From Bacillota bacterium (lineage in GTDB: Bacteria; Bacillota; Clostridia; Acetivibrionales; JAMNXU01): a DNA stretch of 64,000 nucleotides. The first letter of the stretch is position 1. Each line of letters opens with the position of its first letter. The stretch spans positions 6,912 through 70,911 of the forward strand of contig JAMNXU010000021.1 of NCBI GenBank assembly GCA_023623175.1. Reading direction: 5' to 3'. This document shows positions 1 to 64,000 of the stretch, one piece after another. The notes under the pieces were generated by a model. It was not told the origin of the DNA. It worked only from the letters and a program-made list of their open reading frames with translations, and did not search any database. Position numbers and translations under genes: made by a program.

Positions 1-48
1 GAAACAAGTTCCCTTAGCTTCTTCACCGCTTCTCCCGCAGCGTTTTTA

Positions 49-768
49 TCAGCGGAAAGCAGTGAAAAAATACTGTCTACCCTGTTTTTGTAATCCGCCT
101 TTTCTCTGCCATACTAACAAGTATCTCCAAAATAGCTTGCGCTTTATTTTTGCCGTCGGTATATGCTTGTCAGCCAACACCCTGATCTCTTTCATGGTCA
201 TATATGTATCATGCTTGCCGTGCCTTTCCCAGACTTCCCTTGAATAATCGTCATCTTTTCGCAGCCTGCCGTTTTTTATCAGGTTCATTATAATATCCGG
301 GAAAAATGCACTGCCCCATATAATGTAATCCCACAATGTTTCCGCCTGTACAAGATCTAATATGATAAGTTTGCCGCCTTTTTTGAGTTTTGCCTTGGCA
401 AAATCCAAAAGCCACTTGTATGGCAGGTGATGCGCCGTAGCCGTTGTTATGATGACATCGAGACTGTTGTCTTCAAACTCCATATCGAGGATATTTGCAT
501 AAACATACTCGATGTTGTCAGCCGGATACAGCTCTTTCGCCTTTTCAATCATCCTGTCCGCAAGGTCAACGGCTATCACTCTGTTTGCTTTTTGGGACAG
601 CATGTATGAGAGCTCGCCTTTGCCGCAACCGATATCAAGACAGGTTTCCGCTTTGTCCGGGACAAGTTTCAGGAGTTGCTTAAAATAACAGTTGTTATGA
701 TTCCACTTCAGCTCGTCAAGTTCCGATATTTCGTTGAAATCGGATTTTATGAGGTTGTAGTTTTCCAT
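49..768 (-). CDS. class I SAM-dependent methyltransferase
   Basis: 239-aa ORF. SAM-binding motif I is LDIGCGKGELS, followed by VIAVDLADRM and DVIITTATAHHL, which is typical of small-molecule Methyltransf_11/25 enzymes. Confidence 0.8.
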   Translation of the reverse strand: MENYNLIKSDFNEISELDELKWNHNNCYFKQLLKLVPDKAETCLDIGCGKGELSYMLSQKANRVIAVDLADRMIEKAKELYPADNIEYVYANILDMEFEDNSLDVIITTATAHHLPYKWLLDFAKAKLKKGGKLIILDLVQAETLWDYIIWGSAFFPDIIMNLIKNGRLRKDDDYSREVWERHGKHDTYMTMKEIRVLADKHIPTAKIKRKLFWRYLLVWQRKGGLQKQGRQYFFTAFR

Positions 769-830
769 GCTACTTTCCTACTAATTGTAAAATATATCAA
801 ATACCACTTAAAACCAGTCATCCCTTTATT

Positions 831-2618
831 TTATTCATGATTTTCTGCTTCTAAAGCGCAAACAAACTCCGCTACTACTCTAAATGCTCCTTCGGGTACA
901 TTTTCTAATACAATATCATCAAAATCCAAATTATCAGGAGACAATATTATTTTTTTATGATACCATGTGCCGGTTGCGTCGTATTCTTTTTTACTCCTGT
1001 ATCTCTTTATAGTATAGCTTTGCATGGTTTCAGGATCACTGACAAGATGCGATTCAACCAATACTATCTTGCCGTTGCGTGAACCGTCTCGTTCAAACCT
1101 GAAGATACAGTAACTGCCGTCCTTTATTGTTGGTTCCATTGATTTTCCCACAACCTGGGCAATAAACATATCGCGGTTAAGCTTTACTGGAGCATCGACT
1201 TTAATCCACCCACTAAGCTCTACATGCTCTTCATTCCCAAACGATGTTGCAACCGCCTTAAGGGAATATACCGGCAAATATTCTTTGAATTTTTTACTAT
1301 CTTCAACATTATCAAGAATTATAACATTATTTTGACCTGTAACTGTTTTTGCTGCAGTCGTCTTCTGCGGCAGCATTCTGGACTTGAAAAATTTCTCTGT
1401 AACCTTGTTTATAAAATATACATAACAGCCTTTCATTCCGCGGGTAAAAAGAACTCTGTATATGTTCTTAATCAGGTCAACAAAATTATTGCCTGACCTT
1501 TTTACCACACTGTCAAAAGATTTACTTTTGTCCCCGATCCAAGTCTGAGCATCAAAATCATATACTAAATCTTCACCCATTATTACTCCTACATAATCAA
1601 ATTCAAATCCTTGCGCCGTATAAACACAACCAATCTGATTAATACCGTTTGGATCATGCGCCCACAAAGAGGCTTCCGGAATGCCTTTTGCAAGTCTGCC
1701 TGCGTCAGGTTTTGCATTCCACGGTCTACGATAATTCCCAATTACAACATCTTCTACAAGAGTCCCATCATTTCTTGGGTCCGACCATTCCCAGCAGTAA
1801 CCCGCAGTCATTCTTGCACTGTATCCTTCCTTAGCTTTTTCACGAATAGCCTTTTCAAGGGCTTCAGGAGTATCAAATATTCTGAAATCGAAAGATTCAT
1901 TATCAGGATCCCAAAGAACATTAGCAGTTCTTTTTATACCAAGAGTGTTATTTATCCAATTAACGAAAGCATCGGAGCCATTACACCTGAATTGAATATC
2001 CAGTTCTTCGAATTTCACCACACGACAATTATTTCGTAAGGCGCTTTCATATATGTAGTCCACTGAACCTATTTCATCCGGTCTCACGACCTGTTTATCA
2101 TCCAAAAGAAATACGCTTACTTTCGCCGCTCTGATTATTTCATCAATTTGAGCTAGATTAGAACGGCGAGATGCAGGCGTAAACCTGTTATTGCTTGTTT
2201 TTCTTAACCTGTGGGCTTCATCGCAAATAATGACATCAATTTCATTGAGTCCCACGTTCATATAGCTATTGAAATATTTAAACTGACATGCTCCCCTCGT
2301 ACCTATTATGTTTCTCAGCGTAGTGGTAAAAGCCTTTGAACCTGTCGCATAATGGGCATTGTAACCGGCCAGCAGCAGGTCGGCCATTAAATTTATTGCA
2401 ATTACTGATTTACCGGTACCCGGCCCACCTTCAATAATCATAACCGTTTTTTGCGATGTATCCTGGCTTCTTTTTGCTTCGGCAAAAACCATGTCATAAA
2501 CTACTTTTTGATTATCCAGCAAAATGAATTCGGGTTTTCCCTTTATAACATTGGCAACATGGTTCATAAGCTTTTTGCTGGGTCTATAGCTACCCTTTTC
2601 AATTTTTCTAAAATACAT
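831..2618 (-). CDS. DUF2075-type P-loop NTPase (helicase-like) with C-terminal LexA/UmuD-like S24 peptidase domain
   Basis: 595-aa ORF. Walker A GGPGTGKS, Walker B VIICDEAHRL, and DUF2075-like blocks CVYTAQGFEFDYVGV and RVLFTRGMKG. The last ~150 aa carry GKSMEPTI (Ser nucleophile) and IKRY (Lys), as in S24 autoproteases. Confidence 0.75.
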   Translation of the reverse strand: MYFRKIEKGSYRPSKKLMNHVANVIKGKPEFILLDNQKVVYDMVFAEAKRSQDTSQKTVMIIEGGPGTGKSVIAINLMADLLLAGYNAHYATGSKAFTTTLRNIIGTRGACQFKYFNSYMNVGLNEIDVIICDEAHRLRKTSNNRFTPASRRSNLAQIDEIIRAAKVSVFLLDDKQVVRPDEIGSVDYIYESALRNNCRVVKFEELDIQFRCNGSDAFVNWINNTLGIKRTANVLWDPDNESFDFRIFDTPEALEKAIREKAKEGYSARMTAGYCWEWSDPRNDGTLVEDVVIGNYRRPWNAKPDAGRLAKGIPEASLWAHDPNGINQIGCVYTAQGFEFDYVGVIMGEDLVYDFDAQTWIGDKSKSFDSVVKRSGNNFVDLIKNIYRVLFTRGMKGCYVYFINKVTEKFFKSRMLPQKTTAAKTVTGQNNVIILDNVEDSKKFKEYLPVYSLKAVATSFGNEEHVELSGWIKVDAPVKLNRDMFIAQVVGKSMEPTIKDGSYCIFRFERDGSRNGKIVLVESHLVSDPETMQSYTIKRYRSKKEYDATGTWYHKKIILSPDNLDFDDIVLENVPEGAFRVVAEFVCALEAENHE

Positions 2619-3217
2619 GCTCCTTTGCCTTTTTCCAGCTTACTCACCAAAAAGCCGCTCAACTTATCTACATCCTCGGCAGTAAATACAGGATCAGTCT
2701 CAAGCATCCTGGTAAACTTATCAGAAAATATTACATCGCCAGGATACGGATGATAATTGTGCAAATAAGCGCAGGAATTGAGCTTAATCGGATCAGGTTC
2801 TTCATAAAATGCCGTATGGGTATCCTCCAGATACATTCTATATAGCCCGACCTGAACCGATGGATGGAGAATATCCCTGAGAGTTTTATCACCTATTGAT
2901 TCTTCGCATTTATCCCATTGCTTAAGTTCTACAATAACAGCATTATCCTTATTAAAGGCATCTTTGCCTGTTATCAGGCAATCCAGTCTTCTTGATGTCA
3001 ACGGGAGTTGATATTCCAGGATTATGCCGTGATCATCCAAACCGGTATAACTTATGACCTGCTGCAAAGCCCTTAGAGAATTTTGCCAGGAGTGAACTTC
3101 TCCATCGCTCGGATTATATCCATAGTAATTGTAAAAACTAATACGCAGTTTTTCTGCAATCTGATTCCGGACTGTGTCCATGACAAACTGTTCGGAGGTT
3201 CCTGAATACAGTCTCAT
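2564..3217 (-). CDS. PD-(D/E)xK nuclease-like N-terminal module of the DUF2075 protein, a separate ORF because of a frame change
   Basis: ATG at 3217 is preceded by GGGAGGA. The D...ExK-like signature is RLDCLITG ... AVIVELKQW. The 3' end overlaps the next ORF by 55 nt in another frame, and both frames encode parts of one conserved junction. Confidence 0.55.
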   Translation of the reverse strand: MRLYSGTSEQFVMDTVRNQIAEKLRISFYNYYGYNPSDGEVHSWQNSLRALQQVISYTGLDDHGIILEYQLPLTSRRLDCLITGKDAFNKDNAVIVELKQWDKCEESIGDKTLRDILHPSVQVGLYRMYLEDTHTAFYEEPDPIKLNSCAYLHNYHPYPGDVIFSDKFTRMLETDPVFTAEDVDKLSGFLVSKLEKGKGACILEKLKRVAIDPAKSL

Positions 3218-3531
3218 GAGAAATCCTCCCATGCCAGTTATATTTATCCTCACATGAGATTAGCTTTTGTAAAATAGGTTAACGTACATAAGCGTCTTTA
3301 TAAAATCATATTCTTCTAATACAAGTTATGTCAAGGTTAACAAAAAGAGAAAAATGTATACAAATGATAAGAGCAATTAACTCAATCCTGCAGTTTCTCC
3401 TGAACCATCGCCAACTCAATAAAAAAAGCACCTGGAGAAAAACCCCAAGCGCTTTTCACAGACTCGCGTTTATTGCAGAACCTTATTATTCATGCAAATA
3501 CTAGCTGGATCACCTGAAAACATCCTGTCCG

Positions 3532-3957
3532 TTATGCCTGACATTCGCAATACCAGCGGGGACCTCCTGCACTGACAAGAATAATATTTGAATTCGCCGT
3601 GAAATCGCCGGTTCTGATTGCGAATTTAACTTCCCTTGTAAGGGTGTCGCGCAAATACGAATGTTCCACAATTTCGCAGGGCATGTTTTCATCAAACAAA
3701 CTAAGATATTCCTTGTACCTTGACGGGCTGACATCAATCGTTGCCTTGCTTATAATAATTTTTTCCACGCTGAAATGCTTCAACAGGACTTTTAAAACGT
3801 CAACCGTTGTAGGAACATTTACATCAAGGGATATGTCGATAACTTTTGTTGAATTGGGTATGGCCAGGCCGGCATCCGCGATAAGTACGCGGTCAGTATG
3901 TCCCATTTTGGCAAGTTCTGCGACAATTTCCCTGTTTAACATTCCTGTTTCAGTCAA
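3532..3957 (-). CDS. RbsD/FucU family sugar mutarotase (D-ribose pyranase / L-fucose mutarotase)
   Basis: 141 aa. The N-terminus LNREIVAELAKMGHTDRVLIADAGLAIP matches the RbsD/FucU signature (GH-D...DAG-P). Confidence 0.8.
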   Translation of the reverse strand: MTETGMLNREIVAELAKMGHTDRVLIADAGLAIPNSTKVIDISLDVNVPTTVDVLKVLLKHFSVEKIIISKATIDVSPSRYKEYLSLFDENMPCEIVEHSYLRDTLTREVKFAIRTGDFTANSNIILVSAGGPRWYCECQA

Positions 3958-3980
3958 ATTCCTCGCCTCATTTCTTCATT

Positions 3981-5150
3981 TCATTCATTTCTTTCATAGC
4001 AGTTGATCAAAATTTCATACATCTCTTCAATTGTCGCTACACGAGGATTATTGAGATAATCTCCCAAAACCTGGCCACGATTTGCTATCTGGCGAAGCTC
4101 CTCTTTCGAAACGTTCAAATCTTTGAATCCAATCCACAGGTCGATCTTTTTAAGAAAATCATCAATCGCCACGCAGGATTCTTTTGCTGCTTCTTCATCG
4201 GAAAGTTCATTCAACGCGGGATTCAGGATTCTTCCCACCGTGGCGAACTTCTCAACAGCCCAGGCATAGGTGTACCTTGTAAATTGAGGATATATTGCCG
4301 CCAGCGCCTGACCATGGGCTACATGGGGAGCATGCCCGCCAACCTGCATACCCAGTCCGTGGGGCAGCGTAACACCTGCATTGGCATTGGTGAGGCCTCC
4401 TAAAGTGTCGGCCCAGGCCATCTTTGAACGGGCTTCGATGTCATTGGGATTTTCCATCGCTCTCGGCAGGTATTCCTTGATTATTTTAATAGCATCTATG
4501 GCCATCAGTTCAACGAGAGGATTTGTATTTACCGAGAGATACGCTTCAAAGTTATGGCAGAACGCGTCAAAACCGGTCTGTGCCGTTACACTTCTCGGCA
4601 TTGTGACTGTTACCTCGGGGTCGACTATTGCTACCTTCGGGAAAATATTCCTGTGCCAGATTGCCGATTTGTCTTTTTCACTGGTCTTCGTAATAACCGC
4701 GCACTGCGTGCACTGGCTCCCGGTTCCCGCCGTTGTGCCGATGGCTATAATCGGAAGCGTCGCGGAAGTAGGACCCGGAGTATGGCAGTTATAATCCCAC
4801 GCAGTTCCCGGGTGGGTTGCCTCAACGGCTATGGCCTTTGCAGTATCCATCGAGGATCCGCCTCCAAGGCCTATAACTACATCCACGCCGGCCGCCTTTG
4901 CCATATTTGCGCCCTCGGTTACGACGTCGGTGGTGGGATTCGGGATAACGCCGTCAAAATGTACTACCTCCAAACCGCTGTTTTTGAGTGATTCCTTTAC
5001 CTTTGCATAAAGCTCCTTTACTGCAGGAAATTCCGGTACGGTTACCAATAATGCTTTTTTGCCATATCGTGCAGCTATGGAGCCGATCTCCTTAACTCTT
5101 CCGCATCCGAAAATTATCTCAGTTGGTGCATAATAATTAAATGACTTCAT
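3981..5150 (-). CDS. iron-containing (group III) alcohol dehydrogenase, lactaldehyde-reductase-like
   Basis: 389 aa. GGGSSMDTAKAIA nucleotide-binding motif and the His-rich metal site FCHNFE ... LPHGLG. Confidence 0.85.
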   Translation of the reverse strand: MKSFNYYAPTEIIFGCGRVKEIGSIAARYGKKALLVTVPEFPAVKELYAKVKESLKNSGLEVVHFDGVIPNPTTDVVTEGANMAKAAGVDVVIGLGGGSSMDTAKAIAVEATHPGTAWDYNCHTPGPTSATLPIIAIGTTAGTGSQCTQCAVITKTSEKDKSAIWHRNIFPKVAIVDPEVTVTMPRSVTAQTGFDAFCHNFEAYLSVNTNPLVELMAIDAIKIIKEYLPRAMENPNDIEARSKMAWADTLGGLTNANAGVTLPHGLGMQVGGHAPHVAHGQALAAIYPQFTRYTYAWAVEKFATVGRILNPALNELSDEEAAKESCVAIDDFLKKIDLWIGFKDLNVSKEELRQIANRGQVLGDYLNNPRVATIEEMYEILINCYERNE

Positions 5151-5305
5151 GGTTCAACTTCCTTTCATGTTTTTTTGACTTTTGGGTATGGCCCATAGCA
5201 GATTGTTCGGAACTTTAACTCCGGGCTTATAGGAATCCTGCCTCCGGGCGGGAGGGGGAATACAGGAGATTCCCGCCGGGAGACAGGAGCAACAGAGATG
5301 TTTAT

Positions 5306-6274
5306 TTATTTTTTGGGATAGAAATCATCAACGTTTTCTTTCGTTACTATGGTAACACCGGTATCAAGGTTGCCGGGGAGCGGTTTTGCAGAAAGGCCGT
5401 GTGCTTCGGTAAAGAGCATCATAAGGCTCCAGTAACCCATGTTGTACATTCCCTGTGCAACGGTTCCGTCGATTTCGCCACTCTTAATCTTGTCAAGAAC
5501 GGTTACGTCAACATCAAAGGCGAGAACTCTCAGATCTTTTCCGGATTCTGCAACAGCCGTAGGACCTGCGGTCCCTGCGACACCGTCAACACAGAATACT
5601 CCGACTATGTCGTCATTAGCCTGTAATGCTGCTGCGAGGTTATCAGCAGCAACCGTTGTATTTCCGGCATCATTTACCTTAATCAATGAAACTTGCGGTG
5701 CATTGGCTTTACACCAGTCTTCAAATCCCTGGACGCGGGATTCACTGTTTTCCGCGCCAACGGTGTACAGGACGGCTATCTTGCCCTTGTAGTTTACCAG
5801 GGGAATCAGGAACTCTGCTGCCTTCTGGCCTGCTGCATAGTTACCGGTTCCGAGATATGCCGGGCGCTTGGAGGTAGGAGAATCGGAGTCAAAGGTTACC
5901 ACGGCGATACCCTGTTCAATGGCCGAATCAATAGTGTCTGCCAGAGCCGTGGAATTAACTGCAGTTACGGCTATTCCTTTCGGTTTTTGGGCAATAACCT
6001 GCTCAAGCACCGCAACCTGGCCTGCAACGTCGGTATCTTTCTGACCGGTGTACTTTGCGGTTACACCCAGGGCTTTGGCTGCGTCTTCAAAACCTTCAAA
6101 GCAGTATTTCCAGTAATCAATACCGGAAAGGAAAGTAACCATGTAGTACTCTTCCGAAGAATCGCCTACATAACCCTTTCCCTCCTTGTCGCCACCGGTA
6201 TCCGAACCGCTGTCACATGCTACAAGCGAGAACATCATTACGGCAACAAGGATTAATGCTAAAAACCTCTTCAT
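5306..6274 (-). CDS. sugar ABC transporter substrate-binding lipoprotein (RbsB-like, periplasmic binding protein type I)
   Basis: 322 aa. Signal peptide with lipobox LVAC followed by a Gly/Ser-rich linker. Type I PBP-like sequence. Confidence 0.85.
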   Translation of the reverse strand: MKRFLALILVAVMMFSLVACDSGSDTGGDKEGKGYVGDSSEEYYMVTFLSGIDYWKYCFEGFEDAAKALGVTAKYTGQKDTDVAGQVAVLEQVIAQKPKGIAVTAVNSTALADTIDSAIEQGIAVVTFDSDSPTSKRPAYLGTGNYAAGQKAAEFLIPLVNYKGKIAVLYTVGAENSESRVQGFEDWCKANAPQVSLIKVNDAGNTTVAADNLAAALQANDDIVGVFCVDGVAGTAGPTAVAESGKDLRVLAFDVDVTVLDKIKSGEIDGTVAQGMYNMGYWSLMMLFTEAHGLSAKPLPGNLDTGVTIVTKENVDDFYPKK

Positions 6275-6550
6275 AAATATCCACCTCTTTTTATATGCTT
6301 TTTATTTTTTAGTGCCAAAACGCACTAATGTCCTGGACTGGTACATTCATGAATTATTTGGTTTTAAACTGCCGGGCACTGAGGAAATTGATTCAAGTAT
6401 TGAACTGTTCAATTGGAATGTTGATTGGTTCAATATTGATTGGTCCGGTTTAAACCAAATTGAGTGCCAAACTTATTTGCAACATAAAAGGAACTTATTT
6501 GCCTTGGAATTTTTGCTATACAAATTTGCCGCATTAATGTGCCCATAGGA

Positions 6551-7585
6551 TCAGTCGGTTTCAACGGTTTTGCGGACAACTTTGTCAAGGCCGAGGAATT
6601 TCATGAAATAGCTTGTTCTTCCTTTTCTGCGCTGGTTCAGATAGTCAATCGTGACTGCGAGGACAAGAATTGCTCCCTGAACAAACTCCTGCCAGTAAAC
6701 GGACACATTCATCATAACAAGTGCCGAGTTGACTATCTTCAGCAGGAAAATTCCCAAAACCGTTCCGAGCACGCCACCTACCCCGCCCGTCATCGACGTG
6801 CCGCCGATAACTGCAGCGGAAATTGCCGTTGTTTCAGCTCCTTTGCTTAGTTCGGGCGTTGCAACGTTAAAACGGCCCAGTGACAATAAGCCTGCAATTG
6901 TAGAAATTAACGCGATTATGACATAAACGCCGATTTTAACCCTGTCCACGTTGATGCCGGAGAGTCTTGCTGCATTTTCATTGCTTCCGACATAGAACAT
7001 GTTCCTGCACATTTTTGAATATTTCATAAAGACAAAAGTTATTGCCGAAATAACCACAAATATTATGAAAAGAACGGGTACCCCGAAAACATAACCAGTT
7101 GCGAAGAAGCGGAATGACTTGGGCAAGTGACCGGAAACCGAAAGCGGAGAACCTGTTGTTATGATATAGGCCATGCCCCGGGCCAGATTCTCCATGCTCA
7201 ATGTAACAATAAAGGGAGGTAGGCCTATTTTTGAAATCATGAACCCGTTAAAAATACCCACAATCAAGCCACTAGCAATACTGGCAAGGCAGGCAACCCA
7301 GATGTTGACTCCCTGCAGAGCGAGGTACCCTGCTATAACGCAAGTCATGGCCGAAACGCCACCGACACTCAATTCGATGCCACCAAGAATCAATGCCATA
7401 GTAAGGCCGATTGCAAACAAGCCGTCAACGGAAACACTCAGTGCAATTGACCTTAAATTGTTTGTGTTCAGAAATTTGGGCTGAATGATTGTAGTAACCG
7501 CGACAACAAGCAGAATAATAAGGAATACCGTTATTTCCCTCTGATGTAATATTTTCCTCGCAATTTGCTTCACTTTGTTTTTCAT
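6551..7585 (-). CDS. sugar ABC transporter permease (RbsC/AraH family)
   Basis: 344 aa, polytopic and hydrophobic. Monosaccharide-permease-like blocks TGGIELSVG and GGTSMTGGVG. Confidence 0.85.
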   Translation of the reverse strand: MKNKVKQIARKILHQREITVFLIILLVVAVTTIIQPKFLNTNNLRSIALSVSVDGLFAIGLTMALILGGIELSVGGVSAMTCVIAGYLALQGVNIWVACLASIASGLIVGIFNGFMISKIGLPPFIVTLSMENLARGMAYIITTGSPLSVSGHLPKSFRFFATGYVFGVPVLFIIFVVISAITFVFMKYSKMCRNMFYVGSNENAARLSGINVDRVKIGVYVIIALISTIAGLLSLGRFNVATPELSKGAETTAISAAVIGGTSMTGGVGGVLGTVLGIFLLKIVNSALVMMNVSVYWQEFVQGAILVLAVTIDYLNQRRKGRTSYFMKFLGLDKVVRKTVETD

Positions 7586-7596
7586 AGCATATCCTC

Positions 7597-9105
7597 CTAT
7601 GACAAACTTGCTCCGGAAGCCAATGTCATTATATTTTCCTCAGTGACCTGCTCCCCTTGTAAAAATCCTGCCAGTTTTCCTTCATGCATTACTGCCACCC
7701 TGTCAGCAACGCCGATTACTTCAGGCAATTCACTTGAAACAATTATCACCCCTACTCCCTGCTCGCATAACGAGCGCAGGAGATTATGGATTTCGCATTT
7801 CGCGCCTACGTCAATACCTCGCGTAGGTTCGTCCATGATAATAACCTTGGGTTTTGTCGAAAGCCATTTTCCAATAAGACATTTTTGCTGGTTGCCTCCG
7901 GACAAGTTGTTTATAGGATATGACAACCCCGGAATTTTAATTGATAATTTCTTAACATATTCTTCCGCCAATTTAATCTCAAGTCTTTTAATAATCCAGG
8001 ACCTTCTTGAAACCGCTTCGAGATTAGCACTTGAAATATTCTCCGAAATGCTCATCTGCAGGAACAGACCCGAGTTCTTTCTGTCTTCGGTGAGATAGCA
8101 AATTCCCTTTTTGACCGCATCCCTGTACCGCTTGAATTTTTGCTTCTCACCGTATAAATAGATTTCGCCACCGGTCACCGGGTCTATCGCGCAAAGTCCT
8201 CTCATCAGCTCGCTGCGTCCTGCTCCCACCAAACCCGCAAATCCCAAAATTTCTCCTTTTTTCAATGTAAAGCTTACATTTTCAAATCCGTTCCCGCTTA
8301 AATTTTCAACTTTCAGGATAGGTTCCTCCTCGATCTTCGAGGATTTTTCAGGATAAAGGTTGCCAAGATCACGGCCTACCATCGCTCTTATTACATCATC
8401 GTGAGTGATTTCGGAAATATTCATGCAGTCAACATAACAACCGTCTTTCAGGACCGTGACGCGGTCGCATATTTCAAAAATTTCCTTCATCCTGTGGGAA
8501 ATAAACAATGTAGATATGCCTTTTTTCTTTAGATCCCTGACTAACTGGAACAATTTTGTCACTTCCCTGTCAGTCAGGGAACTGGTAGGCTCATCGAGTA
8601 TCAACAGTTTGCAGTTAAGGGAAACTGATCTTGCGATCTCGACAAGCTGCTGCTCACTGACCGTCAGCTTATTGACCGGAGTTTTGCTGCTGAAATTTGC
8701 GTCAAGGGTTTGAAGCACCGCATCGGCATCGGCGTAGAGCTTTTTAAAATCAATTCTGTCTCCTTTGCTTGGCAGTCGTCCAATAAAAATATTTTCAGCC
8801 GCCGAAAGATGGGGACACAGGCAAAGTTCCTGGTGAACAAAGCCAATTCCCGCATCCTGGGCATCCTTTGGACTTTTGGGACTGAATGGTTTACCGTCGA
8901 ATTTCATAGTCCCTTCAGTCGGAGGAAAAACACCGCCTATTATATTCATTAACGTGCTTTTTCCGGCACCGTTCTCCCCGCACAATCCATGGACCTCTCC
9001 TCTTCTTACCTCGAGGCTGACACGATTGAGGGCACACGTTCCGGGAAATACCTTGGTTAGATTCTTTACCTCCAAAAGTATGGTATTATCCGGGGTATTA
9101 TCCAT
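7597..9105 (-). CDS. sugar ABC transporter ATP-binding protein, duplicated ATPase (RbsA/MglA type)
   Basis: 502 aa. First half has Walker A GENGAGKST. Second half has GLVGAGRSE, the signature LSGGNQQK and Walker B IIMDEPT. Confidence 0.9.
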   Translation of the reverse strand: MDNTPDNTILLEVKNLTKVFPGTCALNRVSLEVRRGEVHGLCGENGAGKSTLMNIIGGVFPPTEGTMKFDGKPFSPKSPKDAQDAGIGFVHQELCLCPHLSAAENIFIGRLPSKGDRIDFKKLYADADAVLQTLDANFSSKTPVNKLTVSEQQLVEIARSVSLNCKLLILDEPTSSLTDREVTKLFQLVRDLKKKGISTLFISHRMKEIFEICDRVTVLKDGCYVDCMNISEITHDDVIRAMVGRDLGNLYPEKSSKIEEEPILKVENLSGNGFENVSFTLKKGEILGFAGLVGAGRSELMRGLCAIDPVTGGEIYLYGEKQKFKRYRDAVKKGICYLTEDRKNSGLFLQMSISENISSANLEAVSRRSWIIKRLEIKLAEEYVKKLSIKIPGLSYPINNLSGGNQQKCLIGKWLSTKPKVIIMDEPTRGIDVGAKCEIHNLLRSLCEQGVGVIIVSSELPEVIGVADRVAVMHEGKLAGFLQGEQVTEENIMTLASGASLS

Positions 9106-9277
9106 GTTAGCTCCTCCTTGGGCTGGGTGAATCTACCATGATACAGGGCACACCAACTATGATATGGCACTTTAGTTAGTTATCCTAATAAAGTATTTTT
9201 TATTGAAAATATGACATTTTATATTAATTTCTGAATGATTAACACTTAAATAACGAAAATTTAATACAGTTTGTATT

Positions 9278-9299
9278 AACTTAGTTAAGTTAACTAACT
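9278..9299. promoter_or_regulatory. candidate operator O1 (near-palindrome AACTTAGTTAAGTTAACTAACT) upstream of the ABC transporter operon
   Basis: Inverted repeat ACTTAGTTAA-G-TTAACTAACT, 173-194 nt upstream of the ATPase start. It is 19/22 identical to a second site at 12959-12980. Confidence 0.55.
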
Positions 9300-9408
9300 A
9301 CAATTTTATTTTATATATTATCTGGCCCTAAGTCAATACATATTAAGTCAATATCAATATATATTTTTTGAATAAACTGTTACGGGAAAAACCTGGGGCA
9401 CCACTTCA

Positions 9409-9474
9409 CTGAATACTATAAATACTGAATACTATAAATGGCTGAATATACTATAAATTCTGATACTATATAAC
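9409..9474. repeat. four tandem ~16-bp repeats (CTGAATACTATAAAT-like)
   Basis: The units are CTGAATACTATAAATA / CTGAATACTATAAATGG / CTGAATATACTATAAATT / CTGATACTATATAAC, read directly in the ROK-ABC intergenic region. Confidence 0.8.
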
Positions 9475-9501
9475 TTTAAGACAAAAACCTGAAAAGATAA
9501 T

Positions 9502-10743
9502 TTAATTATCAGATAAAAAATCTATATTGTTGGCTACAATCCAGGCTCCGCCTATGGCAGTAACATATCGCCCGCTTTTTCCTACAACTATCTGGACGTT
9601 TCCTCCTGCAAAGCGCATCTGGTACTTGGATACGGATTTTTTGATCATATCTATAAAGAAGTCGCCGTTTAATGTTAACCCTCCGCAAAGTATGATCTGT
9701 TCAGGATCAAGCATGTTTATGGCCATTGCCAGCCCCTTGCCTATATAATCCGCTGCTTTTTTGATTATGGACATGGCAAGCTGGTCTCCTTCCTTTGCAG
9801 CATCAAAGACCATTTTAGCTTCAAGCTTGTTCAAATCTCCACCGCATTTTTCAACAATACTGGTCTGAATCTTGTTGACTATTGCTGTACGGGCCTGTCG
9901 GGCAATTGCTTCACCGCTCGCAATGGATTCAATGCACCCGTAATTCCCGCATGAGCAGTAGGAGCCATGGTTTTCAACAATTACATGGCCTATTTCACCG
10001 CTTGTTCCGCTTACACCGTAATACAGGCCGTTGGGAAAAACTATTGCCGAGCCAATACCATAGGCTAGGTTAACGCCGATAATGCACGAATCGGCCTTGG
10101 GCTGCATATTCTTTATCTCTCCTATTAACAGTGCGCGATTGGCGTTTTCGACCAAAACTTTGTAAGGAAGGCGTTTCTTTAGTTCATCCTGCAGAGGAAT
10201 ATTGCTCCATCCAAAATTGGGACTGAACAAGACCCTGCCAGTACCTCTCTCTATAAGTCCCGGCATTGCGACACCCACGCCCACAATCTTGTTGTCGGGT
10301 ATCTTCGTCTCAGCTACACTATTGAGCGTCATCTCTGCCATCAAGCCTATCAGCTGGTCCGGATCGACCGATTCCGTGGGCTTGCTTGCTTTGTAAATAA
10401 TCTCCCTGCAATTGTTCATTACAACCACGCGGACGGACGTTCTTCCCACATCGACTCCAATGAAGAAAAACCGGTCCGGTACTACGGCAAGCAGTTCAGG
10501 ACGTTTTCCTCCGCTGGATTCGCCCTTTCCGGCAACATATATAATACCTTTTTGTATCAAGTCATCTGTAATGGACATAACCGACGGAATACTGAGACCG
10601 ACCTTTTCTGCAATAGCTGACCTGTTTATCTGGTTTGCCTCGAGTATGCAGTTGAACACATTTCTCCTATTGTTGGCTGTTACGCTGCTTAAATCAAGTT
10701 TTGTAAATTTACGCATATTCATCTCCTCTGTTTGTATGCCCAT
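9502..10743 (-). CDS. ROK family transcriptional regulator (NagC/XylR type)
   Basis: 413 aa. N-terminal winged-helix region (INRSAIAEKVGLSIPSVMSITDDL) plus a ROK sugar-kinase-like fold with the Cys motif CSCGNYGCIE. Confidence 0.85.
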   Translation of the reverse strand: MGIQTEEMNMRKFTKLDLSSVTANNRRNVFNCILEANQINRSAIAEKVGLSIPSVMSITDDLIQKGIIYVAGKGESSGGKRPELLAVVPDRFFFIGVDVGRTSVRVVVMNNCREIIYKASKPTESVDPDQLIGLMAEMTLNSVAETKIPDNKIVGVGVAMPGLIERGTGRVLFSPNFGWSNIPLQDELKKRLPYKVLVENANRALLIGEIKNMQPKADSCIIGVNLAYGIGSAIVFPNGLYYGVSGTSGEIGHVIVENHGSYCSCGNYGCIESIASGEAIARQARTAIVNKIQTSIVEKCGGDLNKLEAKMVFDAAKEGDQLAMSIIKKAADYIGKGLAMAINMLDPEQIILCGGLTLNGDFFIDMIKKSVSKYQMRFAGGNVQIVVGKSGRYVTAIGGAWIVANNIDFLSDN

Positions 10744-10848
10744 TTAATAAAGTTAATATATCAGCAATAATCCGATCACATTGTGACATTATAAATTAAA
10801 TTGATATTTGGCTTTTTTGTCAATTATATCATCATATTACCAAATATT

Positions 10849-11808
10849 TTATTTATATTCCAAAAAATCGTTTATTGCATCTAAACCAGGCATTGCAGGA
10901 ATTGCGCCTTTTTTCGTGGTTGCAATGGCCCCTGCCGCATTGGAAAACGCCAGCAGCTCCTCCCATTTTGTTGCATTAATTCTTGCTATTTTGTCCAGTG
11001 TCATATCCTTTAATTGCCACAGCATGCTCCCCACAAATGTGTCACCGGCCCCGGTAGTGTCGGCGGTATTTACCCTGTATCCACCGTGGAAGGCATTGCA
11101 GGTCCTGGTATATACACAGGAACCTTTCTCTCCACAGGTAACGAAAACAACCGCAGGGCCAAGTTTCAGCAGCTTATTCGCGCCATCGCCAAAATCCTCG
11201 CACCCGGTCAAAAACACGAGCTCATCCTCGCTCACCTTGACCAGGTCTGCATATTCAGCGGCTTTCAGCATGCAATTTCGAGCTTCCTGCTCATTGCTCC
11301 ATAACATGGGGCGGTAATTCGGGTCGTATGAAATTATGGCTCCTGCCTCTTTCGCGGTTTTAACCGCTTCGAGGGTGGCTGTGCGGCTCGGCTCATCCGT
11401 TAATGAAACCGCCCCAAAATGTAAAAATCGGCATGACTTCAGAAGTTCACAGTTAATTTCACTGGCCTCAAGACTTACATCAGCACAATGCTTTCGGTAA
11501 AAACTGAAGGACCTGTCTCCTTTTTCGTCCAGATGGACAAAGGCCAATGTAGTTCGTTCGCTTGAGCTCATCAAAAGGTTTGATGTATTTATTCCCGCTT
11601 CGTCAAGGATCGTTTTGAGAAACCGTCCGAAACCGTCATTTCCTACTTTGCCAATAAATGCAGTTTTTGCGCCGAGTTTTGCAAGCATCGCAAGTACATT
11701 GGCCGGGGCGCCGCCGGGATTGGCCGAGAAAAGTGGCAAGCCGTTTTCTGTAGTGCCCGCAGGCAAAAAATCTATCAGCAATTCTCCGATTGCAACAACA
11801 TCAAACAT
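10849..11808 (-). CDS. PfkB family carbohydrate kinase (fructokinase-like)
   Basis: Start chosen at MFDVVAIGELLIDF (GGGGA RBS 6-7 nt upstream). PfkB signatures GGAPANV and DTTGAGDTFVG. Confidence 0.85.
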   Translation of the reverse strand: MFDVVAIGELLIDFLPAGTTENGLPLFSANPGGAPANVLAMLAKLGAKTAFIGKVGNDGFGRFLKTILDEAGINTSNLLMSSSERTTLAFVHLDEKGDRSFSFYRKHCADVSLEASEINCELLKSCRFLHFGAVSLTDEPSRTATLEAVKTAKEAGAIISYDPNYRPMLWSNEQEARNCMLKAAEYADLVKVSEDELVFLTGCEDFGDGANKLLKLGPAVVFVTCGEKGSCVYTRTCNAFHGGYRVNTADTTGAGDTFVGSMLWQLKDMTLDKIARINATKWEELLAFSNAAGAIATTKKGAIPAMPGLDAINDFLEYK

Positions 11809-11847
11809 AAGCTTTCCCCGCTTATAAAACATTCCTTAACAGCTTTC

Positions 11848-12882
11848 TTAATCCTCATCATTGTTAACATCAATCAGAACCTTCATGGTGGTTTCGCGGT
11901 TCTTATCGATGTAATCATAAGCCTTTTCCCAGTCCCTGAAAGCAAAATGCCTGCTCATCAAGGGCTTTAGCTTTACTTTGCCCGCCTCGACCAGTTCAAT
12001 GGCTTCCACATAATCCTCATGCCGGTACATCATTGTCGTATTCAAATCCAGTTCCTTGTCATTCAGGGTTGCAAGGTCCACCGTGGCCATTCCTTCAAAT
12101 ACCGCTACGAGTACAATTATACTCCCCTTGCGTGAATGGCGTATGGCCTGTCCCATCGTTATGTCATTGCCGGCACAATCATAAATTATATCGGCTTTAT
12201 CAGGTCCGAAGCAATCAAGCATGGCCTCTCCGAAATCCTTTTTCGCAGTATTGACCGCATAATCGGCGCCGCATTTTTTAGCCAGTTCGAGGCGATAATC
12301 ACTTATATCGGTAACCATCACCCTGCGCGCGCCTTTTGCCTTAAGCGTCTGCACCAACAGTATTCCTATTGGGCCTGCACCTATTACCACAATATCCTTG
12401 TCCCGGACATCCCCAACACGGTTTGCCGCGTGGACGGTCACAGCCAAAGGCTCAATCATTGCAGCTTCGTCATAGGTAAGGTGATCAGGAACAGGCGTTA
12501 CTCTCTCGGCATCAACGGCGAAATACTCGCTGCCGGCGCCCACGGTCTGGAATCCCATTACTTTAAGTTCTTCACAAAGATTGTATTTCCCCGTACGGCA
12601 GGGATAACATCTGCCGCATACCACCTGGGGCTCTATCGTTACTTTTTGTCCAACTTTAAGGTGGTGCACATCTTCCGCAACCTCGACAATTTTACCGCTC
12701 ACTTCGTGGCCCTGGGTTACGGGGTACTTTGTAAAAGGATGTTTTCCGTGATTTACGTGAATATCCGAACCGCAGATCCCGATTCTCATAATCTTGATCA
12801 GCACCTGTCCCGGCTTCAATACCGGTTTTTCCACTTCGCGGAACTCAATCTTCCCTGGAGACACCATTACCGATTGCAACAT
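11848..12882 (-). CDS. zinc-dependent medium-chain dehydrogenase (sorbitol / L-threonine dehydrogenase-like)
   Basis: 344 aa. GICGSDIH zinc motif, the structural-zinc Cys cluster CGRCYPCRTGKYNLC, and the Rossmann loop VIGAGPIG. Confidence 0.85.
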   Translation of the reverse strand: MLQSVMVSPGKIEFREVEKPVLKPGQVLIKIMRIGICGSDIHVNHGKHPFTKYPVTQGHEVSGKIVEVAEDVHHLKVGQKVTIEPQVVCGRCYPCRTGKYNLCEELKVMGFQTVGAGSEYFAVDAERVTPVPDHLTYDEAAMIEPLAVTVHAANRVGDVRDKDIVVIGAGPIGILLVQTLKAKGARRVMVTDISDYRLELAKKCGADYAVNTAKKDFGEAMLDCFGPDKADIIYDCAGNDITMGQAIRHSRKGSIIVLVAVFEGMATVDLATLNDKELDLNTTMMYRHEDYVEAIELVEAGKVKLKPLMSRHFAFRDWEKAYDYIDKNRETTMKVLIDVNNDED

Positions 12883-12958
12883 GACCTGTACACCCTCCTT
12901 AAATAACCAATTAATAAATAAATTAAAGTGCTTTTATAACGCTAACTTATATAACGCT

Positions 12959-12980
12959 AACTTACTTAAGTAAACTAAGT
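12959..12980. promoter_or_regulatory. candidate operator O2 (AACTTACTTAAGTAAACTAAGT) upstream of the ADH-kinase operon
   Basis: Contains the perfect palindrome TTACTTAAGTAA and lies 77-98 nt upstream of the ADH start. It is 19/22 identical to O1 and is preceded by the direct repeat ATAACGCTAACTT x2 (12936-12963). Confidence 0.55.
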
Positions 12981-13369
12981 ATAAACTTTTTTATATCTGT
13001 TTGTCAATAGTTTTGTATAACATGTCCGGAATACCGGCAGAATGGATATAAGTCAGGTTTTTTACGAGTTCAGGCCATTTTTGAGAAATGCAAACTAATA
13101 AATCCTTTATAATCCGCTTTTTCCTTTGAATCGTAAACATCCGGAAAAATAACTTAATAATTTAAAGAAAGTTTATTTCCTGCAATCCAATAAACTCATT
13201 ACCGCTATGATATATACCGAGTGCATTTTCCGTAGATATGGGCATTTCTTGTCAGGTGCTCATCCATCAGCGCACCCCGGACATTTATGTCCTCATCTGC
13301 ACACGCCCATATTCCTGAGAGGATCCGTCGGTTGCCCCTGTCGACCGAGGTTGTTTTTCCGGTGCCGGA

Positions 13370-13582
13370 TTCACCTGGCAACTCAAACTCTGCTGCAAGA
13401 TAATATTTGTCAAAATCGCCGGTTCCCCTGAAATCAAGCATATCTTTTATATTACGGTATTTCCCTTCTTCCAGGCTCCCATAAAGCCAGTTCCAATCGA
13501 CTTTCCATTCCCTTCTTTCGCCTGGACCCAATTCATAACCGACATTGTGAAATCCATAGTCGCCTTTTATAACTACCGGTGC
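13370..13582 (-). pseudogene. 3' remnant of a paralogue of the lipoprotein gene at 14802-15290
   Basis: Translation APVVIKGDYGFHNVGYELGPGERREWKVDWNWLYGSLEEGKYRNIKDMLDFRGTGDFDKYYLAAEFEL aligns with the C-terminal third of the 162-aa lipoprotein (..GESNEWKVDWEWLYGSLEEGKYRIIKEVLNYREPGDTDRFYLAAEFTL). There is no N-terminal part, and the fragment abuts the HAD stop codon. Confidence 0.7.
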
Positions 13583-14398
13583 CTAAATCCATCCCAATCC
13601 CGCCAGCGCGTGGTAAATGCCGTCATGGTCGTTGTCACAGGTGTGCTTATCTATCATTTCCTTGAGATCATCGGGGGCATTTCCCATGAGAAACCCATGT
13701 CCCACCGTTTCCAGCATTTCGATATCATTGTAGTAATCTCCGAAAGCCGCTGCATTTTTTAAGTCAATATCCCACAAAGAGCACAAAAATTTAATGGCAT
13801 TTACCTTGTTGACGCTCTTATCCTGTATTTCCAGCAGATGATGATAAGATTTAACAATGTAAAAGTCAGGAAATTCTCCTTTTAATACTTCTTCAATCTC
13901 CGTTATTTTATCGGGATTGCACAGGCATAATATCCTGTTGACTTCATCATGGGTTATTAAGTCAACAGTGCCCTGCGTGGCCTTTGTTTTCGATTTTCTC
14001 TCCGACCTTATTATCCTTGGATCATTTTTATCTCTCACGATCCACTCATCGAGCAGGGAGTAGGCAGCCCAGGTCAAATTGTAATCAACATTGCCAATGA
14101 GGTTATCTTCAATAAATTCAATTATCCTTTTGGCGTCGGATTTTTTAATGCCCTTGCTGTACAATATGTTTCCGCTTTCGTCAAGGATCACCGCGCCGTT
14201 ATAGGCAATGATGGGGCATTTGATGTCATAGGCATCCAGAAGCGGGTATATGGCAGCCGGACTGCGCGCGGATATGATTACAAACGGAATGCCTTTTTTC
14301 ATTAGATCCCTGATAGCCTTTTCCGTCAGTGGCGTGATTTTATTCTCCGAACTCAGCAGGGTACCGTCGATATCGCTAAATACAATTTTTTTCATCAA
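13583..14398 (-). CDS. Cof-type HAD-IIB family hydrolase (sugar-phosphate phosphatase-like)
   Basis: 271 aa. Motif I FSDIDGTLL, motif II ISARS, and C-terminal GDYYNDIEML. Confidence 0.85.
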   Translation of the reverse strand: MMKKIVFSDIDGTLLSSENKITPLTEKAIRDLMKKGIPFVIISARSPAAIYPLLDAYDIKCPIIAYNGAVILDESGNILYSKGIKKSDAKRIIEFIEDNLIGNVDYNLTWAAYSLLDEWIVRDKNDPRIIRSERKSKTKATQGTVDLITHDEVNRILCLCNPDKITEIEEVLKGEFPDFYIVKSYHHLLEIQDKSVNKVNAIKFLCSLWDIDLKNAAAFGDYYNDIEMLETVGHGFLMGNAPDDLKEMIDKHTCDNDHDGIYHALAGLGWI

Positions 14399-14670
14399 CT
14401 TCTCTCCAGGTTCCCTAATATAAATATTTCAAAAATAAATCTATCAAACATAACAGGTTACATTAACATCATAGTCCATAGGATAAACAAAATTGAATTT
14501 TTTCGCAACCTCTTTTTGATCTTTTATATAATAAAACAGCCGGATGGAATCGGTTCTCTGTCCCGGCAACGTCCAGGCATGGCGGCAGGTAACTCATCCT
14601 GGCAGGTACGCCTTTTGACAGGTGGAACAGGGAAACATACCCTGTCGTCCCATGAGCCACTGTCCCGTGA

Positions 14671-14712
14671 AAAAATATAAAAAAAGGACCCCTTGCATAT
14701 TCAAGGGAATCC
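14671..14712 (-). terminator. rho-independent terminator of the lipoprotein gene
   Basis: On the minus strand the stem GGATTCCCTTG-AATAT-GCAAGGGGTCC is followed by TTTTTTTATATTTTT. Confidence 0.75.
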
Positions 14713-14801
14713 TTGCGCATTACCGTTGTCCAAAGGGCAGCATTTGCTGCTATGCGTATGCTTGCGCATCAATTTGATTAATCCAGTGTAACATTGCCGT
14801 T

Positions 14802-15290
14802 CTATTCAGACAGCGTAAACTCCGCTGCCAGATAGAATCTGTCTGTATCACCGGGTTCCCTGTAATTCAGTACTTCTTTTATAATGCGGTATTTTCCTTC
14901 CTCCAGGCTTCCATAGAGCCATTCCCAGTCAACTTTCCACTCATTGCTTTCTCCGGGTTGCAGGACATAAGCGATTTCAATAAACGCGTAATCTTCTACC
15001 AGGACCGGGACCTTGTACCAGGCGCCGTTAATTTCCTTCTCCAGTTCATAAGGTTCACCGTATGTAACTTCGCCTTCCGAATCGTTCTTTATTATCACGG
15101 TCAGTCCCGTAGGACTCACGGTTCCTTTCTTAATGGTCATCGTGATGTCTTCAGCATTGTTGACAATCTCATGGTCCGTCGGTTCCCAGTCTGTTTCCTC
15201 TTTATTTTCCTCGCACCCGGCGAGCAGGACAGAAAATACCGCAATACAAATCAAAACACACATAAGTTTTCCAATTTTAAACTTCCTCAT
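14802..15290 (-). CDS. lipoprotein of unknown function
   Basis: 162 aa. Signal peptide with lipobox LLAGC. A paralogous remnant lies at 13370-13582. Confidence 0.75.
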   Translation of the reverse strand: MRKFKIGKLMCVLICIAVFSVLLAGCEENKEETDWEPTDHEIVNNAEDITMTIKKGTVSPTGLTVIIKNDSEGEVTYGEPYELEKEINGAWYKVPVLVEDYAFIEIAYVLQPGESNEWKVDWEWLYGSLEEGKYRIIKEVLNYREPGDTDRFYLAAEFTLSE

Positions 15291-15407
15291 TGCACAAACC
15301 CCCTTTTCTGTTGTTATTTTTTCTCGTTTCAGTTGTTAGACGTCGGACCGAGGGAAATGTTTCAAATAAGTGAAAAATATTCTGCAGTAAAATTTTCTGC
15401 GGCTTGA

Positions 15408-16294
15408 GTCAGGTTACTGGGAATTCCCACGGTAGTCGACAGGATGATTCAGCAGGCCATTGCCCAGGTTCTAACACCCATATTTGACCCTGAATTCTCG
15501 GAGAACAGCTAGCCGTCCGGTTTCGGTATCTCCACTCTCCGTACGGGCTTGGGACGATATGTCCCTGCCTTCAATTCCTCGATTAGATTATTGCCATTTT
15601 CTTTCAGGTATGGCAGAAGTTCATCCACCTTTATACCGTCAATTCCATGGGAGCCCTTGTTCCTGACTACCTGTTTGTAGGCAGCGTTCATGTTGTCGCT
15701 ACTCAATATCTTCTCGAGCAAATTAAAGGTACTTGCTTCTCCATTGTCCTGTCCGTTTGTTTCCGCCGGAAGTATTCTCCGCACTCCTGCCATACCTCGG
15801 GGTTCCACCCCTGCCTCTGGCAGGTAGCCTTCATATGAAGTTGTCTGCTCTCTACGAATCCTTCTCGAGTCCTTCAAGCTTTCAGAACCTCCTGTTGTTC
15901 AGCCCTTCCGCGCCGTTCATGACCGTCGCGTACTATGGCCTCTGCTGACTTCTGACCGTTCAGCCGTACATTACTGCACGGATTGCCTTGTGGAAATTCA
16001 TCCAATTCAGAGTACCGGTCAGACCTCCGCGGGTAAGCGCGCGCCCCTTCATCCCATATACCTGCTTCATTTACATCGCAAGCCTCGGATAGCATTGGAC
16101 TTCGTTTTGTTTAGCAAACTCGTCCGACTTGCATATGCCTCATATGAAGTTCCTGTTCGTCAGGCCGGGACTTTGCCTCCTACTTCCTTCAGATTCCACC
16201 TCGCGATGGACACCCTTGTCTTTGGCTAACGGTTGGTGCTATCAACCCCCGTAACGGACTTTCACCGTCAAGGTCGCGCGCATGCCGCGCGCAC
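15408..16294 (-). mobile_element. 3'-truncated group II intron remnant (5' ribozyme domains plus the first ~155 codons of the RT/maturase)
   Basis: On the minus strand it starts GTGCGCGCGG at 16294 and contains GACGGTGAAAGTCCG-type domain I sequence. ORF 15509-15877 encodes the RT N-terminus (LLEKILSSDNMNAAYKQVVRNKGSHGIDG...RRVEIPKPDG). The next RT block VRLLGIPTVVDRMIQQAIAQVLTPIFDPEFSENS is present but on the opposite strand (15408-15509). No domain V/VI or RT palm/X domains follow. Confidence 0.85.
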
Positions 16295-16326
16295 TAAAAA
16301 CGAACTCCCATGAATTTTCATGGGAA
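16295..16326 (-). terminator. rho-independent terminator of the amidohydrolase gene, immediately 5' of the intron
   Basis: On the minus strand the hairpin TCCCATGA-AAAT-TCATGGGA is followed by GTTCGTTTTTA. The intron's GTGCG begins at the next base. Confidence 0.75.
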
Positions 16327-16374
16327 TTCGCCGTGCAGGTAGACGGAAGGAGAATATATTTTGCATTCGCCTGG

Positions 16375-17124
16375 TCATTTTTGCAATCCAAGCAGTTTTA
16401 CAGCATTAAGCCCCAGAATTTTTTCCTTATCGGTATCCGAAATTTTGGAGTTAATAACATGCTCCGGAGTTACCCCTTCACATCCGTAAAGAATCTTATC
16501 CGCTCCTGCCACGCTGACTGCATGGGCAATCATGTCCTCCACTGTTACCGGCGGAAAAAACCTTGGCGCGAAGAAAGTCAGAAATGCCGTGTCAAGATAT
16601 ATGTTTTCATGCTTCTCAGCCAGGACCAATGCAGTATATATGTAATTCCCTCCGAGATGCGCAATACATATTTTCAGCTTCGGAAAATCAAAGGCCACCT
16701 GGTCGAAACCCAAAGGATCACAGTATCTGGCAAGCATGGGCACTCCATTTTCATATTTAAATCCCAACTTGACTATCCCGGCATGCCATGTAACAACAAG
16801 CCCATTTTCCTGGCATAACTCATACAGGGAATACAACCTTTTGTCATCAGGAAAAATATGCTGGTCCATCGGCTGAAACTTAATGCCTTTTATTCCATGC
16901 CGGTTTATGTTATTTTTAATGCGCTCAAGTTCCTCCTCTATCGGCCTGTCCTTATCAAACCAGTCAAAGGGAATGTATTTGTCAGGTTCCTTTTCTGCCA
17001 TTTCAATTGCCTTTCCGACCATTTCATTTCCGACGGGCAGGAGCACAGCCTTGTGTATCCCGTAAATCCTGCAGTTTTCTTCGGCATAATATCCCGGGTG
17101 TTCATGAAAATTGACTATCAACAT
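16375..17124 (-). CDS. amidohydrolase-2 family metal-dependent hydrolase (TIM barrel)
   Basis: 249 aa. N-terminal NFHEHP, plus internal WHAG and CIAHLGG His motifs typical of PF04909-like enzymes. Confidence 0.7.
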   Translation of the reverse strand: MLIVNFHEHPGYYAEENCRIYGIHKAVLLPVGNEMVGKAIEMAEKEPDKYIPFDWFDKDRPIEEELERIKNNINRHGIKGIKFQPMDQHIFPDDKRLYSLYELCQENGLVVTWHAGIVKLGFKYENGVPMLARYCDPLGFDQVAFDFPKLKICIAHLGGNYIYTALVLAEKHENIYLDTAFLTFFAPRFFPPVTVEDMIAHAVSVAGADKILYGCEGVTPEHVINSKISDTDKEKILGLNAVKLLGLQK

Positions 17125-17234
17125 ATCTATCCCTCACTCTCCGCGTTTTTTTCATATTTCCAAAACATATATCAAAACATTTCTCAAAAACATCGTTTCA
17201 TAGATACCGTTTTTCACTTGCCGGCTTCATTTTT

Positions 17235-18344
17235 TCACTCAGCGGCCTTAAAGTTGTACAGGGGCTTTATAATATCGACTATTTCAACGGTGTCCTGAAT
17301 ATTTTCAATGATCTCATCCATAGGTTTGTAAGCCAGCGCGCATTCATCCAGGGTCGCCCTGTTGACGGTGGTGGTATATATCCCCACCATCGTCTGTTTG
17401 TACTCTTCAAGCGTAATGGTCTGCCTGGCTTTTCTCCTGCTCATTATTCTTCCGGCCCCGTGGGGCGAGGAATAGTTCCAGTCCCTGTTGCCCTTGCCGA
17501 TGCATATAAGGCTTCCGTCGCGCATGTTGATCGGTATTAAAACCCTTTCCCCCTTGCGCGCGGAAATGGCGCCTTTTCTTAAAATCATGCTGTCGAGATC
17601 AATATAGTTGTGAATTGTTGTAAACCGGTCTTCAATTTCAAACCCCATCCGGGTTACAATCTCGTCGACAATGGCCTTGCGGTTGTATACGGCATACTGC
17701 TGCACCAGTTTCATGTCGTGCAGGTAGTCGTAATAGCTCTCGCCGTGCAGATAGGCCAGCTGCTTGCTTATTTTGACGTTTCCCCTGCGCGTAAGCTCCC
17801 TGTAGGCGAGATCCTGGTAATACTCGGCGACCTGTTTACCGAGGTGCCTGCTGCCGGTATGGACTACGAGGTACAATGACCCGCCGCTGTCCCTGTTGAC
17901 CTCTATAAAATGGTTGCCGCCCCCGAGGGTGCCGATGCTGAGCCTCGCCCTTTCAAGGTTGACATGGTTTTTGCATCTGAGATTTTCGAGATCGACAAAC
18001 TCCACATATTTGTGCGGTTTCTTCCTGATGTCGAACCCTGAAGGGATATTGGCGTAAATTACCCTGTCGAGCTTTTCAAAGTCAATCTCTTTCTGCTTCA
18101 GCCTGATGGTCTCCATTCCGCAGCCAATATCCACGCCGACGAGGTTGGGCACGATCTTGTCGGTTATCGTCATCGTCGTGCCAATGGTGCAGCCGGCCCC
18201 TGCATGGGCATCAGGCATTATCCTGATAACACTGTCCTTCACAAACTCCTGGTTGCACAATTCCAGTATCTGGTCCATAGCTTCGCTTTCTAGATTATCG
18301 GTAAACACCTTTGCGGTATTGTATTTTCCCACTATCTCAATCAT
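17235..18344 (-). CDS. rtcB: RtcB family RNA 3'-phosphate ligase (short form)
   Basis: 369 aa. RtcB metal and GTP motifs MPDAHAGAG, DIGCGM, GGGNHFIE, HTGSRHLG and SPHGAGR. Confidence 0.85.
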   Translation of the reverse strand: MIEIVGKYNTAKVFTDNLESEAMDQILELCNQEFVKDSVIRIMPDAHAGAGCTIGTTMTITDKIVPNLVGVDIGCGMETIRLKQKEIDFEKLDRVIYANIPSGFDIRKKPHKYVEFVDLENLRCKNHVNLERARLSIGTLGGGNHFIEVNRDSGGSLYLVVHTGSRHLGKQVAEYYQDLAYRELTRRGNVKISKQLAYLHGESYYDYLHDMKLVQQYAVYNRKAIVDEIVTRMGFEIEDRFTTIHNYIDLDSMILRKGAISARKGERVLIPINMRDGSLICIGKGNRDWNYSSPHGAGRIMSRRKARQTITLEEYKQTMVGIYTTTVNRATLDECALAYKPMDEIIENIQDTVEIVDIIKPLYNFKAAE

Positions 18345-18687
18345 CTTCCATCCCGTCCGAATCAGTTATTTATCTGGATCGTTAATTATATAAGACAAAA
18401 TAAGAAACGCGCCTCTCACCGATAAATTCGACCTGCTTTTAAAATCATATCCGGAACATGATAACCTGGATATTAATATCATACCACATTCATTATGTCC
18501 CTCCGGCGAAAAGTCAGGTAATAAAACACTAAAAAACAGTATGACAAAAGGGTATTATATTGTTAGAAACAACGCCGCAAATGTGCCGTCAAACAAACGG
18601 AGAATGAAAGCCGGCGAATTTAAACCTCCGACAGCATTTACAGGACAGTTGGAATTTTACTGGGCTGTTGGAACCGGGAGGGATACT

Positions 18688-19368
18688 GTGCACAAGATTC
18701 TCGTAGTTGATGATGAACAGGCTATACGGGACCTGCTGGAAATTGTGCTGAAAAGGGAGCAGTTCCAGGTAGCCGCGGCTTCCGACGGGAAGTCGGCAAT
18801 GGCCCTGTTTGATTCATTTAATCCTGACCTTGTCCTGCTCGATCTCATGCTTCCCGATAAAAGCGGCCATGATTTGTGCAGGGAAATGACAAACAGGCGA
18901 AAAGTTCCGATAATAATGCTCACGGCCAAAAATGACGTGATTGACAAGGTTCTCGGCCTTGAGCTCGGAGCCGATGATTATATTACAAAACCTTTTGACA
19001 CGAGGGAATTAATCGCGCGTATAAAAGCCGTGCTGCGGCGCCTTCAAAAAAATGAGGGGGATAAAAAGGTTTTCCGGCATCTCGATCTCGAAGTGGACCT
19101 TGAAAACCGGACCGTGACGAAAAACGGAAAGCCCGTCGAACTGACGCTCAAGGAATACGAGCTTCTCGAGGTGTTCGCCAGGAACCCCCGCAAGGTATTC
19201 AGCCGCGAAGAACTGCTGCAGCAGGCATGGGGATATGATTTTATGGGCGATACCCGTGCCGTGGATATCTGTGTTACAAGATTGAGAAAAAAGATCGAGG
19301 ACAACAGCAGCAACCCCAGGCATATAATTACCGTATACGGATTCGGGTACCGGTTTGGGGGTGTCTGA
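18688..19368 (+). CDS. OmpR/PhoB family response regulator
   Basis: GTG start at 18688 is preceded by GGGAGGGA. Receiver domain ILVVDDEQ...LLDLMLPD and a winged-helix C-terminus (LTLKEYELLEVF, VYGFGYRF). The ORF-track start at 18541 adds 49 unlikely residues. Confidence 0.85.
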   Translation: MHKILVVDDEQAIRDLLEIVLKREQFQVAAASDGKSAMALFDSFNPDLVLLDLMLPDKSGHDLCREMTNRRKVPIIMLTAKNDVIDKVLGLELGADDYITKPFDTRELIARIKAVLRRLQKNEGDKKVFRHLDLEVDLENRTVTKNGKPVELTLKEYELLEVFARNPRKVFSREELLQQAWGYDFMGDTRAVDICVTRLRKKIEDNSSNPRHIITVYGFGYRFGGV

Positions 19369-19369
19369 A

Positions 19370-20758
19370 ATGAAGCTCAAGGAAAAGCTTGTCATATATT
19401 ACTTATCCGCCACCTTCATCATCCTGTTCTTTGTAGGTGTTGTCGCCCTCAAAGCAATCAAGAATCTCAGCATTAATACAATAGAAAAGCAGCTCATCGA
19501 TCAGAGCAGCCTCGCTGAACTGTACATCACACAGTTTCATACCGTGCAAAGTGAAAGCTCCGATGAACTGAGCAATGAAACTTCGCTGCATGTAATAGGA
19601 AAGCTCGGCCTCGTTCTGGGCAATATCTCCATATATGACAGGAGCCTGAACCTTTTGGCTTCTTCGAGGGACAATCCCGCCGGCGGCATCAGCGAATCGG
19701 AAAACCTTAAAATATTGAGCGAAGCCGCCAAAGGAAACCGTGCCTATCTGGTCAGAAACAGCACCGCCCATTTTGCATCGCCGATCACCTATGGCGGAAA
19801 CACAATCGGCATTCTCAAAATAGTTTACCCTTTGAGCTTCTTTGAAAGGCTTATTGCGGGAGTAGCAAATATCCTGTTCATCGGCACCTTCATATTCGCC
19901 GTGTCCATGATATTCATTAGCATTTACATTGCTTCGCGGCTGACGAAACCAATAAACCAACTCGCGGTGGCGGCCGACAAATATGCCAACAGGGTATTCA
20001 CTCCCGTTGAAATAAAGGGTTCCGATGAAATTGCCCGCCTTTCGCGCAGTTTTAACGCGATGGGCGAGCAACTCCAGGAATACATCCAAAGGCAGAAGCA
20101 GTTTGTCTCCAATGTATCCCATGAGCTCAGGACGCCGCTTACAGCCATAAAGGGCTACTCGGAGCTTCTTGCCGAGGAAATCGCGGACAGGCCCGACCTG
20201 CGGAAGGCGGTTTTCCATCTCAAGAATGAGTCCGACCGGCTTGCGGGGCTTGTGGATGAAGTATTGACGCTTTCGAGGCTTGAAACCGGCCGCGAGGAAT
20301 TTCGCCGGGAAAAGCTCGATTTTTCCGCCGTTGTCGCGGACATGGCGGATAAAATGCTGCTGCGCGCTCAAAAATACGGTATAAGGATAGCATCGGACAT
20401 CACTGCGGGTGTTTTCGTGAACGGCGACCGCGAAAAGCTCGTGCAGGTTATCGTGAACCTGCTCGACAATGCTTTTAAATATTCCCCTTCCGGTTCCACC
20501 GTGCGTTTAAAGTTATACAGGGAAAGCGATGAGGCAATACTCATGGTTTCCGACCAGGGCATAGGCATTCCCGAAAAGGACCGCGAAAAAGTTTTCGACC
20601 GATTCTACAGGGCTGAAAACGCCCGCGGAATCTCGGGAACCGGGCTCGGCCTTTCCATAGTAAAACACATTGTCGATGCCCACAACGGAACAATAAAGCT
20701 CGTTTCCGGCGTCGACAGCGGCACAACCGCAATACTCAGGCTCCCTGCTGAAAACTGA
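19370..20758 (+). CDS. sensor histidine kinase (two TM segments, HAMP, HisKA, HATPase_c)
   Basis: H-box SHELRTPL, N-box LLDNAFKYS, G-boxes DQGIGI and GTGLGLSIV. The ATG lies 1 nt after the regulator stop. Confidence 0.9.
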   Translation: MKLKEKLVIYYLSATFIILFFVGVVALKAIKNLSINTIEKQLIDQSSLAELYITQFHTVQSESSDELSNETSLHVIGKLGLVLGNISIYDRSLNLLASSRDNPAGGISESENLKILSEAAKGNRAYLVRNSTAHFASPITYGGNTIGILKIVYPLSFFERLIAGVANILFIGTFIFAVSMIFISIYIASRLTKPINQLAVAADKYANRVFTPVEIKGSDEIARLSRSFNAMGEQLQEYIQRQKQFVSNVSHELRTPLTAIKGYSELLAEEIADRPDLRKAVFHLKNESDRLAGLVDEVLTLSRLETGREEFRREKLDFSAVVADMADKMLLRAQKYGIRIASDITAGVFVNGDREKLVQVIVNLLDNAFKYSPSGSTVRLKLYRESDEAILMVSDQGIGIPEKDREKVFDRFYRAENARGISGTGLGLSIVKHIVDAHNGTIKLVSGVDSGTTAILRLPAEN

Positions 20759-20836
20759 ATTGTTACAACATCGAAACAAGTTTGAATGTAATTATGAAAC
20801 AAGAGGCTGATATGATATAAGCAAGACATGGGCAAC

Positions 20837-20879
20837 GGGACACGGGGACAACGGGACACGGGGACGGTTCTCCTGTCCC
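20837..20879. repeat. GC-rich palindromic dispersed repeat (GGGACACGGGGA family), 1.5 copies
   Basis: GGGACACGGGGACAACGGGACACGGGGACGGTTCTCCTGTCCC. The same motif recurs at 27420, 47515 and 47615, partially at 45922, and in degenerate form at 14551. Confidence 0.85.
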
Positions 20880-21099
20880 AATTGAAAAAAGGGAATAGAA
20901 GGCAGGGACATGGAACAGTTCTTTGCCCCCAACTAAAGTAAAAAACGAAAATAAGAAGCGAACTACTCAGTATGCAAACTTAATGGAAGCAGGCAGGAGA
21001 ACCGGCAAAACAGCATCAAAACAAGTATCAAGACAAGTACCAGAACAAGTGTCGCTACAAGTTTTAACAAAACCATTTTTCACAGGGAGGAATTTTTTT

Positions 21100-21849
21100 A
21101 TGAAGAGAAAACTGTCAGTCATACTTTTGATTTTTGCATTAATTTCCGCACTGGCGGCGTGCACAGCGCTGCAGCTGGATACGGACAAAATAAGGATTAT
21201 TGACAGGCAGGATTCCGGCGGGGAGCAGACTGGCACAGGCACGCAGGATAAAGGCAAGGATACGGAAAAGAACAAGGATAAAGGCTCACAGAAGAGCGAC
21301 CTTGATGACAAGGGAGACATGCTCCAGGAAGACACCGAAGAATACATCAAAGGTATAATCGAAGAAAGGTCCATGGAAATCCTGACAGCAATAAAAAATT
21401 TCGACATGGAGAAACTTGCCGCCGCAGTTCATCCTGACAAGGGCGTGCGCTTCTCGCCGTACGGATATGTTGAAGTAGACAAAGACCTTGTGTTCACCGC
21501 GGACGAAGTAAAAAACCTGGCAAACGACTCCAAGACATACCTCTGGGGATACTACGATGGTTCCGGCGAGCCTATAACGCTGACCTTCCGCGACTATTAC
21601 AGGAGATTCATCTATGACGCTGACTTTGTAAACGCCGACCAGGTCGGTTACAATAAGCAGCTGGGCCACGGGAATACCATCAACAACAGCTTTGAGGTTT
21701 ACAAAAATTCGATCATTGTTGAATACCACTTCCCCGAAATCGATCCCAAGTACGAGGGTATGGACTGGAGAAGCCTCAGGCTCGTCTTTGAAAAGAAAAA
21801 CGACATATGGTACCTGGTCGGAGTAATCCACGACGAATGGACGATCTAA
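21100..21849 (+). CDS. lipoprotein of unknown function
   Basis: An internal ATG follows the GGGAGG RBS. Signal peptide MKRKLSVILLIFALISALAAC (lipobox), then a Lys/Asp-rich linker and a globular domain. The longer ORF-track start (20923) is unlikely. Confidence 0.75.
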   Translation: MKRKLSVILLIFALISALAACTALQLDTDKIRIIDRQDSGGEQTGTGTQDKGKDTEKNKDKGSQKSDLDDKGDMLQEDTEEYIKGIIEERSMEILTAIKNFDMEKLAAAVHPDKGVRFSPYGYVEVDKDLVFTADEVKNLANDSKTYLWGYYDGSGEPITLTFRDYYRRFIYDADFVNADQVGYNKQLGHGNTINNSFEVYKNSIIVEYHFPEIDPKYEGMDWRSLRLVFEKKNDIWYLVGVIHDEWTI

Positions 21850-21959
21850 GATATACAAGGACTTTGATATACGAGGACTTTGGAACTGTCTCCAAAGTCC
21901 TTTTTCCGGCTTAATAGATTCTGTTGCAGGAACGAAATCCTGGATTGTATGATGCAAGC

Positions 21960-22440
21960 ATTGTTAATCCGGATTTTAAAAGCAACTGTTTTTATAAGGA
22001 TATCGGACAAAGAGGTTATACTGCCGCTGATTAGGTCTTTGCTTTGATTAATGGTCAGCAGTACATCATTATTTTTCGGATCATCAAAAAAGAAGGAGTC
22101 TATCTCTGCTATTTTGCACATAATTTCCTTATCAACATATGTGGATTTATTCTTTATATTTTCGGAGACGGCATACTTGAGATTATTCAATAACGAGGGA
22201 TGACATTGATTGCCAGATATATTCCGAGAAGCAACCACAGGGAACTGTCACCGGATCGGCGCGTGTATATATCCGTTAACCGGTTGATTATCAGCTGCCA
22301 AAGCCATACGCTTATCAGCGGAATTGAATTAATCAGGCCGGTAATCAAAAAATACAGCCTTCCCTGCACAGCGTAATTAATCGTCGTTTCTGAAATCAGC
22401 CATGTTAAGTACGCGTTAGATATTATACCGGTATTCCTGG
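21960..22440 (-). pseudogene. frameshifted, truncated remnant of an ABC exporter transmembrane domain
   Basis: Two adjacent frames (ORFs 22187-22369 and 21846-22238) together read like the TM1-TM3/ICL1 region of type I ABC exporters (..LLLGIYLAINVI / SLLNNLKYAVSENIKNKSTYVDKEIMCKIAEIDSFFFDDPKNNDVL..). There is no start codon and no ATPase domain, and the segment is AT-rich. Confidence 0.45.
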
Positions 22441-22445
22441 AAGCG

Positions 22446-23534
22446 TCATGCCACGATCATCAGCAAAGTGCCGGCTGTAATAAGGCACAGTCCGATAGCA
22501 GCCTTTGTTGACAGTTTCTCACCGAATACAAAATACGAAAAGGCGACCGTTACCAGGATGCTCAGCTTGTCAATAGGCACCACGATGCTCGCAAGCCCGT
22601 CCTTTAATGCTTTATAATAACAAAGCCATGAGCCTCCCGTTGCCAGTCCTGAAGCGCAGATAAAGCCCAGTTCCCCTGTCGGAATCTTTCTTACCTCGTG
22701 CTGCTTTCCGCTTACAAATACAACGACCCACGCCATTATCAGCACCACGATGTTGCGGATGGCAGTTCCGAGATTTGATTCCACTCCCGAGATGCCTATT
22801 TTCCCGAGGATCGTCGTAAGGCTTGCAAAAACCGCCGACATCAGGGCATAGATCAGCCAGGCTCTTTCATTGGGCTTTCTGGATCTTCCGGAAATGGATT
22901 CTCCATCCTTTTTCAATTTCACAACCTTTTCTGTTACTCCTGTTTTCCCTGATTCTTCAAGCTTTTCTAATCCCGCGGACTTATCTGTTTCTCCGGTCTT
23001 TACAGTTTCTCTGCTTTCTTCCAGTAAGCCGGTCTTTTCGGACTTCCCGGAGTTTTCTGAATTTTCGGAATTTTTTGATTCTCTCGACTTTTCCGTATCA
23101 TCGCCCGGATTGACTTTCTTTTTCTGTACCATCATGTATGTACCGATCCCGATCATTACAACGGCGAATATTTTTGCCGCATTGACCTTCTCATTCAGCA
23201 GTATGAATGCAAGGATTATCGTCAGGATAATGCTCGATTTGTCCACGGACACAACCTTGTTGACATTTCCAAGCTGAAGCGCCTTAAAATAGCACAGCCA
23301 TGACGCCCCGGTCGCAAACCCCGACAATATTAAGAATATCCATGCCGTTGCATCAACTTCGGCCAGCGTGGTTTGCGAACCGACAATGAATACCATTATC
23401 CAGGAAAATAAAAGAACCACGATAGTGCGAATTGCCGTCGCTACATTCGAATCAGTGGTTCTGATACCGCATTTTGCAAGAATGGAAGTCAGGCCGGCAA
23501 ACAGCGCCGAACCGAAGGCATATACCAACCACAC
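22446..23534 (-). CDS. DMT/EamA family transporter: two EamA half-domains joined by a ~95-aa charged low-complexity linker
   Basis: 362 aa. Residues 1-137 and 235-362 are mutually similar 4-5-TM EamA units (LAKCGI.. / LGKIGI.., WLCYFKAL / WLCYYKAL). The linker is KKKVNPGDDTEKSRESKNSENSENSGKSEKTG... Confidence 0.75.
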   Translation of the reverse strand: MWLVYAFGSALFAGLTSILAKCGIRTTDSNVATAIRTIVVLLFSWIMVFIVGSQTTLAEVDATAWIFLILSGFATGASWLCYFKALQLGNVNKVVSVDKSSIILTIILAFILLNEKVNAAKIFAVVMIGIGTYMMVQKKKVNPGDDTEKSRESKNSENSENSGKSEKTGLLEESRETVKTGETDKSAGLEKLEESGKTGVTEKVVKLKKDGESISGRSRKPNERAWLIYALMSAVFASLTTILGKIGISGVESNLGTAIRNIVVLIMAWVVVFVSGKQHEVRKIPTGELGFICASGLATGGSWLCYYKALKDGLASIVVPIDKLSILVTVAFSYFVFGEKLSTKAAIGLCLITAGTLLMIVA

Positions 23535-23553
23535 AGCTGTTCCCTCTTCCCGC

Positions 23554-24000
23554 TCAAATTGAATTCAAAAAATCCTGTTTCTCCAGTATCATCGGCGTAA
23601 CGGAATCTCCGAAGAAATCCACGGGTTCTCCGACGACCTTGCCGCCGAGCTTTTTTAAAATGCCAACGGTGATGTCCCTTGCCTCAATATATATTTTGTC
23701 GGCACCAAGACTGAAAATTTCGCCAAGCGTGAACACGGCCAGTTTTTTACCAATGCCCATTCCGCGAAGTTTTTTGTCAACGGCGAACCTTCCCCAGTGC
23801 CATTGGTCCTTTTCAATCCATCCGGCCGCCACGCCGACCATTTCTGTATCTATTCTTGCATACCACCACACCGGTTTCAAGTCTTCATTTATATCATGCA
23901 GCTCGGCCGGGATGTTCTGTTCTCCCGTAAACACTTCTTTCAGAAGCCGGAGCGCTTCTTCCTTTCGTTCCCTGGGCATCCTTTCAACAACGACATCCAA
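23554..24000 (-). CDS. GNAT family N-acetyltransferase
   Basis: 148 aa. Acetyl-CoA motif A is KKLRGMGIGKKL. Confidence 0.75.
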   Translation of the reverse strand: MDVVVERMPRERKEEALRLLKEVFTGEQNIPAELHDINEDLKPVWWYARIDTEMVGVAAGWIEKDQWHWGRFAVDKKLRGMGIGKKLAVFTLGEIFSLGADKIYIEARDITVGILKKLGGKVVGEPVDFFGDSVTPMILEKQDFLNSI

Positions 24001-24138
24001 GTTGGTTACTTCCTTTCTTCTATAAAATATTAATCATAAATATTAATATTTTAATATTGCATTTCCTGTATTAACATTTGATATAGCATTTCCTGTTTTA
24101 GATCCCGAATTTGGCATTTTACATAGTTTTTGCAGTAT

Positions 24139-24807
24139 TTACAAGCCCAGCAGCATTTTAGATCCGCTGCCTATAAAGTATATTGAAAACACCACGAGGA
24201 ATAATCCCAGTATTAAAACCATCCTGTGATATCCTGCGCTGCCCACGAGTTTCTTTCCCCTTGAGAATGCAGCAGACATTGCCGTGTACCACACCAGGTC
24301 AGCCAGGATATGCCCGGTGAAAAATATCAAAACGCCGATAATCCCTGCCGCAAAGGCACGGCGTATCGACTCTGTCCCCGTAGTCGCCCACCATAATATA
24401 AAATAAGGATTAGTGGCGCTTACAAGCACCCCGGCGAGTACCAGGTTGTTTTCCATCACTCCTCTTTTTCCCGATGGGTTATTTTCCCGGCTAATGCTAT
24501 TTTCCTGGGTTACGGACTTTTTTATACCTGATTTAATCATCCCGCAGCCCATCCATGCGAGAAAAGCGCCGCCGAAAAGCCCGATGAATCCTGCAACGGT
24601 CGGGTTGGAAAAGAAATCTTTAAGTCCGAAAGTCATGGTTAAAATCAGCACAAGTTCAAGGATTCCATGGCCCAATACTATCCTCGGCCCTGCTGTCCAT
24701 CCCTTTCTGAGACTGCCGTCAATGGTCACTCCCAGCATCGGTCCGGGCATCATTGCGCCTGAAAAGGCTATTGAAAACGCGCCGATGAAGATTATCCATA
24801 AGTCCAT
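24139..24807 (-). CDS. LysE/RhtB family amino-acid exporter
   Basis: 222 aa. N-terminal motif SGAMMPGPM and six predicted TM segments, with a hydrophilic central insert. Confidence 0.7.
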   Translation of the reverse strand: MDLWIIFIGAFSIAFSGAMMPGPMLGVTIDGSLRKGWTAGPRIVLGHGILELVLILTMTFGLKDFFSNPTVAGFIGLFGGAFLAWMGCGMIKSGIKKSVTQENSISRENNPSGKRGVMENNLVLAGVLVSATNPYFILWWATTGTESIRRAFAAGIIGVLIFFTGHILADLVWYTAMSAAFSRGKKLVGSAGYHRMVLILGLFLVVFSIYFIGSGSKMLLGL

Positions 24808-24837
24808 TCAAATTACTCCCTTTGCAACTTCTTTTGC

Positions 24838-25488
24838 TCACCTTCTCCTGCGCAGTTCATTGTAAATATCATCGAGAGATATTCCCTGTTCAACCAAAAG
24901 TACAAACAGGTGGTACAACAAATCCGCCGTTTCATATATAACTTCGCCGGGTGCTCGGTTTTTGGCTGCGATTATTGTTTCGGCAGCTTCTTCGCCCAAT
25001 TTTTTCAGTATCTTGTCGATGCCCTTATCAAACAGGTAGTTTGTGTAGGAACCTTCTTTTGGATTCTGCCTGCGGTCGACGATTACCCGGTAAAGCTCAT
25101 CCAGGATTTCAGCGCCGTTTGCCGCGACTTTATTTTCGCCGCAGGCTGTTTCCTTTAATTCAAGATGCTCCCCGTCCTTCACCAGGTTCCTGTAAAAACA
25201 CGACCTGGCTCCCGTATGGCACGCGGGTCCATGCTGTTTTACCTTTACAAGCAGCGTATCCCCGTCACAGTCCGCGGTGATTTCGCGGATTTCCTGCCAG
25301 TGGCCGGAAGTCTCCCCCTTCATCCAGAGCTTCTGCCGGCTCCTGCTCCAGAAGTGGGTTTTCCCGGTTTCCAGGCTCCTTTTCAGCGATTCTTCATTCA
25401 TATAGGCCACCATCAGGACTTCGCCCGTTTCCACGTCCTGTACGACCGCCGGAATTAATCCGTTGACGTCAAATTTCAGTTCTGTCAT
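24838..25488 (-). CDS. hisIE: bifunctional phosphoribosyl-AMP cyclohydrolase / phosphoribosyl-ATP pyrophosphatase
   Basis: 216 aa. HisI block [22 protein letters not shown] and HisE block LGEEAAE...E.ADLLYH. Confidence 0.95.
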
Positions 25489-25654
25489 TTGCGGTTGCTC
25501 CTTTTCATAACTTCTTTTTTCCTGATTTTATACCTGGTTATATTTCTGAAAATGAAAATCTTTAAAACTCCCGTTATTCCAGGCTTCTAAATTCTGACTT
25601 TATGTATTCCTTTATATCCCTTTTGCTTTTTTCTTACTTTTCTTTATCATTTTT

Positions 25655-26413
25655 TCACTTTCTCACCGGGATGCCCCGCTTGCTCAGGTAATCCTTGAGC
25701 TGCGCAATCTCCACCTCGCGATAATGGAAAAGCGAAGCTGCAAGGACTGCGTCGGCCTTTCCGTCCACTATTACATCGTAGAAATGCTCGGGTTTTCCCG
25801 CTCCGCCCGACGCAATTACAGGTATTTTAACGCTTTCCGCCACTGCACGGGTTAATTCAATGTCATACCCGTTTTTTGTTCCGTCGGCATCCATGCTCGT
25901 CAAAAGTATTTCGCCCGCTCCCAGCTTTTCCGCTTCCACGGCCCACTCCACTACATCTTTCCCGGTGTTCTCCCGTCCGCCTTTTATGTAAACATCCCAG
26001 CAGCCTTCTGTCCTTTTCTTTGCATCAATAGCAACAACGATTCGTTGGCTTCCGAATTTCCCGGCCGCTTCAGAAATCAACCGGGGATTTGCAACCGCAG
26101 CAGAGCCGATGGACACCTTGTCGGCCCCTACATTCAGGATGTCCTGTACGTCTGAAATCTCCCGAATTCCCCCGCCGACTGTCAGCGGTATAGAAATCTT
26201 CTCCGCGGCCTTGCTGATAACATCAACCATGGTTTTACGGTTCTCGGCAGTAGCAGATATGTCCAGAAAAACAAGCTCATCGGCGCCTGCGCTGTCATAA
26301 GCCCTGGCTATTTCCGCGGGATCCCCGGCATCCCTGAGATTTTCAAAGTTGACGCCCTTTACGACTCTTCCCCTGTAAAGATCAAGGCATGGAATTATTC
26401 TCACGGTTTTCAT
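25655..26413 (-). CDS. hisF: imidazole glycerol phosphate synthase cyclase subunit
   Basis: 252 aa. [15 protein letters not shown] and TSMDADGT motifs. Confidence 0.95.
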
Positions 26414-26567
26414 TGACTGTCTTCCTTTCCCCGTTGCAGTACAGCGTTTCAGCGCTGTTAACTCAGCGTTATTAACTTAAATATTTTATAAACTAAATCG
26501 CATTTTCGGCATAATTGGTTTTCAGCACATTATAAACTGCATTTCAGCGTATGGATGATCAACCCGG

Positions 26568-26680
26568 TTGCATTGCAGTTAATACATTGCAGTTATTTAT
26601 TTTTATTCAGGGCAGTTGTTTATTCTTTTCCAGGCAGTTGTTTTTCTTATTCAGGCAATTGATTATTTTTATTCAGGTAT
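26568..26680. repeat. degenerate tandem repeats (~20 nt, ATTCAGGCAGTTGTTT-like, about 6 units) in the hisA-hisF spacer
   Basis: CATTGCAGTTAATA / CATTGCAGTTATTT.. / TTCAGGGCAGTTGTTT.. / CCAGGCAGTTGTTT.. / TTCAGGCAATTGATT.. / TTCAGGTATTTATTC, read directly. Confidence 0.7.
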
Positions 26681-27397
26681 TTATTCATACCCAAGCGCCT
26701 CGGCCAGGTCCACGGCCCCCGTGTACAGGGCCTTCCCAATAATCACACCGGCCGCCCCGGAATTTTTAATATTTATTACATCCCGGATATCCTTTACGCC
26801 CCCGGATGCTATGACATTCAGCCCGGTTTCGCAGATCATCCTTTTCGTAGCTTCTATATTGGGTCCCGTCATCATTCCGTCGCGCGAAATGTCTGTATAA
26901 ATAATGGTATCTATCCCGAGTTCTTTAAGTTTCCTGGCCAGTTCGACGGCGTCGATGCCGCTTTGCTCCACCCATCCCCTGACGGCAACAATGCCGTCTT
27001 TGGCGTCTATTCCCGCCACTATCCTGTTTCCGTACCGGGAAACCGCCCGTGAAACCAACTCCTGGTTTTCCACGGCCGATGTGCCGAGTATTACCCTCCG
27101 GGCACCGATTTTTTCAAGGTAATATTCGATTTTCTCCATGGAGCGGATTCCTCCGCCTACCTGCACCGGGACTGAAACGCTGCGGATAACGTTTTCGATA
27201 ACCTCCATGTTGACGGCGCTCTCGCTAAACGCCCCGTCCAGGTCAACAACATGGAGATACTTCGCTCCCATGCTCTCCCACTTTCTTGCCATATCTGCCG
27301 GGGAATCGCTGTAAACTGTCTGTTCACTCTCTTTCCCCTGGAGCAGCCTGACACATTTCCCGTTTTTAATATCTATTGCAGGATAAATTATCATCAA
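26681..27397 (-). CDS. hisA: ProFAR isomerase
   Basis: 238 aa. IIYPAIDIKNGKCVRL and VQVGGGIRS motifs. Confidence 0.95.
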   Translation of the reverse strand: MMIIYPAIDIKNGKCVRLLQGKESEQTVYSDSPADMARKWESMGAKYLHVVDLDGAFSESAVNMEVIENVIRSVSVPVQVGGGIRSMEKIEYYLEKIGARRVILGTSAVENQELVSRAVSRYGNRIVAGIDAKDGIVAVRGWVEQSGIDAVELARKLKELGIDTIIYTDISRDGMMTGPNIEATKRMICETGLNVIASGGVKDIRDVINIKNSGAAGVIIGKALYTGAVDLAEALGYE

Positions 27398-27419
27398 TCC
27401 ATTCCTCCTTACGCGGACT

Positions 27420-27447
27420 GGGACACGGGGAACCGTCCCCGTGTCCC
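27420..27447. repeat. perfect palindrome of the GGGACACGGGGA repeat family (12-bp stem, ACCG loop)
   Basis: GGGACACGGGGA-ACCG-TCCCCGTGTCCC lies in the 60-bp hisB-hisA spacer. Confidence 0.9.
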
Positions 27448-27457
27448 ACGTGTACCA

Positions 27458-28048
27458 TTAGTCGATTATACCTTTTGTGGAAGGTACCGCGCCGGTGCGC
27501 GGATCCGTTGAAACGGCCGCCCCCAGGGCCCTCGCCAGCGCCTTGAAAACAGCTTCAATTATGTGATGCGTGTTTTTGCCGTGGAATACCTTTACATGCA
27601 GCGCGATGCCCGCGTGGACGGCAAAAGCTCTCAGGAATTCCTCGAGCAGCTCGGTGTCAAAACTTCCCACCATGGGAGCCATTTCGGGCAATTCACAGTG
27701 TAAGAACGGCCTGCCGCTTATATCAACCGAAACCAGCGCAAGCGCTTCATCCATAGGCAATATGAATGATCCAAAGCGTGCGATTCCGCTTTTATCCCCC
27801 AAAGCCCTGCCAAAGGCCTTTCCCAAAACAATGCCGAAATCTTCGACTACATGATGTCCGTCCACATAAAGGTCTCCGCTGCATGAACCCGTTATGTCGA
27901 ATCCTCCATGGGCTGCAATAATCGCAACCATGTGGTCAAAAAAGCCTATTCCCGTCCGGATATTGCACTGCCCGCTTCCGTCGAGGTTAACGCTTAAAGA
28001 TATTTCCGTTTCATTGGATTTACGCTCAACTTGTGCTACCCTTGGCAC
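27458..28048 (-). CDS. hisB: imidazoleglycerol-phosphate dehydratase
   Basis: 196 aa. HisB signatures TGIGFFDHM and DGHHVVED. Confidence 0.95.
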   Translation of the reverse strand: MPRVAQVERKSNETEISLSVNLDGSGQCNIRTGIGFFDHMVAIIAAHGGFDITGSCSGDLYVDGHHVVEDFGIVLGKAFGRALGDKSGIARFGSFILPMDEALALVSVDISGRPFLHCELPEMAPMVGSFDTELLEEFLRAFAVHAGIALHVKVFHGKNTHHIIEAVFKALARALGAAVSTDPRTGAVPSTKGIID

Positions 28049-28092
28049 CCAGACCAGCCCCCTTCATAATCCTTCAAAAGTCTTATTACCTG

Positions 28093-28197
28093 ATTAACTC
28101 CAATTCCATTAACCCTTATTTCATTAACCCTTATTCCATTGGCCTTTACTTCATCAATCTTTACTACATCAGTCTTGACTTCATCATGCTTTACTTC
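28093..28197. repeat. seven tandem 15-bp repeats in the hisC-hisB spacer
   Basis: ATTAACTCCAATTCC / ATTAACCCTTATTTC / ATTAACCCTTATTCC / ATTGGCCTTTACTTC / ATCAATCTTTACTAC / ATCAGTCTTGACTTC / ATCATGCTTTACTTC. Confidence 0.85.
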
Positions 28198-28257
28198 ACA
28201 GCCCTTGCTTCATTTCTCCTTTATGCGTGTTTTCTCCTTTATGCCCGTCATAATCCT

Positions 28258-29328
28258 TTATACCCGCGGCATATCCTTCATAATCTCCGCAACGGCATCC
28301 ACCAGCATCCTGTTGTTTTCCCGGGTGCTGACGGTTATTCGCAGGCAATTTTCCAGGTATGGCGCATTGGAAAAATTCCTCACGAGGATGCCGCGCTTTA
28401 ACAGTTGGTTATATAGGTAATTGCCGTCAGCGACGCGCACCAGTACGAAATTTGCGCGGGAAGGATACACAGTAACTCCGGGTATGCCCTTGAGTTCGCA
28501 TATCAGCTTTTCTCTTTCCTCAATGATGTATGCGACCCTTTCCCTTATCGTCTTTACTTCCTCCAGTATCATGAGCTCCGCCGCCCTCTGGGAAAATGAG
28601 TTTACATTGTAAGGGGGCTTTACCCTGTAAAGCTCGGAAACAATCTCCCTGTTGCCCGTAAGGTACCCCACGCGGAGCGCCGCCATTCCCATGGCTTTTG
28701 AAAAGGTATGGAGCACTACGACATTGGGAAGGGAAAGCGCCCGCCTGGTGAAGGAATCCCCGCAAAACTCGCCATAGGCCTCATCGACGACAATCACGCC
28801 GCTGAAATTTTCTGCGAGCCGAATCATGTCCCTTTGGGAAATGACACTACCCGTAGGATTATTGGGCGTGCACAGAAAAATAACTTTTGGCCTGTGCTTT
28901 TCGACGGCCTCAAAGAATAAATCCATCGGATAGTTGTAATCGCCGTCCAGCGGAATCTCCACGGGCACGCCGCCCGAAATGCGCGTGAAAATCCTGTACA
29001 TGCCGAAGGAAGGCACGGGGCAGATGACCCTGTCTCCCTTGCAGACAAAGGCATTGGCAGCAATATTAATCAGCTCGTCGGAACCAGCTCCTACCATTAC
29101 CTCGTCGCAGTCAATGCCCCAGTAATCAGCAATTGCCTCCCTGAGCCTCGTTGAATCAGAGTCCGGGTAAAAATTCAGTCCGCACCCCTCAACCAATTCG
29201 TCAGCAAGGCGTCTCCTTAATCTTTCGGGCAATTCAAACGGGCTTTCATTGGCATCCATTTTTATTTTGTATTCCACATTTTCGGTTTTATATGGCACAA
29301 AATCCGCCAAATCGCTTCTAAGATACAT
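28258..29328 (-). CDS. hisC: histidinol-phosphate aminotransferase
   Basis: 356 aa. Class II aminotransferase with the PLP lysine context HTFSKAMGMAALRVGY. Confidence 0.9.
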   Translation of the reverse strand: MYLRSDLADFVPYKTENVEYKIKMDANESPFELPERLRRRLADELVEGCGLNFYPDSDSTRLREAIADYWGIDCDEVMVGAGSDELINIAANAFVCKGDRVICPVPSFGMYRIFTRISGGVPVEIPLDGDYNYPMDLFFEAVEKHRPKVIFLCTPNNPTGSVISQRDMIRLAENFSGVIVVDEAYGEFCGDSFTRRALSLPNVVVLHTFSKAMGMAALRVGYLTGNREIVSELYRVKPPYNVNSFSQRAAELMILEEVKTIRERVAYIIEEREKLICELKGIPGVTVYPSRANFVLVRVADGNYLYNQLLKRGILVRNFSNAPYLENCLRITVSTRENNRMLVDAVAEIMKDMPRV

Positions 29329-30625
29329 CTTCTTTGAACCTCACTTCAACGGAATTTGCATGGGCAACAAGCCCCTCTTCCCTTGCGAAATCGGATATTT
29401 CCCTCCACATTTTCTCCAGTGCCGCGCGCGTAAAGGATACAATGCTCGATTTCTTAATAAAGGAATCAACGCCCAGCGCAGAGAAATACCGCGCTGTGCC
29501 GCTCGTCGGGAGCACGTGGTTCGGTCCCGCCATGTAATCGCCCACGGGTTCCGGCGAATATTCCCCGAGGAAAATGCATCCTGCATGTTTTATGTCCCCG
29601 AGCAGTTCATTTGGATTCGCTGTGCAGATCTCGAGGTGTTCGGGCGCTATGGCATTGGCCAGCGCAACTGCATCTTTCAGCGAATCGACCACGATCAGCG
29701 CCCCATTCTTGCTCAACGACAACTCGATAGTCCCGGCCGTTGACATTGGCGCTGCCTGCTTTGCTATTTCCTCCTTCACCCTCTCAGCCAGTTCATGGGA
29801 TGTGGTAACCAGTATGGCCGAAGCCATTGGGTCGTGCTCCGCCTGGGAAAGCAGATCAGCCGCCACATATGCGGGTTTTGCGCTTTCATCGGCAATAACG
29901 AGGACCTCGCTGGGTCCTGCAATCATGTCTATGTCCACGTAACCGTACACTTCTTTTTTCGCCAGCGTTACATATATGTTGCCGGGCCCGACTATTTTAT
30001 CCGCCTTGGGTATCGTAGCTGTGCCGAAAGCCAGCGCTGCTATCGCCTGGGCGCCGCCGACCCTGAATATTCTGTCCACACCGGCAATATCCGCCGCCAC
30101 GAGCGTGTTGGGATTTACAGAACCGTCGGGTTTCGGCGGCGTCACCATTATTATTTCCTCCACTCCCGCAACTTTGGCCGGAATAGCATTCATTAGCACC
30201 GAGGACGGATAGGCCGCCCTGCCGCCCGGAACATAAATACCCACGCGTTCCATCGGCTGAATTTTCTGCCCGAGGACGGTCCCGTCCTCTTCGAAGGATA
30301 CCCAGGAATTCGACTTTTGCTTCAGGTGGAATTTTTCAATCCTTTCCTTCGCCTTTTTAAGAATTTCAACGAGGCGCGGGCTGACTTTTTCGTACGCCCT
30401 TGCAATTTCATCCCGCGTCACGGCCATTTCCTCCGGCGCGCTGAACACGGCCCTGTCCAGCCGGCGCGAATACTCGAGGATCGCTTCGTCTCCGCGGTTT
30501 TTTACATCCGAAAGTATTTTTTCAACAACCGCCCTGCCCTCTTCAAAGTCCAGCTGGGAAGAGCGGTTCATTTGCCGGATAATCCACTGTATGTCCTTGT
30601 TTCTGCCGTCTATCAGTCTAACCAT
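29318..30625 (-). CDS. hisD: histidinol dehydrogenase
   Basis: 435 aa. [10 protein letters not shown], the IAGPSE block and the HisD signature QAEHD. Confidence 0.95.
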
Positions 30626-31268
30626 TGTTTTGTTCCTCCAGGACCTTCTGAATTTTGTCCATTATCGACCGGAGCTCCCTGTCCTTGACCTTGAGGCTCA
30701 CCCTGTTGACAACAAGGCGCGCGCTGATCGGGCAAATTTCCTCCAAAACCACAAGTCCGTTTTCCCTGAGCGTCCTCCCGCTTTCAACAATGTCTACGAT
30801 AACGTCGGAAAGGCCTATCAGCGGACCGAGCTCAACCGATCCGTTCAGCCTGATGATTTCAACGGACTCGCCCTGCCTTGAAAAGTAGCTTCTTGTGATG
30901 TTGGGGTACTTGGTTGCCACGCGGGTGTGGGCATTGGTTATCCAAATGTCCTTTTTTTCGGGAAATCCGGCAACTACCATCCTGCACTTTCCAAAACCCA
31001 GGTCAAGCATTTCGTAAATTGCGCGGCCTTCCTCCAGCAGCGTGTCCTTTCCCGCAATGCCCGCATCGGCAGCGCCGTATTCCACGTACGTGGGCACATC
31101 GCTGGGTTTGACCAGTATGAACCGGATTGACCCGTCTTCAGAGTGAAATATCAGTTTTCTCGAAAAGTCATCGGGTTTATTGCAAAGAATACCGCTTTTT
31201 TGGAATAACTCAACGGCTTCATCGGCCAGTCGGCCTTTAGCCAGCGCAATCGTCACCATCTGGTCCAT
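30618..31268 (-). CDS. hisG: ATP phosphoribosyltransferase, short form
   Basis: 216 aa. [23 protein letters not shown] and DIVESGRTL motifs. The short form matches the presence of hisZ. Confidence 0.95.
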
Positions 31269-32481
31269 CCTCCACGATTATTTCTTCAAAATAACGCTCT
31301 CCAACCCTAAAAATTCTTTCTATTCCTCTTCTGCGGGCATAAGAAACGGGATCGCTGTCGCAGCCGGTTTCCATGAACACTTCAACCCTTTTGCCCTTCC
31401 TTCTTAGCTTCTGCAGGTACCTGAACGCACTATTTCTTTCTCCTTCTTCAAAAACGAACAGGATATCCGCCGGTGGGATTTTATCAAGGCCCTTCTGCCT
31501 TTCGAGCGCTATCAGGATGCGCTTGATTCCCAGTGCCACTCCCGTGGCGGGTATATCATATCCAAATTCCGATACAAGCCTGTCGTACCTTCCGCCGCCG
31601 CAAATGGGATATCCGAGCTCCCTTGTAATGCCGCGGAAAATAATGCCCGTATAATAGTTAAGGCTGTGAACCATGCCGAGGTCAAACGTAATGTATTTAT
31701 CAAGTTCGTAGTCGCAAAGTATCCCGTATACCTGCCGTATGTTGCGGACAGCGTTAATGCAGCGCGGGTTTTCCGTCAGCGACAGTGCCCTTTCGAGCAT
31801 GTCGGCGCCGCCGTAAAGGTTGGGAAGATCAAGCAGGACCTTTTTTGTTCCGGCAGGCATATCAACATTTTTTAAATACGATTCAAGCGCCAGTATATTT
31901 TTCTGGTCAATCAGGCTGCGGATATCCTCCGCCTGCTGTTCATCCAGCGCCGCTTCTTCAATGAGTCCCTTGAAAAACTCCACCTGGCCGATGTCGATTT
32001 GAAAATCCCTGAGTCCCAGTTCCAGGAGCGCCTGGATGGCAATCGAGATAACTTCGGCATCGGCTTCGGGACCCGGCACTCCGAGCAGCTCGATTCCTCC
32101 CTGGGCAATGTCCCTCTGCTTGCCCATCTGCAATTCCTCGTAACGATAAACGGAGCTGATATAAAAAAGTCGCAACGGAAGTCCGGAGTTTTTAAGCTTT
32201 GTTGCTGCAATCCTGGCAATCGGCGTCGTAATGTCGGGCCTTAAAACCAGTATCCTGCCTCCTGTTTCCGGTATTTTGAACAGCTGCTCCTGGGCAATGG
32301 TCGTATTGCCGTCGGCAAAAACGTCAAAATATTCGAAAATCGGTGTTTCCACCTCGTCATAACCATTCATGAAAAAAATCCTTCTGAGGCACTCCTCGGT
32401 TTTGCGCTTATTGTAACATTCCACCGGGAGAAAATCCTGCATCCCTTCGGGTATATACTGTTTCCACCTGTTCATTTCCAT
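31237..32481 (-). CDS. hisZ: ATP phosphoribosyltransferase regulatory subunit (HisRS paralogue)
   Basis: 414 aa. HisRS-like class II core ([24 protein letters not shown]) without an anticodon-binding function. It overlaps hisG. Confidence 0.9.
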
Positions 32482-32543
32482 TTCCCTTTTCTTTTACTTT
32501 ATTAATTTATCGTGCTAAAGTGCTAATTCGTTAAATTACTAAT

Positions 32544-32572
32544 ATTATAGGTTGCTTTCAGGAAACTGTCAA
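32544..32572 (-). promoter_or_regulatory. consensus sigma-A-type promoter of the his operon
   Basis: On the minus strand: TTGACA, a 17-nt spacer, then TATAAT, about 60 nt upstream of the hisZ ATG. The short leader contains the direct repeat TTAGCAC x2. Confidence 0.7.
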
Positions 32573-32721
32573 CATGAAAAATAATTTTGAAGATCATGAG
32601 CCTTTGGTATCGGGCAAATGGCTTTATTCGACGATAGTTATGCTGAAAGGCGGATTGACGGCTTGCATAAACGGGTATAAAATTCATGTATTGCCTGTCG
32701 CATTTACGGAGGTGCTTTATC

Positions 32722-33528
32722 ATGATGGACTACCATATGCATTCAAACTACTCGACCGACTCGGATATGCCGATGGAAGCGGCATGTGCCACGGCAATAA
32801 AGCTTAACCTCAGGGAAATTTGCTTTACCGACCACGTTGATATCGACTGGCCGATACCGGGCCAGGAATTTTATATAACGCGGATGGATGATTATATAAA
32901 TGAACTGGAAATGCTGGCCAAAAAATACGAGCCCGGGATAAAAATAAAAAAAGGACTGGAGGTCGGCCTTCAGCCCCATGTGCTTGAAGAAGCTTCAAGC
33001 CTGGTTTCATCGCTTCCGCTGGATTTTGTCATTGGGTCGGTCCATTTAGTGGACAGAAAAGACCCGGCATCGGAGGACTATTTTCTCGGAAAGACCAAGG
33101 AAGAGGCCTATGTGGGCTATTACAGCGAAATACTGAGGCTTGTCAGGGCATATGACAATTTTGACGTCGTCGGGCATATAGACTATGTAAGAAGGTACTG
33201 GCCCGGTGAGCACTCTCCCGATGATTACATGATCGGCTTCGATGTGGTTGAAGAGATCCTGAAAGTAATAATTGACAAGGGAAAGGGAATAGAAGTAAAT
33301 ACATCGGGTTACAAAAGGCCGTTCCTCGACAGCAGCAACCCGCATTTCTGCGTGGTTAAAAGGTATTTCGAACTGGGCGGCGAGATTGTCACGGTGGGCT
33401 CTGATGCTCACAGTACCCGGTTTATTGGCTATCAGTTTCAAAGGGCGCTGGGCGAGATTAAAAAAGCCGGTTTTTCATACCTGGCTTCTTTCACGGCCAG
33501 AAAACCGTCTTTTATAAAAATAGATTAA
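32722..33528 (+). CDS. hisJ: PHP-family histidinol-phosphatase
   Basis: Start at MMDYHMHSNYS (GGAGG RBS). PHP metal motifs HMHS and FTDH.., and the C-terminal GSDAH. It is divergent from the his operon. Confidence 0.8.
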   Translation: MMDYHMHSNYSTDSDMPMEAACATAIKLNLREICFTDHVDIDWPIPGQEFYITRMDDYINELEMLAKKYEPGIKIKKGLEVGLQPHVLEEASSLVSSLPLDFVIGSVHLVDRKDPASEDYFLGKTKEEAYVGYYSEILRLVRAYDNFDVVGHIDYVRRYWPGEHSPDDYMIGFDVVEEILKVIIDKGKGIEVNTSGYKRPFLDSSNPHFCVVKRYFELGGEIVTVGSDAHSTRFIGYQFQRALGEIKKAGFSYLASFTARKPSFIKID

Positions 33529-33621
33529 GACATTTACCGGATGTCACAAAAAAATTGTATCCAGTCAAGTTTTTATATCATAAAAAAATTTTTTAATAAT
33601 AAAAACAAATGATTTTCGTAA

Positions 33622-33842
33622 AAAAGTGATTTTCCTGCAAAAACGAAATTTGCCTCAAGGTGAATTGCCAAAATCAGACATCGAGCCGCAGCGCAGCAAG
33701 CGATTAGGAGGCCGGGCCTGCGAAAGAACCTCTCCTGGCGCAGAAGGCGCGTATGTGGTCCCGGCGGCTTGAAACGCCAGGCAAGACGATACTGATTTCA
33801 ATGTATCTTTCACGAATTAATTTTTGCAGGAAAATCACTTTT
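33622..33842 (+). repeat. ~220-bp hairpin element bounded by terminal inverted repeats (TIRs), copy A (MITE-like or structured RNA)
   Basis: Terminal inverted repeats AAAAGTGATTTTCCTGCAAAAA ... TTTTTGCAGGAAAATCACTTTT. About 80 percent identical by eye to 40406-40625. GC-rich centre and no conserved ORF. Confidence 0.8.
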
Positions 33843-33981
33843 AATTTTTAAATAATTTAATTAATTTAATAATTTTAAATAAAGTCTACTTATAAATGAA
33901 TACTTGAAATTTGTTTTGCCCCAAAATTCAAATGTTTAAGCTTGAGCCTGTCTTTTAAATATTTAAGCCTTTTTTCAAAAT

Positions 33982-34953
33982 TCAAGCCTGTTTCTTCATT
34001 TTAAGAACTTCAAGGGATTTGGCCACGATGTTCTCCGTGGTGAGCCCGTACATCTCCAGGAGCCTGTCGGGTTTGCCGGATTTTCCGAATTTGTCCTGGA
34101 TACCTATGATTCTCGTGGGCACGGGATAGTTTTGCACGAGAACTTCGGCTACCGCGCTTCCGAGACCGCCCATCACGGTGTGTTCCTCCACGGTAACAAT
34201 GGCGCCGGTCTCCCTTGCGGCTTTGACAATAAGGTCCCTGTCAATGGGCTTAATGGTGTGGATATTAATTACCCTTGCGCTTATGCCTTCCTCAGCCAGA
34301 CGTTTTGACGCTTCAAGGGCATACTGCAGCATGAGTCCCGTGGCTATTATGGTGAGGTCATTGCCTTCCACCATGGTAATGCCCTTGCCCAGCTCAAACT
34401 TGTAATCCTTTTCGTCGAAAAGGACGGGAACCGCTAGGCGCCCCAATCTTATATAAACCGGTCCTTCGTGATCAATGGCAGCCTTGACTGCGTATTTTGT
34501 TTCAACCGCGTCGGCAGGGCTCAATACCACCATGTTGGGGAAAGAGCGCATTATCGCTATATCTTCTATCGCCTGGTGGGATGCGCCGTCTTCGCCCACC
34601 GATATTCCCGCGTGGGTCGCCCCGATCTTCACGTTCAGCGCGGGATAGCAAATGGAGTTTCTAACCTGCTCGCAGGCCCTCAGGGCGGCAAAAATCGCGA
34701 AACTGCTGGCAAATACTATCTTGCCGCATGTGGCCATTCCTGCCGCTACCGCCATCATGTTGCCTTCGGCTATACCCATATTGAAAAACCTGTCGGGATA
34801 TTTCTTCTTGAACGATTCAGTTTTCGTGGACTTGGACAGGTCGGCATCCACCACCACTATCCTGGGGTCGCTGCCGAATTCCGCCAGGGCGTTTCCGTAA
34901 GCTTCCCTCGTCGCTATCTTTTGTTCCATACTACTCAACCTCCAGTTTTGCAA
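33982..34953 (-). CDS. transketolase, C-terminal (pyrimidine-binding) subunit
   Basis: 323 aa. REAYG, GIAEGNM and EDGASHQ motifs of split transketolases. Confidence 0.9.
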   Translation of the reverse strand: MQNWRLSSMEQKIATREAYGNALAEFGSDPRIVVVDADLSKSTKTESFKKKYPDRFFNMGIAEGNMMAVAAGMATCGKIVFASSFAIFAALRACEQVRNSICYPALNVKIGATHAGISVGEDGASHQAIEDIAIMRSFPNMVVLSPADAVETKYAVKAAIDHEGPVYIRLGRLAVPVLFDEKDYKFELGKGITMVEGNDLTIIATGLMLQYALEASKRLAEEGISARVINIHTIKPIDRDLIVKAARETGAIVTVEEHTVMGGLGSAVAEVLVQNYPVPTRIIGIQDKFGKSGKPDRLLEMYGLTTENIVAKSLEVLKMKKQA

Positions 34954-35776
34954 GATATTCGTCCAGTTCCGCTATAGCCTGGTCTCGGTGTTCCTTCTTG
35001 GGCGGCGTCCCGTGCCAGCTTACTGAATTCTCCATGAAAGACACGCCCTTGCCCTTTATTGATTTAGCTATTATCATTACGGGCATTCCCTTGATTTCGC
35101 GCGCCTGGTTCAGCGCGTCAATTATTTGCTCGTAGTCATGGGCGTCAATCTTAAGCACCTTCCAGCCAAAAGCCCTGAATTTTTCCTCTACCGGTTCCGG
35201 CGACATGACTTCAGTTATTTTACCGTCAATCTGCAGACCGTTGTAGTCAAGAAACGCCACGAGGTTGTCAAGCTTGTAATGGGCAGCCGCCATCAATGCC
35301 TCCCAGACCTGCCCTTCCTGGATTTCTCCGTCGCCCAGTATCGCATAAACCCTGTAATCGGCCTTGTCGAGCTTGCCCATCATCGCCATGCCCACTGCCG
35401 CTGAAATTCCCTGGCCGAGGGAGCCTGTCGACATGTCAACGCCGGGCACCATTTTCATGCTGGGATGTCCCTCTAGGTAACTGTCGGCGCTGCGAAAACC
35501 TACCAGGTCTTCGACGGGGAAGAAGCCCCTTTCAGCAAGCACTCCGTAAAGAGCCGGTGCGCAATGTCCCTTGGAGAGCACAAACCTGTCCCTGTCTTTC
35601 CAATGGGGATTTTTCGGGTCCACCCTCATTTCGTGGAAATAAAGAACGGTGAGAATGTCGGTACAGGACAGGGAACCCCCCGGATGGCCAGCGCCGGCAT
35701 GGTAGGTTTCCTCAATAATATGCTTTCGTACACGCGTAGCGATTTTTTTGAGTTCGTTTATTTTTTTCTTGTCCAT
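34931..35776 (-). CDS. transketolase, N-terminal (TPP-binding) subunit
   Basis: 281 aa. GHPGGSLS and the TPP motif GDGEIQEGQVWEA. It overlaps the C-terminal subunit gene. Confidence 0.9.
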   Translation of the reverse strand: MDKKKINELKKIATRVRKHIIEETYHAGAGHPGGSLSCTDILTVLYFHEMRVDPKNPHWKDRDRFVLSKGHCAPALYGVLAERGFFPVEDLVGFRSADSYLEGHPSMKMVPGVDMSTGSLGQGISAAVGMAMMGKLDKADYRVYAILGDGEIQEGQVWEALMAAAHYKLDNLVAFLDYNGLQIDGKITEVMSPEPVEEKFRAFGWKVLKIDAHDYEQIIDALNQAREIKGMPVMIIAKSIKGKGVSFMENSVSWHGTPPKKEHRDQAIAELDEYLAKLEVE

Positions 35777-36211
35777 ACCTGTTACTCCTTCTGCACGAAT
35801 TATTGCTGATTATGCGAATCAAATAATTATTCGTAATTAAATAATTGTTCGTTATAAATGATAATACAATTTACCTGTTTCAACCGCAAATATTAAAAAT
35901 TAAAAACAATTAAGCCTGTCCTGCCTGCCTCAACTTGCATTACCACGCATTAGTACATCAGGCCGTATTATGCTTAAAACATGCAGGCATGGCTGTAAAT
36001 GTGCCAATAAGTAATATTTAAATACTTTGTTAAGCACACTCGGATGTCCTGTTAACATTGGAACGATAAACGCACCATTAACAGTATACTATATCCCAAT
36101 TGGAAAAGTCTATAAAAAACGCATTCGTTCTTCGCAACCCGCCTTCCTTCGGGCATCTGATCCATTGTTTATTCAATTCATGCGGCCTTCATGCGCCTAA
36201 TTCCATTCACT

Positions 36212-37111
36212 TTATTCATAAGTCTTAAATCCCTCGCCGAGTACTTCGCGTATTTCCGAGAGTATGATGAAGCTCCCGGGATCGGTGGTCTTGACTATAT
36301 TTTTTAAAGCCGTTATCTGGCTCCTGTCCAGGATGCACAGGAGCACTTTCTTATCCGTGCCCGTGTACATTCCGATACCTTTCAGCGCAGTCACTCCCCT
36401 GTCCAGTTCGGTCATGATTCTGCGGGCAATTTCGTCCGAGTGGTCGGATATAATCAGTACGCCCTTGGCAAAATTCACGCCTTCGACGACCGCGTCAATG
36501 ACCTTGGAAGACACGTAGAGCGTAACGATCGAGTAAAGCCCCAGTATGAAGCTTTTAAATGAAACCGTGGCAAAAACGATAATTGCCGTATCGATAAGGA
36601 GCAGGAGCTGTCCCAGTGTAAAATGAGGGATAAAACGGTTAATTATCCTCGCAGCCAGGTCTGTTCCTCCCGTGGTGGCGCCGTAGCGGAAAACCAGCCC
36701 TAAGCCTGCGCCCATCAGGAATCCCCCGAAAAGCGAATAGAGAAGCATGTCGGTGGGATTGGATTGCCCTCCCCTGAGGTATTCTTCGACAAAAGCAAAG
36801 GCCAAGGGACCTGTCGCGTCAATAATCAGCGAAAGCAGGACGGTGGCGCACAGCGTCCTTATAACAAATTTCCTGCCGATAAATTTTATCCCGAGGAAAA
36901 AAAGCGGCGCGTTCATGATCAGCATCGTTGCGCCCACGGGAAATATACCGCCCGAAAGGTAATAAATAACGGTGGCGAGTCCGCTCAGTCCGCCCGGCGC
37001 AATTTTAAAAGGCACCATGAAAACATTGACCGACACGGCGGTTATGAAAGTGCCAAGAATTATCAGGGAATAATCCCTGATGGTTTTTATGACCTTTTTC
37101 CTGCGTTTCAT
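36212..37111 (-). CDS. YitT family membrane protein (DUF161 TM repeats plus DUF2179 C-terminal domain)
   Basis: 299 aa. Pattern IAPGGLSGLA ... ATTGGTD and a soluble C-terminal domain. Confidence 0.75.
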   Translation of the reverse strand: MKRRKKVIKTIRDYSLIILGTFITAVSVNVFMVPFKIAPGGLSGLATVIYYLSGGIFPVGATMLIMNAPLFFLGIKFIGRKFVIRTLCATVLLSLIIDATGPLAFAFVEEYLRGGQSNPTDMLLYSLFGGFLMGAGLGLVFRYGATTGGTDLAARIINRFIPHFTLGQLLLLIDTAIIVFATVSFKSFILGLYSIVTLYVSSKVIDAVVEGVNFAKGVLIISDHSDEIARRIMTELDRGVTALKGIGMYTGTDKKVLLCILDRSQITALKNIVKTTDPGSFIILSEIREVLGEGFKTYE

Positions 37112-37374
37112 AGGCAGCGCTCCATAAAACCGCGTTTATTTTATTGTTTTTATTATTTCCGTTATATTTTATCGCTACTATCAATATTTTCAACTGCTAA
37201 AAACCGGTTTTCCGTCGATCCGGCAGGAAACTTCACCATGAGAAATTTTCATAAAATATTTCCCCTCTGCAACAAAATCATTAAAGTGGGATTTTCCCAG
37301 GCTGTGTGTTATAATCATGCCTGTGTTATAATCATAGTAAAATTCGCCCAAAATAACACTTACAGGAGATGCCT

Positions 37375-39621
37375 ATGAAAGTCCTTCATATTATCGGCGG
37401 TGGCGATGTGGGCGGAGCAAAGGCCCACGTGCTTTCGCTTGTCAGGGAGCTTGGATTTAATATAGAAGTAAAACTGATTTCGCTTCGTCCGGGGCCTTTT
37501 GCCGATGATGCCCGTGCCATGGGCATAGACGTCGAAATCGTGCGTTCCCATAACATTTTTGCCGATATAAGAAAAGTCCTTCAAATAGTTCGCTCGGGCA
37601 AATACGATATAATCCATTCCCACGGCGCAAAAGCCAACATGTTTGCAGCCATTATCAAGCGCAGGGCAAAAGTGGTATCGATAACCACCATTCACAGCGA
37701 CTACCGGCTTGATTACATGCGCAGCATCTGGAAAAGGTTTTCATTCGGCGTTATAAACATGATTGCGCTCCGTTTCCTGGACTTTTTTGAATGTGTTTCT
37801 CACAATTTCAAGGAGATACTCATCCAGCGGAAATTTGACCCCGGGCGGATTTTCGTGATATGCAACGGGGTGGATTTCAGGATCCCGGTAAAAACAATTT
37901 CCCGCAAGGAATTCATTGAAAAATACAACCTGCCTATAAAGGAAGATGACATCATCGTAGGCATTCTCGCGCGCATGGACCCGGTAAAGGGCCTTGGAAC
38001 GCTGATAGACGCGGCTTCCATTGTGGTTGAAAAAAACCCTTCGGTCAAGTTTATAATCGCCGGCGACGGTCCCGAAAGAAATAAACTGCAAAAGAAAGCA
38101 AAAGAGCTGAACCTCACCGACAATGTCATTTTCCCGGGATGGATAACCGAATCGTGGGAGTTTTTGTGCAACTTTGACATAAATGTACTGACCTCCTACA
38201 CCGAGGGCTTCCCCTATGCAATCCTCGAAGGCACACGGTACGCCAAGTGCACTGTCAGCAGCGACGTGGGCGGCATAGCCGACCTCATCGAAAGCGGCTA
38301 CAACGGCTTCCTGTTCAGGGCAGGAGACTACAATACGCTGGCTGAATACATTTTGATGCTGGCTTCCGACGAAAACTTAAGAAAAACCATGGGTGAAAGG
38401 ATCCAGAAAAAAGCAATGGAGTTTTTCTCCCTCGAAAAAATGTGTGAGATCCAGCTTGAAATATACAATACGATACTGAAGGAAAAATCCCGCGAGAAAT
38501 CAAGGTCAAAAAAATGTTATGATATCATTATTTCAGGTTACTACGGATTCAACAATGTCGGCGACGACGCGATGCTCCAGGCGATTATCAACAACCTGAG
38601 AAACTGCCGGCAGGATCTCAAAATACTGGTGCTTTCCAAAAACGTGTCCGAAGCTTCAAAAACATTCAATGTGGATGCGATCAACCGCGTGGATGTTTTC
38701 TCCATATATTGGGCATTGCGAAAGGCCCGGCTGTTCATTTACGGCGGAGGCAACATAATCCAGGACAATACAAGCTCGCGTTCGCTGATGTATTACCTCG
38801 GAACAATTTGGCTCGCCAAGAAACTGGGGCTCAAGGTAATGTTCTATGGCAACGGAATAGGCCCGGTGAAAAGAAGAATAAACCAGTGGCTTACTAAAAA
38901 AATAGTCAACAGGGTCGACGTGATCACGCTGAGGGAAGAAATGTCGCTGCAGGAACTGATAAAGCTTGAAATCAACCGCCCGAAAATTTACATAACATCC
39001 GACTCGGCGCTCACGCTGGACCATGCAGGAAACTGCAATGTCGATGAAATCTTTGAAAGCGAAGGTATTCCACTCAATGGTTCCTATGCCGGTTTTTCAA
39101 TACGCAAACAGGAAGGCTGGGAAAACTATGTGGATGTAATCGCCCGCACCGCTGACTACGTATATGAAACCTATGGCTTAAAGCCGGTTTTCATCCCGAT
39201 GCAGAATCCTGAAGACAGCAATATAATGCAGCTCATTGTTTCAAGGATGAAACACCGCGGATATCTTCTCAAAAAATGCTACAATGTGGCTGAAACCTTT
39301 GCCATTATCAATAAAATGAAAATTTTAATAGGCATGAGGCTTCATTCCCTTATATTTGCCGCAACGCTCGGTGTTCCCATCATCGGCCTCGTTTATCAGC
39401 CCAAGGTGGAAGCTTTCCTGCACTGTGTCAGGCAGGAAAAGGCGTCGGCCGGATATGCGGCCAATCTTGATTTCGAAAACCTGAAAGCCCTGGTTGACCG
39501 TACCTGGAAACACAGGGACGAGCTTAGCCGCGAACTCAGGGAAGCTGCGGCGGATCTGAAAATCAAGGCGCTGAAAAACGCAGAAATAGCGGTGGAACTG
39601 CTGGACACCGCGTATGAATAA
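37375..39621 (+). CDS. csaB: fusion protein: GT4 glycosyltransferase (N-terminal ~380 aa) plus CsaB-type polysaccharide pyruvyl transferase (C-terminal ~365 aa)
   Basis: N-terminal half: MKVLHIIGGGDVGGA and the EGFPYAILEG E-x7-E motif. C-terminal half: YDIIISGYYGFNNVGDDAML, GGGNIIQD and GMRLHSLIFA, as in CsaB. The ATG at 37375 lies 6 nt after AGGAG. Confidence 0.8.
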   Translation: MKVLHIIGGGDVGGAKAHVLSLVRELGFNIEVKLISLRPGPFADDARAMGIDVEIVRSHNIFADIRKVLQIVRSGKYDIIHSHGAKANMFAAIIKRRAKVVSITTIHSDYRLDYMRSIWKRFSFGVINMIALRFLDFFECVSHNFKEILIQRKFDPGRIFVICNGVDFRIPVKTISRKEFIEKYNLPIKEDDIIVGILARMDPVKGLGTLIDAASIVVEKNPSVKFIIAGDGPERNKLQKKAKELNLTDNVIFPGWITESWEFLCNFDINVLTSYTEGFPYAILEGTRYAKCTVSSDVGGIADLIESGYNGFLFRAGDYNTLAEYILMLASDENLRKTMGERIQKKAMEFFSLEKMCEIQLEIYNTILKEKSREKSRSKKCYDIIISGYYGFNNVGDDAMLQAIINNLRNCRQDLKILVLSKNVSEASKTFNVDAINRVDVFSIYWALRKARLFIYGGGNIIQDNTSSRSLMYYLGTIWLAKKLGLKVMFYGNGIGPVKRRINQWLTKKIVNRVDVITLREEMSLQELIKLEINRPKIYITSDSALTLDHAGNCNVDEIFESEGIPLNGSYAGFSIRKQEGWENYVDVIARTADYVYETYGLKPVFIPMQNPEDSNIMQLIVSRMKHRGYLLKKCYNVAETFAIINKMKILIGMRLHSLIFAATLGVPIIGLVYQPKVEAFLHCVRQEKASAGYAANLDFENLKALVDRTWKHRDELSRELREAAADLKIKALKNAEIAVELLDTAYE

Positions 39622-39648
39622 TACAGACAGGAGCTGAACAGGGTAGCC

Positions 39649-40386
39649 ATGTCAGAAAAAATAGAAATAACCGGTCTGCCGATTGACAACATCACGATGG
39701 AGCAGGCCGTAATGAAAGTGCGTGAATTTCTTGAAAGCGGAAAAGTCAACACCATATATACCCCGAACTCTGAAATAATGATGGCCGCATACCGCGACAA
39801 AAACCTCAGAAAAGTGCTGAGCGAAGCTGACATGCTGATAGCAGACGGAGCCGGCGTGGTCCTGGCGTCCAGGATCCTTGGCAGAAAGCTTCCCGAAAAG
39901 GTCTCGGGTATCGACCTTGCAAGGAGGATGTTTGCGCTCGAACGCGAAGGCGGCACAAAATTTTATTTCCTCGGCGGCAAACCCGGTGTTGCGGAAGAAG
40001 CGGCCGAAAAAATAAAACAGCAGTATCCGGGCGTCCATATTGTCGGAACGCGGCATGGATATTTCAAGCCTGAAGAAGAACCGGCCATTGTGGATGAAAT
40101 AAACTCTTCCGGCGCCGAAGTGCTCCTGGTAGCTCTCGGCGCTCCCAAGCAGGAATACTGGATTGATAAATACAAGCATGCCCTCAGGGTGAAAATATGC
40201 ATGGGCGTGGGCGGAAGTCTCGATATTTTCTCCGGAAGATCGAAGCTCGCTCCCGAATTCATGAGAAAGCACGGCCTTGAATGGCTCTATCGCCTTTGCC
40301 GCGAGCCGCGCCGATACAAAAGGATGCTTGACCTGCCGAGGTACATGATGCTCGTGCTGGCAATACGGTTGGGGATCAAAAGATAG
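39649..40386 (+). CDS. tagA: WecB/TagA/CpsF family (GT26) glycosyltransferase
   Basis: 245 aa. ADGAGVV, FLGGKPGVAE and the GAPKQE motif. Confidence 0.85.
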   Translation: MSEKIEITGLPIDNITMEQAVMKVREFLESGKVNTIYTPNSEIMMAAYRDKNLRKVLSEADMLIADGAGVVLASRILGRKLPEKVSGIDLARRMFALEREGGTKFYFLGGKPGVAEEAAEKIKQQYPGVHIVGTRHGYFKPEEEPAIVDEINSSGAEVLLVALGAPKQEYWIDKYKHALRVKICMGVGGSLDIFSGRSKLAPEFMRKHGLEWLYRLCREPRRYKRMLDLPRYMMLVLAIRLGIKR

Positions 40387-40405
40387 CTGGTTCCTTAGAA
40401 ACTTA

Positions 40406-40625
40406 AAAAGTGGTTTTCCTGCAAAAACGAAATTTGCTTTAAAGATGAGTTGCCAAAATCAGCCGTCGAGCCGCAGCGTCGAAAACGATTCGGAGGCCGG
40501 ATGCCTCCGAAAGGACCACTCCTGGCGCAGGAGGCGCGCATGTGGTCCGTTCGTTTGAGATGCGAGGCGAGACGATGCTGATTTCAACGACATCTTTACA
40601 AATTGAGTTTTTGCAGGAAACCACT
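40406..40625 (+). repeat. ~220-bp TIR-bounded hairpin element, copy B
   Basis: AAAAGTGGTTTTCCTGCAAAAA ... TTTTTGCAGGAAACCACT. The arms pair block by block, and the centre has the CGGAGGC-CGGAT-GCCTCCG hairpin. Confidence 0.8.
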
Positions 40626-40714
40626 CTAAATTTGTAAAGCCGCCAAATATAAAGCCGCTCAAATATTTAACGGGCTTTTGCCCTGGTGCAAAAACCCGTT
40701 TTGTAATTCAAATC

Positions 40715-41224
40715 TTATTTGATTGTATAGGGTCCCTTGACCAGCAGGAATACTTTATCGCTTACGGCTTTGAGTCCCCTGCCGTCGTCACGCGCCACGA
40801 GGATCAGGTGGTTGGGCGGTATGACCTGGCCCGTCACGAGATTGCCCTTCGTGATGTCATCGGTAGTCAGGTCTGAAAGCCCGTCGCCGTTGATCCCGGA
40901 AATAGCGGTAGCCGTGCCCGACCTTACTATTATTTCAGTACTTGCTCCCGCAATAAGCTGCTGGCCGGAGCTTAGCTCCACTACCTGGAACAGCGCGTTT
41001 CCCCCGTTGCCTCCCTGCTGTATGGCCTGGATCTGGCGCAGGAGCTCATCTATTCTCGCATCAACATAATCCTTGGAAACAAGCGGATTTGCTTCGGTTC
41101 CCGGTTCCGCTCCCGAGCCCGTTACGCCCTGGACGATATTCACGAGGAAAATTGTGAGTACTGCCGTTATTAATATCGTTATGTACAATCTCCCGTTGCT
41201 TCTTAAGTGATTCTTCACCCTCAT
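40715..41224 (-). CDS. N-terminally membrane-anchored protein of unknown function
   Basis: 169 aa. One TM helix (LYITILITAVLTIFLV), a short coiled segment and a C-terminal beta-rich domain. I recognise no family. Confidence 0.55.
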   Translation of the reverse strand: MRVKNHLRSNGRLYITILITAVLTIFLVNIVQGVTGSGAEPGTEANPLVSKDYVDARIDELLRQIQAIQQGGNGGNALFQVVELSSGQQLIAGASTEIIVRSGTATAISGINGDGLSDLTTDDITKGNLVTGQVIPPNHLILVARDDGRGLKAVSDKVFLLVKGPYTIK

Positions 41225-41251
41225 CCTTCGTACCCCCCGACAGGTTATTTA

Positions 41252-41602
41252 TCAAATATCGGTCAACCCGAAACTTATCTCCAGCGCCTCGTTCACCTTT
41301 TTCATCAGCTTGTCGTCAAGTCGCCCGATCCTTTCCCTCAGGCGCTTCCTGTCAATTGTCCGGATCTGTTCAAGCAAAATAACCGAGTCTTTCTCCAACC
41401 CATATTCCTTCGCGCTTATCTCGATATGGGTAGGCAATTTCGCCTTGTTGATCTGCGATGTTATCGCAGCAACAATGACGGTAGGACTGTATTTGTTTCC
41501 TATATCATTCTGGATTATAAGTACAGGTCTTATGCCGCCTTGTTCCGAGCCCACAACCGGGCTCAGATCGGCATAGAAAATATCTCCCCTTTTAATTACC
41601 AC
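41252..41602 (-). CDS. mazF: MazF/PemK/EndoA type II toxin endoribonuclease
   Basis: 116 aa. [31 protein letters not shown] closely resembles B. subtilis NdoA. Confidence 0.9.
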
Positions 41603-41880
41603 TATCCTTCCATCTCCCCAAGCAGTTCTTCGTATTGACTGCTTTGCTCATTGTCAGCCGCCAGACACATTTCAGCAAACTTTACGTTGATTTCAGCCAT
41701 TTCTTCGTAACCTTTTTTCATACCTTCCCTCGTCCCTATCTTTTGTCTCTGAAGTATATACAACCTCATGGCTTCCCGGATAAGCTTGCTCCTGTTGGTC
41801 TTTTCCACAGAAGCGATATTATCAACCTCTTTAAGAAGATTGTCCGGAAGGCTTATTATTATTCTTTTCAGCTCTGCCAA
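41602..41880 (-). CDS. mazE: MazE/EndoAI antitoxin (ribbon-helix-helix)
   Basis: TTG start after a GGGGGGG RBS gives ~92 aa. [16 protein letters not shown] is RHH-like. The stop overlaps the mazF start. The ORF-track start at 41943 is a less likely alternative. Confidence 0.75.
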
Positions 41881-42210
41881 AATAACCCCCCCAATTTTAT
41901 CCGGGCTAATTATGTATACCCTGGAAGCTAATCGTCGGAACACGCATAAAAACAGTCTTATAGTATATATATCATTATATCCCTGATATATGCATGGGTC
42001 AAATTAAAAAATAATAAAATAAACACGGTTGAAACCTTGAAACGATATTATTCGGCTTATTTCAGCTATTGGTACCGAACGGGACCCATACGTGACATGA
42101 CAAATATTTTCTATTAGGTAAATATTTTGCAATTGATCGTCGGAAACAGAATGCCTCAGTTTATGCCAATACCACAGTAAAGATGTTCAAATCCACCGAT
42201 AATCCATTAT

Positions 42211-43380
42211 TCAAATAAGATAATTCAAAACATTGGTGATTTGCCCGTTGTGGAGATAAACGCGCGGAATTCTCTTTCCTATGATGCATGCCGTTTCATA
42301 GTTTATTGTTCCCATGCCTGCGGCAACCTCTTCTATCGGAAGTTCCCTGTCACCCTGTTTTCCGAACAGCACAACCTCGTCTCCCACTTTTACCTCGCAG
42401 TCAAGATCGGTTACATCGACCATGCACTGGTCCATGCATATTCTGCCTACGACGGGCGCAAATTGGCCATGGATCAACACCCTTGCCCTGTTGCTCAAGG
42501 TCCTCGAATAACCGTCGGCGTATCCTATCGGTATGGTGGCGATCCTGCTCTCGCGTTTCGTCGTGAAAATTCTGCCGTAGCTTATGCTCGTGTTCTTCTC
42601 AACGGTCTTCACAAGTATGACATTCGCTTTCAGCGTCATAGCGGGTTTCAGATCAATTTTTGATTTGTCCACATGTTCCGACGGATACATACCGTACAAT
42701 ATTATGCCGGGTCTCACCATGTCGAGGTGCATCTCGGGAAACTGCAGCAGTGCCGCACTGTTGGCCACATGTTTTATAGGTATGTAAACCCCTATGCGGC
42801 TTAGCTCGCTGCATATACTCATGAACCTTTCAAACTGCATGTATGTGTAGCTTTTGTCCTCTTCGTCGGCTGAAGCGAAATGAGTAAAAAGGCCTTCTAT
42901 AATGATGCCCGGAAGCCTGCTTATCGCCACAACGTTTTTTACCGCGCTGTAACCGGGCATGAATCCGACTCTTGACATTCCCGTGTCTATCTTGATATGG
43001 ATTTTCACTTTCTTCTTCAGCCTTACCGCCGCCTCTGAAAGAGCTTCGGCAAGGTCATGGCTGAATACAGTTTGCGTAACGTTGTGCTGAATGATTTCTT
43101 CAGCCCTGCGTGGATCGGTGTAGCTAAGTATCAGGATTGGAACGTCAATGCCGAACTGCCTTAGCTGTATTGCCTCGTCAAGCATCGAGACGGCCAGGCT
43201 TGTAACCCCGTTGTCAAGCAGAGTGCGGACCACTTCAAAAACTCCGTGGCCGTATGCGTCCGCCTTTACTACGCCCATTATTTCAGCCTTTTCATTTGTA
43301 ATGCGCCTGATTTCCCTCACATTGTGGGCAATGTTGTCGAGATTTATCTCAGCCCATGCCCTGTTAAGCATGTATTTCAT
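42211..43380 (-). CDS. alr: alanine racemase
   Basis: PLP motif VVKADAYGHG and C-terminal YGRICMDQ-like VGRICMDQCMVD. The start is either the ATG at 43380 or an alternative codon at 43404. Confidence 0.9.
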   Translation of the reverse strand: MKYMLNRAWAEINLDNIAHNVREIRRITNEKAEIMGVVKADAYGHGVFEVVRTLLDNGVTSLAVSMLDEAIQLRQFGIDVPILILSYTDPRRAEEIIQHNVTQTVFSHDLAEALSEAAVRLKKKVKIHIKIDTGMSRVGFMPGYSAVKNVVAISRLPGIIIEGLFTHFASADEEDKSYTYMQFERFMSICSELSRIGVYIPIKHVANSAALLQFPEMHLDMVRPGIILYGMYPSEHVDKSKIDLKPAMTLKANVILVKTVEKNTSISYGRIFTTKRESRIATIPIGYADGYSRTLSNRARVLIHGQFAPVVGRICMDQCMVDVTDLDCEVKVGDEVVLFGKQGDRELPIEEVAAGMGTINYETACIIGKRIPRVYLHNGQITNVLNYLI

Positions 43381-43559
43381 TTCTGAGCCAGTTCCCCCAA
43401 ACAATTAAAATATCGGCGGTTCTCCATTAAATTCCGTTGGCTGCAGTAAATTCGAATTCCTTTAGCCTGCCGGACTCTGCAGGAAAAATCCCGCCGGCAG
43501 AATTCCCGCCAATCTATTATAATCATTTCAATTTCATATCTATGCCATATTTATCCGTG

Positions 43560-45167
43560 TCATATCCTTGCAAATGCGTCACCGGCCGTGCCGCCGAGAA
43601 GGCTCCTGATCGCGCAGGGCACTGTCGCTGCCACATCCCGCGCAATTACGCCGTGCTCGCCTTTTTCGCGTGCGGCTATATCCCCCGCCAGACCGTGGAC
43701 ATATACGCCGGCACGCGCCGCGTCCACGGTTTCGAGTCCCTGGGCAAGAAGTCCCGCAATTATTCCCGCCAGGACATCGCCGGTACCCGCCGTTGCAAGG
43801 CCCGAATTTCCCGTTGGATTTATAAACACGCGTCCGTCCGGCGCCGCCGTTATTGTCCTCGCGCCCTTTAGCACGACGGTGACATTCCATTTCGCGGCAA
43901 AATCTGCTGCCGTGTTTATCCTGTCACCCTGGATTTCATCGATGGTTTTCCCCGTCAGTCTGGCCATTTCGCCGGGATGGGGCGTTATTACCGCCGGAGC
44001 CTTCAGTTTTTTCAGCATGTTTATGTCCCTGGAAATGGAGTTGAGACCGTCAGCGTCGATTACAACCGGTACGCTGGCTGTGCCTATGATCTCTTCCACC
44101 ACCCGGAGCGTGTCATTGCAGACCGTCAGACCGGGTCCGACAGCCACCGCGTCGACCGAATCAATTCTTTTCTTTATTTCTTCAATACATTCAGCTGACA
44201 ATACACCCTTGCCACCGTCCTCCATGGGTATCACAACCGCTTCAGCAACAAGCGTGGAAAACACCGGTACAAGGGATGCAGGCCCTGCAAGGTATACAAG
44301 CCCTGCACCGCTCCTTAGGCACGCGGTTGCCGCAAGGCTTGCAGCCCCGGTCATTCCTTTCGAGCCTGCCACAATCAATACTTTCCCATAGCTTCCCTTG
44401 TTGCTGTCGGTTTTCCTTCCGGGCAAAAGCGCTCTTATTTCGCCGGCTTCGCTGAGACAGCGCGATATCGCCACTTCGTTCACGGCAGCTTCAGGAAGCC
44501 CTATGTCGGCAACCAGCAGCCTTCCGGCGTATTCGCAGCCGGGATGTACCAGGAGTCCTGTTTTCGGCAGGCCGAAGGTCACCGTTGTGTCAGCCTTTAT
44601 ACAGGCCGAGGACGCCCTCCCGGTCTCACCGTCGACTCCCGATGGGATATCTATTGACAAAACCCTCGCGGCGCTGTCATTTACCGCGCGTATAACCGAC
44701 GCGGAAATTCCCGCAACTTCCCCGCGAAAGCCCGTGCCGAACAAACCGTCAATGACAAGGTTGCATTTTGCAAGCTCATGCCTGAGCTGCTGCAAATCTG
44801 CTTCATCAGCTACAACTTCAACAGGGATGCCGAGCTTCTGCAGGATCGTGTAATTAATCCGCGCATCGCCGCCGATATCGTCGGGATTGCATGACAAGAA
44901 AACCATGACCTGGGCCTTCCTCTGAAAAAGGTGCCTTGCTGCGGCAAAGGCATCGCCGCCGTTGTTGCCTTTCCCGGCAATTACCAGCACAGATTTGCCC
45001 GCGACGTCCCCGAGCATCCGGCATGCTTCGTCTGCAACTTTCAGCGCGGCGTTTTCCATCAATACTATCCCGGGTATCCCGAACTTCTCGATGGATATCC
45101 TGTCTATGGCATTCATTTCGCGCGGCGCGGCAGCTTTCATTTCCGATACCTCCGTTAACACGGGCAT
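43560..45167 (-). CDS. nnr: bifunctional NAD(P)H-hydrate repair enzyme (epimerase plus ADP-dependent dehydratase, YjeF)
   Basis: 535 aa. N-terminal YjeF_N motifs (GKGNNGGDA and DGLFGTGF). C-terminal carbohydrate-kinase-like domain (GSYGKVLIVAGS and GDVLAG). Confidence 0.9.
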   Translation of the reverse strand: MPVLTEVSEMKAAAPREMNAIDRISIEKFGIPGIVLMENAALKVADEACRMLGDVAGKSVLVIAGKGNNGGDAFAAARHLFQRKAQVMVFLSCNPDDIGGDARINYTILQKLGIPVEVVADEADLQQLRHELAKCNLVIDGLFGTGFRGEVAGISASVIRAVNDSAARVLSIDIPSGVDGETGRASSACIKADTTVTFGLPKTGLLVHPGCEYAGRLLVADIGLPEAAVNEVAISRCLSEAGEIRALLPGRKTDSNKGSYGKVLIVAGSKGMTGAASLAATACLRSGAGLVYLAGPASLVPVFSTLVAEAVVIPMEDGGKGVLSAECIEEIKKRIDSVDAVAVGPGLTVCNDTLRVVEEIIGTASVPVVIDADGLNSISRDINMLKKLKAPAVITPHPGEMARLTGKTIDEIQGDRINTAADFAAKWNVTVVLKGARTITAAPDGRVFINPTGNSGLATAGTGDVLAGIIAGLLAQGLETVDAARAGVYVHGLAGDIAAREKGEHGVIARDVAATVPCAIRSLLGGTAGDAFARI

Positions 45168-45181
45168 TTCACAATAATAAC

Positions 45182-45808
45182 TTATTCTTTAAAAAATATC
45201 CTGTCAAGCTTCTCGAGTTCCTCGCCCCCGAGCAAATCGTGGAAATATGAGTACACTTCCGTATTGTCTTCATCAAGTAGCTCTTTTTCTTCTATAAGTT
45301 GCTTGAGTTTCATCCGCGTCTCTTCTATCTGTCTTTCGAGCTCCTCTTTCCTTTTGCGGTTTTTGAGAAGATCATAATATACTGCATTAATCGTATGCCT
45401 CAGCAGCCTGAGATTTGCCTGCCTGATCTTTTCCGGCAGTTCCTCCAGCTCTGTTTCTATATCCCTGGTCCTTTCATTTATGCGTTTTATTTCCTTTTCG
45501 CACCGGTGCATTTCCTCGCGGGCGTTTTCATTGTTTTTCTCAAAAACTTCTTCCGTCAGTGCAATTATCTTCTCCATGCAGTTTTTCTTTAACGCCGCCA
45601 GCTCCGCCGATTCATTTGTAAGCCGGGATTGTTGTTTAAGAAGCTCCTTCAGCTCCGTTTCACAGCGGACTATGCTGTCGTTTTTCTGCTTGTTGGCAAA
45701 CAGGTTGTTCCACCTTTCATCGAGTATGAGCATAGATATGTCATTCTTGAGTAAAACCGTCCTGTCCAGCGCAAACTTCCATCTTCTCTTCTTAAACATT
45801 TGAAACAC
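45182..45808 (-). CDS. coiled-coil protein of unknown function
   Basis: GTG start after GGAGG. About 208 aa, rich in heptad-like E/K/L repeats. I recognise no family. Confidence 0.5.
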   Translation of the reverse strand: MFQMFKKRRWKFALDRTVLLKNDISMLILDERWNNLFANKQKNDSIVRCETELKELLKQQSRLTNESAELAALKKNCMEKIIALTEEVFEKNNENAREEMHRCEKEIKRINERTRDIETELEELPEKIRQANLRLLRHTINAVYYDLLKNRKRKEELERQIEETRMKLKQLIEEKELLDEDNTEVYSYFHDLLGGEELEKLDRIFFKE

Positions 45809-46039
45809 GGCTAATCCTCCCGTTCGGATAATTCTTGTCAGCAGACCTTTTCCCGACATCGTCCTCAAATCCTGACGTTGCGCTTATCCCACATCTTATT
45901 TATCGGCTTTTATTGAATAATGGGACACGGTGTATTAAAATAAGCTGTAGTGCTAATAAACAGCCACAGGTGACAATTTTTTGAGCCGGCTTGGATATAT
46001 GTTTAATTAATTTTTTATTACTTTTACACGGAGATTGTA

Positions 46040-47590
46040 ATGGAAACCGGAAGAATCAAAAAAACCATGGCGCTTGACACGCTGCTGTATGTGCCGGGTA
46101 AAATACTCGAGGGACTGGTGAGTTTCCTTACGCTGTCCCTCTACTCGCACTATTTTGTTACATCGGATTACGGAAAATACAATATTGCGACGGTCAGCGC
46201 CAATGTTGCATTTTTGCTGACGCTTAACTGGATAAGCCAGTCTGTTTTCCGGTACATAAACAAGTACAGGGGTAAAAAAAGGCTTACCTTGATGTACTCC
46301 ACCGTTTTCCGCGCCTGGGCGGTCATCAGCGGGGCCATGCTGCTTGTTTCCGCGGTGGCCATAGCTGTATACGGCGCCGCTTCGCGGCCCGGAACTGAAT
46401 TGATACTTTTTCTTGCGGCTGCAGCTCTCGCTTCCGTGACCTATGGAACAACCCAGATACTGTTCAGCCTGCTTTCCGCCATAAGAAGCCTGAAGCTTTT
46501 TCTAGCAATGTCGCTTTTTTCCGTTACTTTCAAGCTTCTGACAACCACGGTTCTTGTCATGAAATTCAATCTCGGCATCCTGAGCGCCCTGATCAGTATC
46601 GTCCTGATAGACTGCATTGTCACTGCAATTATTGTCCTGAGACTGAAAATATATAAATTCATCATCCCGGGCAGGTATTCGCGGGTTGTGCTGCTCAAAT
46701 TCCGCAGTTACGGTATTCCGCTGATTGCCAACGGCATATCGATGAGCCTGCTTAATGTTTCGGACAGGTATGCTCTCGGGTTGCTGAAAGGAACATCCCA
46801 GGTAGGAATATATTCGGCCAATTACGGCATTGCGTCGGCCGTGTTCAGCATGCTGAACTTTGCGCTGATGAGGGCCTCCTACCCTTCAATAATCAGGGCG
46901 TGGAGGCAGGATGAGCGCAAAGAGGCTTCCGAGCTTCTGAGCCATGCGGTGCGCAACTACCTTTTGCTGGCGCTGCCTGCCGCCGCGGGCCTCAGTATGC
47001 TTTCGGGACAGATCGCGCGTCTTTTTCTCGAGGAAAAATACCATGCCGGAAGTTTCGTAATCATCTGGGTCAGCGTCGGCATGGTGCTGCTGGGTCTGAC
47101 CGAATACAGCAACAAGGCATGGGAACTGACTTCCAGAACCGCAATGATTTCGAAAAACAGCGTTGTCTGTGGCGTATACAACATAGTCTCGAACCTCGTA
47201 TTCATTCCTTTTTACGGTTACACGGCCGCCGCCGTCAATACGACGCTTTCCTACCTCGTATATTTTTGCCTGTCCTTTTTCAAGGGAAAAAAAATACTGT
47301 CGTGGAGACTGGGCGCCAAAACGGTTTTACGACTGCTGGCCGCCAACGGCGCCATGGCGCTGCTTATCGCAGCGGTCCTTGTATTTTCCAACCCCGGAAA
47401 ACTTGAACTTGTAGCCCTTGTGCTGGCCGGCGCCGTTGTATACTCCGTCGCGCTCTATATAACGGGAGAGATCAGGCCGGAAGTGCGCATGCTCGCAGCT
47501 GCCGCAAAGGGTTTCCTGTCCGGTACACGGGGACGGTTCTCCGGGACACGGGGACGGTTCTCCTGTCCCATTTTTAAGAAAAAAAGGTGA
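46040..47590 (+). CDS. MOP-superfamily oligosaccharide flippase (Wzx-like polysaccharide biosynthesis protein)
   Basis: 516 aa with about 14 hydrophobic segments. The last ~22 codons (GTRGRFSGTRGRFSCPIFKKKR) are encoded by the GGGACACGGGGA repeat. Confidence 0.8.
   Translation: METGRIKKTMALDTLLYVPGKILEGLVSFLTLSLYSHYFVTSDYGKYNIATVSANVAFLLTLNWISQSVFRYINKYRGKKRLTLMYSTVFRAWAVISGAMLLVSAVAIAVYGAASRPGTELILFLAAAALASVTYGTTQILFSLLSAIRSLKLFLAMSLFSVTFKLLTTTVLVMKFNLGILSALISIVLIDCIVTAIIVLRLKIYKFIIPGRYSRVVLLKFRSYGIPLIANGISMSLLNVSDRYALGLLKGTSQVGIYSANYGIASAVFSMLNFALMRASYPSIIRAWRQDERKEASELLSHAVRNYLLLALPAAAGLSMLSGQIARLFLEEKYHAGSFVIIWVSVGMVLLGLTEYSNKAWELTSRTAMISKNSVVCGVYNIVSNLVFIPFYGYTAAAVNTTLSYLVYFCLSFFKGKKILSWRLGAKTVLRLLAANGAMALLIAAVLVFSNPGKLELVALVLAGAVVYSVALYITGEIRPEVRMLAAAAKGFLSGTRGRFSGTRGRFSCPIFKKKR
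47515..47569. repeat. GGGACACGGGGA-family repeat, two tandem units, inside the 3' end of the flippase ORF
   Basis: CCTGTCCGGTACACGGGGACGGTTCTCCGGGACACGGGGACGGTTCTCCTGTCCC. Confidence 0.85.
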
Positions 47591-47614
47591 GATGCAGGAA
47601 AAAATAAATGTAAT

Positions 47615-47652
47615 GGGACACGGGTGGGACACGGGGACGGTTCTCTCGTCCC
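47615..47652. repeat. GGGACACGGGGA-family repeat copy
   Basis: GGGACACGGGTGGGACACGGGGACGGTTCTCTCGTCCC. Confidence 0.85.
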
Positions 47653-47851
47653 GCTTCACAAAACGGACGGCAGACGGTTAAAAACAATGTAAGAATGGGA
47701 AACGGGCGCAGACGGTTAATAAACTATGTAAATTAGCCCGGTATAAAATATCGGGATTAATAAATTGGGCATATTTAATAAATTGGGCATATAAGGCATA
47801 TAATATATGCCCGTTTGACAAATTACAACCAGGAAATACTTTGGAGGATTT

Positions 47852-49132
47852 ATGAAAAAGGTTCTTATAATAGCTTATCAATTCCCGCCTGTCGGCGGTT
47901 CGGGAGTCCAGAGGACGTCCAAATTTGTCAAATACCTCAGGAATTTTGATTGGGAACCGGTTGTGCTGACAAGGACTCTCGGCAGGATGGAACTCAGGGA
48001 TGACTCACTGCTCAGGGACATCCCGGAGGGCACCAGGGTTTACAGGACCAGGGCCTGGGATTTCAATGTCTGGCCCGGTATATTGAAACTTCCGGGAAAG
48101 TTTATAGCGCGCAAGGTCCTGATACCCGACGGCGAACGCCTGTGGCAGCTTTCCGCGCGCAAGGCCGCTGAAAAAATCATCCGCGAAGAAAATATCGACC
48201 TTGTATACACCACTTCCTATCCCTACAGCGCCCATCTTCTTGGGCTCCATCTCAAGAAGGTTTTTCCGGATATCCCGTGGGTGGCCGATTTCAGGGATGA
48301 GTGGATGAACAATCCCTACCTCCTGGACAATCCCCATTACAGGCTCAGGATGAAAATCGAGGCCAAAATGGAGCGCCAGGTGCTTTCAAACGCCGACTGC
48401 CTCATTACAAATACTCCCGTAATGCTTAACAATTTTGTCACGAACCACGAAGACCTCAACCTCAGGAATAAGTTCTTCTGCATTCCCAACGGGTTTGACC
48501 CCGATGATTTCCACGAAGTTACCGGGGAAAAGCCCAGCAACGAGAAATTTACCATTACATACACGGGGGCTCTCTACGGCCGCAGAAAGCCCGACACCTT
48601 CCTTGCGGCCCTCGGCAAACTTGTGCGCGAAGGAGCTGTTCCCCGCGACAAAATTACGGTGGAGTTTATAGGCCATTTCCATGCAGACCGCCTGCTGGGG
48701 CAGGCCGAGAGCGAAGGCCTGGGCGGCATTGTAAAATGCACCTCGTTCATTGAGCACAGCGAATGCATCAAGAAGCTTGCGTACAGTGACTGCCTGCTTT
48801 TGATCGAAGGAGGCGGAAAAGGCGGAGAGGCTTTCTTTACGGGCAAGATATTTGAATACATTAATGCCGGCCGGCCAATACTGGCCTGCATACCGGCTAA
48901 CGGAGCGGCTGCCGGTGTCATACGCGAGACCCGGACAGGCCTTGTTTCAGATTTCTACGATGTCGACGGCACTGCGGCGAACTTGCTGACGTTCTTCAAC
49001 AACTGGCTTGAAGGAAAAAATGAATATAACCCTGACCGCCAGGCGATCAGCCGCTATGACCGGAAAACCCTCACGCAGGAACTGTCCGGGGTGTTTGAAA
49101 CTGCCCTCGCGAAAACCGGGCAGTCAGGTTAG
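47852..49132 (+). CDS. glycosyltransferase (GT-B fold, group 1-like)
   Basis: 426 aa. N-terminal KVLIIAYQFPPVGGSGVQR is typical of GT4-like enzymes. GGAGG RBS. Confidence 0.7.
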   Translation: MKKVLIIAYQFPPVGGSGVQRTSKFVKYLRNFDWEPVVLTRTLGRMELRDDSLLRDIPEGTRVYRTRAWDFNVWPGILKLPGKFIARKVLIPDGERLWQLSARKAAEKIIREENIDLVYTTSYPYSAHLLGLHLKKVFPDIPWVADFRDEWMNNPYLLDNPHYRLRMKIEAKMERQVLSNADCLITNTPVMLNNFVTNHEDLNLRNKFFCIPNGFDPDDFHEVTGEKPSNEKFTITYTGALYGRRKPDTFLAALGKLVREGAVPRDKITVEFIGHFHADRLLGQAESEGLGGIVKCTSFIEHSECIKKLAYSDCLLLIEGGGKGGEAFFTGKIFEYINAGRPILACIPANGAAAGVIRETRTGLVSDFYDVDGTAANLLTFFNNWLEGKNEYNPDRQAISRYDRKTLTQELSGVFETALAKTGQSG

Positions 49133-49402
49133 ACGCGTGTTTTCGTTTAATTGACATTAATATACCTGAATGCTAAACTTAACTTGTTCTATATCGGGTT
49201 GTTCGTCCAAGGCCGTTTTCAGCATGTATCCCGAATGTTTCCGGCATTTGCGGGAGAATTCGTTAAAACCGCTCAACCGGACAAGCCGACTGATATAGTT
49301 CTGTTACTTATTAAGCAGCTGAATTAAATATAATTAAGCCGGGTGAATTAAGCAACTTGCTTAAACAGCCTGCTTAACAGCTTAATTAAAGGTGGGATTT
49401 TT

Positions 49403-50686
49403 ATCAAACAGAAAAAGAAGATCTGCGTAATTGGTTTAGGATACATAGGGCTTCCGACTGCCGCAATGTTTGCAACCCACGGCTACAAAATTGTCGGAGT
49501 TGATATACGAAAAGAAGTCGTTGACGCCCTTAACGAGGGAAAGATTATTATTGAAGAGCCCTATCTTGACGTAATGGTCCAGTCAGCGGTGTCGTCGGGC
49601 AACCTGGTTGCCAGGACGAAGCCTGAAGAAGCCGATGTTTTCATCATCGCGGTGGGAACACCTATCAATGAGGACAAGACAGCAGACATGTCCGCTGTAA
49701 TTGCGGCTGCAGAATCTATCGTGCCTTACCTGAGGGAAGGAAACACGGTTATCCTTGAGTCCACTTCGCCGCCGCGAACGGTGGAAGACCTGCTGCTTCC
49801 CATATTGGCAAAATCCGGCCTCGATGTTCGCCGGCAGCTGTATGTCGCCCATTCTCCCGAAAGGGTAATGCCCGGCCGCATACTGCAGGAACTCGTGGAC
49901 AACAACAGGATCATAGGCGGCATCAACCGCGAATCCTGCGAGGTTGTAAGGGATCTTTACAGGGCTTTCGTGAAGGGTGAAATTTACCTGACAACTGCAA
50001 CCGTCGCCGAGGTGTGCAAACTGATGGAAAATACCTTCAGGGACGTAAACATTGCCCTTGCCAATGAGCTCGCAATATTGTGCGAAAGGCTCGGCGTAAA
50101 CGTATGGGATGTAATCCGGTATGCAAACAAACATCCGAGGGTTAACCTGCACCTCCCCGGTCCGGGTGTAGGAGGACACTGCATTGCCGTCGATCCCTGG
50201 TTCATGGTTGAAAAGGCGCCGGATCTGGCAAGGCTCATGGCCCTGAGCCGCAATACCAACGACGGCATGCCGTCCCATGTGGCACAACTGGTGGACAGGA
50301 TAACAGGGAATGTGCAGGGTTCCAAAAAAGTGACAATACTGGGTATGACCTATAAGGCAAATGTGGACGATATAAGGGAAAGCCCAATTATAAGGCTGGT
50401 TCATATCCTTGAATCAAAAAACTATGTCGTGAATATAGTCGATCCCCATGTAAAGGAATACAGGGGGCTTGAAAAAGACCTGTACACCGCTGCAAAAGGC
50501 AGCCATCTGGTGATCCTCGGAGTAAATCACAATGAATTTGCAGACATTGATTTCAGTACGCTCAAACAGGTCATGGCACTGCCGAACGTTCTTGATACGA
50601 GAAACTTTTGGGACCGCAAAAAGGTAACCGCTTCAGGATTCAATTATTACCTGTTGGGCGACGGTACCACGCTTCAAAACCTTTAG
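49403..50686 (+). CDS. nucleotide-sugar dehydrogenase (UDP-N-acetyl-D-mannosamine dehydrogenase WecC/Cap5O-like), probable non-canonical start
   Basis: The NAD-binding loop KICVIGLGYIGLPTA lies upstream of the first ATG (49466) in the same open frame. The SD AAAGGTGGG (49388-49396) is followed 6 nt later by ATC. The catalytic region has GGHCI. Confidence 0.75.
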   Translation: MKQKKKICVIGLGYIGLPTAAMFATHGYKIVGVDIRKEVVDALNEGKIIIEEPYLDVMVQSAVSSGNLVARTKPEEADVFIIAVGTPINEDKTADMSAVIAAAESIVPYLREGNTVILESTSPPRTVEDLLLPILAKSGLDVRRQLYVAHSPERVMPGRILQELVDNNRIIGGINRESCEVVRDLYRAFVKGEIYLTTATVAEVCKLMENTFRDVNIALANELAILCERLGVNVWDVIRYANKHPRVNLHLPGPGVGGHCIAVDPWFMVEKAPDLARLMALSRNTNDGMPSHVAQLVDRITGNVQGSKKVTILGMTYKANVDDIRESPIIRLVHILESKNYVVNIVDPHVKEYRGLEKDLYTAAKGSHLVILGVNHNEFADIDFSTLKQVMALPNVLDTRNFWDRKKVTASGFNYYLLGDGTTLQNL

Positions 50687-50702
50687 ACGGAGGTTGTAAA
50701 TA

Positions 50703-51188
50703 ATGAAAATCATCAATGAAAAAGGCAAGCTTTTCGGCATCATCAACGTGATTGACCTTGCCGTGCTGCTTGTGATCGTATTGATGGCAGGGGCGATCGG
50801 GTACAAAGTCCTCAGTCCCAGGATTCAGCCGCAGAGTGTCGAAACCAGGGATGTCACCTTTGTGGTCAAGATTACTCTTAAACCCCGGCACTATTTAGAT
50901 GCTATCAATAAAGGCGACAAAATAGTTTCGGGCATTTATGAAACTGACGCGTACATCGAGGACATTCAGATAAACCCCGGACAAATGACCGCCACTACGG
51001 CGGATGGAGAAATCCGCTATCCCTCCCATCCCACGCTTTACGACGCCTATGTCAGGATAAAAATGAAGGCGCGCGCCGATACAACGGTTTTGAAGCTGGG
51101 AGTACAGGAGGTCCGTATAGGTGCCAAGTACCAGCTGAAGACAAGAAAGGTCGACATGGAAGGTATTGTCGACAATATTGAGTTTTGA
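50703..51188 (+). CDS. DUF4330-like N-terminally anchored protein
   Basis: 161 aa. MKIINEKGKLFGIINVIDLAVLLVIVL resembles the DUF4330 N-terminus as I recall it. GGAGG RBS. Confidence 0.55.
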   Translation: MKIINEKGKLFGIINVIDLAVLLVIVLMAGAIGYKVLSPRIQPQSVETRDVTFVVKITLKPRHYLDAINKGDKIVSGIYETDAYIEDIQINPGQMTATTADGEIRYPSHPTLYDAYVRIKMKARADTTVLKLGVQEVRIGAKYQLKTRKVDMEGIVDNIEF

Positions 51189-51199
51189 CGGAGGCTCCC

Positions 51200-51742
51200 A
51201 TGTCCGAAGCAGTTGTAAAAAACAGCCTCTTGGTTAAATTCTGCGGAAAACTCGCAGGCAGGCTGGCGGAATACTACTCAGCGAGCTATACCGGAAAGGT
51301 TTTGTCGAAGCTTGCGCTGTGGGCTAGGCAGAGCTCGATATCCAAAAGCTATAACCGGTTCGTGGAAAAAGAACCTGTCTTTAAGCACTCCGTGAGCTAT
51401 AAAATTATTGCCGCGGCAGCAAAGGCAGCTGACAGGACTTTGAACAAAATATTAAAAGCATTGTCGCCGTACAGTACCCACAGCGTATTGTTCAGAACCG
51501 TAAAATCTTATGTCGAAGCTGACTGTCCTGCACTCATAAAATTTGCAGCAGCGGCCCTTGCGTCCTATGCCGTCGGTTTCGCCGCCGTTGTCACATGGAA
51601 GGGCAAATGGTACATGACTTCCGCGGCATTTACCGTTGTGCTGCTGATTATATCGCTGTTTATGTTTCTTTTAAGTGAAAAGCTTCCGACCTGGTTCAAA
51701 AACAGCGGGTTATACCGGTTATATAAGTATTTGATCGATTGA
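51200..51742 (+). CDS. membrane protein of unknown function
   Basis: The ATG follows GGAGG. About 180 aa with C-terminal TM helices, coupled to its neighbours. Confidence 0.5.
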   Translation: MSEAVVKNSLLVKFCGKLAGRLAEYYSASYTGKVLSKLALWARQSSISKSYNRFVEKEPVFKHSVSYKIIAAAAKAADRTLNKILKALSPYSTHSVLFRTVKSYVEADCPALIKFAAAALASYAVGFAAVVTWKGKWYMTSAAFTVVLLIISLFMFLLSEKLPTWFKNSGLYRLYKYLID

Positions 51743-51757
51743 GATTATATAATCGAT

Positions 51758-53254
51758 TTGAAATGTGGTGTTAAGGTGCAAAAAACCAGTAGAAAAATCA
51801 GTCTGTATATTTTGCCGATATTGACAGGCCTGTTGATGGGAGCCTTTGGAGCAGCCTCATCAATAAGGCTTTCTTTTGCCTTTATTGCGGCGCTCGCTGC
51901 TTTGGTCATCCTTCTTCTCGATTTTCAGAAAACCGTTTATGCCCTTGCATGCTTCCTGGTTCTAGACTACGGCTTCCGGCAGGTGCTTCAGTCGGCATTC
52001 CTCGGCAGCGTTTGGGACGAGCTTTTCTTTATATTCTGTGCAGGCCTCTTGTTATATAAATGGGTCGTGTTCAGAAAGGAAAAAGCTTACCGCTGGACGC
52101 CCCTTGAATTCCCCATTTTCCTGTTCATAGCCGTGGGGATAATTCTTCTGCTGATCAACGCTCCTGATATGAGAATTGGCATAGAAGGTCTGAGAGTCGT
52201 CATACAGTACATACTGTGGTATTTCGTGGCGACACAGCTGCTAAGGACAAAAACCGGCGCAAGGAACGTGCTGTATGTTTTGATACTGATTGGTACTGCG
52301 CTTGGCCTTCACGGCATATACCAGTATGTTGCCAACGTCCCGATGCCGGCGAACTGGATCGACTCGCTCGAGGCAGGACTCAGGACCAGGGCATTTTCCA
52401 TCGTCGGCAGCCCGAATATCCTCGGAAGCCTCATGGTCTTGCTTGTCCCTGTAAGTATCGGCTTTGCGTTTTTTGAGAAAAAGCTCATGAAAAAACTGCT
52501 CTTTGCCGGCGTCGCGCTAATCATGACGGGATGCCTTGTAGTAACCCATTCCAGGGGAGCTGAACTGAGTTTCATCCTGGCCGCCCTGGTTTATATTGCA
52601 CTGCTCCGGGACAAACGAATCATACTACCCTCCGTTCTCGTGCTGGCCCTCGGCCTTGTTTTGATAATTGTAGCAGTACCCTCGGTACTTGACCGCATGA
52701 TATACATGCTGAGCCCCGAGTACCTGGCAAGCAGCATGAGAGGCGGCCGCATGATCCGCTGGCTGACGGGCCTTGAAATGCTCAAGGGCAACCCATGGCT
52801 TGGCCTCGGCCTAGGGCAGTTCGGCGGAGCCGTCGCTGTAAACAATAACATACCCGGAGCCTTTTACATGGACAACTACTTCCTGAAAACAGCGGTTGAA
52901 ATGGGTATTGTCGGACTCGCTGCATTTGTCGGCCTTGTTGCATGCACCCTGACGTGGAATCTAAGGGCACTGCGGCGTGTGCGCAATAGCCGCTTCTATT
53001 ACCTCGTGCACGGGACTTTTGCCGGCATGTGCGGTGTCATCGCCCACAATTTCGTGGAAAATGTCTTTGAAGTGCCCATGATGGTAACCTATTTCTGGCT
53101 GTTTGCAGGCGTAAATATTTTCCTCGCTTATATTGCGGAAGACAATGCCGTACCGTCCGGCTGTGAAGCAGGCAATGGAGGAGAAACGGCCGCCAATAAT
53201 TCCTTAACTGGCAACTCCGAAACAGACCAAAATCCAGTAACGGAGCAAGAGTAA
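51758..53254 (+). CDS. O-antigen ligase/polymerase-like (Wzy_C family) membrane protein
   Basis: 498 aa with more than 10 TM segments. The loop THSRGAEL is typical of PF04932 proteins. Confidence 0.75.
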   Translation: MKCGVKVQKTSRKISLYILPILTGLLMGAFGAASSIRLSFAFIAALAALVILLLDFQKTVYALACFLVLDYGFRQVLQSAFLGSVWDELFFIFCAGLLLYKWVVFRKEKAYRWTPLEFPIFLFIAVGIILLLINAPDMRIGIEGLRVVIQYILWYFVATQLLRTKTGARNVLYVLILIGTALGLHGIYQYVANVPMPANWIDSLEAGLRTRAFSIVGSPNILGSLMVLLVPVSIGFAFFEKKLMKKLLFAGVALIMTGCLVVTHSRGAELSFILAALVYIALLRDKRIILPSVLVLALGLVLIIVAVPSVLDRMIYMLSPEYLASSMRGGRMIRWLTGLEMLKGNPWLGLGLGQFGGAVAVNNNIPGAFYMDNYFLKTAVEMGIVGLAAFVGLVACTLTWNLRALRRVRNSRFYYLVHGTFAGMCGVIAHNFVENVFEVPMMVTYFWLFAGVNIFLAYIAEDNAVPSGCEAGNGGETAANNSLTGNSETDQNPVTEQE

Positions 53255-53272
53255 ATAAAAAAAACGCAAAAA

Positions 53273-53305
53273 ACGGAAAGCGCCAAATCAGCGCTTTCCG
53301 TTTTC
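53273..53305. terminator. bidirectional rho-independent terminator
   Basis: ACGGAAAGCGC-CAAATCA-GCGCTTTCCGT is flanked by an A-run on the 5' side and TTTTC on the 3' side. Confidence 0.8.
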
Positions 53306-53713
53306 ATTTCTTCCCGAGGGTGCATACCTGTACCATGCTTTGCCTAAACTGCATCATCAGCGGTTATTGTTTCTCTCCCGTTCGTTTTTCCATACCGTTC
53401 CTGAACTTTTCCCATATCCTTTTTCGTATCCTTTTCTGAATTTTTCACTGTGTCCCCATACTGCGTATTCTTACTGCGTATTCTTTGGAGTATCTTTTCT
53501 TTATTTTATACTGCATTTTTTCTTTTAATGCATTTCCGTGTCTTATGCCTCAACTTTTGGCGTATCATCTTTTGCCGCATTTATTGCATTTATTACTGTG
53601 TCTTTTGCCATATTTCTCAACTTATCCCCTGCTGCATCCTGTTTTGTATCCTGTTCTATGTTTTTTATCTCATGCTGTTACTGTGCCTTATGCTGTCTTT
53701 CTTATCGCATTTT

Positions 53714-54166
53714 TTACTGTATCTCTATCCTGCGACCGCGGCTGCTTTTACCTTCCAGCTTGGGCAGCACAATGGTTAGGACTCCGTTTTCATACCTGGC
53801 AGTTACATCTTCGTTCCTCACATTGTCAACCTGGAAGCTCCTCGAGTAGGAACCAAACCTTCTTTCCTTCCTGATGTAGTTCTCCCTCTCCTCGTTCACC
53901 TCTTCGGTCTGTTCTACTGCTATAGTCAGTATGTCATCCCTGAGGTCTATCTTTATGTCTTCTTTCCTTACACCGGGAATTTCCGCATCAATGATGTATT
54001 CCTTATCAGTTTCCCTGATATCGGCCCTTATTGGATTGACACGGGTAAACACACTTGGGAAGAAAGGTTCGTTGAAGAAGCTTTCAAATATGCTGTCTAT
54101 ATCCCAGAAATCATTTCTCCTGATCAAGCCTCTGTTCCTTCTGTTGTAAGGGGTAATGCCGAACAT
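53714..54166 (-). CDS. Hsp20/alpha-crystallin small heat-shock protein
   Basis: 150 aa. Alpha-crystallin domain blocks DIRETDKEYIIDAEIPG and GVLTIVLPK. Confidence 0.9.
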   Translation of the reverse strand: MFGITPYNRRNRGLIRRNDFWDIDSIFESFFNEPFFPSVFTRVNPIRADIRETDKEYIIDAEIPGVRKEDIKIDLRDDILTIAVEQTEEVNEERENYIRKERRFGSYSRSFQVDNVRNEDVTARYENGVLTIVLPKLEGKSSRGRRIEIQ

Positions 54167-54233
54167 TTACAACACCTCCGTAAATAATTGTATGTAAATA
54201 TTAAAATTTATTGGATCTTGCCTCTTAATTGTC

Positions 54234-54250
54234 TTTGACTATCTTTGACC
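54234..54250 (-). promoter_or_regulatory. CtsR operator upstream of hsp20
   Basis: The minus strand reads GGTCAAA-GAT-AGTCAAA, an exact fit to the CtsR heptad direct-repeat consensus (A/G)GTCAAA-NAN-(A/G)GTCAAA, 68-84 nt upstream of the start. Confidence 0.75.
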
Positions 54251-54697
54251 TTCTGATTAATTTATAGCACGGAATACTAAAATAATGCAAAAACCTTTTT
54301 TGACCATCCCTGACCTTTATCCTAAATTAACTCCTGATAATCGAAAATAACGTTTCTTTTCTAAATAAAGCTCACGAATTCGGTTTTTTGAATTTTTAAT
54401 GCAGTTTTCCCGGGATACTCTGATTCAGTTATTTCTCCGCCTTGATAAATTGGAATAGATTCTTTCGTATAAGCTGCGCTATCTTTTCATAAGGCTATAT
54501 CTCCTGTTTTTCAAGATCCGCAGCCTGGGATATTTCAATACGCTAAACAAACATGAAATGTATAATTCACTTTTTTTCTTCTTCCAGTATATTATTTGAT
54601 ACTAAAATAAAAACCACCCGGTACAGGATGATTCAGCGCTTACTTTTTTGATCCTCTCTGGCAACCTGTTATTAATTCCCATGCTGCCAATTAACCG

Positions 54698-56248
54698 CTA
54701 CTTAACCTTCCTTAAATTGACCAGCCTTTTTAAATCCTGTTTTCTCAGGGCGCCGACAATAACCATCAGCGCGAAACCTATCGTTACATCGCCTAAAATG
54801 GCCAGCAGCGCCGTCAGCCTGTCATTGAGCCCAAACATGCTGAAAAAGTGATAAACATAGCGTCCCGCCAGGCACATGAACAAACATACTATACCGGGTT
54901 TCAATATCCAGTTCCTGATGTCCAATGCAAGACCCGTAGCCTTCATAACAGTATGGAGATTGAGAATGCATACTACCGCGGTGCTTATGGCGATTCCCCA
55001 AATATAGCCGCGGACGCCGTAGACGGGGATTAAGAAATATACAAAGAATATTCGTATAGCGCTTCCGAGTATTGAGTGTCTCAGTGAAATCCCCTGTTTG
55101 CCAAGGCCGTTGATTATTCCCAGCAATGTTTGCTGCACGTAAAGAAATACGCATGTAAACGCCATCGAATGCAGCATGCCGCCAATGTTTTCCCTCCTGT
55201 GGAAAATATCGCTGATTTCATGGGGATATACAAGAAAAACCGCGGAAAATATGAAACCCATGATAAAGCTCATTTGTATCGATTTGCTTATCCTGTAGTT
55301 CACGAGCCTGAAGTTTTTCAGCGAGACTGCCTCGGAAATGGCCGGAACAAGCGTTGTAGCAAGCGAAGAAGTTACAATCGACGGAAAGAAAAGCAGGGGC
55401 ATGGCCATACCGGTCAGTCGACCGTATTCCTCGATGCTTTGCTTGTACTGGAGGCCGCTTGCGAGAAGACGCCTTGGAATTAACAGGTATTCCACCGATG
55501 ACATTATCGATGTTATAAAACGATTGAAGGAAACGGGTATGGAAAAAAGTATAAGTTTTCTTACAATAACCCTTTTGCGGATAAGCCCGGCGGTTGACAG
55601 CCTTCCGGCCTTTCTGCGGTGATACCGATATACTGCTGCTACAACGGCAAGATTTGATATTTCACCAATGGCCGTTCCCACCGTGGCAAGAGCGCATGCG
55701 TATTCAAGTCCGATGTTCAGGAAGTAGCGCGCCATTGTCATTACAAGCCCGATTCTTACTATTTGTTCAACCACCTGCGATACCGCGGTGGGGACGACAT
55801 CCTGGATCCCATAAAAATATCCCTTTATTGCCGAAGCTGCTGCTATCACAGGTATGCACGGCACCGTCAGCACCATTGACCAGTAGGTTCGTTCGTCCTT
55901 TAAAATGACTGTGACGATAGGATCCATGAATATGTAAAGAAATACGGACACGATAAGCCCTGCCGCTACTACAACCACGGTGGCGCATGTAGTTATTCTT
56001 CTAAGATTAATCAGATGCCCCTTGGCATATTCCTCCGCCACCATTTTTGAAACGGCTATTGAGATGCCTGAGGTTAATGTAAGAATAATAAGAGAATACA
56101 GAGGTGATATCAGCTGGAACAGTCCCACGCCCTCTGCCCCGATGGCATTGGACAGGTAAATCCTGTATACAAAACCGAGCATGCGGACAATAAATCCGGC
56201 CACCATCAGGATTATGGCACCGCCAACAAAGGACTTTTTGGCCATCAA
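54698..56248 (-). CDS. spoVB: stage V sporulation protein B-like MOP flippase (SpoVB/MurJ family)
   Basis: 516 aa. The N-terminus KSFVGGAIILMVAGFIVRMLGFVYRIYLSNAIGAEGVGLFQL is SpoVB-like, with 14 TM segments. Confidence 0.8.
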   Translation of the reverse strand: MMAKKSFVGGAIILMVAGFIVRMLGFVYRIYLSNAIGAEGVGLFQLISPLYSLIILTLTSGISIAVSKMVAEEYAKGHLINLRRITTCATVVVVAAGLIVSVFLYIFMDPIVTVILKDERTYWSMVLTVPCIPVIAAASAIKGYFYGIQDVVPTAVSQVVEQIVRIGLVMTMARYFLNIGLEYACALATVGTAIGEISNLAVVAAVYRYHRRKAGRLSTAGLIRKRVIVRKLILFSIPVSFNRFITSIMSSVEYLLIPRRLLASGLQYKQSIEEYGRLTGMAMPLLFFPSIVTSSLATTLVPAISEAVSLKNFRLVNYRISKSIQMSFIMGFIFSAVFLVYPHEISDIFHRRENIGGMLHSMAFTCVFLYVQQTLLGIINGLGKQGISLRHSILGSAIRIFFVYFLIPVYGVRGYIWGIAISTAVVCILNLHTVMKATGLALDIRNWILKPGIVCLFMCLAGRYVYHFFSMFGLNDRLTALLAILGDVTIGFALMVIVGALRKQDLKRLVNLRKVK

Positions 56249-56289
56249 TACCCCAATTGAGCGATAAATCCTGTTTAAAGTATATTTTC

Positions 56290-56505
56290 GTCAGGAGTAA
56301 GTTATTACGGAATTGAAGATGGACTTAATTTGCCTCGCTTTTAAAACGAATGGGCTACATACAGGCTTCCTGCTCTAAGAGCAGTCTTTTTGCAGGCTCG
56401 GCCTCCGAGCCGTTTTCGACGCTGTGGCCCTGCGGCTTATTTCAACAACTCATCTTAAAAGCAAATTGTATTTTTACGGTAAAATCATCCCTGCGAGTAA
56501 TAATT
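56290..56505 (-). repeat. ~220-bp hairpin element, diverged copy C (inverted orientation)
   Basis: The reverse complement of 56345-56500 aligns with the left arm and core of copies A/B (..AATTTGCTTTTAAGATGAGTTG..CAGCGTCGAAAACGGCTCGGAGGCCGAGCC..). The right arm is weakly conserved. Confidence 0.65.
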
Positions 56506-56556
56506 CGCAATACTCATGGCAAACCTATTAATTGTTTAACTGGCACATATTACAGG

Positions 56557-56585
56557 TTGAATTGATGGTTTACATAATTTATAAT
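56557..56585 (+). promoter_or_regulatory. sigma-A-type promoter of the riboswitch-NlpC/P60 transcript
   Basis: TTGAAT, a 17-nt spacer, then TATAAT. Confidence 0.65.
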
Positions 56586-56604
56586 ATGTCGAGTCGAAAA
56601 CAAA

Positions 56605-56745
56605 CTATTATTGCCGAATCCTGCCGCAGGCAGGAGCGGGGGACATTAAACTTTGGGGTTAATCCGTCCGGCTTGCGATGCCGGATGGTAGGGGAACCGC
56701 TCTCTCCGCACCCGTCAACTAACCTCGCAGGCATTAGAGAGGAGT
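56605..56745 (+). ncRNA. ydaO/yuaA-class c-di-AMP riboswitch
   Basis: Conserved blocks GCCGAATCC, GAGCGGGGGAC, GGGGTTAATCC, GGTAGGGGAACC and ACCCGTCAACTAACCTCGCAGGC match the B. subtilis ydaO leader almost block for block. It lies upstream of a cell-wall hydrolase, the classic context. Confidence 0.9.
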
Positions 56746-56752
56746 AATAGTT

Positions 56753-57433
56753 ATGTTCAAAAGTAAAAGTTTGTCTAATGGAATGTTCAAAAAAACAGTA
56801 TCGCTTGTAGTTGCCCTTGCATGCGCAACTATTTTCTGGGCAAGCACTGCCCACGCCGACTATTATTCATCAAGGATACTTTTAAAGGAAGGCATGCGCC
56901 ACAGTGAAGTAGTAAGGTTGCAAAATGATCTGAAGAGTCTTGGCTACTTTTATGCAAATTCAACAGGCTATTTCGGCCCTATAACAAAACAGGCCGTAAT
57001 CAACTACCAGAGGGACCGCAAGCTGCTCGTGGACGGTATAGTAGGCCCGCAGACAGCAAGGCAGATTAAGGTTGACAGGATACTGGCGACTGCCATGAAG
57101 TACATCGGAGTGCCTTACCAGTGGGGAGGTACATCGCCAAAGGGCTTTGACTGTTCAGGTTTCACCCACTATGTAATGCTTCAGCATAACGTGATAATAC
57201 CGAGAGTTGCAAGGAATCAATACTATGACGCAGGAACCTGGGTTGCGTGGAACTCTCTTAAACCGGGAGACCTGGTCTTCTTCACGACATATGCGCCGGG
57301 TCCGTCCCACGTTGGAATTTATATAGGCAACAACCAGTTTATTCACTCAAGTTCCTCAAAGGGAGTTGTAATTTCCAGCCTGACAAATACCTATTACGCG
57401 ACCCGCTATATCGGGGCAAAAAGAGTGATATAG
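56753..57433 (+). CDS. secreted peptidoglycan-binding NlpC/P60 family endopeptidase
   Basis: 226 aa. Signal peptide, PG_binding_1 repeat (VVRLQNDLKSLGYF...GPIT) and the NlpC/P60 catalytic block YQWGGTSPKGFDCSGF ... HVGIY. Confidence 0.9.
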   Translation: MFKSKSLSNGMFKKTVSLVVALACATIFWASTAHADYYSSRILLKEGMRHSEVVRLQNDLKSLGYFYANSTGYFGPITKQAVINYQRDRKLLVDGIVGPQTARQIKVDRILATAMKYIGVPYQWGGTSPKGFDCSGFTHYVMLQHNVIIPRVARNQYYDAGTWVAWNSLKPGDLVFFTTYAPGPSHVGIYIGNNQFIHSSSSKGVVISSLTNTYYATRYIGAKRVI

Positions 57434-57449
57434 CGGCTATAATCCAGGT

Positions 57450-58043
57450 TTAGCCGCCGGATTTGGCTCTGCGCCTGAGCCTTTCATTGCGTCGGATCTC
57501 GGCTTCGGCATATTCTTTCAGCTCTTCCTCGGTTTCAGGAATTACAGGAGGCACCGGAGTGGGCTTTCCGTCATCATCAACAGCGACAAAGGTTAAATAA
57601 GCCTTGTTTGTCATCCTGACGGAACCGGTTTTCAGGTTTTCGGCGTATACTTTTACAACGACCTCCATCGATGTCCTTCCGGTCCAGGTTAATTTCGCCT
57701 TCAGAGTCACCATTTCGCCCATATGGACCGGATGCCTGAAATCAAGGCTGTCAAGGGCTACAGTAACGACATTTTTACTTGAATGCCTCGAAGCCGCCAG
57801 GGCGCCGGCAATGTCGATCCAGTGCATGAGCCTTCCACCAAGCAGATTCCCAAGATTGTTTGTATCGTTCGGCAGGACAAGCTGTGTCATGACGAGCTCG
57901 GATTTGCTCGCAGGCTTTCCTGCCGTCTTTTCATTGTTCTGCGCTTTTTCTTCTGTTTCCTGCCTGTTCGTTTTATGTTCAGTATTCCTGTTTATTTCAT
58001 GTTCATCCTGCCTGTTTATTTCATGCTCATTGAATCTTTCCAC
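57450..58043 (-). CDS. hotdog-fold acyl-CoA thioesterase with a repetitive N-terminal extension
   Basis: GTG start after GGAGGGG. The core MTQLVLPNDTNNLGNLLGGRLMHWIDIAG is YciA/BFIT-like. The N-terminal ~45 aa hold EHEINRQ-type repeats from 21-bp DNA repeats. Confidence 0.8.
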   Translation of the reverse strand: MERFNEHEINRQDEHEINRNTEHKTNRQETEEKAQNNEKTAGKPASKSELVMTQLVLPNDTNNLGNLLGGRLMHWIDIAGALAASRHSSKNVVTVALDSLDFRHPVHMGEMVTLKAKLTWTGRTSMEVVVKVYAENLKTGSVRMTNKAYLTFVAVDDDGKPTPVPPVIPETEEELKEYAEAEIRRNERLRRRAKSGG

Positions 58044-59275
58044 GATTTCCCCTCCGCCTTCCTTTTGAGCCTTTCCATTCGTTTTTTCAAATCATCGATG
58101 TTTCTGCCGCTTCTGATTCCGACGGAAAGCATCCTGTTCATGGCCTGCTCAGTAAAACTGAGCGCCTTGATGTAATCCTTTCGTTTATGCTCATAATACT
58201 TGGCGAGCTCAACCAGGGGATATATATCAAGGCTGCCTTCGCGTTCCGCCATGTACTGCCACTGGCTTACGGCTTTTTCATATTCCCCGGCTCTTTTATA
58301 TATGCTGCCCAAGCGTTTTGACGCCTTCTCGCGAATAACGGCATTGCCGAGATTCAGGCAGTGTTCATAACACTCCTTCTCGCGCGCGGGTTCTCCCGCC
58401 GCCTCAAATATGCCGGCAAGGCCCAGCATTTCATAACCTCCCACCATTTTCCCGGTAGGTTCTTCAACCATTGAAGATATCTTTACAAGCAGAGAAACCA
58501 TTGACAAAATGTCGGTAACATTGTGGTCTATCACGCGCACGATTTCCCGCGCATCCCTGTCTTCGAGGTATTTGAAATAGACTGCGGGAATTTGGGCGCC
58601 GGGTATGTCGTCGCACCGGTACTGGTCCAGGACGTATTGTTCAAGTGATGTAAGCGCGCAGCTTTCGAGTTTCAGGCGCCACAGCCTCCGGGAAGGGTGC
58701 AGCAAATCCAGGTGATACGGGTCTCCGAGGCAACAGCGGATCCTGTTGAAAATGAACCTCGTCTGCAGCAGGTTCCAGTCAAAGGATTTGCCGTTAAAGG
58801 TTACAAACCCCCGAAAATCTCCAAGCACCCTGTTGAACTCCCAAAGCATCGGGATTTCTTCGTTGTAATCCCTCATGAAGTACTGGCGGACAATAAAAAC
58901 ATCGTCGGCAAAAAAACCCGTGCCTATCAAAAAGGCAACGGTGCCGGCGCCGCCTGACAAACCCGAGGTCTCTGTATCAAGAAACAGAAAATCCGATACG
59001 CTTATGTCCCCGGGCAACTCCGTATTAAGTTTTCTCAGCGTGCCGGGTTTTATTCGCAGCGCATCCCCGAGCCGGCAGCCGCCATGGATGTAATTGCTGC
59101 TGAATTTGTTTTCAATAACGAAACACGAACCCATTTCCCCGCTGCAGACGTTTCCCTCTTTTATGAGTTCCTGTACGTCGGGTCCCTTGGCTGCCTTTGC
59201 GGGGCCGGCCGCGCCATGGTCGCCGGAACGCCCGGCCTTGTACAGTTCTAGCCTGGTTCTTAAATCCATATGCAA
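58016..59275 (-). CDS. mrfB: MrfB/YprB-like RNase H-fold (DEDD) exonuclease with C-terminal TPR region
   Basis: 419 aa. Exo I motif FLFLDTETSGL and TPR-like repeats in the C-terminal half. It sits downstream of the mrfA-like helicase as in B. subtilis yprA-yprB. Confidence 0.7.
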   Translation of the reverse strand: MHMDLRTRLELYKAGRSGDHGAAGPAKAAKGPDVQELIKEGNVCSGEMGSCFVIENKFSSNYIHGGCRLGDALRIKPGTLRKLNTELPGDISVSDFLFLDTETSGLSGGAGTVAFLIGTGFFADDVFIVRQYFMRDYNEEIPMLWEFNRVLGDFRGFVTFNGKSFDWNLLQTRFIFNRIRCCLGDPYHLDLLHPSRRLWRLKLESCALTSLEQYVLDQYRCDDIPGAQIPAVYFKYLEDRDAREIVRVIDHNVTDILSMVSLLVKISSMVEEPTGKMVGGYEMLGLAGIFEAAGEPAREKECYEHCLNLGNAVIREKASKRLGSIYKRAGEYEKAVSQWQYMAEREGSLDIYPLVELAKYYEHKRKDYIKALSFTEQAMNRMLSVGIRSGRNIDDLKKRMERLKRKAEGKSWKDSMSMK

Positions 59276-59502
59276 ATTATCACCGGAATAAAATTTACTA
59301 TTAGCCTGTACAGGAATTTACTTCCAGTTTATACAGCAATTTAATGCCATTACATTATATACAGGCATCCTGCCTTCCCTTGCCGCCGAATGCCGGACAA
59401 TGCATCTGCTTTTGCCGTTGTATGTTTTATATCACATTTTTAACCGGCTAAACAATAAAATAGCCGGCATATTTTCAGTGCAAATATTTTTCCCAAATTA
59501 TA

Positions 59503-61848
59503 TTACAACCTGTCTGACAGGACAAGATTTACGAGCTTCAGCGTGGTCTCCTTGGGATTGCCGCTTTGGGAGAATGCGTCGCGGGGGCCCACGCAGGACG
59601 GGCATCCCGCTTCGCAGCCACACAGCCGGATCATTTCCGCGGCTGTCTCAAACATGCTGCGGTGCAGTTCATAGAGCTTGTCGCTGAAGCCTACTCCGCC
59701 TGGAAAACTGTCGTATATGTATACCGTGGGTCTCTGGGAAAACGGCGATTTGACCTGGCTTACCACATTTATGTCATGGGGGCTGCACATGAGATAAATG
59801 GGCGCGGTATTTGCAAGTATGTTTGAAAGCCCGAGCAGGCCGTCCTGAAGCTCCGACTGGCTTAATATACCGTCTATGACTTCGGGAAACGTCACCCAGT
59901 AAGATGTGGTATGCATCTGGAGCTCAGGCAGGTGAACCGGACCGTAACCGACGTTTTCATGGGTGTAAAGCTTGATTTTCTTAAACAGCGTCACCAGCGA
60001 CACAACCGATACCTCTCCCGAGCTTTTGCTGATCCTGTCGCCCGCTTCGCTGCGGAATTCATCTATGACCTTGAGCTCCACCGCAAGATTTGCGTCAGTA
60101 TAATAGTCCACATCCACTTTCCTGACATAGGCCTTTTTATTTTCAAAATCCAGCTTCTCAACCTGGTATTGCTGGCCTTCGTGGATGTATATGGCTTCCT
60201 CGTGCAGCAGCATAGGCGCGCTGAAGCGGTCCATCTGGCCGATGACCCTGTGCTGGGGTTCGGTAATGTCTATTATTACGAAGTTTTCATCGGACGCGCT
60301 GCGCAGCGATATTTCATCCGACGGGAAAGCGTCGCTCATCCAGTGCCAGCGCGAACCAACATGCCTTACGAGCTTTGCCTCTTCCATGTATGAAAGTATT
60401 TCCCCGGTAGTTTCGACACCGAATTTTTCGTCGTCCTCAAACGGCAATTCGAAAGCCGCGCATTTCATATGGTTGTACAGGATCATGAGGTTGTCGGGAT
60501 TGATAAGCCCGTGTTCGGGACTCCTGCCGAGGAAATAATCGGGGTTGTTTATAATATATTGGTCAAGCGGGCTGCTGCTTGCGATGACTATGGCCACGGA
60601 CACTCCGCTTCTTCTGCCCGCGCGTCCTATCTGCTGCCATGTGCTTGCTATGCTGCCCGGGTAACCGCATATTATGCATGCTTCGAGATGTCCTATGTCA
60701 ATCCCGAGTTCCAGCGCATTGGTGCTGACCACGCCCGTTATTTCCCCGCTGCGCAGTCCCCTCTCTATTTCGCGCCGTTCCGAAGGCAGATACCCTCCAC
60801 GGTAGCCCCTTATTCGGTTTTTGCCCGAAAGGCTCCTGCTGAAAATATCCTTGAGATAGGTGGCGAGAACTTCCACGTTGAGCCTGCTGCGCGTGAACAC
60901 AATGGTCTGGATGTTGTTCCTGATGAGCAGTTCGGCAAGTTTCCTGGCTTCAAGCAGGCTGCTCCTGCGTATGCCCAGTTCCCTGTTCACCACCGGCGGG
61001 TTGTAGAAAATGAGGTGTTTTTTTCCCGAGGGAGCTCCATTGTTGTCCACAAGTTCAACGCTGCAACCGGTGATTTTTTCGGCAAGTTCCACGGGGTTCG
61101 CAATGGTCGCTGAACAGCATATGAACACCGGATTTGAGCCATAAAACCTGCATATCCTGTTCAACCGCCTTATTACGTTGGCAAGGTTGCTTCCGAAAAC
61201 GCCCCTGTAATGATGCAGTTCGTCTATTACAACATATTTCAGATTTTCAAAAAGCTTGGTCCATTTGGTGTGATGGGGCAGTATCCCGCTGTGCAGCATG
61301 TCTGGATTGGTAACAACAATGTGCCCGGCCTGCCGGATGGCTTTCCTTGCCGATTGGGGCGTGTCCCCGTCGTATGTATAAGTCTTGATATTTATATTCG
61401 CTTCGGTTATGAGATCGTGGAGCTCGGCCATCTGGTCCTGGGAAAGCGCTTTCGTGGGAAAAAGGTACAGCGCCCTTGAGGATTCATCCTTCAGAATCGA
61501 GTTGAGAACCGGTATATTGTAACAAAGAGTTTTGCCGGAAGCTGTGGGAGTGACAACCACTACGTTCCTGCCGGCCAGAACCTTTTCAATGGCCGTGGCC
61601 TGGTGGGAATACAGTCTTGTCTTCCCGGTTCTTATAAGAGCTTCTTTGAGCCTGGCGTCTATACTATCGGGATAGTCGGCATAGCGGGCCTCCCTTCCCG
61701 GTATCTCCACCCATTTTGTTATATTCGGGGCTATCGCGTCCGAGGTTTTGAAATACTCCAGCATCTGCTCAAGGTTCATTTCTCTTAACCTCCTCAGGTT
61801 GTACCTTTCGTAGCCCGGCTCAGCCAAAGGCGTCCGGTGTCCGGTCAA
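59503..61848 (-). CDS. mrfA: MrfA/YprA-like DEAD/DEAH-box helicase with C-terminal DUF1998 zinc module
   Basis: 781 aa. Motif I TPTASGKT, motif II VIDELH, motif VI QQIGRAGRR, and the C-terminal four-Cys cluster CGCEAGCPSC. The true start may be the internal MNLEQMLEYF. Confidence 0.8.
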   Translation of the reverse strand: MTGHRTPLAEPGYERYNLRRLREMNLEQMLEYFKTSDAIAPNITKWVEIPGREARYADYPDSIDARLKEALIRTGKTRLYSHQATAIEKVLAGRNVVVVTPTASGKTLCYNIPVLNSILKDESSRALYLFPTKALSQDQMAELHDLITEANINIKTYTYDGDTPQSARKAIRQAGHIVVTNPDMLHSGILPHHTKWTKLFENLKYVVIDELHHYRGVFGSNLANVIRRLNRICRFYGSNPVFICCSATIANPVELAEKITGCSVELVDNNGAPSGKKHLIFYNPPVVNRELGIRRSSLLEARKLAELLIRNNIQTIVFTRSRLNVEVLATYLKDIFSRSLSGKNRIRGYRGGYLPSERREIERGLRSGEITGVVSTNALELGIDIGHLEACIICGYPGSIASTWQQIGRAGRRSGVSVAIVIASSSPLDQYIINNPDYFLGRSPEHGLINPDNLMILYNHMKCAAFELPFEDDEKFGVETTGEILSYMEEAKLVRHVGSRWHWMSDAFPSDEISLRSASDENFVIIDITEPQHRVIGQMDRFSAPMLLHEEAIYIHEGQQYQVEKLDFENKKAYVRKVDVDYYTDANLAVELKVIDEFRSEAGDRISKSSGEVSVVSLVTLFKKIKLYTHENVGYGPVHLPELQMHTTSYWVTFPEVIDGILSQSELQDGLLGLSNILANTAPIYLMCSPHDINVVSQVKSPFSQRPTVYIYDSFPGGVGFSDKLYELHRSMFETAAEMIRLCGCEAGCPSCVGPRDAFSQSGNPKETTLKLVNLVLSDRL

Positions 61849-61941
61849 CTTTAACTGCCATGGCGGATTGCGCTCCTGCCATGACAGGTTTTAGGATCGT
61901 TGGCTTCAAGGCAAATTTTTGCAGTCAATGTTACACTTAAT

Positions 61942-61953
61942 GAACATATGTTC
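61942..61953. promoter_or_regulatory. LexA (Cheo/SOS) box in the mrfA-lepB divergent region
   Basis: The perfect palindrome GAACATATGTTC (in context TGAACATATGTTCT) matches the Firmicute consensus CGAACRNRYGTTYC, about 95 nt upstream of the mrfA ORF. Confidence 0.65.
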
Positions 61954-62134
61954 TAAAGTAAAGTATACTGTAATTTGTTTTGATTTTCAATAAAAAGCTT
62001 GGGCCGCGAAATGGCCCTGTCTTTTTCTCCCGTGCAAATCACCGGCCCTCTTTTTTTACAATAGCAGAGGTTAACAGGCGCTGTTTTGTGATAAAATTAT
62101 GGCAGGACTATCCGCAGGAGGCATGCCATAACCC

Positions 62135-62701
62135 ATGAAAATCGTAAAGGAAATCGTAAGCTGGATACTGCATATAGGCGTAGCATTTTTACTGGCAATG
62201 TTTATAAACGTGTTCATTCTGCAGCCCACCCAGGTCATCGGCAGTTCGATGGAAAACACCCTGAAGGACCATGACCGCCTTTTGATAAGCAAGCTCAGGC
62301 ACACCCTGGGGAAAGAGCCCGATTACGGCGACATAGTAATACTTGACAGCAGGGTGGACCGGTCGCGCACCTTTTGGGATGACATTACGGACAGCATAAA
62401 ATACAACGCAATCACCCAGCTTTTCACGGGAAAAAAGGAGGAAGTCTTCTTTGTAAAGAGGGTGATAGGCAAAGCCGGTGACGTGATCGAAATAAAAGAT
62501 GACAAGGTCTACAGAAACGGAGAGTTGCTCGAGGAAGATTACATAAAGGAACCGATGGTCAACTCAATACCATTGAAAATTGTTGTTCCCGAAGGCCATG
62601 TCTTCGTAATGGGAGACAACAGGAACCACAGCAGGGACAGCCGGGATCTTGGACCCATCCCGCTGACCCATATAATCGGGAAAAGCATATTGAAGTTCTG
62701 A
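62135..62701 (+). CDS. lepB: signal peptidase I
   Basis: 188 aa. N-terminal TM helix, catalytic Ser box GSSMENTL, Lys box KRVIG and the GDNRNHSRDSR box. Confidence 0.9.
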   Translation: MKIVKEIVSWILHIGVAFLLAMFINVFILQPTQVIGSSMENTLKDHDRLLISKLRHTLGKEPDYGDIVILDSRVDRSRTFWDDITDSIKYNAITQLFTGKKEEVFFVKRVIGKAGDVIEIKDDKVYRNGELLEEDYIKEPMVNSIPLKIVVPEGHVFVMGDNRNHSRDSRDLGPIPLTHIIGKSILKF

Positions 62702-62754
62702 CCCGGCCTGCGGTTGTAACGCCGGTTATCCTTGAAATACAATGTTTGACAGCG

Positions 62755-63729
62755 TTAAAAATCATCGGAAACCCGATTTTTATATTCTTCAAGTATCCCG
62801 ATCAGTTCTTCCCTCGAAGTCGCCCTGAAAATCCTGTCGCGCGCAGCCGCGGCGTTTTTCATGCCTTTTATATACCATGCCGCGTGCTTTCTCATTTCAC
62901 AAACGGCCGTATGCTCTCCTTTCAGCTCTATGAGCATGTCAATGTGCCGTTTCAGCATCTCTATTTTCTCGTCGGGTGTGGGCATGGGCAGAATTCTCCC
63001 GGACCTGAGAAATTCAACAGTTCTCCTGAAAATCCACGGATTGCCGAGGGAGCCGCGCCCGATCATAACAGCGTCACACCCGGTATATTCAATCATTTTC
63101 GCAGCATCCTCGGGAGTAAAGATGTCGCCGTTGCCGATAACCGGTATTGAAACAGCCTCTTTTACTTGTTTTATGATGTCCCAGTCGGCCTTTCCGCTGT
63201 AAAACTGTTCCCTTGTCCTTCCGTGCACCGCGATGGCTTTGGCTCCGTTTTTTTCAGCCAGGCAGGCCAATTCCACGGCGTTTACATTTTTCTCGTCCCA
63301 GCCCTTTCTCATTTTCACCGTTACGGGCTTTTTCGAAGCCCGGCAAACTTCCCTGACAATATCCGCCGCAAGCGCCGGTTTAAGCATAAGAGCGCATCCG
63401 TCGCCGTTTTTTGTCACCTTGGGTGTTGGACAACCCATATTGATGTCAATGATGTCCGCCGCGGAATCGCTAAGTTTCTCCGCCGCTTCGGCCATTATTG
63501 CCGGATCAGATCCGAATATCTGTATCGCCGCGGGTCTTTCGATTTCACGGATTTCTGCGAGCTTAGCGCTTTTCTCGTCTTTGTAGTGAAGCGCCTTTGC
63601 GCTGACCATTTCAGAATAAACAAGGCCGCATCCCTGTTCTTTGCAAAGCAGGCGAAAAACCGAATCGGTTACACCTGCCATTGGCGCCAGGAATACATTG
63701 TTTTCCGTCCTTACTTCCCCGATCTTCAT
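62755..63729 (-). CDS. dusB: tRNA-dihydrouridine synthase
   Basis: [14 protein letters not shown], and the conserved K and H motifs. Start chosen at [19 protein letters not shown]. The ORF extends to 63771 as an alternative. Confidence 0.85.
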
Positions 63730-63859
63730 GCCTGCAACCATTCCTTCCGCTGTAATTCGATAAAAATGCAAAAATATTATACAAACATGATTATTTAAAC
63801 ACCACGAAGTATTTTACCACATGAAAATGATCATTAATACCGGACAGGCGTCAATGCCC

Positions 63860-63890
63860 AAAAAAAGATCTCCGCATGTTGGCGGAGATC
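63860..63890 (-). terminator. rho-independent terminator downstream of tRNA-Arg
   Basis: On the minus strand GATCTCCGC-CAACAT-GCGGAGATC is followed by TTTTTTT. Confidence 0.8.
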
Positions 63891-63897
63891 CCTGCAT

Positions 63898-63972
63898 TGG
63901 CGTCCCGACCAGGAATCGAACCCGGATCAGTGGAACCGGAATCCACCGTCTTATCCGTTAGACTATCGGGAC
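63898..63972 (-). tRNA. tRNA-Arg (anticodon CCG), CCA encoded
   Basis: Hand-folded cloverleaf: acceptor GTCCCGA/TCGGGAC, D arm GTCT-AACGGATA-AGAC, anticodon stem GTGGA/TCCAC with loop TTCCGGT, T arm CCGGG-TTCGATT-CCTGG, discriminator G, then CCA. Confidence 0.85.
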
Positions 63973-64000
63973 GTGTTTTTAACTTTTGACACAATCTCTG

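Follow-up and report, generated by a model that had tools for sequence, protein, structure and literature searches.

The window analysed here, a 64-kb stretch of DNA, contains two open reading frames on its minus strand, ORF A and ORF B, that lie in different frames and share 55 nt. A sequence-only reading of the window had proposed that the pair is a single three-module protein, composed of a nuclease-like domain, a DUF2075-type NTPase and a LexA-type S24 autoprotease, split by a frame change. The locus raises the question of whether such a fusion is real, what it would do, and whether this copy can still do it. Our analysis indicates that positions 831-3253 (minus strand) most likely represent a copy of a widespread gene of defence islands that was acquired horizontally and is now decaying. 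The copy itself is most likely dead, and its value lies in pointing to the family and in providing an example of decay after the loss of a partner gene. The layout of the locus is as follows.

2564..3253, minus strand: ORF A, with a GTG start; the start shared by homologues is the ATG at 3217.
2564..3217, minus strand: content of ORF A from that ATG, an N-terminal nuclease-like domain, then a helical linker, then an out-of-frame tail beyond the frameshift.
831..2618, minus strand: ORF B, 595 aa, comprising the rest of the linker, a DUF2075/Schlafen-group-3 SF1 helicase, a further linker and an S24 domain.
3305..3334, minus strand: sigma-70-like promoter, TTGACA-18-TATGAT (11/12 consensus positions), approximately 50-90 nt upstream of the gene.

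The ORFs at 2564-3217 and 831-2618 are the halves of one protein of approximately 800 aa, as had been proposed. Among the best 120 relatives in the database, more than 110 consist of one ORF of approximately 790-810 aa, and the fusion is regarded as real because most of these best relatives carry both PF09848 and PF00717 in one reading frame. ORF B is identical to a database protein (P0002), and every motif quoted in the sequence-only reading was located at its exact coordinates on the minus strand. Upstream of the gene, positions 3254-3531 are non-coding and are followed by a 141-aa ORF belonging to the neighbouring sugar-utilisation cluster. The promoter call is a consensus match in a region that has 12 promoter-like sites, compared with 10.0 expected from shuffled sequences.

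The N-terminal module had been described as restriction-endonuclease-like. It contains three motifs.

2972..2989, minus strand: RLDCLI, containing Asp79, the putative motif II residue of a PD-(D/E)xK nuclease.
2915..2932, minus strand: VELKQW, containing Glu97-x-Lys99, the putative (D/E)xK motif.
2840..2854, minus strand: QVGLY, of QxxxY type, located where the helix that follows a beta-hairpin begins.

Asp79 is invariant in alignments of 24 and 20 sequences, and D79, E97-x-K99 and Q130-xxx-Y134 are all invariant across the latter, which comprises 20 diverse bacterial and archaeal members. In the structural model, the D...(D/E)xK residues are predicted to fall on consecutive strands (residues 77-85 and 91-99) and QxxxY on the following helix (residues 127-145), the arrangement looked for in a nuclease-like domain of this kind. 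The signature that had been noticed is therefore present and invariant, while the restriction-endonuclease fold itself was left unconfirmed by a fold search with the N-domain, which gave no significant match to a known nuclease. Pfam searches with ORF A, and at E <= 5 with the N-domains of intact homologues, likewise returned no match. From its motifs, we consider the N-domain to be putatively PD-(D/E)xK-like, with D, ExK and QxxxY elements.

The central module is the most readily classified part of the protein.

1413..2450, minus strand: SLFN-g3/DUF2075 helicase core, PF09848, ORF B residues 57-402.
2406-2429, minus strand: Walker A motif GGPGTGKS, invariant in the family.
2208-2228, minus strand: ICDEAHR, the DEAH motif (Walker B/DExH), invariant in the family.
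1593-1622, minus strand: YTAQGFEFDY, a motif quoted in the sequence-only reading and found here.

ORF B matches PF09848 over model positions 1-352 of 354 (E 2.2e-88, 297 bits; gathering threshold 24). The closest structures to the central domain in Foldseek are human SLFN11 (7zel, E 2.8e-7) and SLFN14, which share PF09848; the second RecA-like lobe of our helicase model is of poor quality (pLDDT below 50). The human Schlafens differ in having an N-terminal tRNA/rRNA endoribonuclease domain in place of the D/ExK/QxxxY domain, and in lacking both the S24 domain and the MazG partner described below. An NCBIfam search returned generic P-loop matches only, and a profile of the whole protein found no match among PDB sequences.

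The presence of a C-terminal LexA-type domain, the least expected part of the sequence-only reading, was borne out.

849..1235, minus strand: S24 catalytic domain, detected with PF00717, Foldseek and hhalign.
1131-1148, minus strand: GKSMEP, with the predicted nucleophile Ser.
999-1016, minus strand: YTIKRY, with the predicted general-base Lys.
1236..1277, minus strand: LPVYSLKAVATSFG, the equivalent of the LexA/UmuD cleavage-site strand, with AVAT at 1245-1256 and Ala-Thr at P1-P1'.

PF00717 (Peptidase_S24) scores 30.4 bits in the window copy and 40.1 bits in a database relative (P0042), above the gathering cut-off of 23.3. The domain model (pLDDT approximately 80-87) matches the C-terminal domain of E. 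coli LexA (7b5g) with E 2.3e-6, a target-normalised TM-score of 0.74 and 23% identity, and hhalign to LexA (probability 89.6%) places the Ser and Lys opposite S119 and K156. Matches of the S24 sub-profile to PDB sequences are weak (E 0.09-0.85), and all are to LexA or UmuD. The domain shares with LexA, UmuD and lambda CI (MEROPS S24) the fold, the GxSM nucleophile and the TxK general base, and most members carrying the module have a LexA-like (V/A)A(A/C)-G strand approximately 35 residues before the Ser, a spacing that is 34 in LexA. Unlike those proteins, it is attached to a 640-aa enzyme rather than to an HTH domain or a short peptide, and, unlike LexA, the fusion is not expected to act as a DNA-binding repressor.

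The cleavage site that had been assigned in the linker fared less well. An Ala-Gly or Cys-Gly scissile bond is found in 92 of approximately 126 long-form relatives and is absent from the window copy and its Bacillota subclade, all of which have Ala-Thr at the site (22 of the approximately 126), so that the canonical P1' Gly is replaced by Thr. Both Ser and Lys are retained in this subclade. LexA, UmuD and lambda CI all dock into the groove of the RecA filament (PMC9926225), and RecA-independent processing is known for some LexA-like proteins (PMC7101444), which tells against the RecA-dependent mechanism proposed below.

Nuclease-helicase fusions with a defence function have been described previously. 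Nhi degrades phage replication intermediates (10.1101/776245), and an Nhi-like protein composed of an N-terminal nuclease and DUF2075 gives protection against phages (10.1101/2022.05.11.491447). Like the family studied here, Nhi (SERP2475) and the Nhi-like protein of Millman et al. (2022) place an N-terminal nuclease-type domain ahead of a DUF2075 (PF09848) helicase in one polypeptide. The suggested kinship with Nhi-type and AbiO-type enzymes holds, at a distance: the PADLOC models for Nhi (approximately 45-50 bits) and AbiO (approximately 46-50 bits) match only part of the helicase core. Nhi belongs to a different sequence family, its N-domain has no detectable similarity to ours, and neither a MazG/DCTPP1-like partner nor a C-terminal S24 module has been reported for it. 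The PADLOC candidate PDC-S41 is a single-gene system of similar length (657 model positions) that weakly matches the N-terminus of ORF A (E 3.6e-5) and, in the family, the C-terminal part of the helicase (E approximately 1e-10 to 1e-19). These matches are partial (57-69 bits in proteins of 620-810 aa), and PDC-S41 lacks both an S24 part and a MazG model.

Intact relatives are usually accompanied by a second gene, contrary to the earlier view of a single-gene system. Each of the 8 intact long forms with an annotated context has a MazG-like gene immediately upstream, and in a survey of 80 genome loci such a gene was upstream-adjacent in 44 and downstream in 6 more. Operons of MazG and an intact long form include one in Lysobacter enzymogenes ATCC 29487 (NZ_FNOG01000014.1, around 42114-56516), whose cleavage site reads KIAAG|DF, and the Bacillota loci L005 and L007. 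This partner of approximately 115-130 aa (PF12643) abuts the helicase gene or overlaps it by 4 nt in most intact loci, matches the DCTPP1 structures 6sqw and 2a3q (E 3.5e-17) and conserves the acidic metal-binding motifs ExxE...ExxD. It resembles the all-alpha, MazG-type dCTP pyrophosphatase DCTPP1/RS21-C6 in sequence and metal-binding motifs, and differs from it in being prokaryotic and encoded next to, or overlapping, a helicase-nuclease gene. Judging from these gene neighbourhoods, the family appears usually to be a two-gene module of MazG and nuclease-helicase(-S24), and the conserved DCTPP1-like partner hints at a nucleotide-pool component in Nhi-type defence. MazG is possibly dispensable, which would weaken the case for decay of the window copy, because it is missing at 19 of 80 other loci at which the helicase gene appears intact. 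Defence or mobile genes occur near the family in 6 of the 8 annotated contexts, a raw count, and include CRISPR I-C, AbiE, RloB/AAA_15, HEPN-MNT, NERD and HipA genes and an ICE.

The architecture is not rare: databases contain many examples, and the same S24 module also forms the C-terminus of many restriction and defence enzymes, among them type ISP, MmeI-like, HsdS, ResIII/SNF2 and DEAD-MZB-REase proteins. Among 150 representatives of the module, the Ser is present in 149, the Lys in all 150 and an A-G or C-G bond in 129. The statement that no S24-bearing version had been described agrees with our literature search, which found no description of a nuclease-helicase-S24 fusion or of the S24 module on restriction or defence enzymes. 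We tentatively suggest that the module could be a portable, self-cleaving RecA-filament sensor carried by many DNA-targeting immune enzymes, which the SOS signal would switch off or on directly, acting on the protein itself. This would take in the nuclease-helicase, with its dCTP-pyrophosphatase-like partner, as well as type ISP/IIL/I restriction-modification proteins and DEAD/DUF1998 helicase-nucleases. Neither such a sensor nor such a partner is described in the literature searched.

The intact gene encodes one polypeptide of approximately 800 aa in which a PD-(D/E)xK-like domain and an SF1 helicase are joined to the S24 module through an LPxYSLxAAA-G linker. By analogy with Nhi, the helicase-nuclease might unwind and degrade phage DNA or replication intermediates, while the MazG partner would hydrolyse dCTP-type, possibly modified, dNTPs. 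Upon meeting RecA-ssDNA filaments, the S24 module would cleave itself at the AAA-G bond, detaching the dimerising S24 domain and leaving the enzyme with an Ala-rich C-terminal tail. Such cleavage could act as an OFF switch, a built-in restriction alleviation that shields the damaged host chromosome, and the tail may serve as a ClpXP-type degron, as for cleaved LexA. The N-terminal fragment of cleaved LexA, which ends in -VAA, is degraded by ClpXP, and the tail left by AAA-G cleavage would likewise be Ala-rich. In the restriction alleviation of type I restriction-modification systems, HsdR is degraded by ClpXP after DNA damage. The proposed logic is alike in that an enzyme that cuts DNA is removed once DNA has been damaged; by this analogy, the difference is that the sensor would reside inside the enzyme as a fused S24 domain.

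Judged from the domain partners of the module, the OFF switch is quite possibly the correct role and is the one we favour, because constitutively active restriction-modification enzymes carry the same module. We consider it somewhat less likely that the domain is instead an ON switch or targeting device, in which cleavage triggered by phage-induced RecA-ssDNA filaments frees an auto-inhibited nuclease-helicase, much as the sequence-only reading had suggested, or the domain tethers or dimerises the protein without cleaving. UmuD is activated by the same self-cleavage chemistry, which lends the ON switch a precedent. The replication intermediates of phages that Nhi-type enzymes target are rich in ssDNA (10.1101/776245). 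Additionally, the Ala-Thr subclade, in keeping its Ser and Lys, hints at a role independent of the canonical bond. Against an ON switch, the restriction-modification enzymes that bear the module need no activation signal, and pure tethering fails to explain the conservation of the Ser, Lys and A/C-Gly bond, which are kept in 86-100% of representatives. If the S24 module does self-cleave on RecA filaments, as both the favoured OFF switch and its cleaving alternative suppose, it would couple phage defence or restriction to the SOS response directly and post-translationally. This bears on the old question of how cells spare a damaged or recombining chromosome from their own DNA-cutting immune enzymes, or how they detect that a phage is replicating. 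Testing such a coupling is straightforward, since the Ser, Lys and Gly mutants to make are obvious and assays for LexA exist.

The copy in the window departs from intact members of the family, which have an uninterrupted ORF of approximately 790-810 aa and an adjacent MazG-like (PF12643) gene. Two lesions interrupt it.

2602..2607, minus strand: frameshift site, with one base missing between 2603 and 2602, directly 3' of an A5 run at 2603-2607.
2873..2890, minus strand: site of a 24-nt in-frame deletion, where DKTLRD replaces DNEVxTWxNGxLRD.

The sequence-only reading had expected a single-base indel at an A-run, and DNA alignment to the nearest relative (L004) positions it exactly: the missing base is the first of an (A/G)TT codon on the coding strand. 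Once repaired, the junction reads ...ACILEK followed by IEKGSYRPSKKL, in agreement with the family consensus. At the second site, the replacement of DNEVxTWxNGxLRD by DKTLRD means that the first strand of the beta-hairpin between ExK and QxxxY is lost. This strand (residues 112-117) has a pLDDT of approximately 90 in the intact-domain model, and the window copy alone has the 8-aa gap in this nearly invariant segment, both among 24 aligned sequences and among 20 that take in archaeal short forms. At columns that are invariant elsewhere, the window copy also has 6 changes of its own, compared with 0-2 in its clade mates, and tblastn with three MazG partners found no remnant of the partner gene near the locus. 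That reading had named a dead pseudogene with further decay as the outcome opposed to its own proposal, and the 24-nt deletion and the absent partner gene lead largely to that outcome. The window copy is probably a pseudogene.

It is improbable that the gene is instead intact and functional, the frameshift being an error of sequencing or assembly at the homopolymer and the cell expressing one nuclease-helicase-S24 protein of 795 aa from the gene's own promoter. The frameshift could be an assembly error, as the missing base adjoins the A5 run, and the protein might tolerate the loss of 8 aa. Neither half contains any other stop codon, both are 81% identical to the nearest relative at the protein level, and the promoter-like site upstream matches consensus at 11 of 12 positions. 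The remaining ORFs across the window are long and appear unbroken, an observation that is neutral as to the frameshift site itself. However, the loss of 24 nt encoding a conserved strand is an atypical sequencing error, and the missing MazG gene and the excess of unique substitutions at invariant columns also speak against function. The nearest relative has been frameshifted independently, with its conserved C-terminus in another frame, and it too lacks MazG.

Very improbable is a genuinely split system, in which separate translation, coupled at the 55-nt overlap, would yield a nuclease subunit of 217 aa and a helicase-S24 subunit of 595 aa that act as a complex: each half does keep complete domains and the ATG of ORF B at 2618 is preceded by AAGGAG, but this Shine-Dalgarno-like hexamer ends just 1 nt before the ATG and is accounted for by conserved Gly codons of the LxxGxG junction, which is itself encoded across the two frames, and apart from ORF B none of the best 120 relatives starts at the junction, the few shorter matches resembling truncated or contig-end copies. 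Programmed frameshifting was rejected because a frameshift at this junction is shared by no relative.

The reading of the locus as a decaying, acquired copy also draws on its composition. The gene has a GC content of 39.5%, whereas the window as a whole averages 46.9%, and a value this low is reached by only 1.3% of stretches of the same size, in keeping with the AT-rich islet noticed earlier. Homology to the nearest relative covers the gene only (window 3260..849), at 77% nucleotide identity. The horizontal acquisition that had been suggested fits the low GC together with homology confined to the gene, and both are compatible with it. The promoter-like site at 3305..3334 lies just beyond this homologous block.

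Two open reading frames on the minus strand, together occupying 831..3253 of the window, carry the N-terminal and C-terminal parts of one predicted protein:
2564..3253, minus strand: ORF A, with an ATG start at 3217 backed by homologues
831..2618, minus strand: ORF B, 595 aa
The sequence-only reading had described both correctly, including their 55-nt overlap in different frames. When a 795-aa protein with both frames joined at an A-run was used as query, more than 7,900 relatives were retrieved, and over 110 of the best 120 of these matches are single proteins of ~790-810 aa with 57-69% identity across 99% of the query and with PF09848 and PF00717 present. These relatives come from Bacillota, Omnitrophota, Elusimicrobia, Nitrospirae, Betaproteobacteria and others, and the alignment of such long forms is very tight (mean column identity 72%). 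The lesion is placed exactly by aligning the window DNA with L004, a Logan contig and the nearest relative (77% nucleotide identity): right after an A5 run at 2603-2607, an (A/G)TT codon has lost its first base in the window. Judged from these alignments, ORF A and ORF B are one gene and not two, and the single-base indel originally proposed in place of two genes is borne out by the single-ORF relatives and the placement of the lesion. Programmed frameshifting was ruled out, as none of the relatives is frameshifted at this junction.

ORF B contains a full-length Schlafen-group-3/DUF2075 helicase domain (Pfam E 2.2e-88) with Walker A and DEAH motifs intact, for which the best PDB matches by Foldseek are human SLFN11 and SLFN14. 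ORF A has no match in Pfam or NCBIfam. Bacterial and archaeal members alike have an invariant D79, E97-x-K99 and Q130-xxx-Y134 in the N-terminal domain, and in the structure model these residues lie on the strand-strand-helix elements expected of a PD-(D/E)xK core. Since nothing significant was found in Pfam, PDB sequence or Foldseek searches, the best nuclease match being Shedu at E 0.11, the domain is called nuclease-like and not a proven nuclease.

The C-terminal Peptidase_S24 domain scores 30.4 bits in Pfam (gathering cut-off 23.3), and in Foldseek its model (pLDDT ~80-87) hits the catalytic domain of E. coli LexA with E 2e-6, TM 0.74 and 23% identity. Its PDB sequence matches are all LexA or UmuD, and weak. 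In a profile-profile alignment with E. coli LexA, GKSM falls on GMSM (Ser119) and TIKR on TVKR (Lys156), with probability 89.6% and E 1.9e-6. An LPxYSLxAAAGxFG strand lies ~35 residues ahead of the Ser (34 in LexA), and P1-P1' is Ala-Gly or Cys-Gly in 92 of ~126 long forms. The window's Bacillota subclade (n=22) reads AVAT, with Ala-Thr at this position, so the window copy keeps Ser and Lys and is missing the canonical scissile bond. The LexA-type tail first read from the sequence stands in its fold and dyad; that reading as a whole was sound in observation and only partly supported in interpretation.

Several lesions beyond the frameshift mark the window copy. A 24-nt in-frame deletion at ~2873-2890 has shrunk DNEVxTWxNGxLRD to DKTLRD, a gap unique to the window among 24 long forms and also in a diverse set of 20 sequences of both lengths, archaeal ones included. 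In the model of an intact N-domain (pLDDT 87), a beta-hairpin lies between the ExK strand and the QxxxY helix, and the lost residues make up its first strand. Six changes at otherwise invariant columns are also unique to the window protein (clade mates have 0-2). L004 shares the gene alone with the window (3260..849), and its conserved S24 C-terminus (KKIILSPDN...VAEFVCSL, L004:3264-3398) is in a different frame from the rest of the gene, owing to an independent frameshift at another A-run. No trace of the MazG partner gene, which adjoins most intact relatives, was found in the window by tblastn, and it is absent at L004 too. The single-base lesion may be an assembly error; the deletion, the missing partner and the decayed L004 copy speak for decay and against a sequencing error alone. 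The locus is probably a dead relic, and the most economical reading is that a MazG-less copy was transferred into the window's lineage and has been eroding independently in each host.

Among annotated intact long-form contexts (L001-L003, L005, L007, L088-L090), a MazG-like gene (PF12643, 115-132 aa; for example L003:9657-10004) stands upstream of the helicase gene in 8 of 8, ending 2-5 nt ahead of its start or overlapping it by 4 nt. Of 80 loci from GTDB representative genomes, in which MazG was called with a home-made HMM, 44 have the gene adjacent on the upstream side and 6 have it just downstream. The partner matches solved structures of dCTP pyrophosphatase 1/RS21-C6 (E 3.5e-17) and an archaeal pyrophosphatase (E 1.9e-20), and keeps its acidic metal-binding motifs. 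The family is a two-gene module in two forms: a long form of ~800 aa with S24, and a short form of ~620 aa without it that is very widespread, including Thaumarchaeota, Paraburkholderia and Akkermansia. In three Bacillota loci a 256-aa DUF6904 gene, missing from the window and without a PADLOC match, lies directly 3' of the long-form gene (L002:12500-13270, L005:12504-13274, L007:10112-10882) and is a possible third component for this clade. By a qualitative count, defence or mobile genes occur in six of the eight annotated neighbourhoods:
L003: RloB with an AAA_15/21 ATPase, HNH protein
L005: type I-C CRISPR-Cas
L007: RhuM, Gp49/HTH, ParB
L088: NERD, MNT-HepT, AbiEi, HNH, transposase
L089: ICE with AbiEii, HipA, Fic
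L090: two MNT-HEPN pairs, second DUF2075 gene, Y1 transposase
On the last, an Omnitrophota contig, the second DUF2075 gene (PF09848, 658 aa, L090:12449-14425) is immediately 3' of the long form and is followed by the Y1 transposase.

The S24 module with its linker was made into a profile and run against 1.84 billion cluster representatives, which gave 2,310 matching proteins, of which 445 reach E <= 1e-30. The module is at or near the C-terminus in nearly all of the best 150 matches, and DUF2075 motifs are missing in 140. Pfam scans of 18 module-bearing proteins among the best matches gave these partners, several of the 18 having no recognisable N-terminal domain:
type ISP specificity and Eco57I/N6 methylase domains
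MmeI-like methylase and TRD domains
type I HsdS (one)
ResIII/SNF2 helicase (one)
DEAD-Helicase_C-MZB(DUF1998)-REase giants
DUF2075 helicases
Proteins that end in the module with its LPxYSLxAAAG linker include P0254, P0241, P0175, P0157, P0179, P0253 and P0166, and P0129 has two S24 stretches in tandem. All 150 keep the Lys, 149 the Ser and 129 an Ala-Gly or Cys-Gly pair, which suggests that selection maintains self-cleavage chemistry on many defence enzymes that target DNA.

Nhi, a nuclease with a DUF2075 helicase, blocks phage DNA accumulation and is countered by phage SSB (10.1101/776245). By analogy, the intact enzyme probably unwinds and degrades phage DNA, and a plausible role for the DCTPP1-like partner is hydrolysis of dCTP or of modified nucleotides of the dCTP type. 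LexA, UmuD and lambda CI self-cleave in the groove of the RecA-ssDNA filament (PMC9926225), and the S24 module would most likely do the same at AAA|G. After the cut the enzyme would have lost a dimerising domain and would end in an Ala-rich stretch. The N-fragment of LexA, which ends in -VAA once cleaved, becomes a ClpXP substrate, and type I restriction is likewise alleviated by ClpXP after DNA damage. We tentatively prefer a damage-triggered OFF switch because the module is also found on constitutively active R-M enzymes; that it would instead be a phage-triggered ON switch seems somewhat less likely. That the S24 module is a portable SOS-sensing switch on immune enzymes is possible, though less likely than not. 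Proteins of the AVAT clade may cleave differently or not at all.

The protein belongs to PF09848 and PF00717. The PADLOC models Nhi, AbiO and PDC-S41 match it only partially (45-69 bits), and it is not a member; likened to Nhi in its presumed working, it has two undescribed additions, the S24 module and the MazG partner. Full-text searches of freely accessible literature found no paper on DUF2075/Schlafen helicases with S24, LexA or MazG, and none on R-M or defence enzymes that carry a fused S24 domain. Automatic JGI annotation exists ('DUF2075 family protein/phage repressor protein C with HTH and peptidase S24 domain'), so the architecture is already visible in databases, though apparently uncharacterised. 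The family revealed by this probable relic is a good experimental lead.

The AT-rich islet noted from the sequence is real, since the locus has 39.5% GC (window 46.9%) and only 1.3% of equal-sized windows are as low. In contrast to the six neighbourhoods with defence or mobile genes, the window copy is flanked on one side by a putative methyltransferase gene and on the other by a sugar-utilisation and ABC-transporter cluster, from which it is separated by a 280-nt non-coding spacer carrying a promoter-like site. Features of the surroundings are:
49-768, minus strand: 239-aa ORF, putative class I SAM-methyltransferase by a glycine-rich motif judged by eye
3305-3334, minus strand: near-consensus sigma-70 promoter-like site (TTGACA-18-TATGAT) in the AT-rich 280-nt upstream spacer
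15902-16210, minus strand: group II intron domains D1-D4 (Rfam RF02001, 148 bits; RF01998, 75 bits)
56602-56748, plus strand: c-di-AMP (ydaO/yuaA) riboswitch (85.8 bits), directly upstream of ORF 56753..57433
63898-63972, minus strand: tRNA-Arg (CCG), the sole tRNA in the window
The 239-aa ORF lies 62 nt downstream of the broken gene, is not shared with L004 and has a GC content (42.8%) between those of islet and window; the promoter-like site lies just beyond the block common to the window and L004. The mobile intron is ~13 kb from the locus, and the riboswitch is consistent with a Bacillota-type host.

Follow-up and report, generated by a model that had tools for sequence, protein, structure and literature searches.

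Is the non-coding unit of about 220 bp that begins at position 33,622 a mobile hairpin, or is it a structured RNA present in several copies? Both options had been offered by the original prediction, which claimed three copies of one non-coding element, and both were examined here across the whole stretch of DNA analyzed (64 kb, hereafter called the window). Searches with blastn and nhmmer located three copies, termed A, B, and C, at or near the positions first proposed (Table 1). Copies A and B, which had been judged about 80% identical by eye, were aligned by blastn with 82% identity over 235 nt (33615-33850 vs 40405-40636, E 6e-57). The stronger divergence and inverted orientation of copy C were borne out as well, this copy being 75% identical to B over 158 nt (inverted, 56487-56332, E 5e-26) and 68% identical to A over 159 nt. 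When a nhmmer profile of the three copies was run on the 64-kb window, it matched the loci of A, B, and C and no fourth locus at E <= 10; in the same run A and B, being palindromic, also matched themselves on the reverse strand.

The repeat unit has a length of 215-221 bp across the three copies, and each copy consists of AT-rich arms of ~60 nt (34-45% GC) around a core of ~94 nt (63-66% GC). The GC content of the window is 47% overall and that of the flanks of copy A 19-22%. Homology between A, B, and C stops abruptly at the inverted repeats, beyond which the flanks are unrelated, unalignable AT-rich intergenic DNA. In segment alignments, A and B share 87% identity in the left arm, 80% in the centre, and 78% in the right arm, and the corresponding values for B and C are 66, 73, and 52%. 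No reading frame is common to the three copies, since each of the six frames is either interrupted or differs from copy to copy; this agrees with the earlier statement that no ORF is shared. A small-protein hypothesis is ruled out by the same differences between the frames.

Table 1. Positions of the three copies of the ~220-bp repeat, their segments, terminal repeats, and possible target-site duplications within the window.
Feature	Position	Strand	Evidence or remark
Copy A	33622-33842	+	blastn; nhmmer E 3e-71; fold -86.8 kcal/mol, z -5.8
Copy A, left terminal inverted repeat AAAAGTGATTTTCCTGCAAAAA	33622-33643	+	22/22 complementary to 33821-33842
Copy A, right terminal inverted repeat TTTTTGCAGGAAAATCACTTTT	33821-33842	+	blastn, pattern count
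Copy A, left arm	33622-33682	+	36% GC
Copy A, GC-rich centre	33683-33775	+	66% GC
Copy A, right arm	33776-33842	+	34% GC
Possible target-site duplication TAA, left of copy A	33619-33621		partner TAA 33842-33844 if the element ends at 33841
Copy B, best-preserved hairpin	40406-40626	+	blastn; nhmmer E 5e-74; fold
Copy B, arms	40406-40467 and 40562-40626	+	
Copy B, centre	40468-40561	+	tip hairpins TTCGGAGGC-CGGAT-GCCTCCGAA and GGACCAC...GTGGTCC
Possible target-site duplication TAA, left of copy B	40404-40406		partner TAA 40627-40629
Copy C, decayed and inverted	about 56283-56497	-	blastn; nhmmer 56275-56496, E 3e-63; segment alignments

The copies occupy three unrelated intergenic contexts in both orientations. 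Copy A lies between the stop codons of a PHP-family histidinol phosphatase gene (33528, + strand) and a gene for the C-half of transketolase (33982, - strand). Copy B starts 20 nt past the stop codon of a WecG/TagA gene (40386, + strand) and is followed by the stop codon of a convergent gene for 169 amino acids (40715, - strand), ahead of which a terminator-like hairpin can be read from the sequence at about 40669-40702. Located between the WecG stop and this hairpin, copy B is probably co-transcribed with WecG. Copy C is found between the start of a Polysacc_synt/MatE flippase gene (56248, - strand), with respect to which it is sense-oriented and upstream, and a c-di-AMP riboswitch preceding an NlpC/P60 gene, to which it stands back to back. 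This is the distribution that had been described initially, with two copies between convergent gene ends and one in a divergent promoter region.

Some features next to the copies were recorded independently of the repeat. The c-di-AMP (ydaO/yuaA) riboswitch (56602-56748, + strand, 86 bits) lies directly 5′ of a gene for a cell-wall hydrolase with NlpC/P60 and PG_binding_1 domains (56753-57433), and a good promoter match, TTGAAT-17-TATAAT, is present ahead of it at 56557-56585. The window contains two paralogous flippases of the Polysacc_synt type with 516 amino acids each, one of which (46040-47590, + strand) is the syntenic orthologue of a flippase in a relative (L129), the other (54698-56248, - strand) being the paralogue with copy C upstream. 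Adjoining the alanine racemase gene, an ORF for a PemK/MazF-like toxin (116 amino acids) and a small upstream ORF (113 amino acids) are encoded at 41252-41943 (- strand), a position in which syntenic relatives have a PemK/MazF toxin and an RHH/MazE antitoxin.

The original prediction had also ascribed terminal inverted repeats of ~20 bp to copies A and B. For A these repeats were found to be perfect over 22 bp, and for B the claim stands with the qualification that the right repeat (GGAAACCACTCT) is imperfect, with one base deleted and one or two mismatches. In copy C the inverted repeats are degenerate, and a remnant of the right one (CGAAAATATACTTT) is seen at about 56283-56300. A 19-nt core of the inverted repeat occurs three times in the window (chance expectation 0.07), and the terminal sequence by which a parent IS would be recognised is GTGATTTTCCTGCAAAAA. 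The ends of copy A read CG-TAA-A-AAAGTGA...TCACTTT-TAA-T and those of copy B CT-TAA-AAAGTGG...CCACTC-TAA-A, and the right flank of copy C starts with TAAA. With the ends shifted by 1-2 nt within A/T runs, both A and B can be bracketed by TAA or TA, so that a 3-bp TAA or a 2-bp TA target-site duplication at these two copies appears possible, if ambiguous. Because of this shift and of the A and T runs in which it would lie, such a duplication is suggestive only, and TAA/TA flanks in AT-rich DNA are indistinguishable from chance.

We favor, at a probability of roughly 0.6, the reading that the ~220-bp unit, with ~60 bp of pairing between its AT-rich arms, is a lineage-specific MITE-like repeat of an unnamed family, served in trans by a transposase from outside the window. 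Of the two options in the original prediction, this one is preferred because homology is sharply bounded at the inverted repeats, because the three AT-rich insertion contexts are unrelated and include both orientations, because decay is graded and base-pair changes fit neutral decay, because no ORF, promoter, or terminator is common to the copies and no Rfam family matches them, because the repeat is absent at syntenic sites in relatives, and because its size and architecture match those of prokaryotic MITEs (PMC10969869). The structured-RNA option is weakened by these results but retains a small probability.

That second option, which we regard as unlikely, holds that the copies are a multi-copy structured RNA, either a family of small RNAs or UTR hairpins that act in cis on the stability or processing of neighbouring genes for cell-envelope polysaccharides (WecG/TagA, flippase), the long stem and the GC-rich three-way tip being the functional structure. 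Support for it comes from the fold of copy B, which is exceptional: the MFE structure has -115.8 kcal/mol (z = -11.2, with 0 of 200 shuffled sequences as good) and forms a near-complete hairpin of 85 pairs, one of them G-U, whose pairing runs well past the inverted repeats. Both the block-by-block pairing of the arms and the two GC-rich tip hairpins that had been noticed in B were reproduced in this fold. The fold of copy A (-86.8 kcal/mol, z = -5.8) is weaker than that of B, and that of copy C (z = -2.2) is marginal and barely beats shuffled sequence, owing to the loss of ~13 nt from the right arm of C and to the numerous substitutions there. In all three copies one and the same strand of the element folds slightly better than the other (-86.8 vs -84.7 kcal/mol for A, -115.8 vs -108.0 kcal/mol for B, and -58.7 vs -54.5 kcal/mol for C), which would also be in line with a functional RNA, as would the conservation pattern of the decayed copy C, which is closest to B in its centre (73% identity). 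However, copy C is without a closing stem, and the tip hairpins of B are unconserved in the other copies, the helices GGAGGC/GCCUCC and GGACCAC/GUGGUCC being broken or re-registered in A and C. A conserved tip structure is ruled out by this finding.

Changes at paired positions bear on the same alternative. Several AU<->GC double changes were observed in the stems between copies, their number being 9 vs 4.7 in shuffles, a count that is biased because the structure was derived from the same three sequences. For an unbiased test, the fold of B alone was taken, A and C were mapped onto it, and neutral mutation was simulated with the observed substitution number and the observed transition share. 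Against this neutral simulation on the B structure, which comprises three sequences, copy A has 3 compensated pairs vs 0.9 expected (P = 0.05) and copy C has 3 vs 3.4 expected (P = 0.69), and broken pairs in A and C are as frequent as under the neutral expectation. The double changes in A speak to some extent for a selected RNA; nevertheless, the simulation gave no convincing excess of compensatory change for the three copies, and the pair changes as a whole fit the neutral model. Decay is graded in the order of the fold z values, being least in B (-11.2), intermediate in A (-5.8), and most advanced in C (-2.2). The simplest reading of these observations is the neutral decay of an ancestral hairpin to which B is closest.

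A scan of the whole window against Rfam 15 at gathering thresholds yielded no match on copies A, B, or C, the matches in the window being confined to a group II intron fragment, a riboswitch, and a tRNA. A permissive scan of each copy (E <= 10) produced noise, with no overlapping match above about 17 bits, so the earlier reluctance to assign the element to a known family holds at both settings, and the lack of any Rfam match even at E <= 10 counts against a structured RNA. Consensus scans found no sigma-70-like promoter common to the copies and none at all in copy B, and no sense-strand terminator was called at the element end of A, B, or C; on the antisense strand, terminator-like hairpins were called within the centre of each copy. 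The sequences upstream of the copies are unrelated to each other. A promoter and a terminator of its own within the repeated unit, as expected of an independent small-RNA gene, were thus not found. The genomic contexts speak in favor of a structured RNA, with copy B probably co-transcribed with WecG and copy C in sense orientation upstream of the flippase gene.

Two Rfam matches in the window deserve separate mention. Domains D1-D4 of a group II intron were detected at 15902-16210 (- strand; RF02001 148 bits, RF01998 75 bits), with no match to domain V/VI and no reverse-transcriptase ORF following; downstream lie an ORF for 122 amino acids without Pfam match and genes for Big_14 and HAD proteins. 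This locus resembles either an intron without ORF or the 5′ fragment of a truncated one. A link between the ~220-bp repeat and the group II intron is ruled out, as blastn and profile searches showed no sequence similarity. In the AT-rich gap to the right of copy A, at 33910-33960 (+ strand), the permissive scan gave a partial match of low score to the RAGATH-13 ribozyme model (16 bits, gathering threshold 80, E 2.5). It is absent from the whole-window gathering scan and is almost certainly noise.

Judged by its protein sequences, the host represents an isolated lineage of the Clostridia in the vicinity of Caldicoprobacterales. Its closest non-self HisZ is 77% identical and lies on a 1.7-kb contig, other HisZ matches have 65% identity or less, and the best matches for WecG and HisJ are 68 and 56% identical, respectively. 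Syntenic relatives keep the gene order WecG, convergent '...LVKGPYTIK' gene, PemK/MazF, RHH antitoxin, and alanine racemase, and in three of them (60-63% protein identity) the element is absent downstream of WecG, the gap after this gene measuring 6, 73, or 119 bp vs 328 bp in the window. As these relatives are distant, the difference could reflect a deletion there instead of an insertion here. Nor did the three-copy profile match anywhere in the distinct DNA of relatives, about 110 kb in total. Two ENA contigs from different samples (L121, 975-995; L122, 855-875) carry the closest relative of WecG (68% identical) and both end at the same base, 21 nt past the WecG stop codon (...cataacctattgcttt), which suggests a repeat or a strain-variable junction at this point. 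The terminal bases of the two contigs are unlike the ~220-bp element.

The search of larger sequence collections yielded no homologue. Metagenome scans with two patterns built from positions invariant in A, B, and C gave one chance match, on an AT-rich, eukaryote-like contig, and pattern scans of a viral collection returned nothing or matches confined to the seeded stretch of ~35 nt. In blastn searches against plasmids and phages no full-length match was found, the left-end matches being at chance level and inside coding genes. A GC-rich pattern with 17 specified bases (16 fixed and one Y) had at least 120 chance matches among genome contigs, in high-GC genomes, and none of the matches listed proved real by blastn. 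The literature search, too, retrieved nothing relevant on the inverted-repeat sequence or on MITEs of Clostridia. For a structured RNA, this lack of homologues in relatives and collections is a further difficulty, since a conserved functional RNA should leave a trace.

Less probable still, and doubtful in our view, is a lineage-restricted functional hairpin, which would be either a new structured-RNA class in the UTRs of cell-wall polysaccharide genes or a hairpin-dependent mobile element without target duplication, with arms that co-evolve so as to preserve the fold. Such a hairpin would explain why A and B differ by AU<->GC double changes and why folding shows a consistent strand bias.

It is very unlikely that the unit is a palindrome retained at gene ends because it blocks transcription in both directions or serves as a terminator-like repeat comparable to the pneumococcal SPRITE. 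Copies A and B do lie exactly between convergent genes, copy A is the sole GC-rich hairpin in its 453-bp gap and has an A-run on its left and TTTTAATTTTT on its right, the antisense terminator-like hairpins mentioned above occur in the centre of each copy, and terminator-like MITEs have been noted (PMC10969869). However, a stem of ~100 bp with an AU-rich base is unlike an intrinsic terminator, the terminator scan did not call the element itself, the T-tract of copy B is poor and a separate terminator-like hairpin follows it, and copy C is situated in a divergent promoter region, in which a terminator would have no meaningful role.

We attach equally little credence to a relic of another mobile or replicative entity, such as the end of a hairpin-dependent single-strand transposon without target duplication or a palindrome resembling a single-strand origin. 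The lack of a clear target-site duplication, a left arm that in A and B ends with one terminal A more than the right arm, and pairing well past the inverted repeats would suit such an entity, and a CAGCGT motif in the centre resembles TAGCGT, the CS-6 sequence of ssoA origins. This likeness extends to 5 of 6 bases, however, and is absent from copy A; moreover, no Y1/HUH transposase, replication, or integrase gene is found nearby, all three copies are located between housekeeping genes, and ends of the IS200/IS605 type are not terminal inverted repeats. Finally, a REP/REPIN element (GC-rich palindromes of 20-40 nt with a RAYT transposase) is dismissed, given a unit of 220 bp with AT-rich arms and no RAYT-like gene among the 20 ORFs scanned.

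Other small repeats of the window are distinct from the one discussed here. A second family, (C)GGGACACGGGGACGGTTCTCC(TGTCCC), was noticed at 20841-20890, 47521-47580, and 47617-47663, where it occurs singly and in tandem just past gene ends, including that of the flippase paralogue at 46040-47590, and contains a GGGACA...TGTCCC hairpin; a REP-like nature or an association with terminators is possible. In addition, direct repeats are present at 47660-47800, upstream of a gene starting at 47852 (CAGACGGTTAA twice, TTAATAAATTGGGCATAT twice, then the palindromic GGCATATAATATATGCC), and represent possible candidate operator or regulator-binding sites.

To return to the MITE-like reading, prokaryotic MITEs are described as elements of <500 bp that have inverted repeats of ~4-30 bp, insert into AT-rich intergenic DNA, and give rise to transcripts with very stable hairpins (PMC10969869). 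The repeat of the window is likewise non-coding and below 500 bp, its inverted repeats fall into the range of ~4-30 bp, and it combines AT-rich intergenic sites with a very stable hairpin. The closest parallels are Chunjie of Geobacter uraniireducens (235 bp) and QMITE2 of Coxiella burnetii (about 190 bp, repeats of 23-29 bp, -113 kcal/mol; PMC10969869), which it resembles in size, in inverted repeats of ~22-29 bp, in intergenic location, and in copies ranging from full-length to truncated or decayed, the hairpin energy of QMITE2 being nearly equal to the -116 kcal/mol of copy B. The likeness drawn here is one of size, repeats, and fold energy; a relationship in sequence would not be expected, since the hosts belong to different phyla. 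Moreover, Chunjie and QMITE2 each number tens of copies and are flanked by clear direct repeats (7-9 bp long in QMITE2), whereas here the duplication is ambiguous and three copies are known.

Other known repeats share single traits with the ~220-bp unit. The Correia/NEMIS elements of Neisseria are also inverted-repeat hairpins beside genes and co-transcribed with them, and the cleavage of their paired repeats by RNase III (PMC10969869) offers a plausible model, by analogy, for how RNA containing copies B and C may behave. They differ in their length of about 100-155 bp and in their TA duplication, IHF sites, and promoter boxes, none of which is demonstrated in the ~220-bp repeat. ERIC/IRU sequences are imperfect palindromes in transcribed intergenic DNA, often at 3′ gene ends, that affect mRNA stability; in contrast to the present unit they are 127 bp long, enterobacterial, of other sequence, and without a GC-rich branched core. 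The pneumococcal SPRITE, RUP, and BOX elements are small interspersed repeats of a Firmicute as well, RUP having IS-like inverted repeats and SPRITE being terminator-like (PMC3049150; PMC10969869), but they measure about 100-150 bp, are unrelated in sequence, and number hundreds of copies. The 6S RNA and other long-hairpin families of Rfam share the shape of a long hairpin of ~200 nt; they are set apart by the lack of an Rfam score above noise, the lack of a central bubble, and the presence of multiple, partly decayed copies of the repeat. The unit is best filed as an unnamed family of an already well-known kind, the small mobile inverted-repeat elements.

Several observations weigh against the MITE-like reading. 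None of the copies A, B, and C has an unambiguous target-site duplication, the 20 ORFs scanned in the window include no transposase, no further copy of the inverted repeat occurs there, and the plasmid collection contained no matching IS ends above chance level. The three known copies all lie within the 64-kb window. In addition, compensatory changes are mildly overrepresented between A and B (P = 0.05), and the slightly better folding of the same strand in all copies would also fit selection on RNA.

We infer both the transposition of the ~220-bp repeat and any effect that it has on RNA. Under the MITE-like reading, a transposase encoded outside the window would have recognised the inverted repeats, and copies would have been placed at gene ends in intergenic DNA of very high AT content, with TAA or TA as possible targets. 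Neutral drift after insertion would then have left B almost intact, A partly degraded, and C badly degraded. Wherever a copy became part of a transcript, as may be the case for B in the 3′ region of WecG and for C in the flippase leader, a long double-stranded RNA hairpin would be expected to form. By analogy to the Correia and ERIC repeats, such a hairpin could incidentally alter the stability or processing of the transcript as a by-product.

Small inverted-repeat hairpins at gene ends are well known from many bacteria, and the MITE-like reading raises no new biological question; the importance of the repeat would be greater only if its copies were processed, functional RNAs that affect cell-envelope polysaccharide genes. 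If the MITE-like reading is true, the copies would represent a repeat family not described before, from a lineage of the Clostridia that lies near Caldicoprobacterales and has been poorly sampled. Knowledge of this family would aid annotation, as hairpins of ~220 bp would not be miscalled as sRNAs or terminators, and could be of use for strain typing. It would also hint at a transposase that is, or was until recently, active in the host genome.
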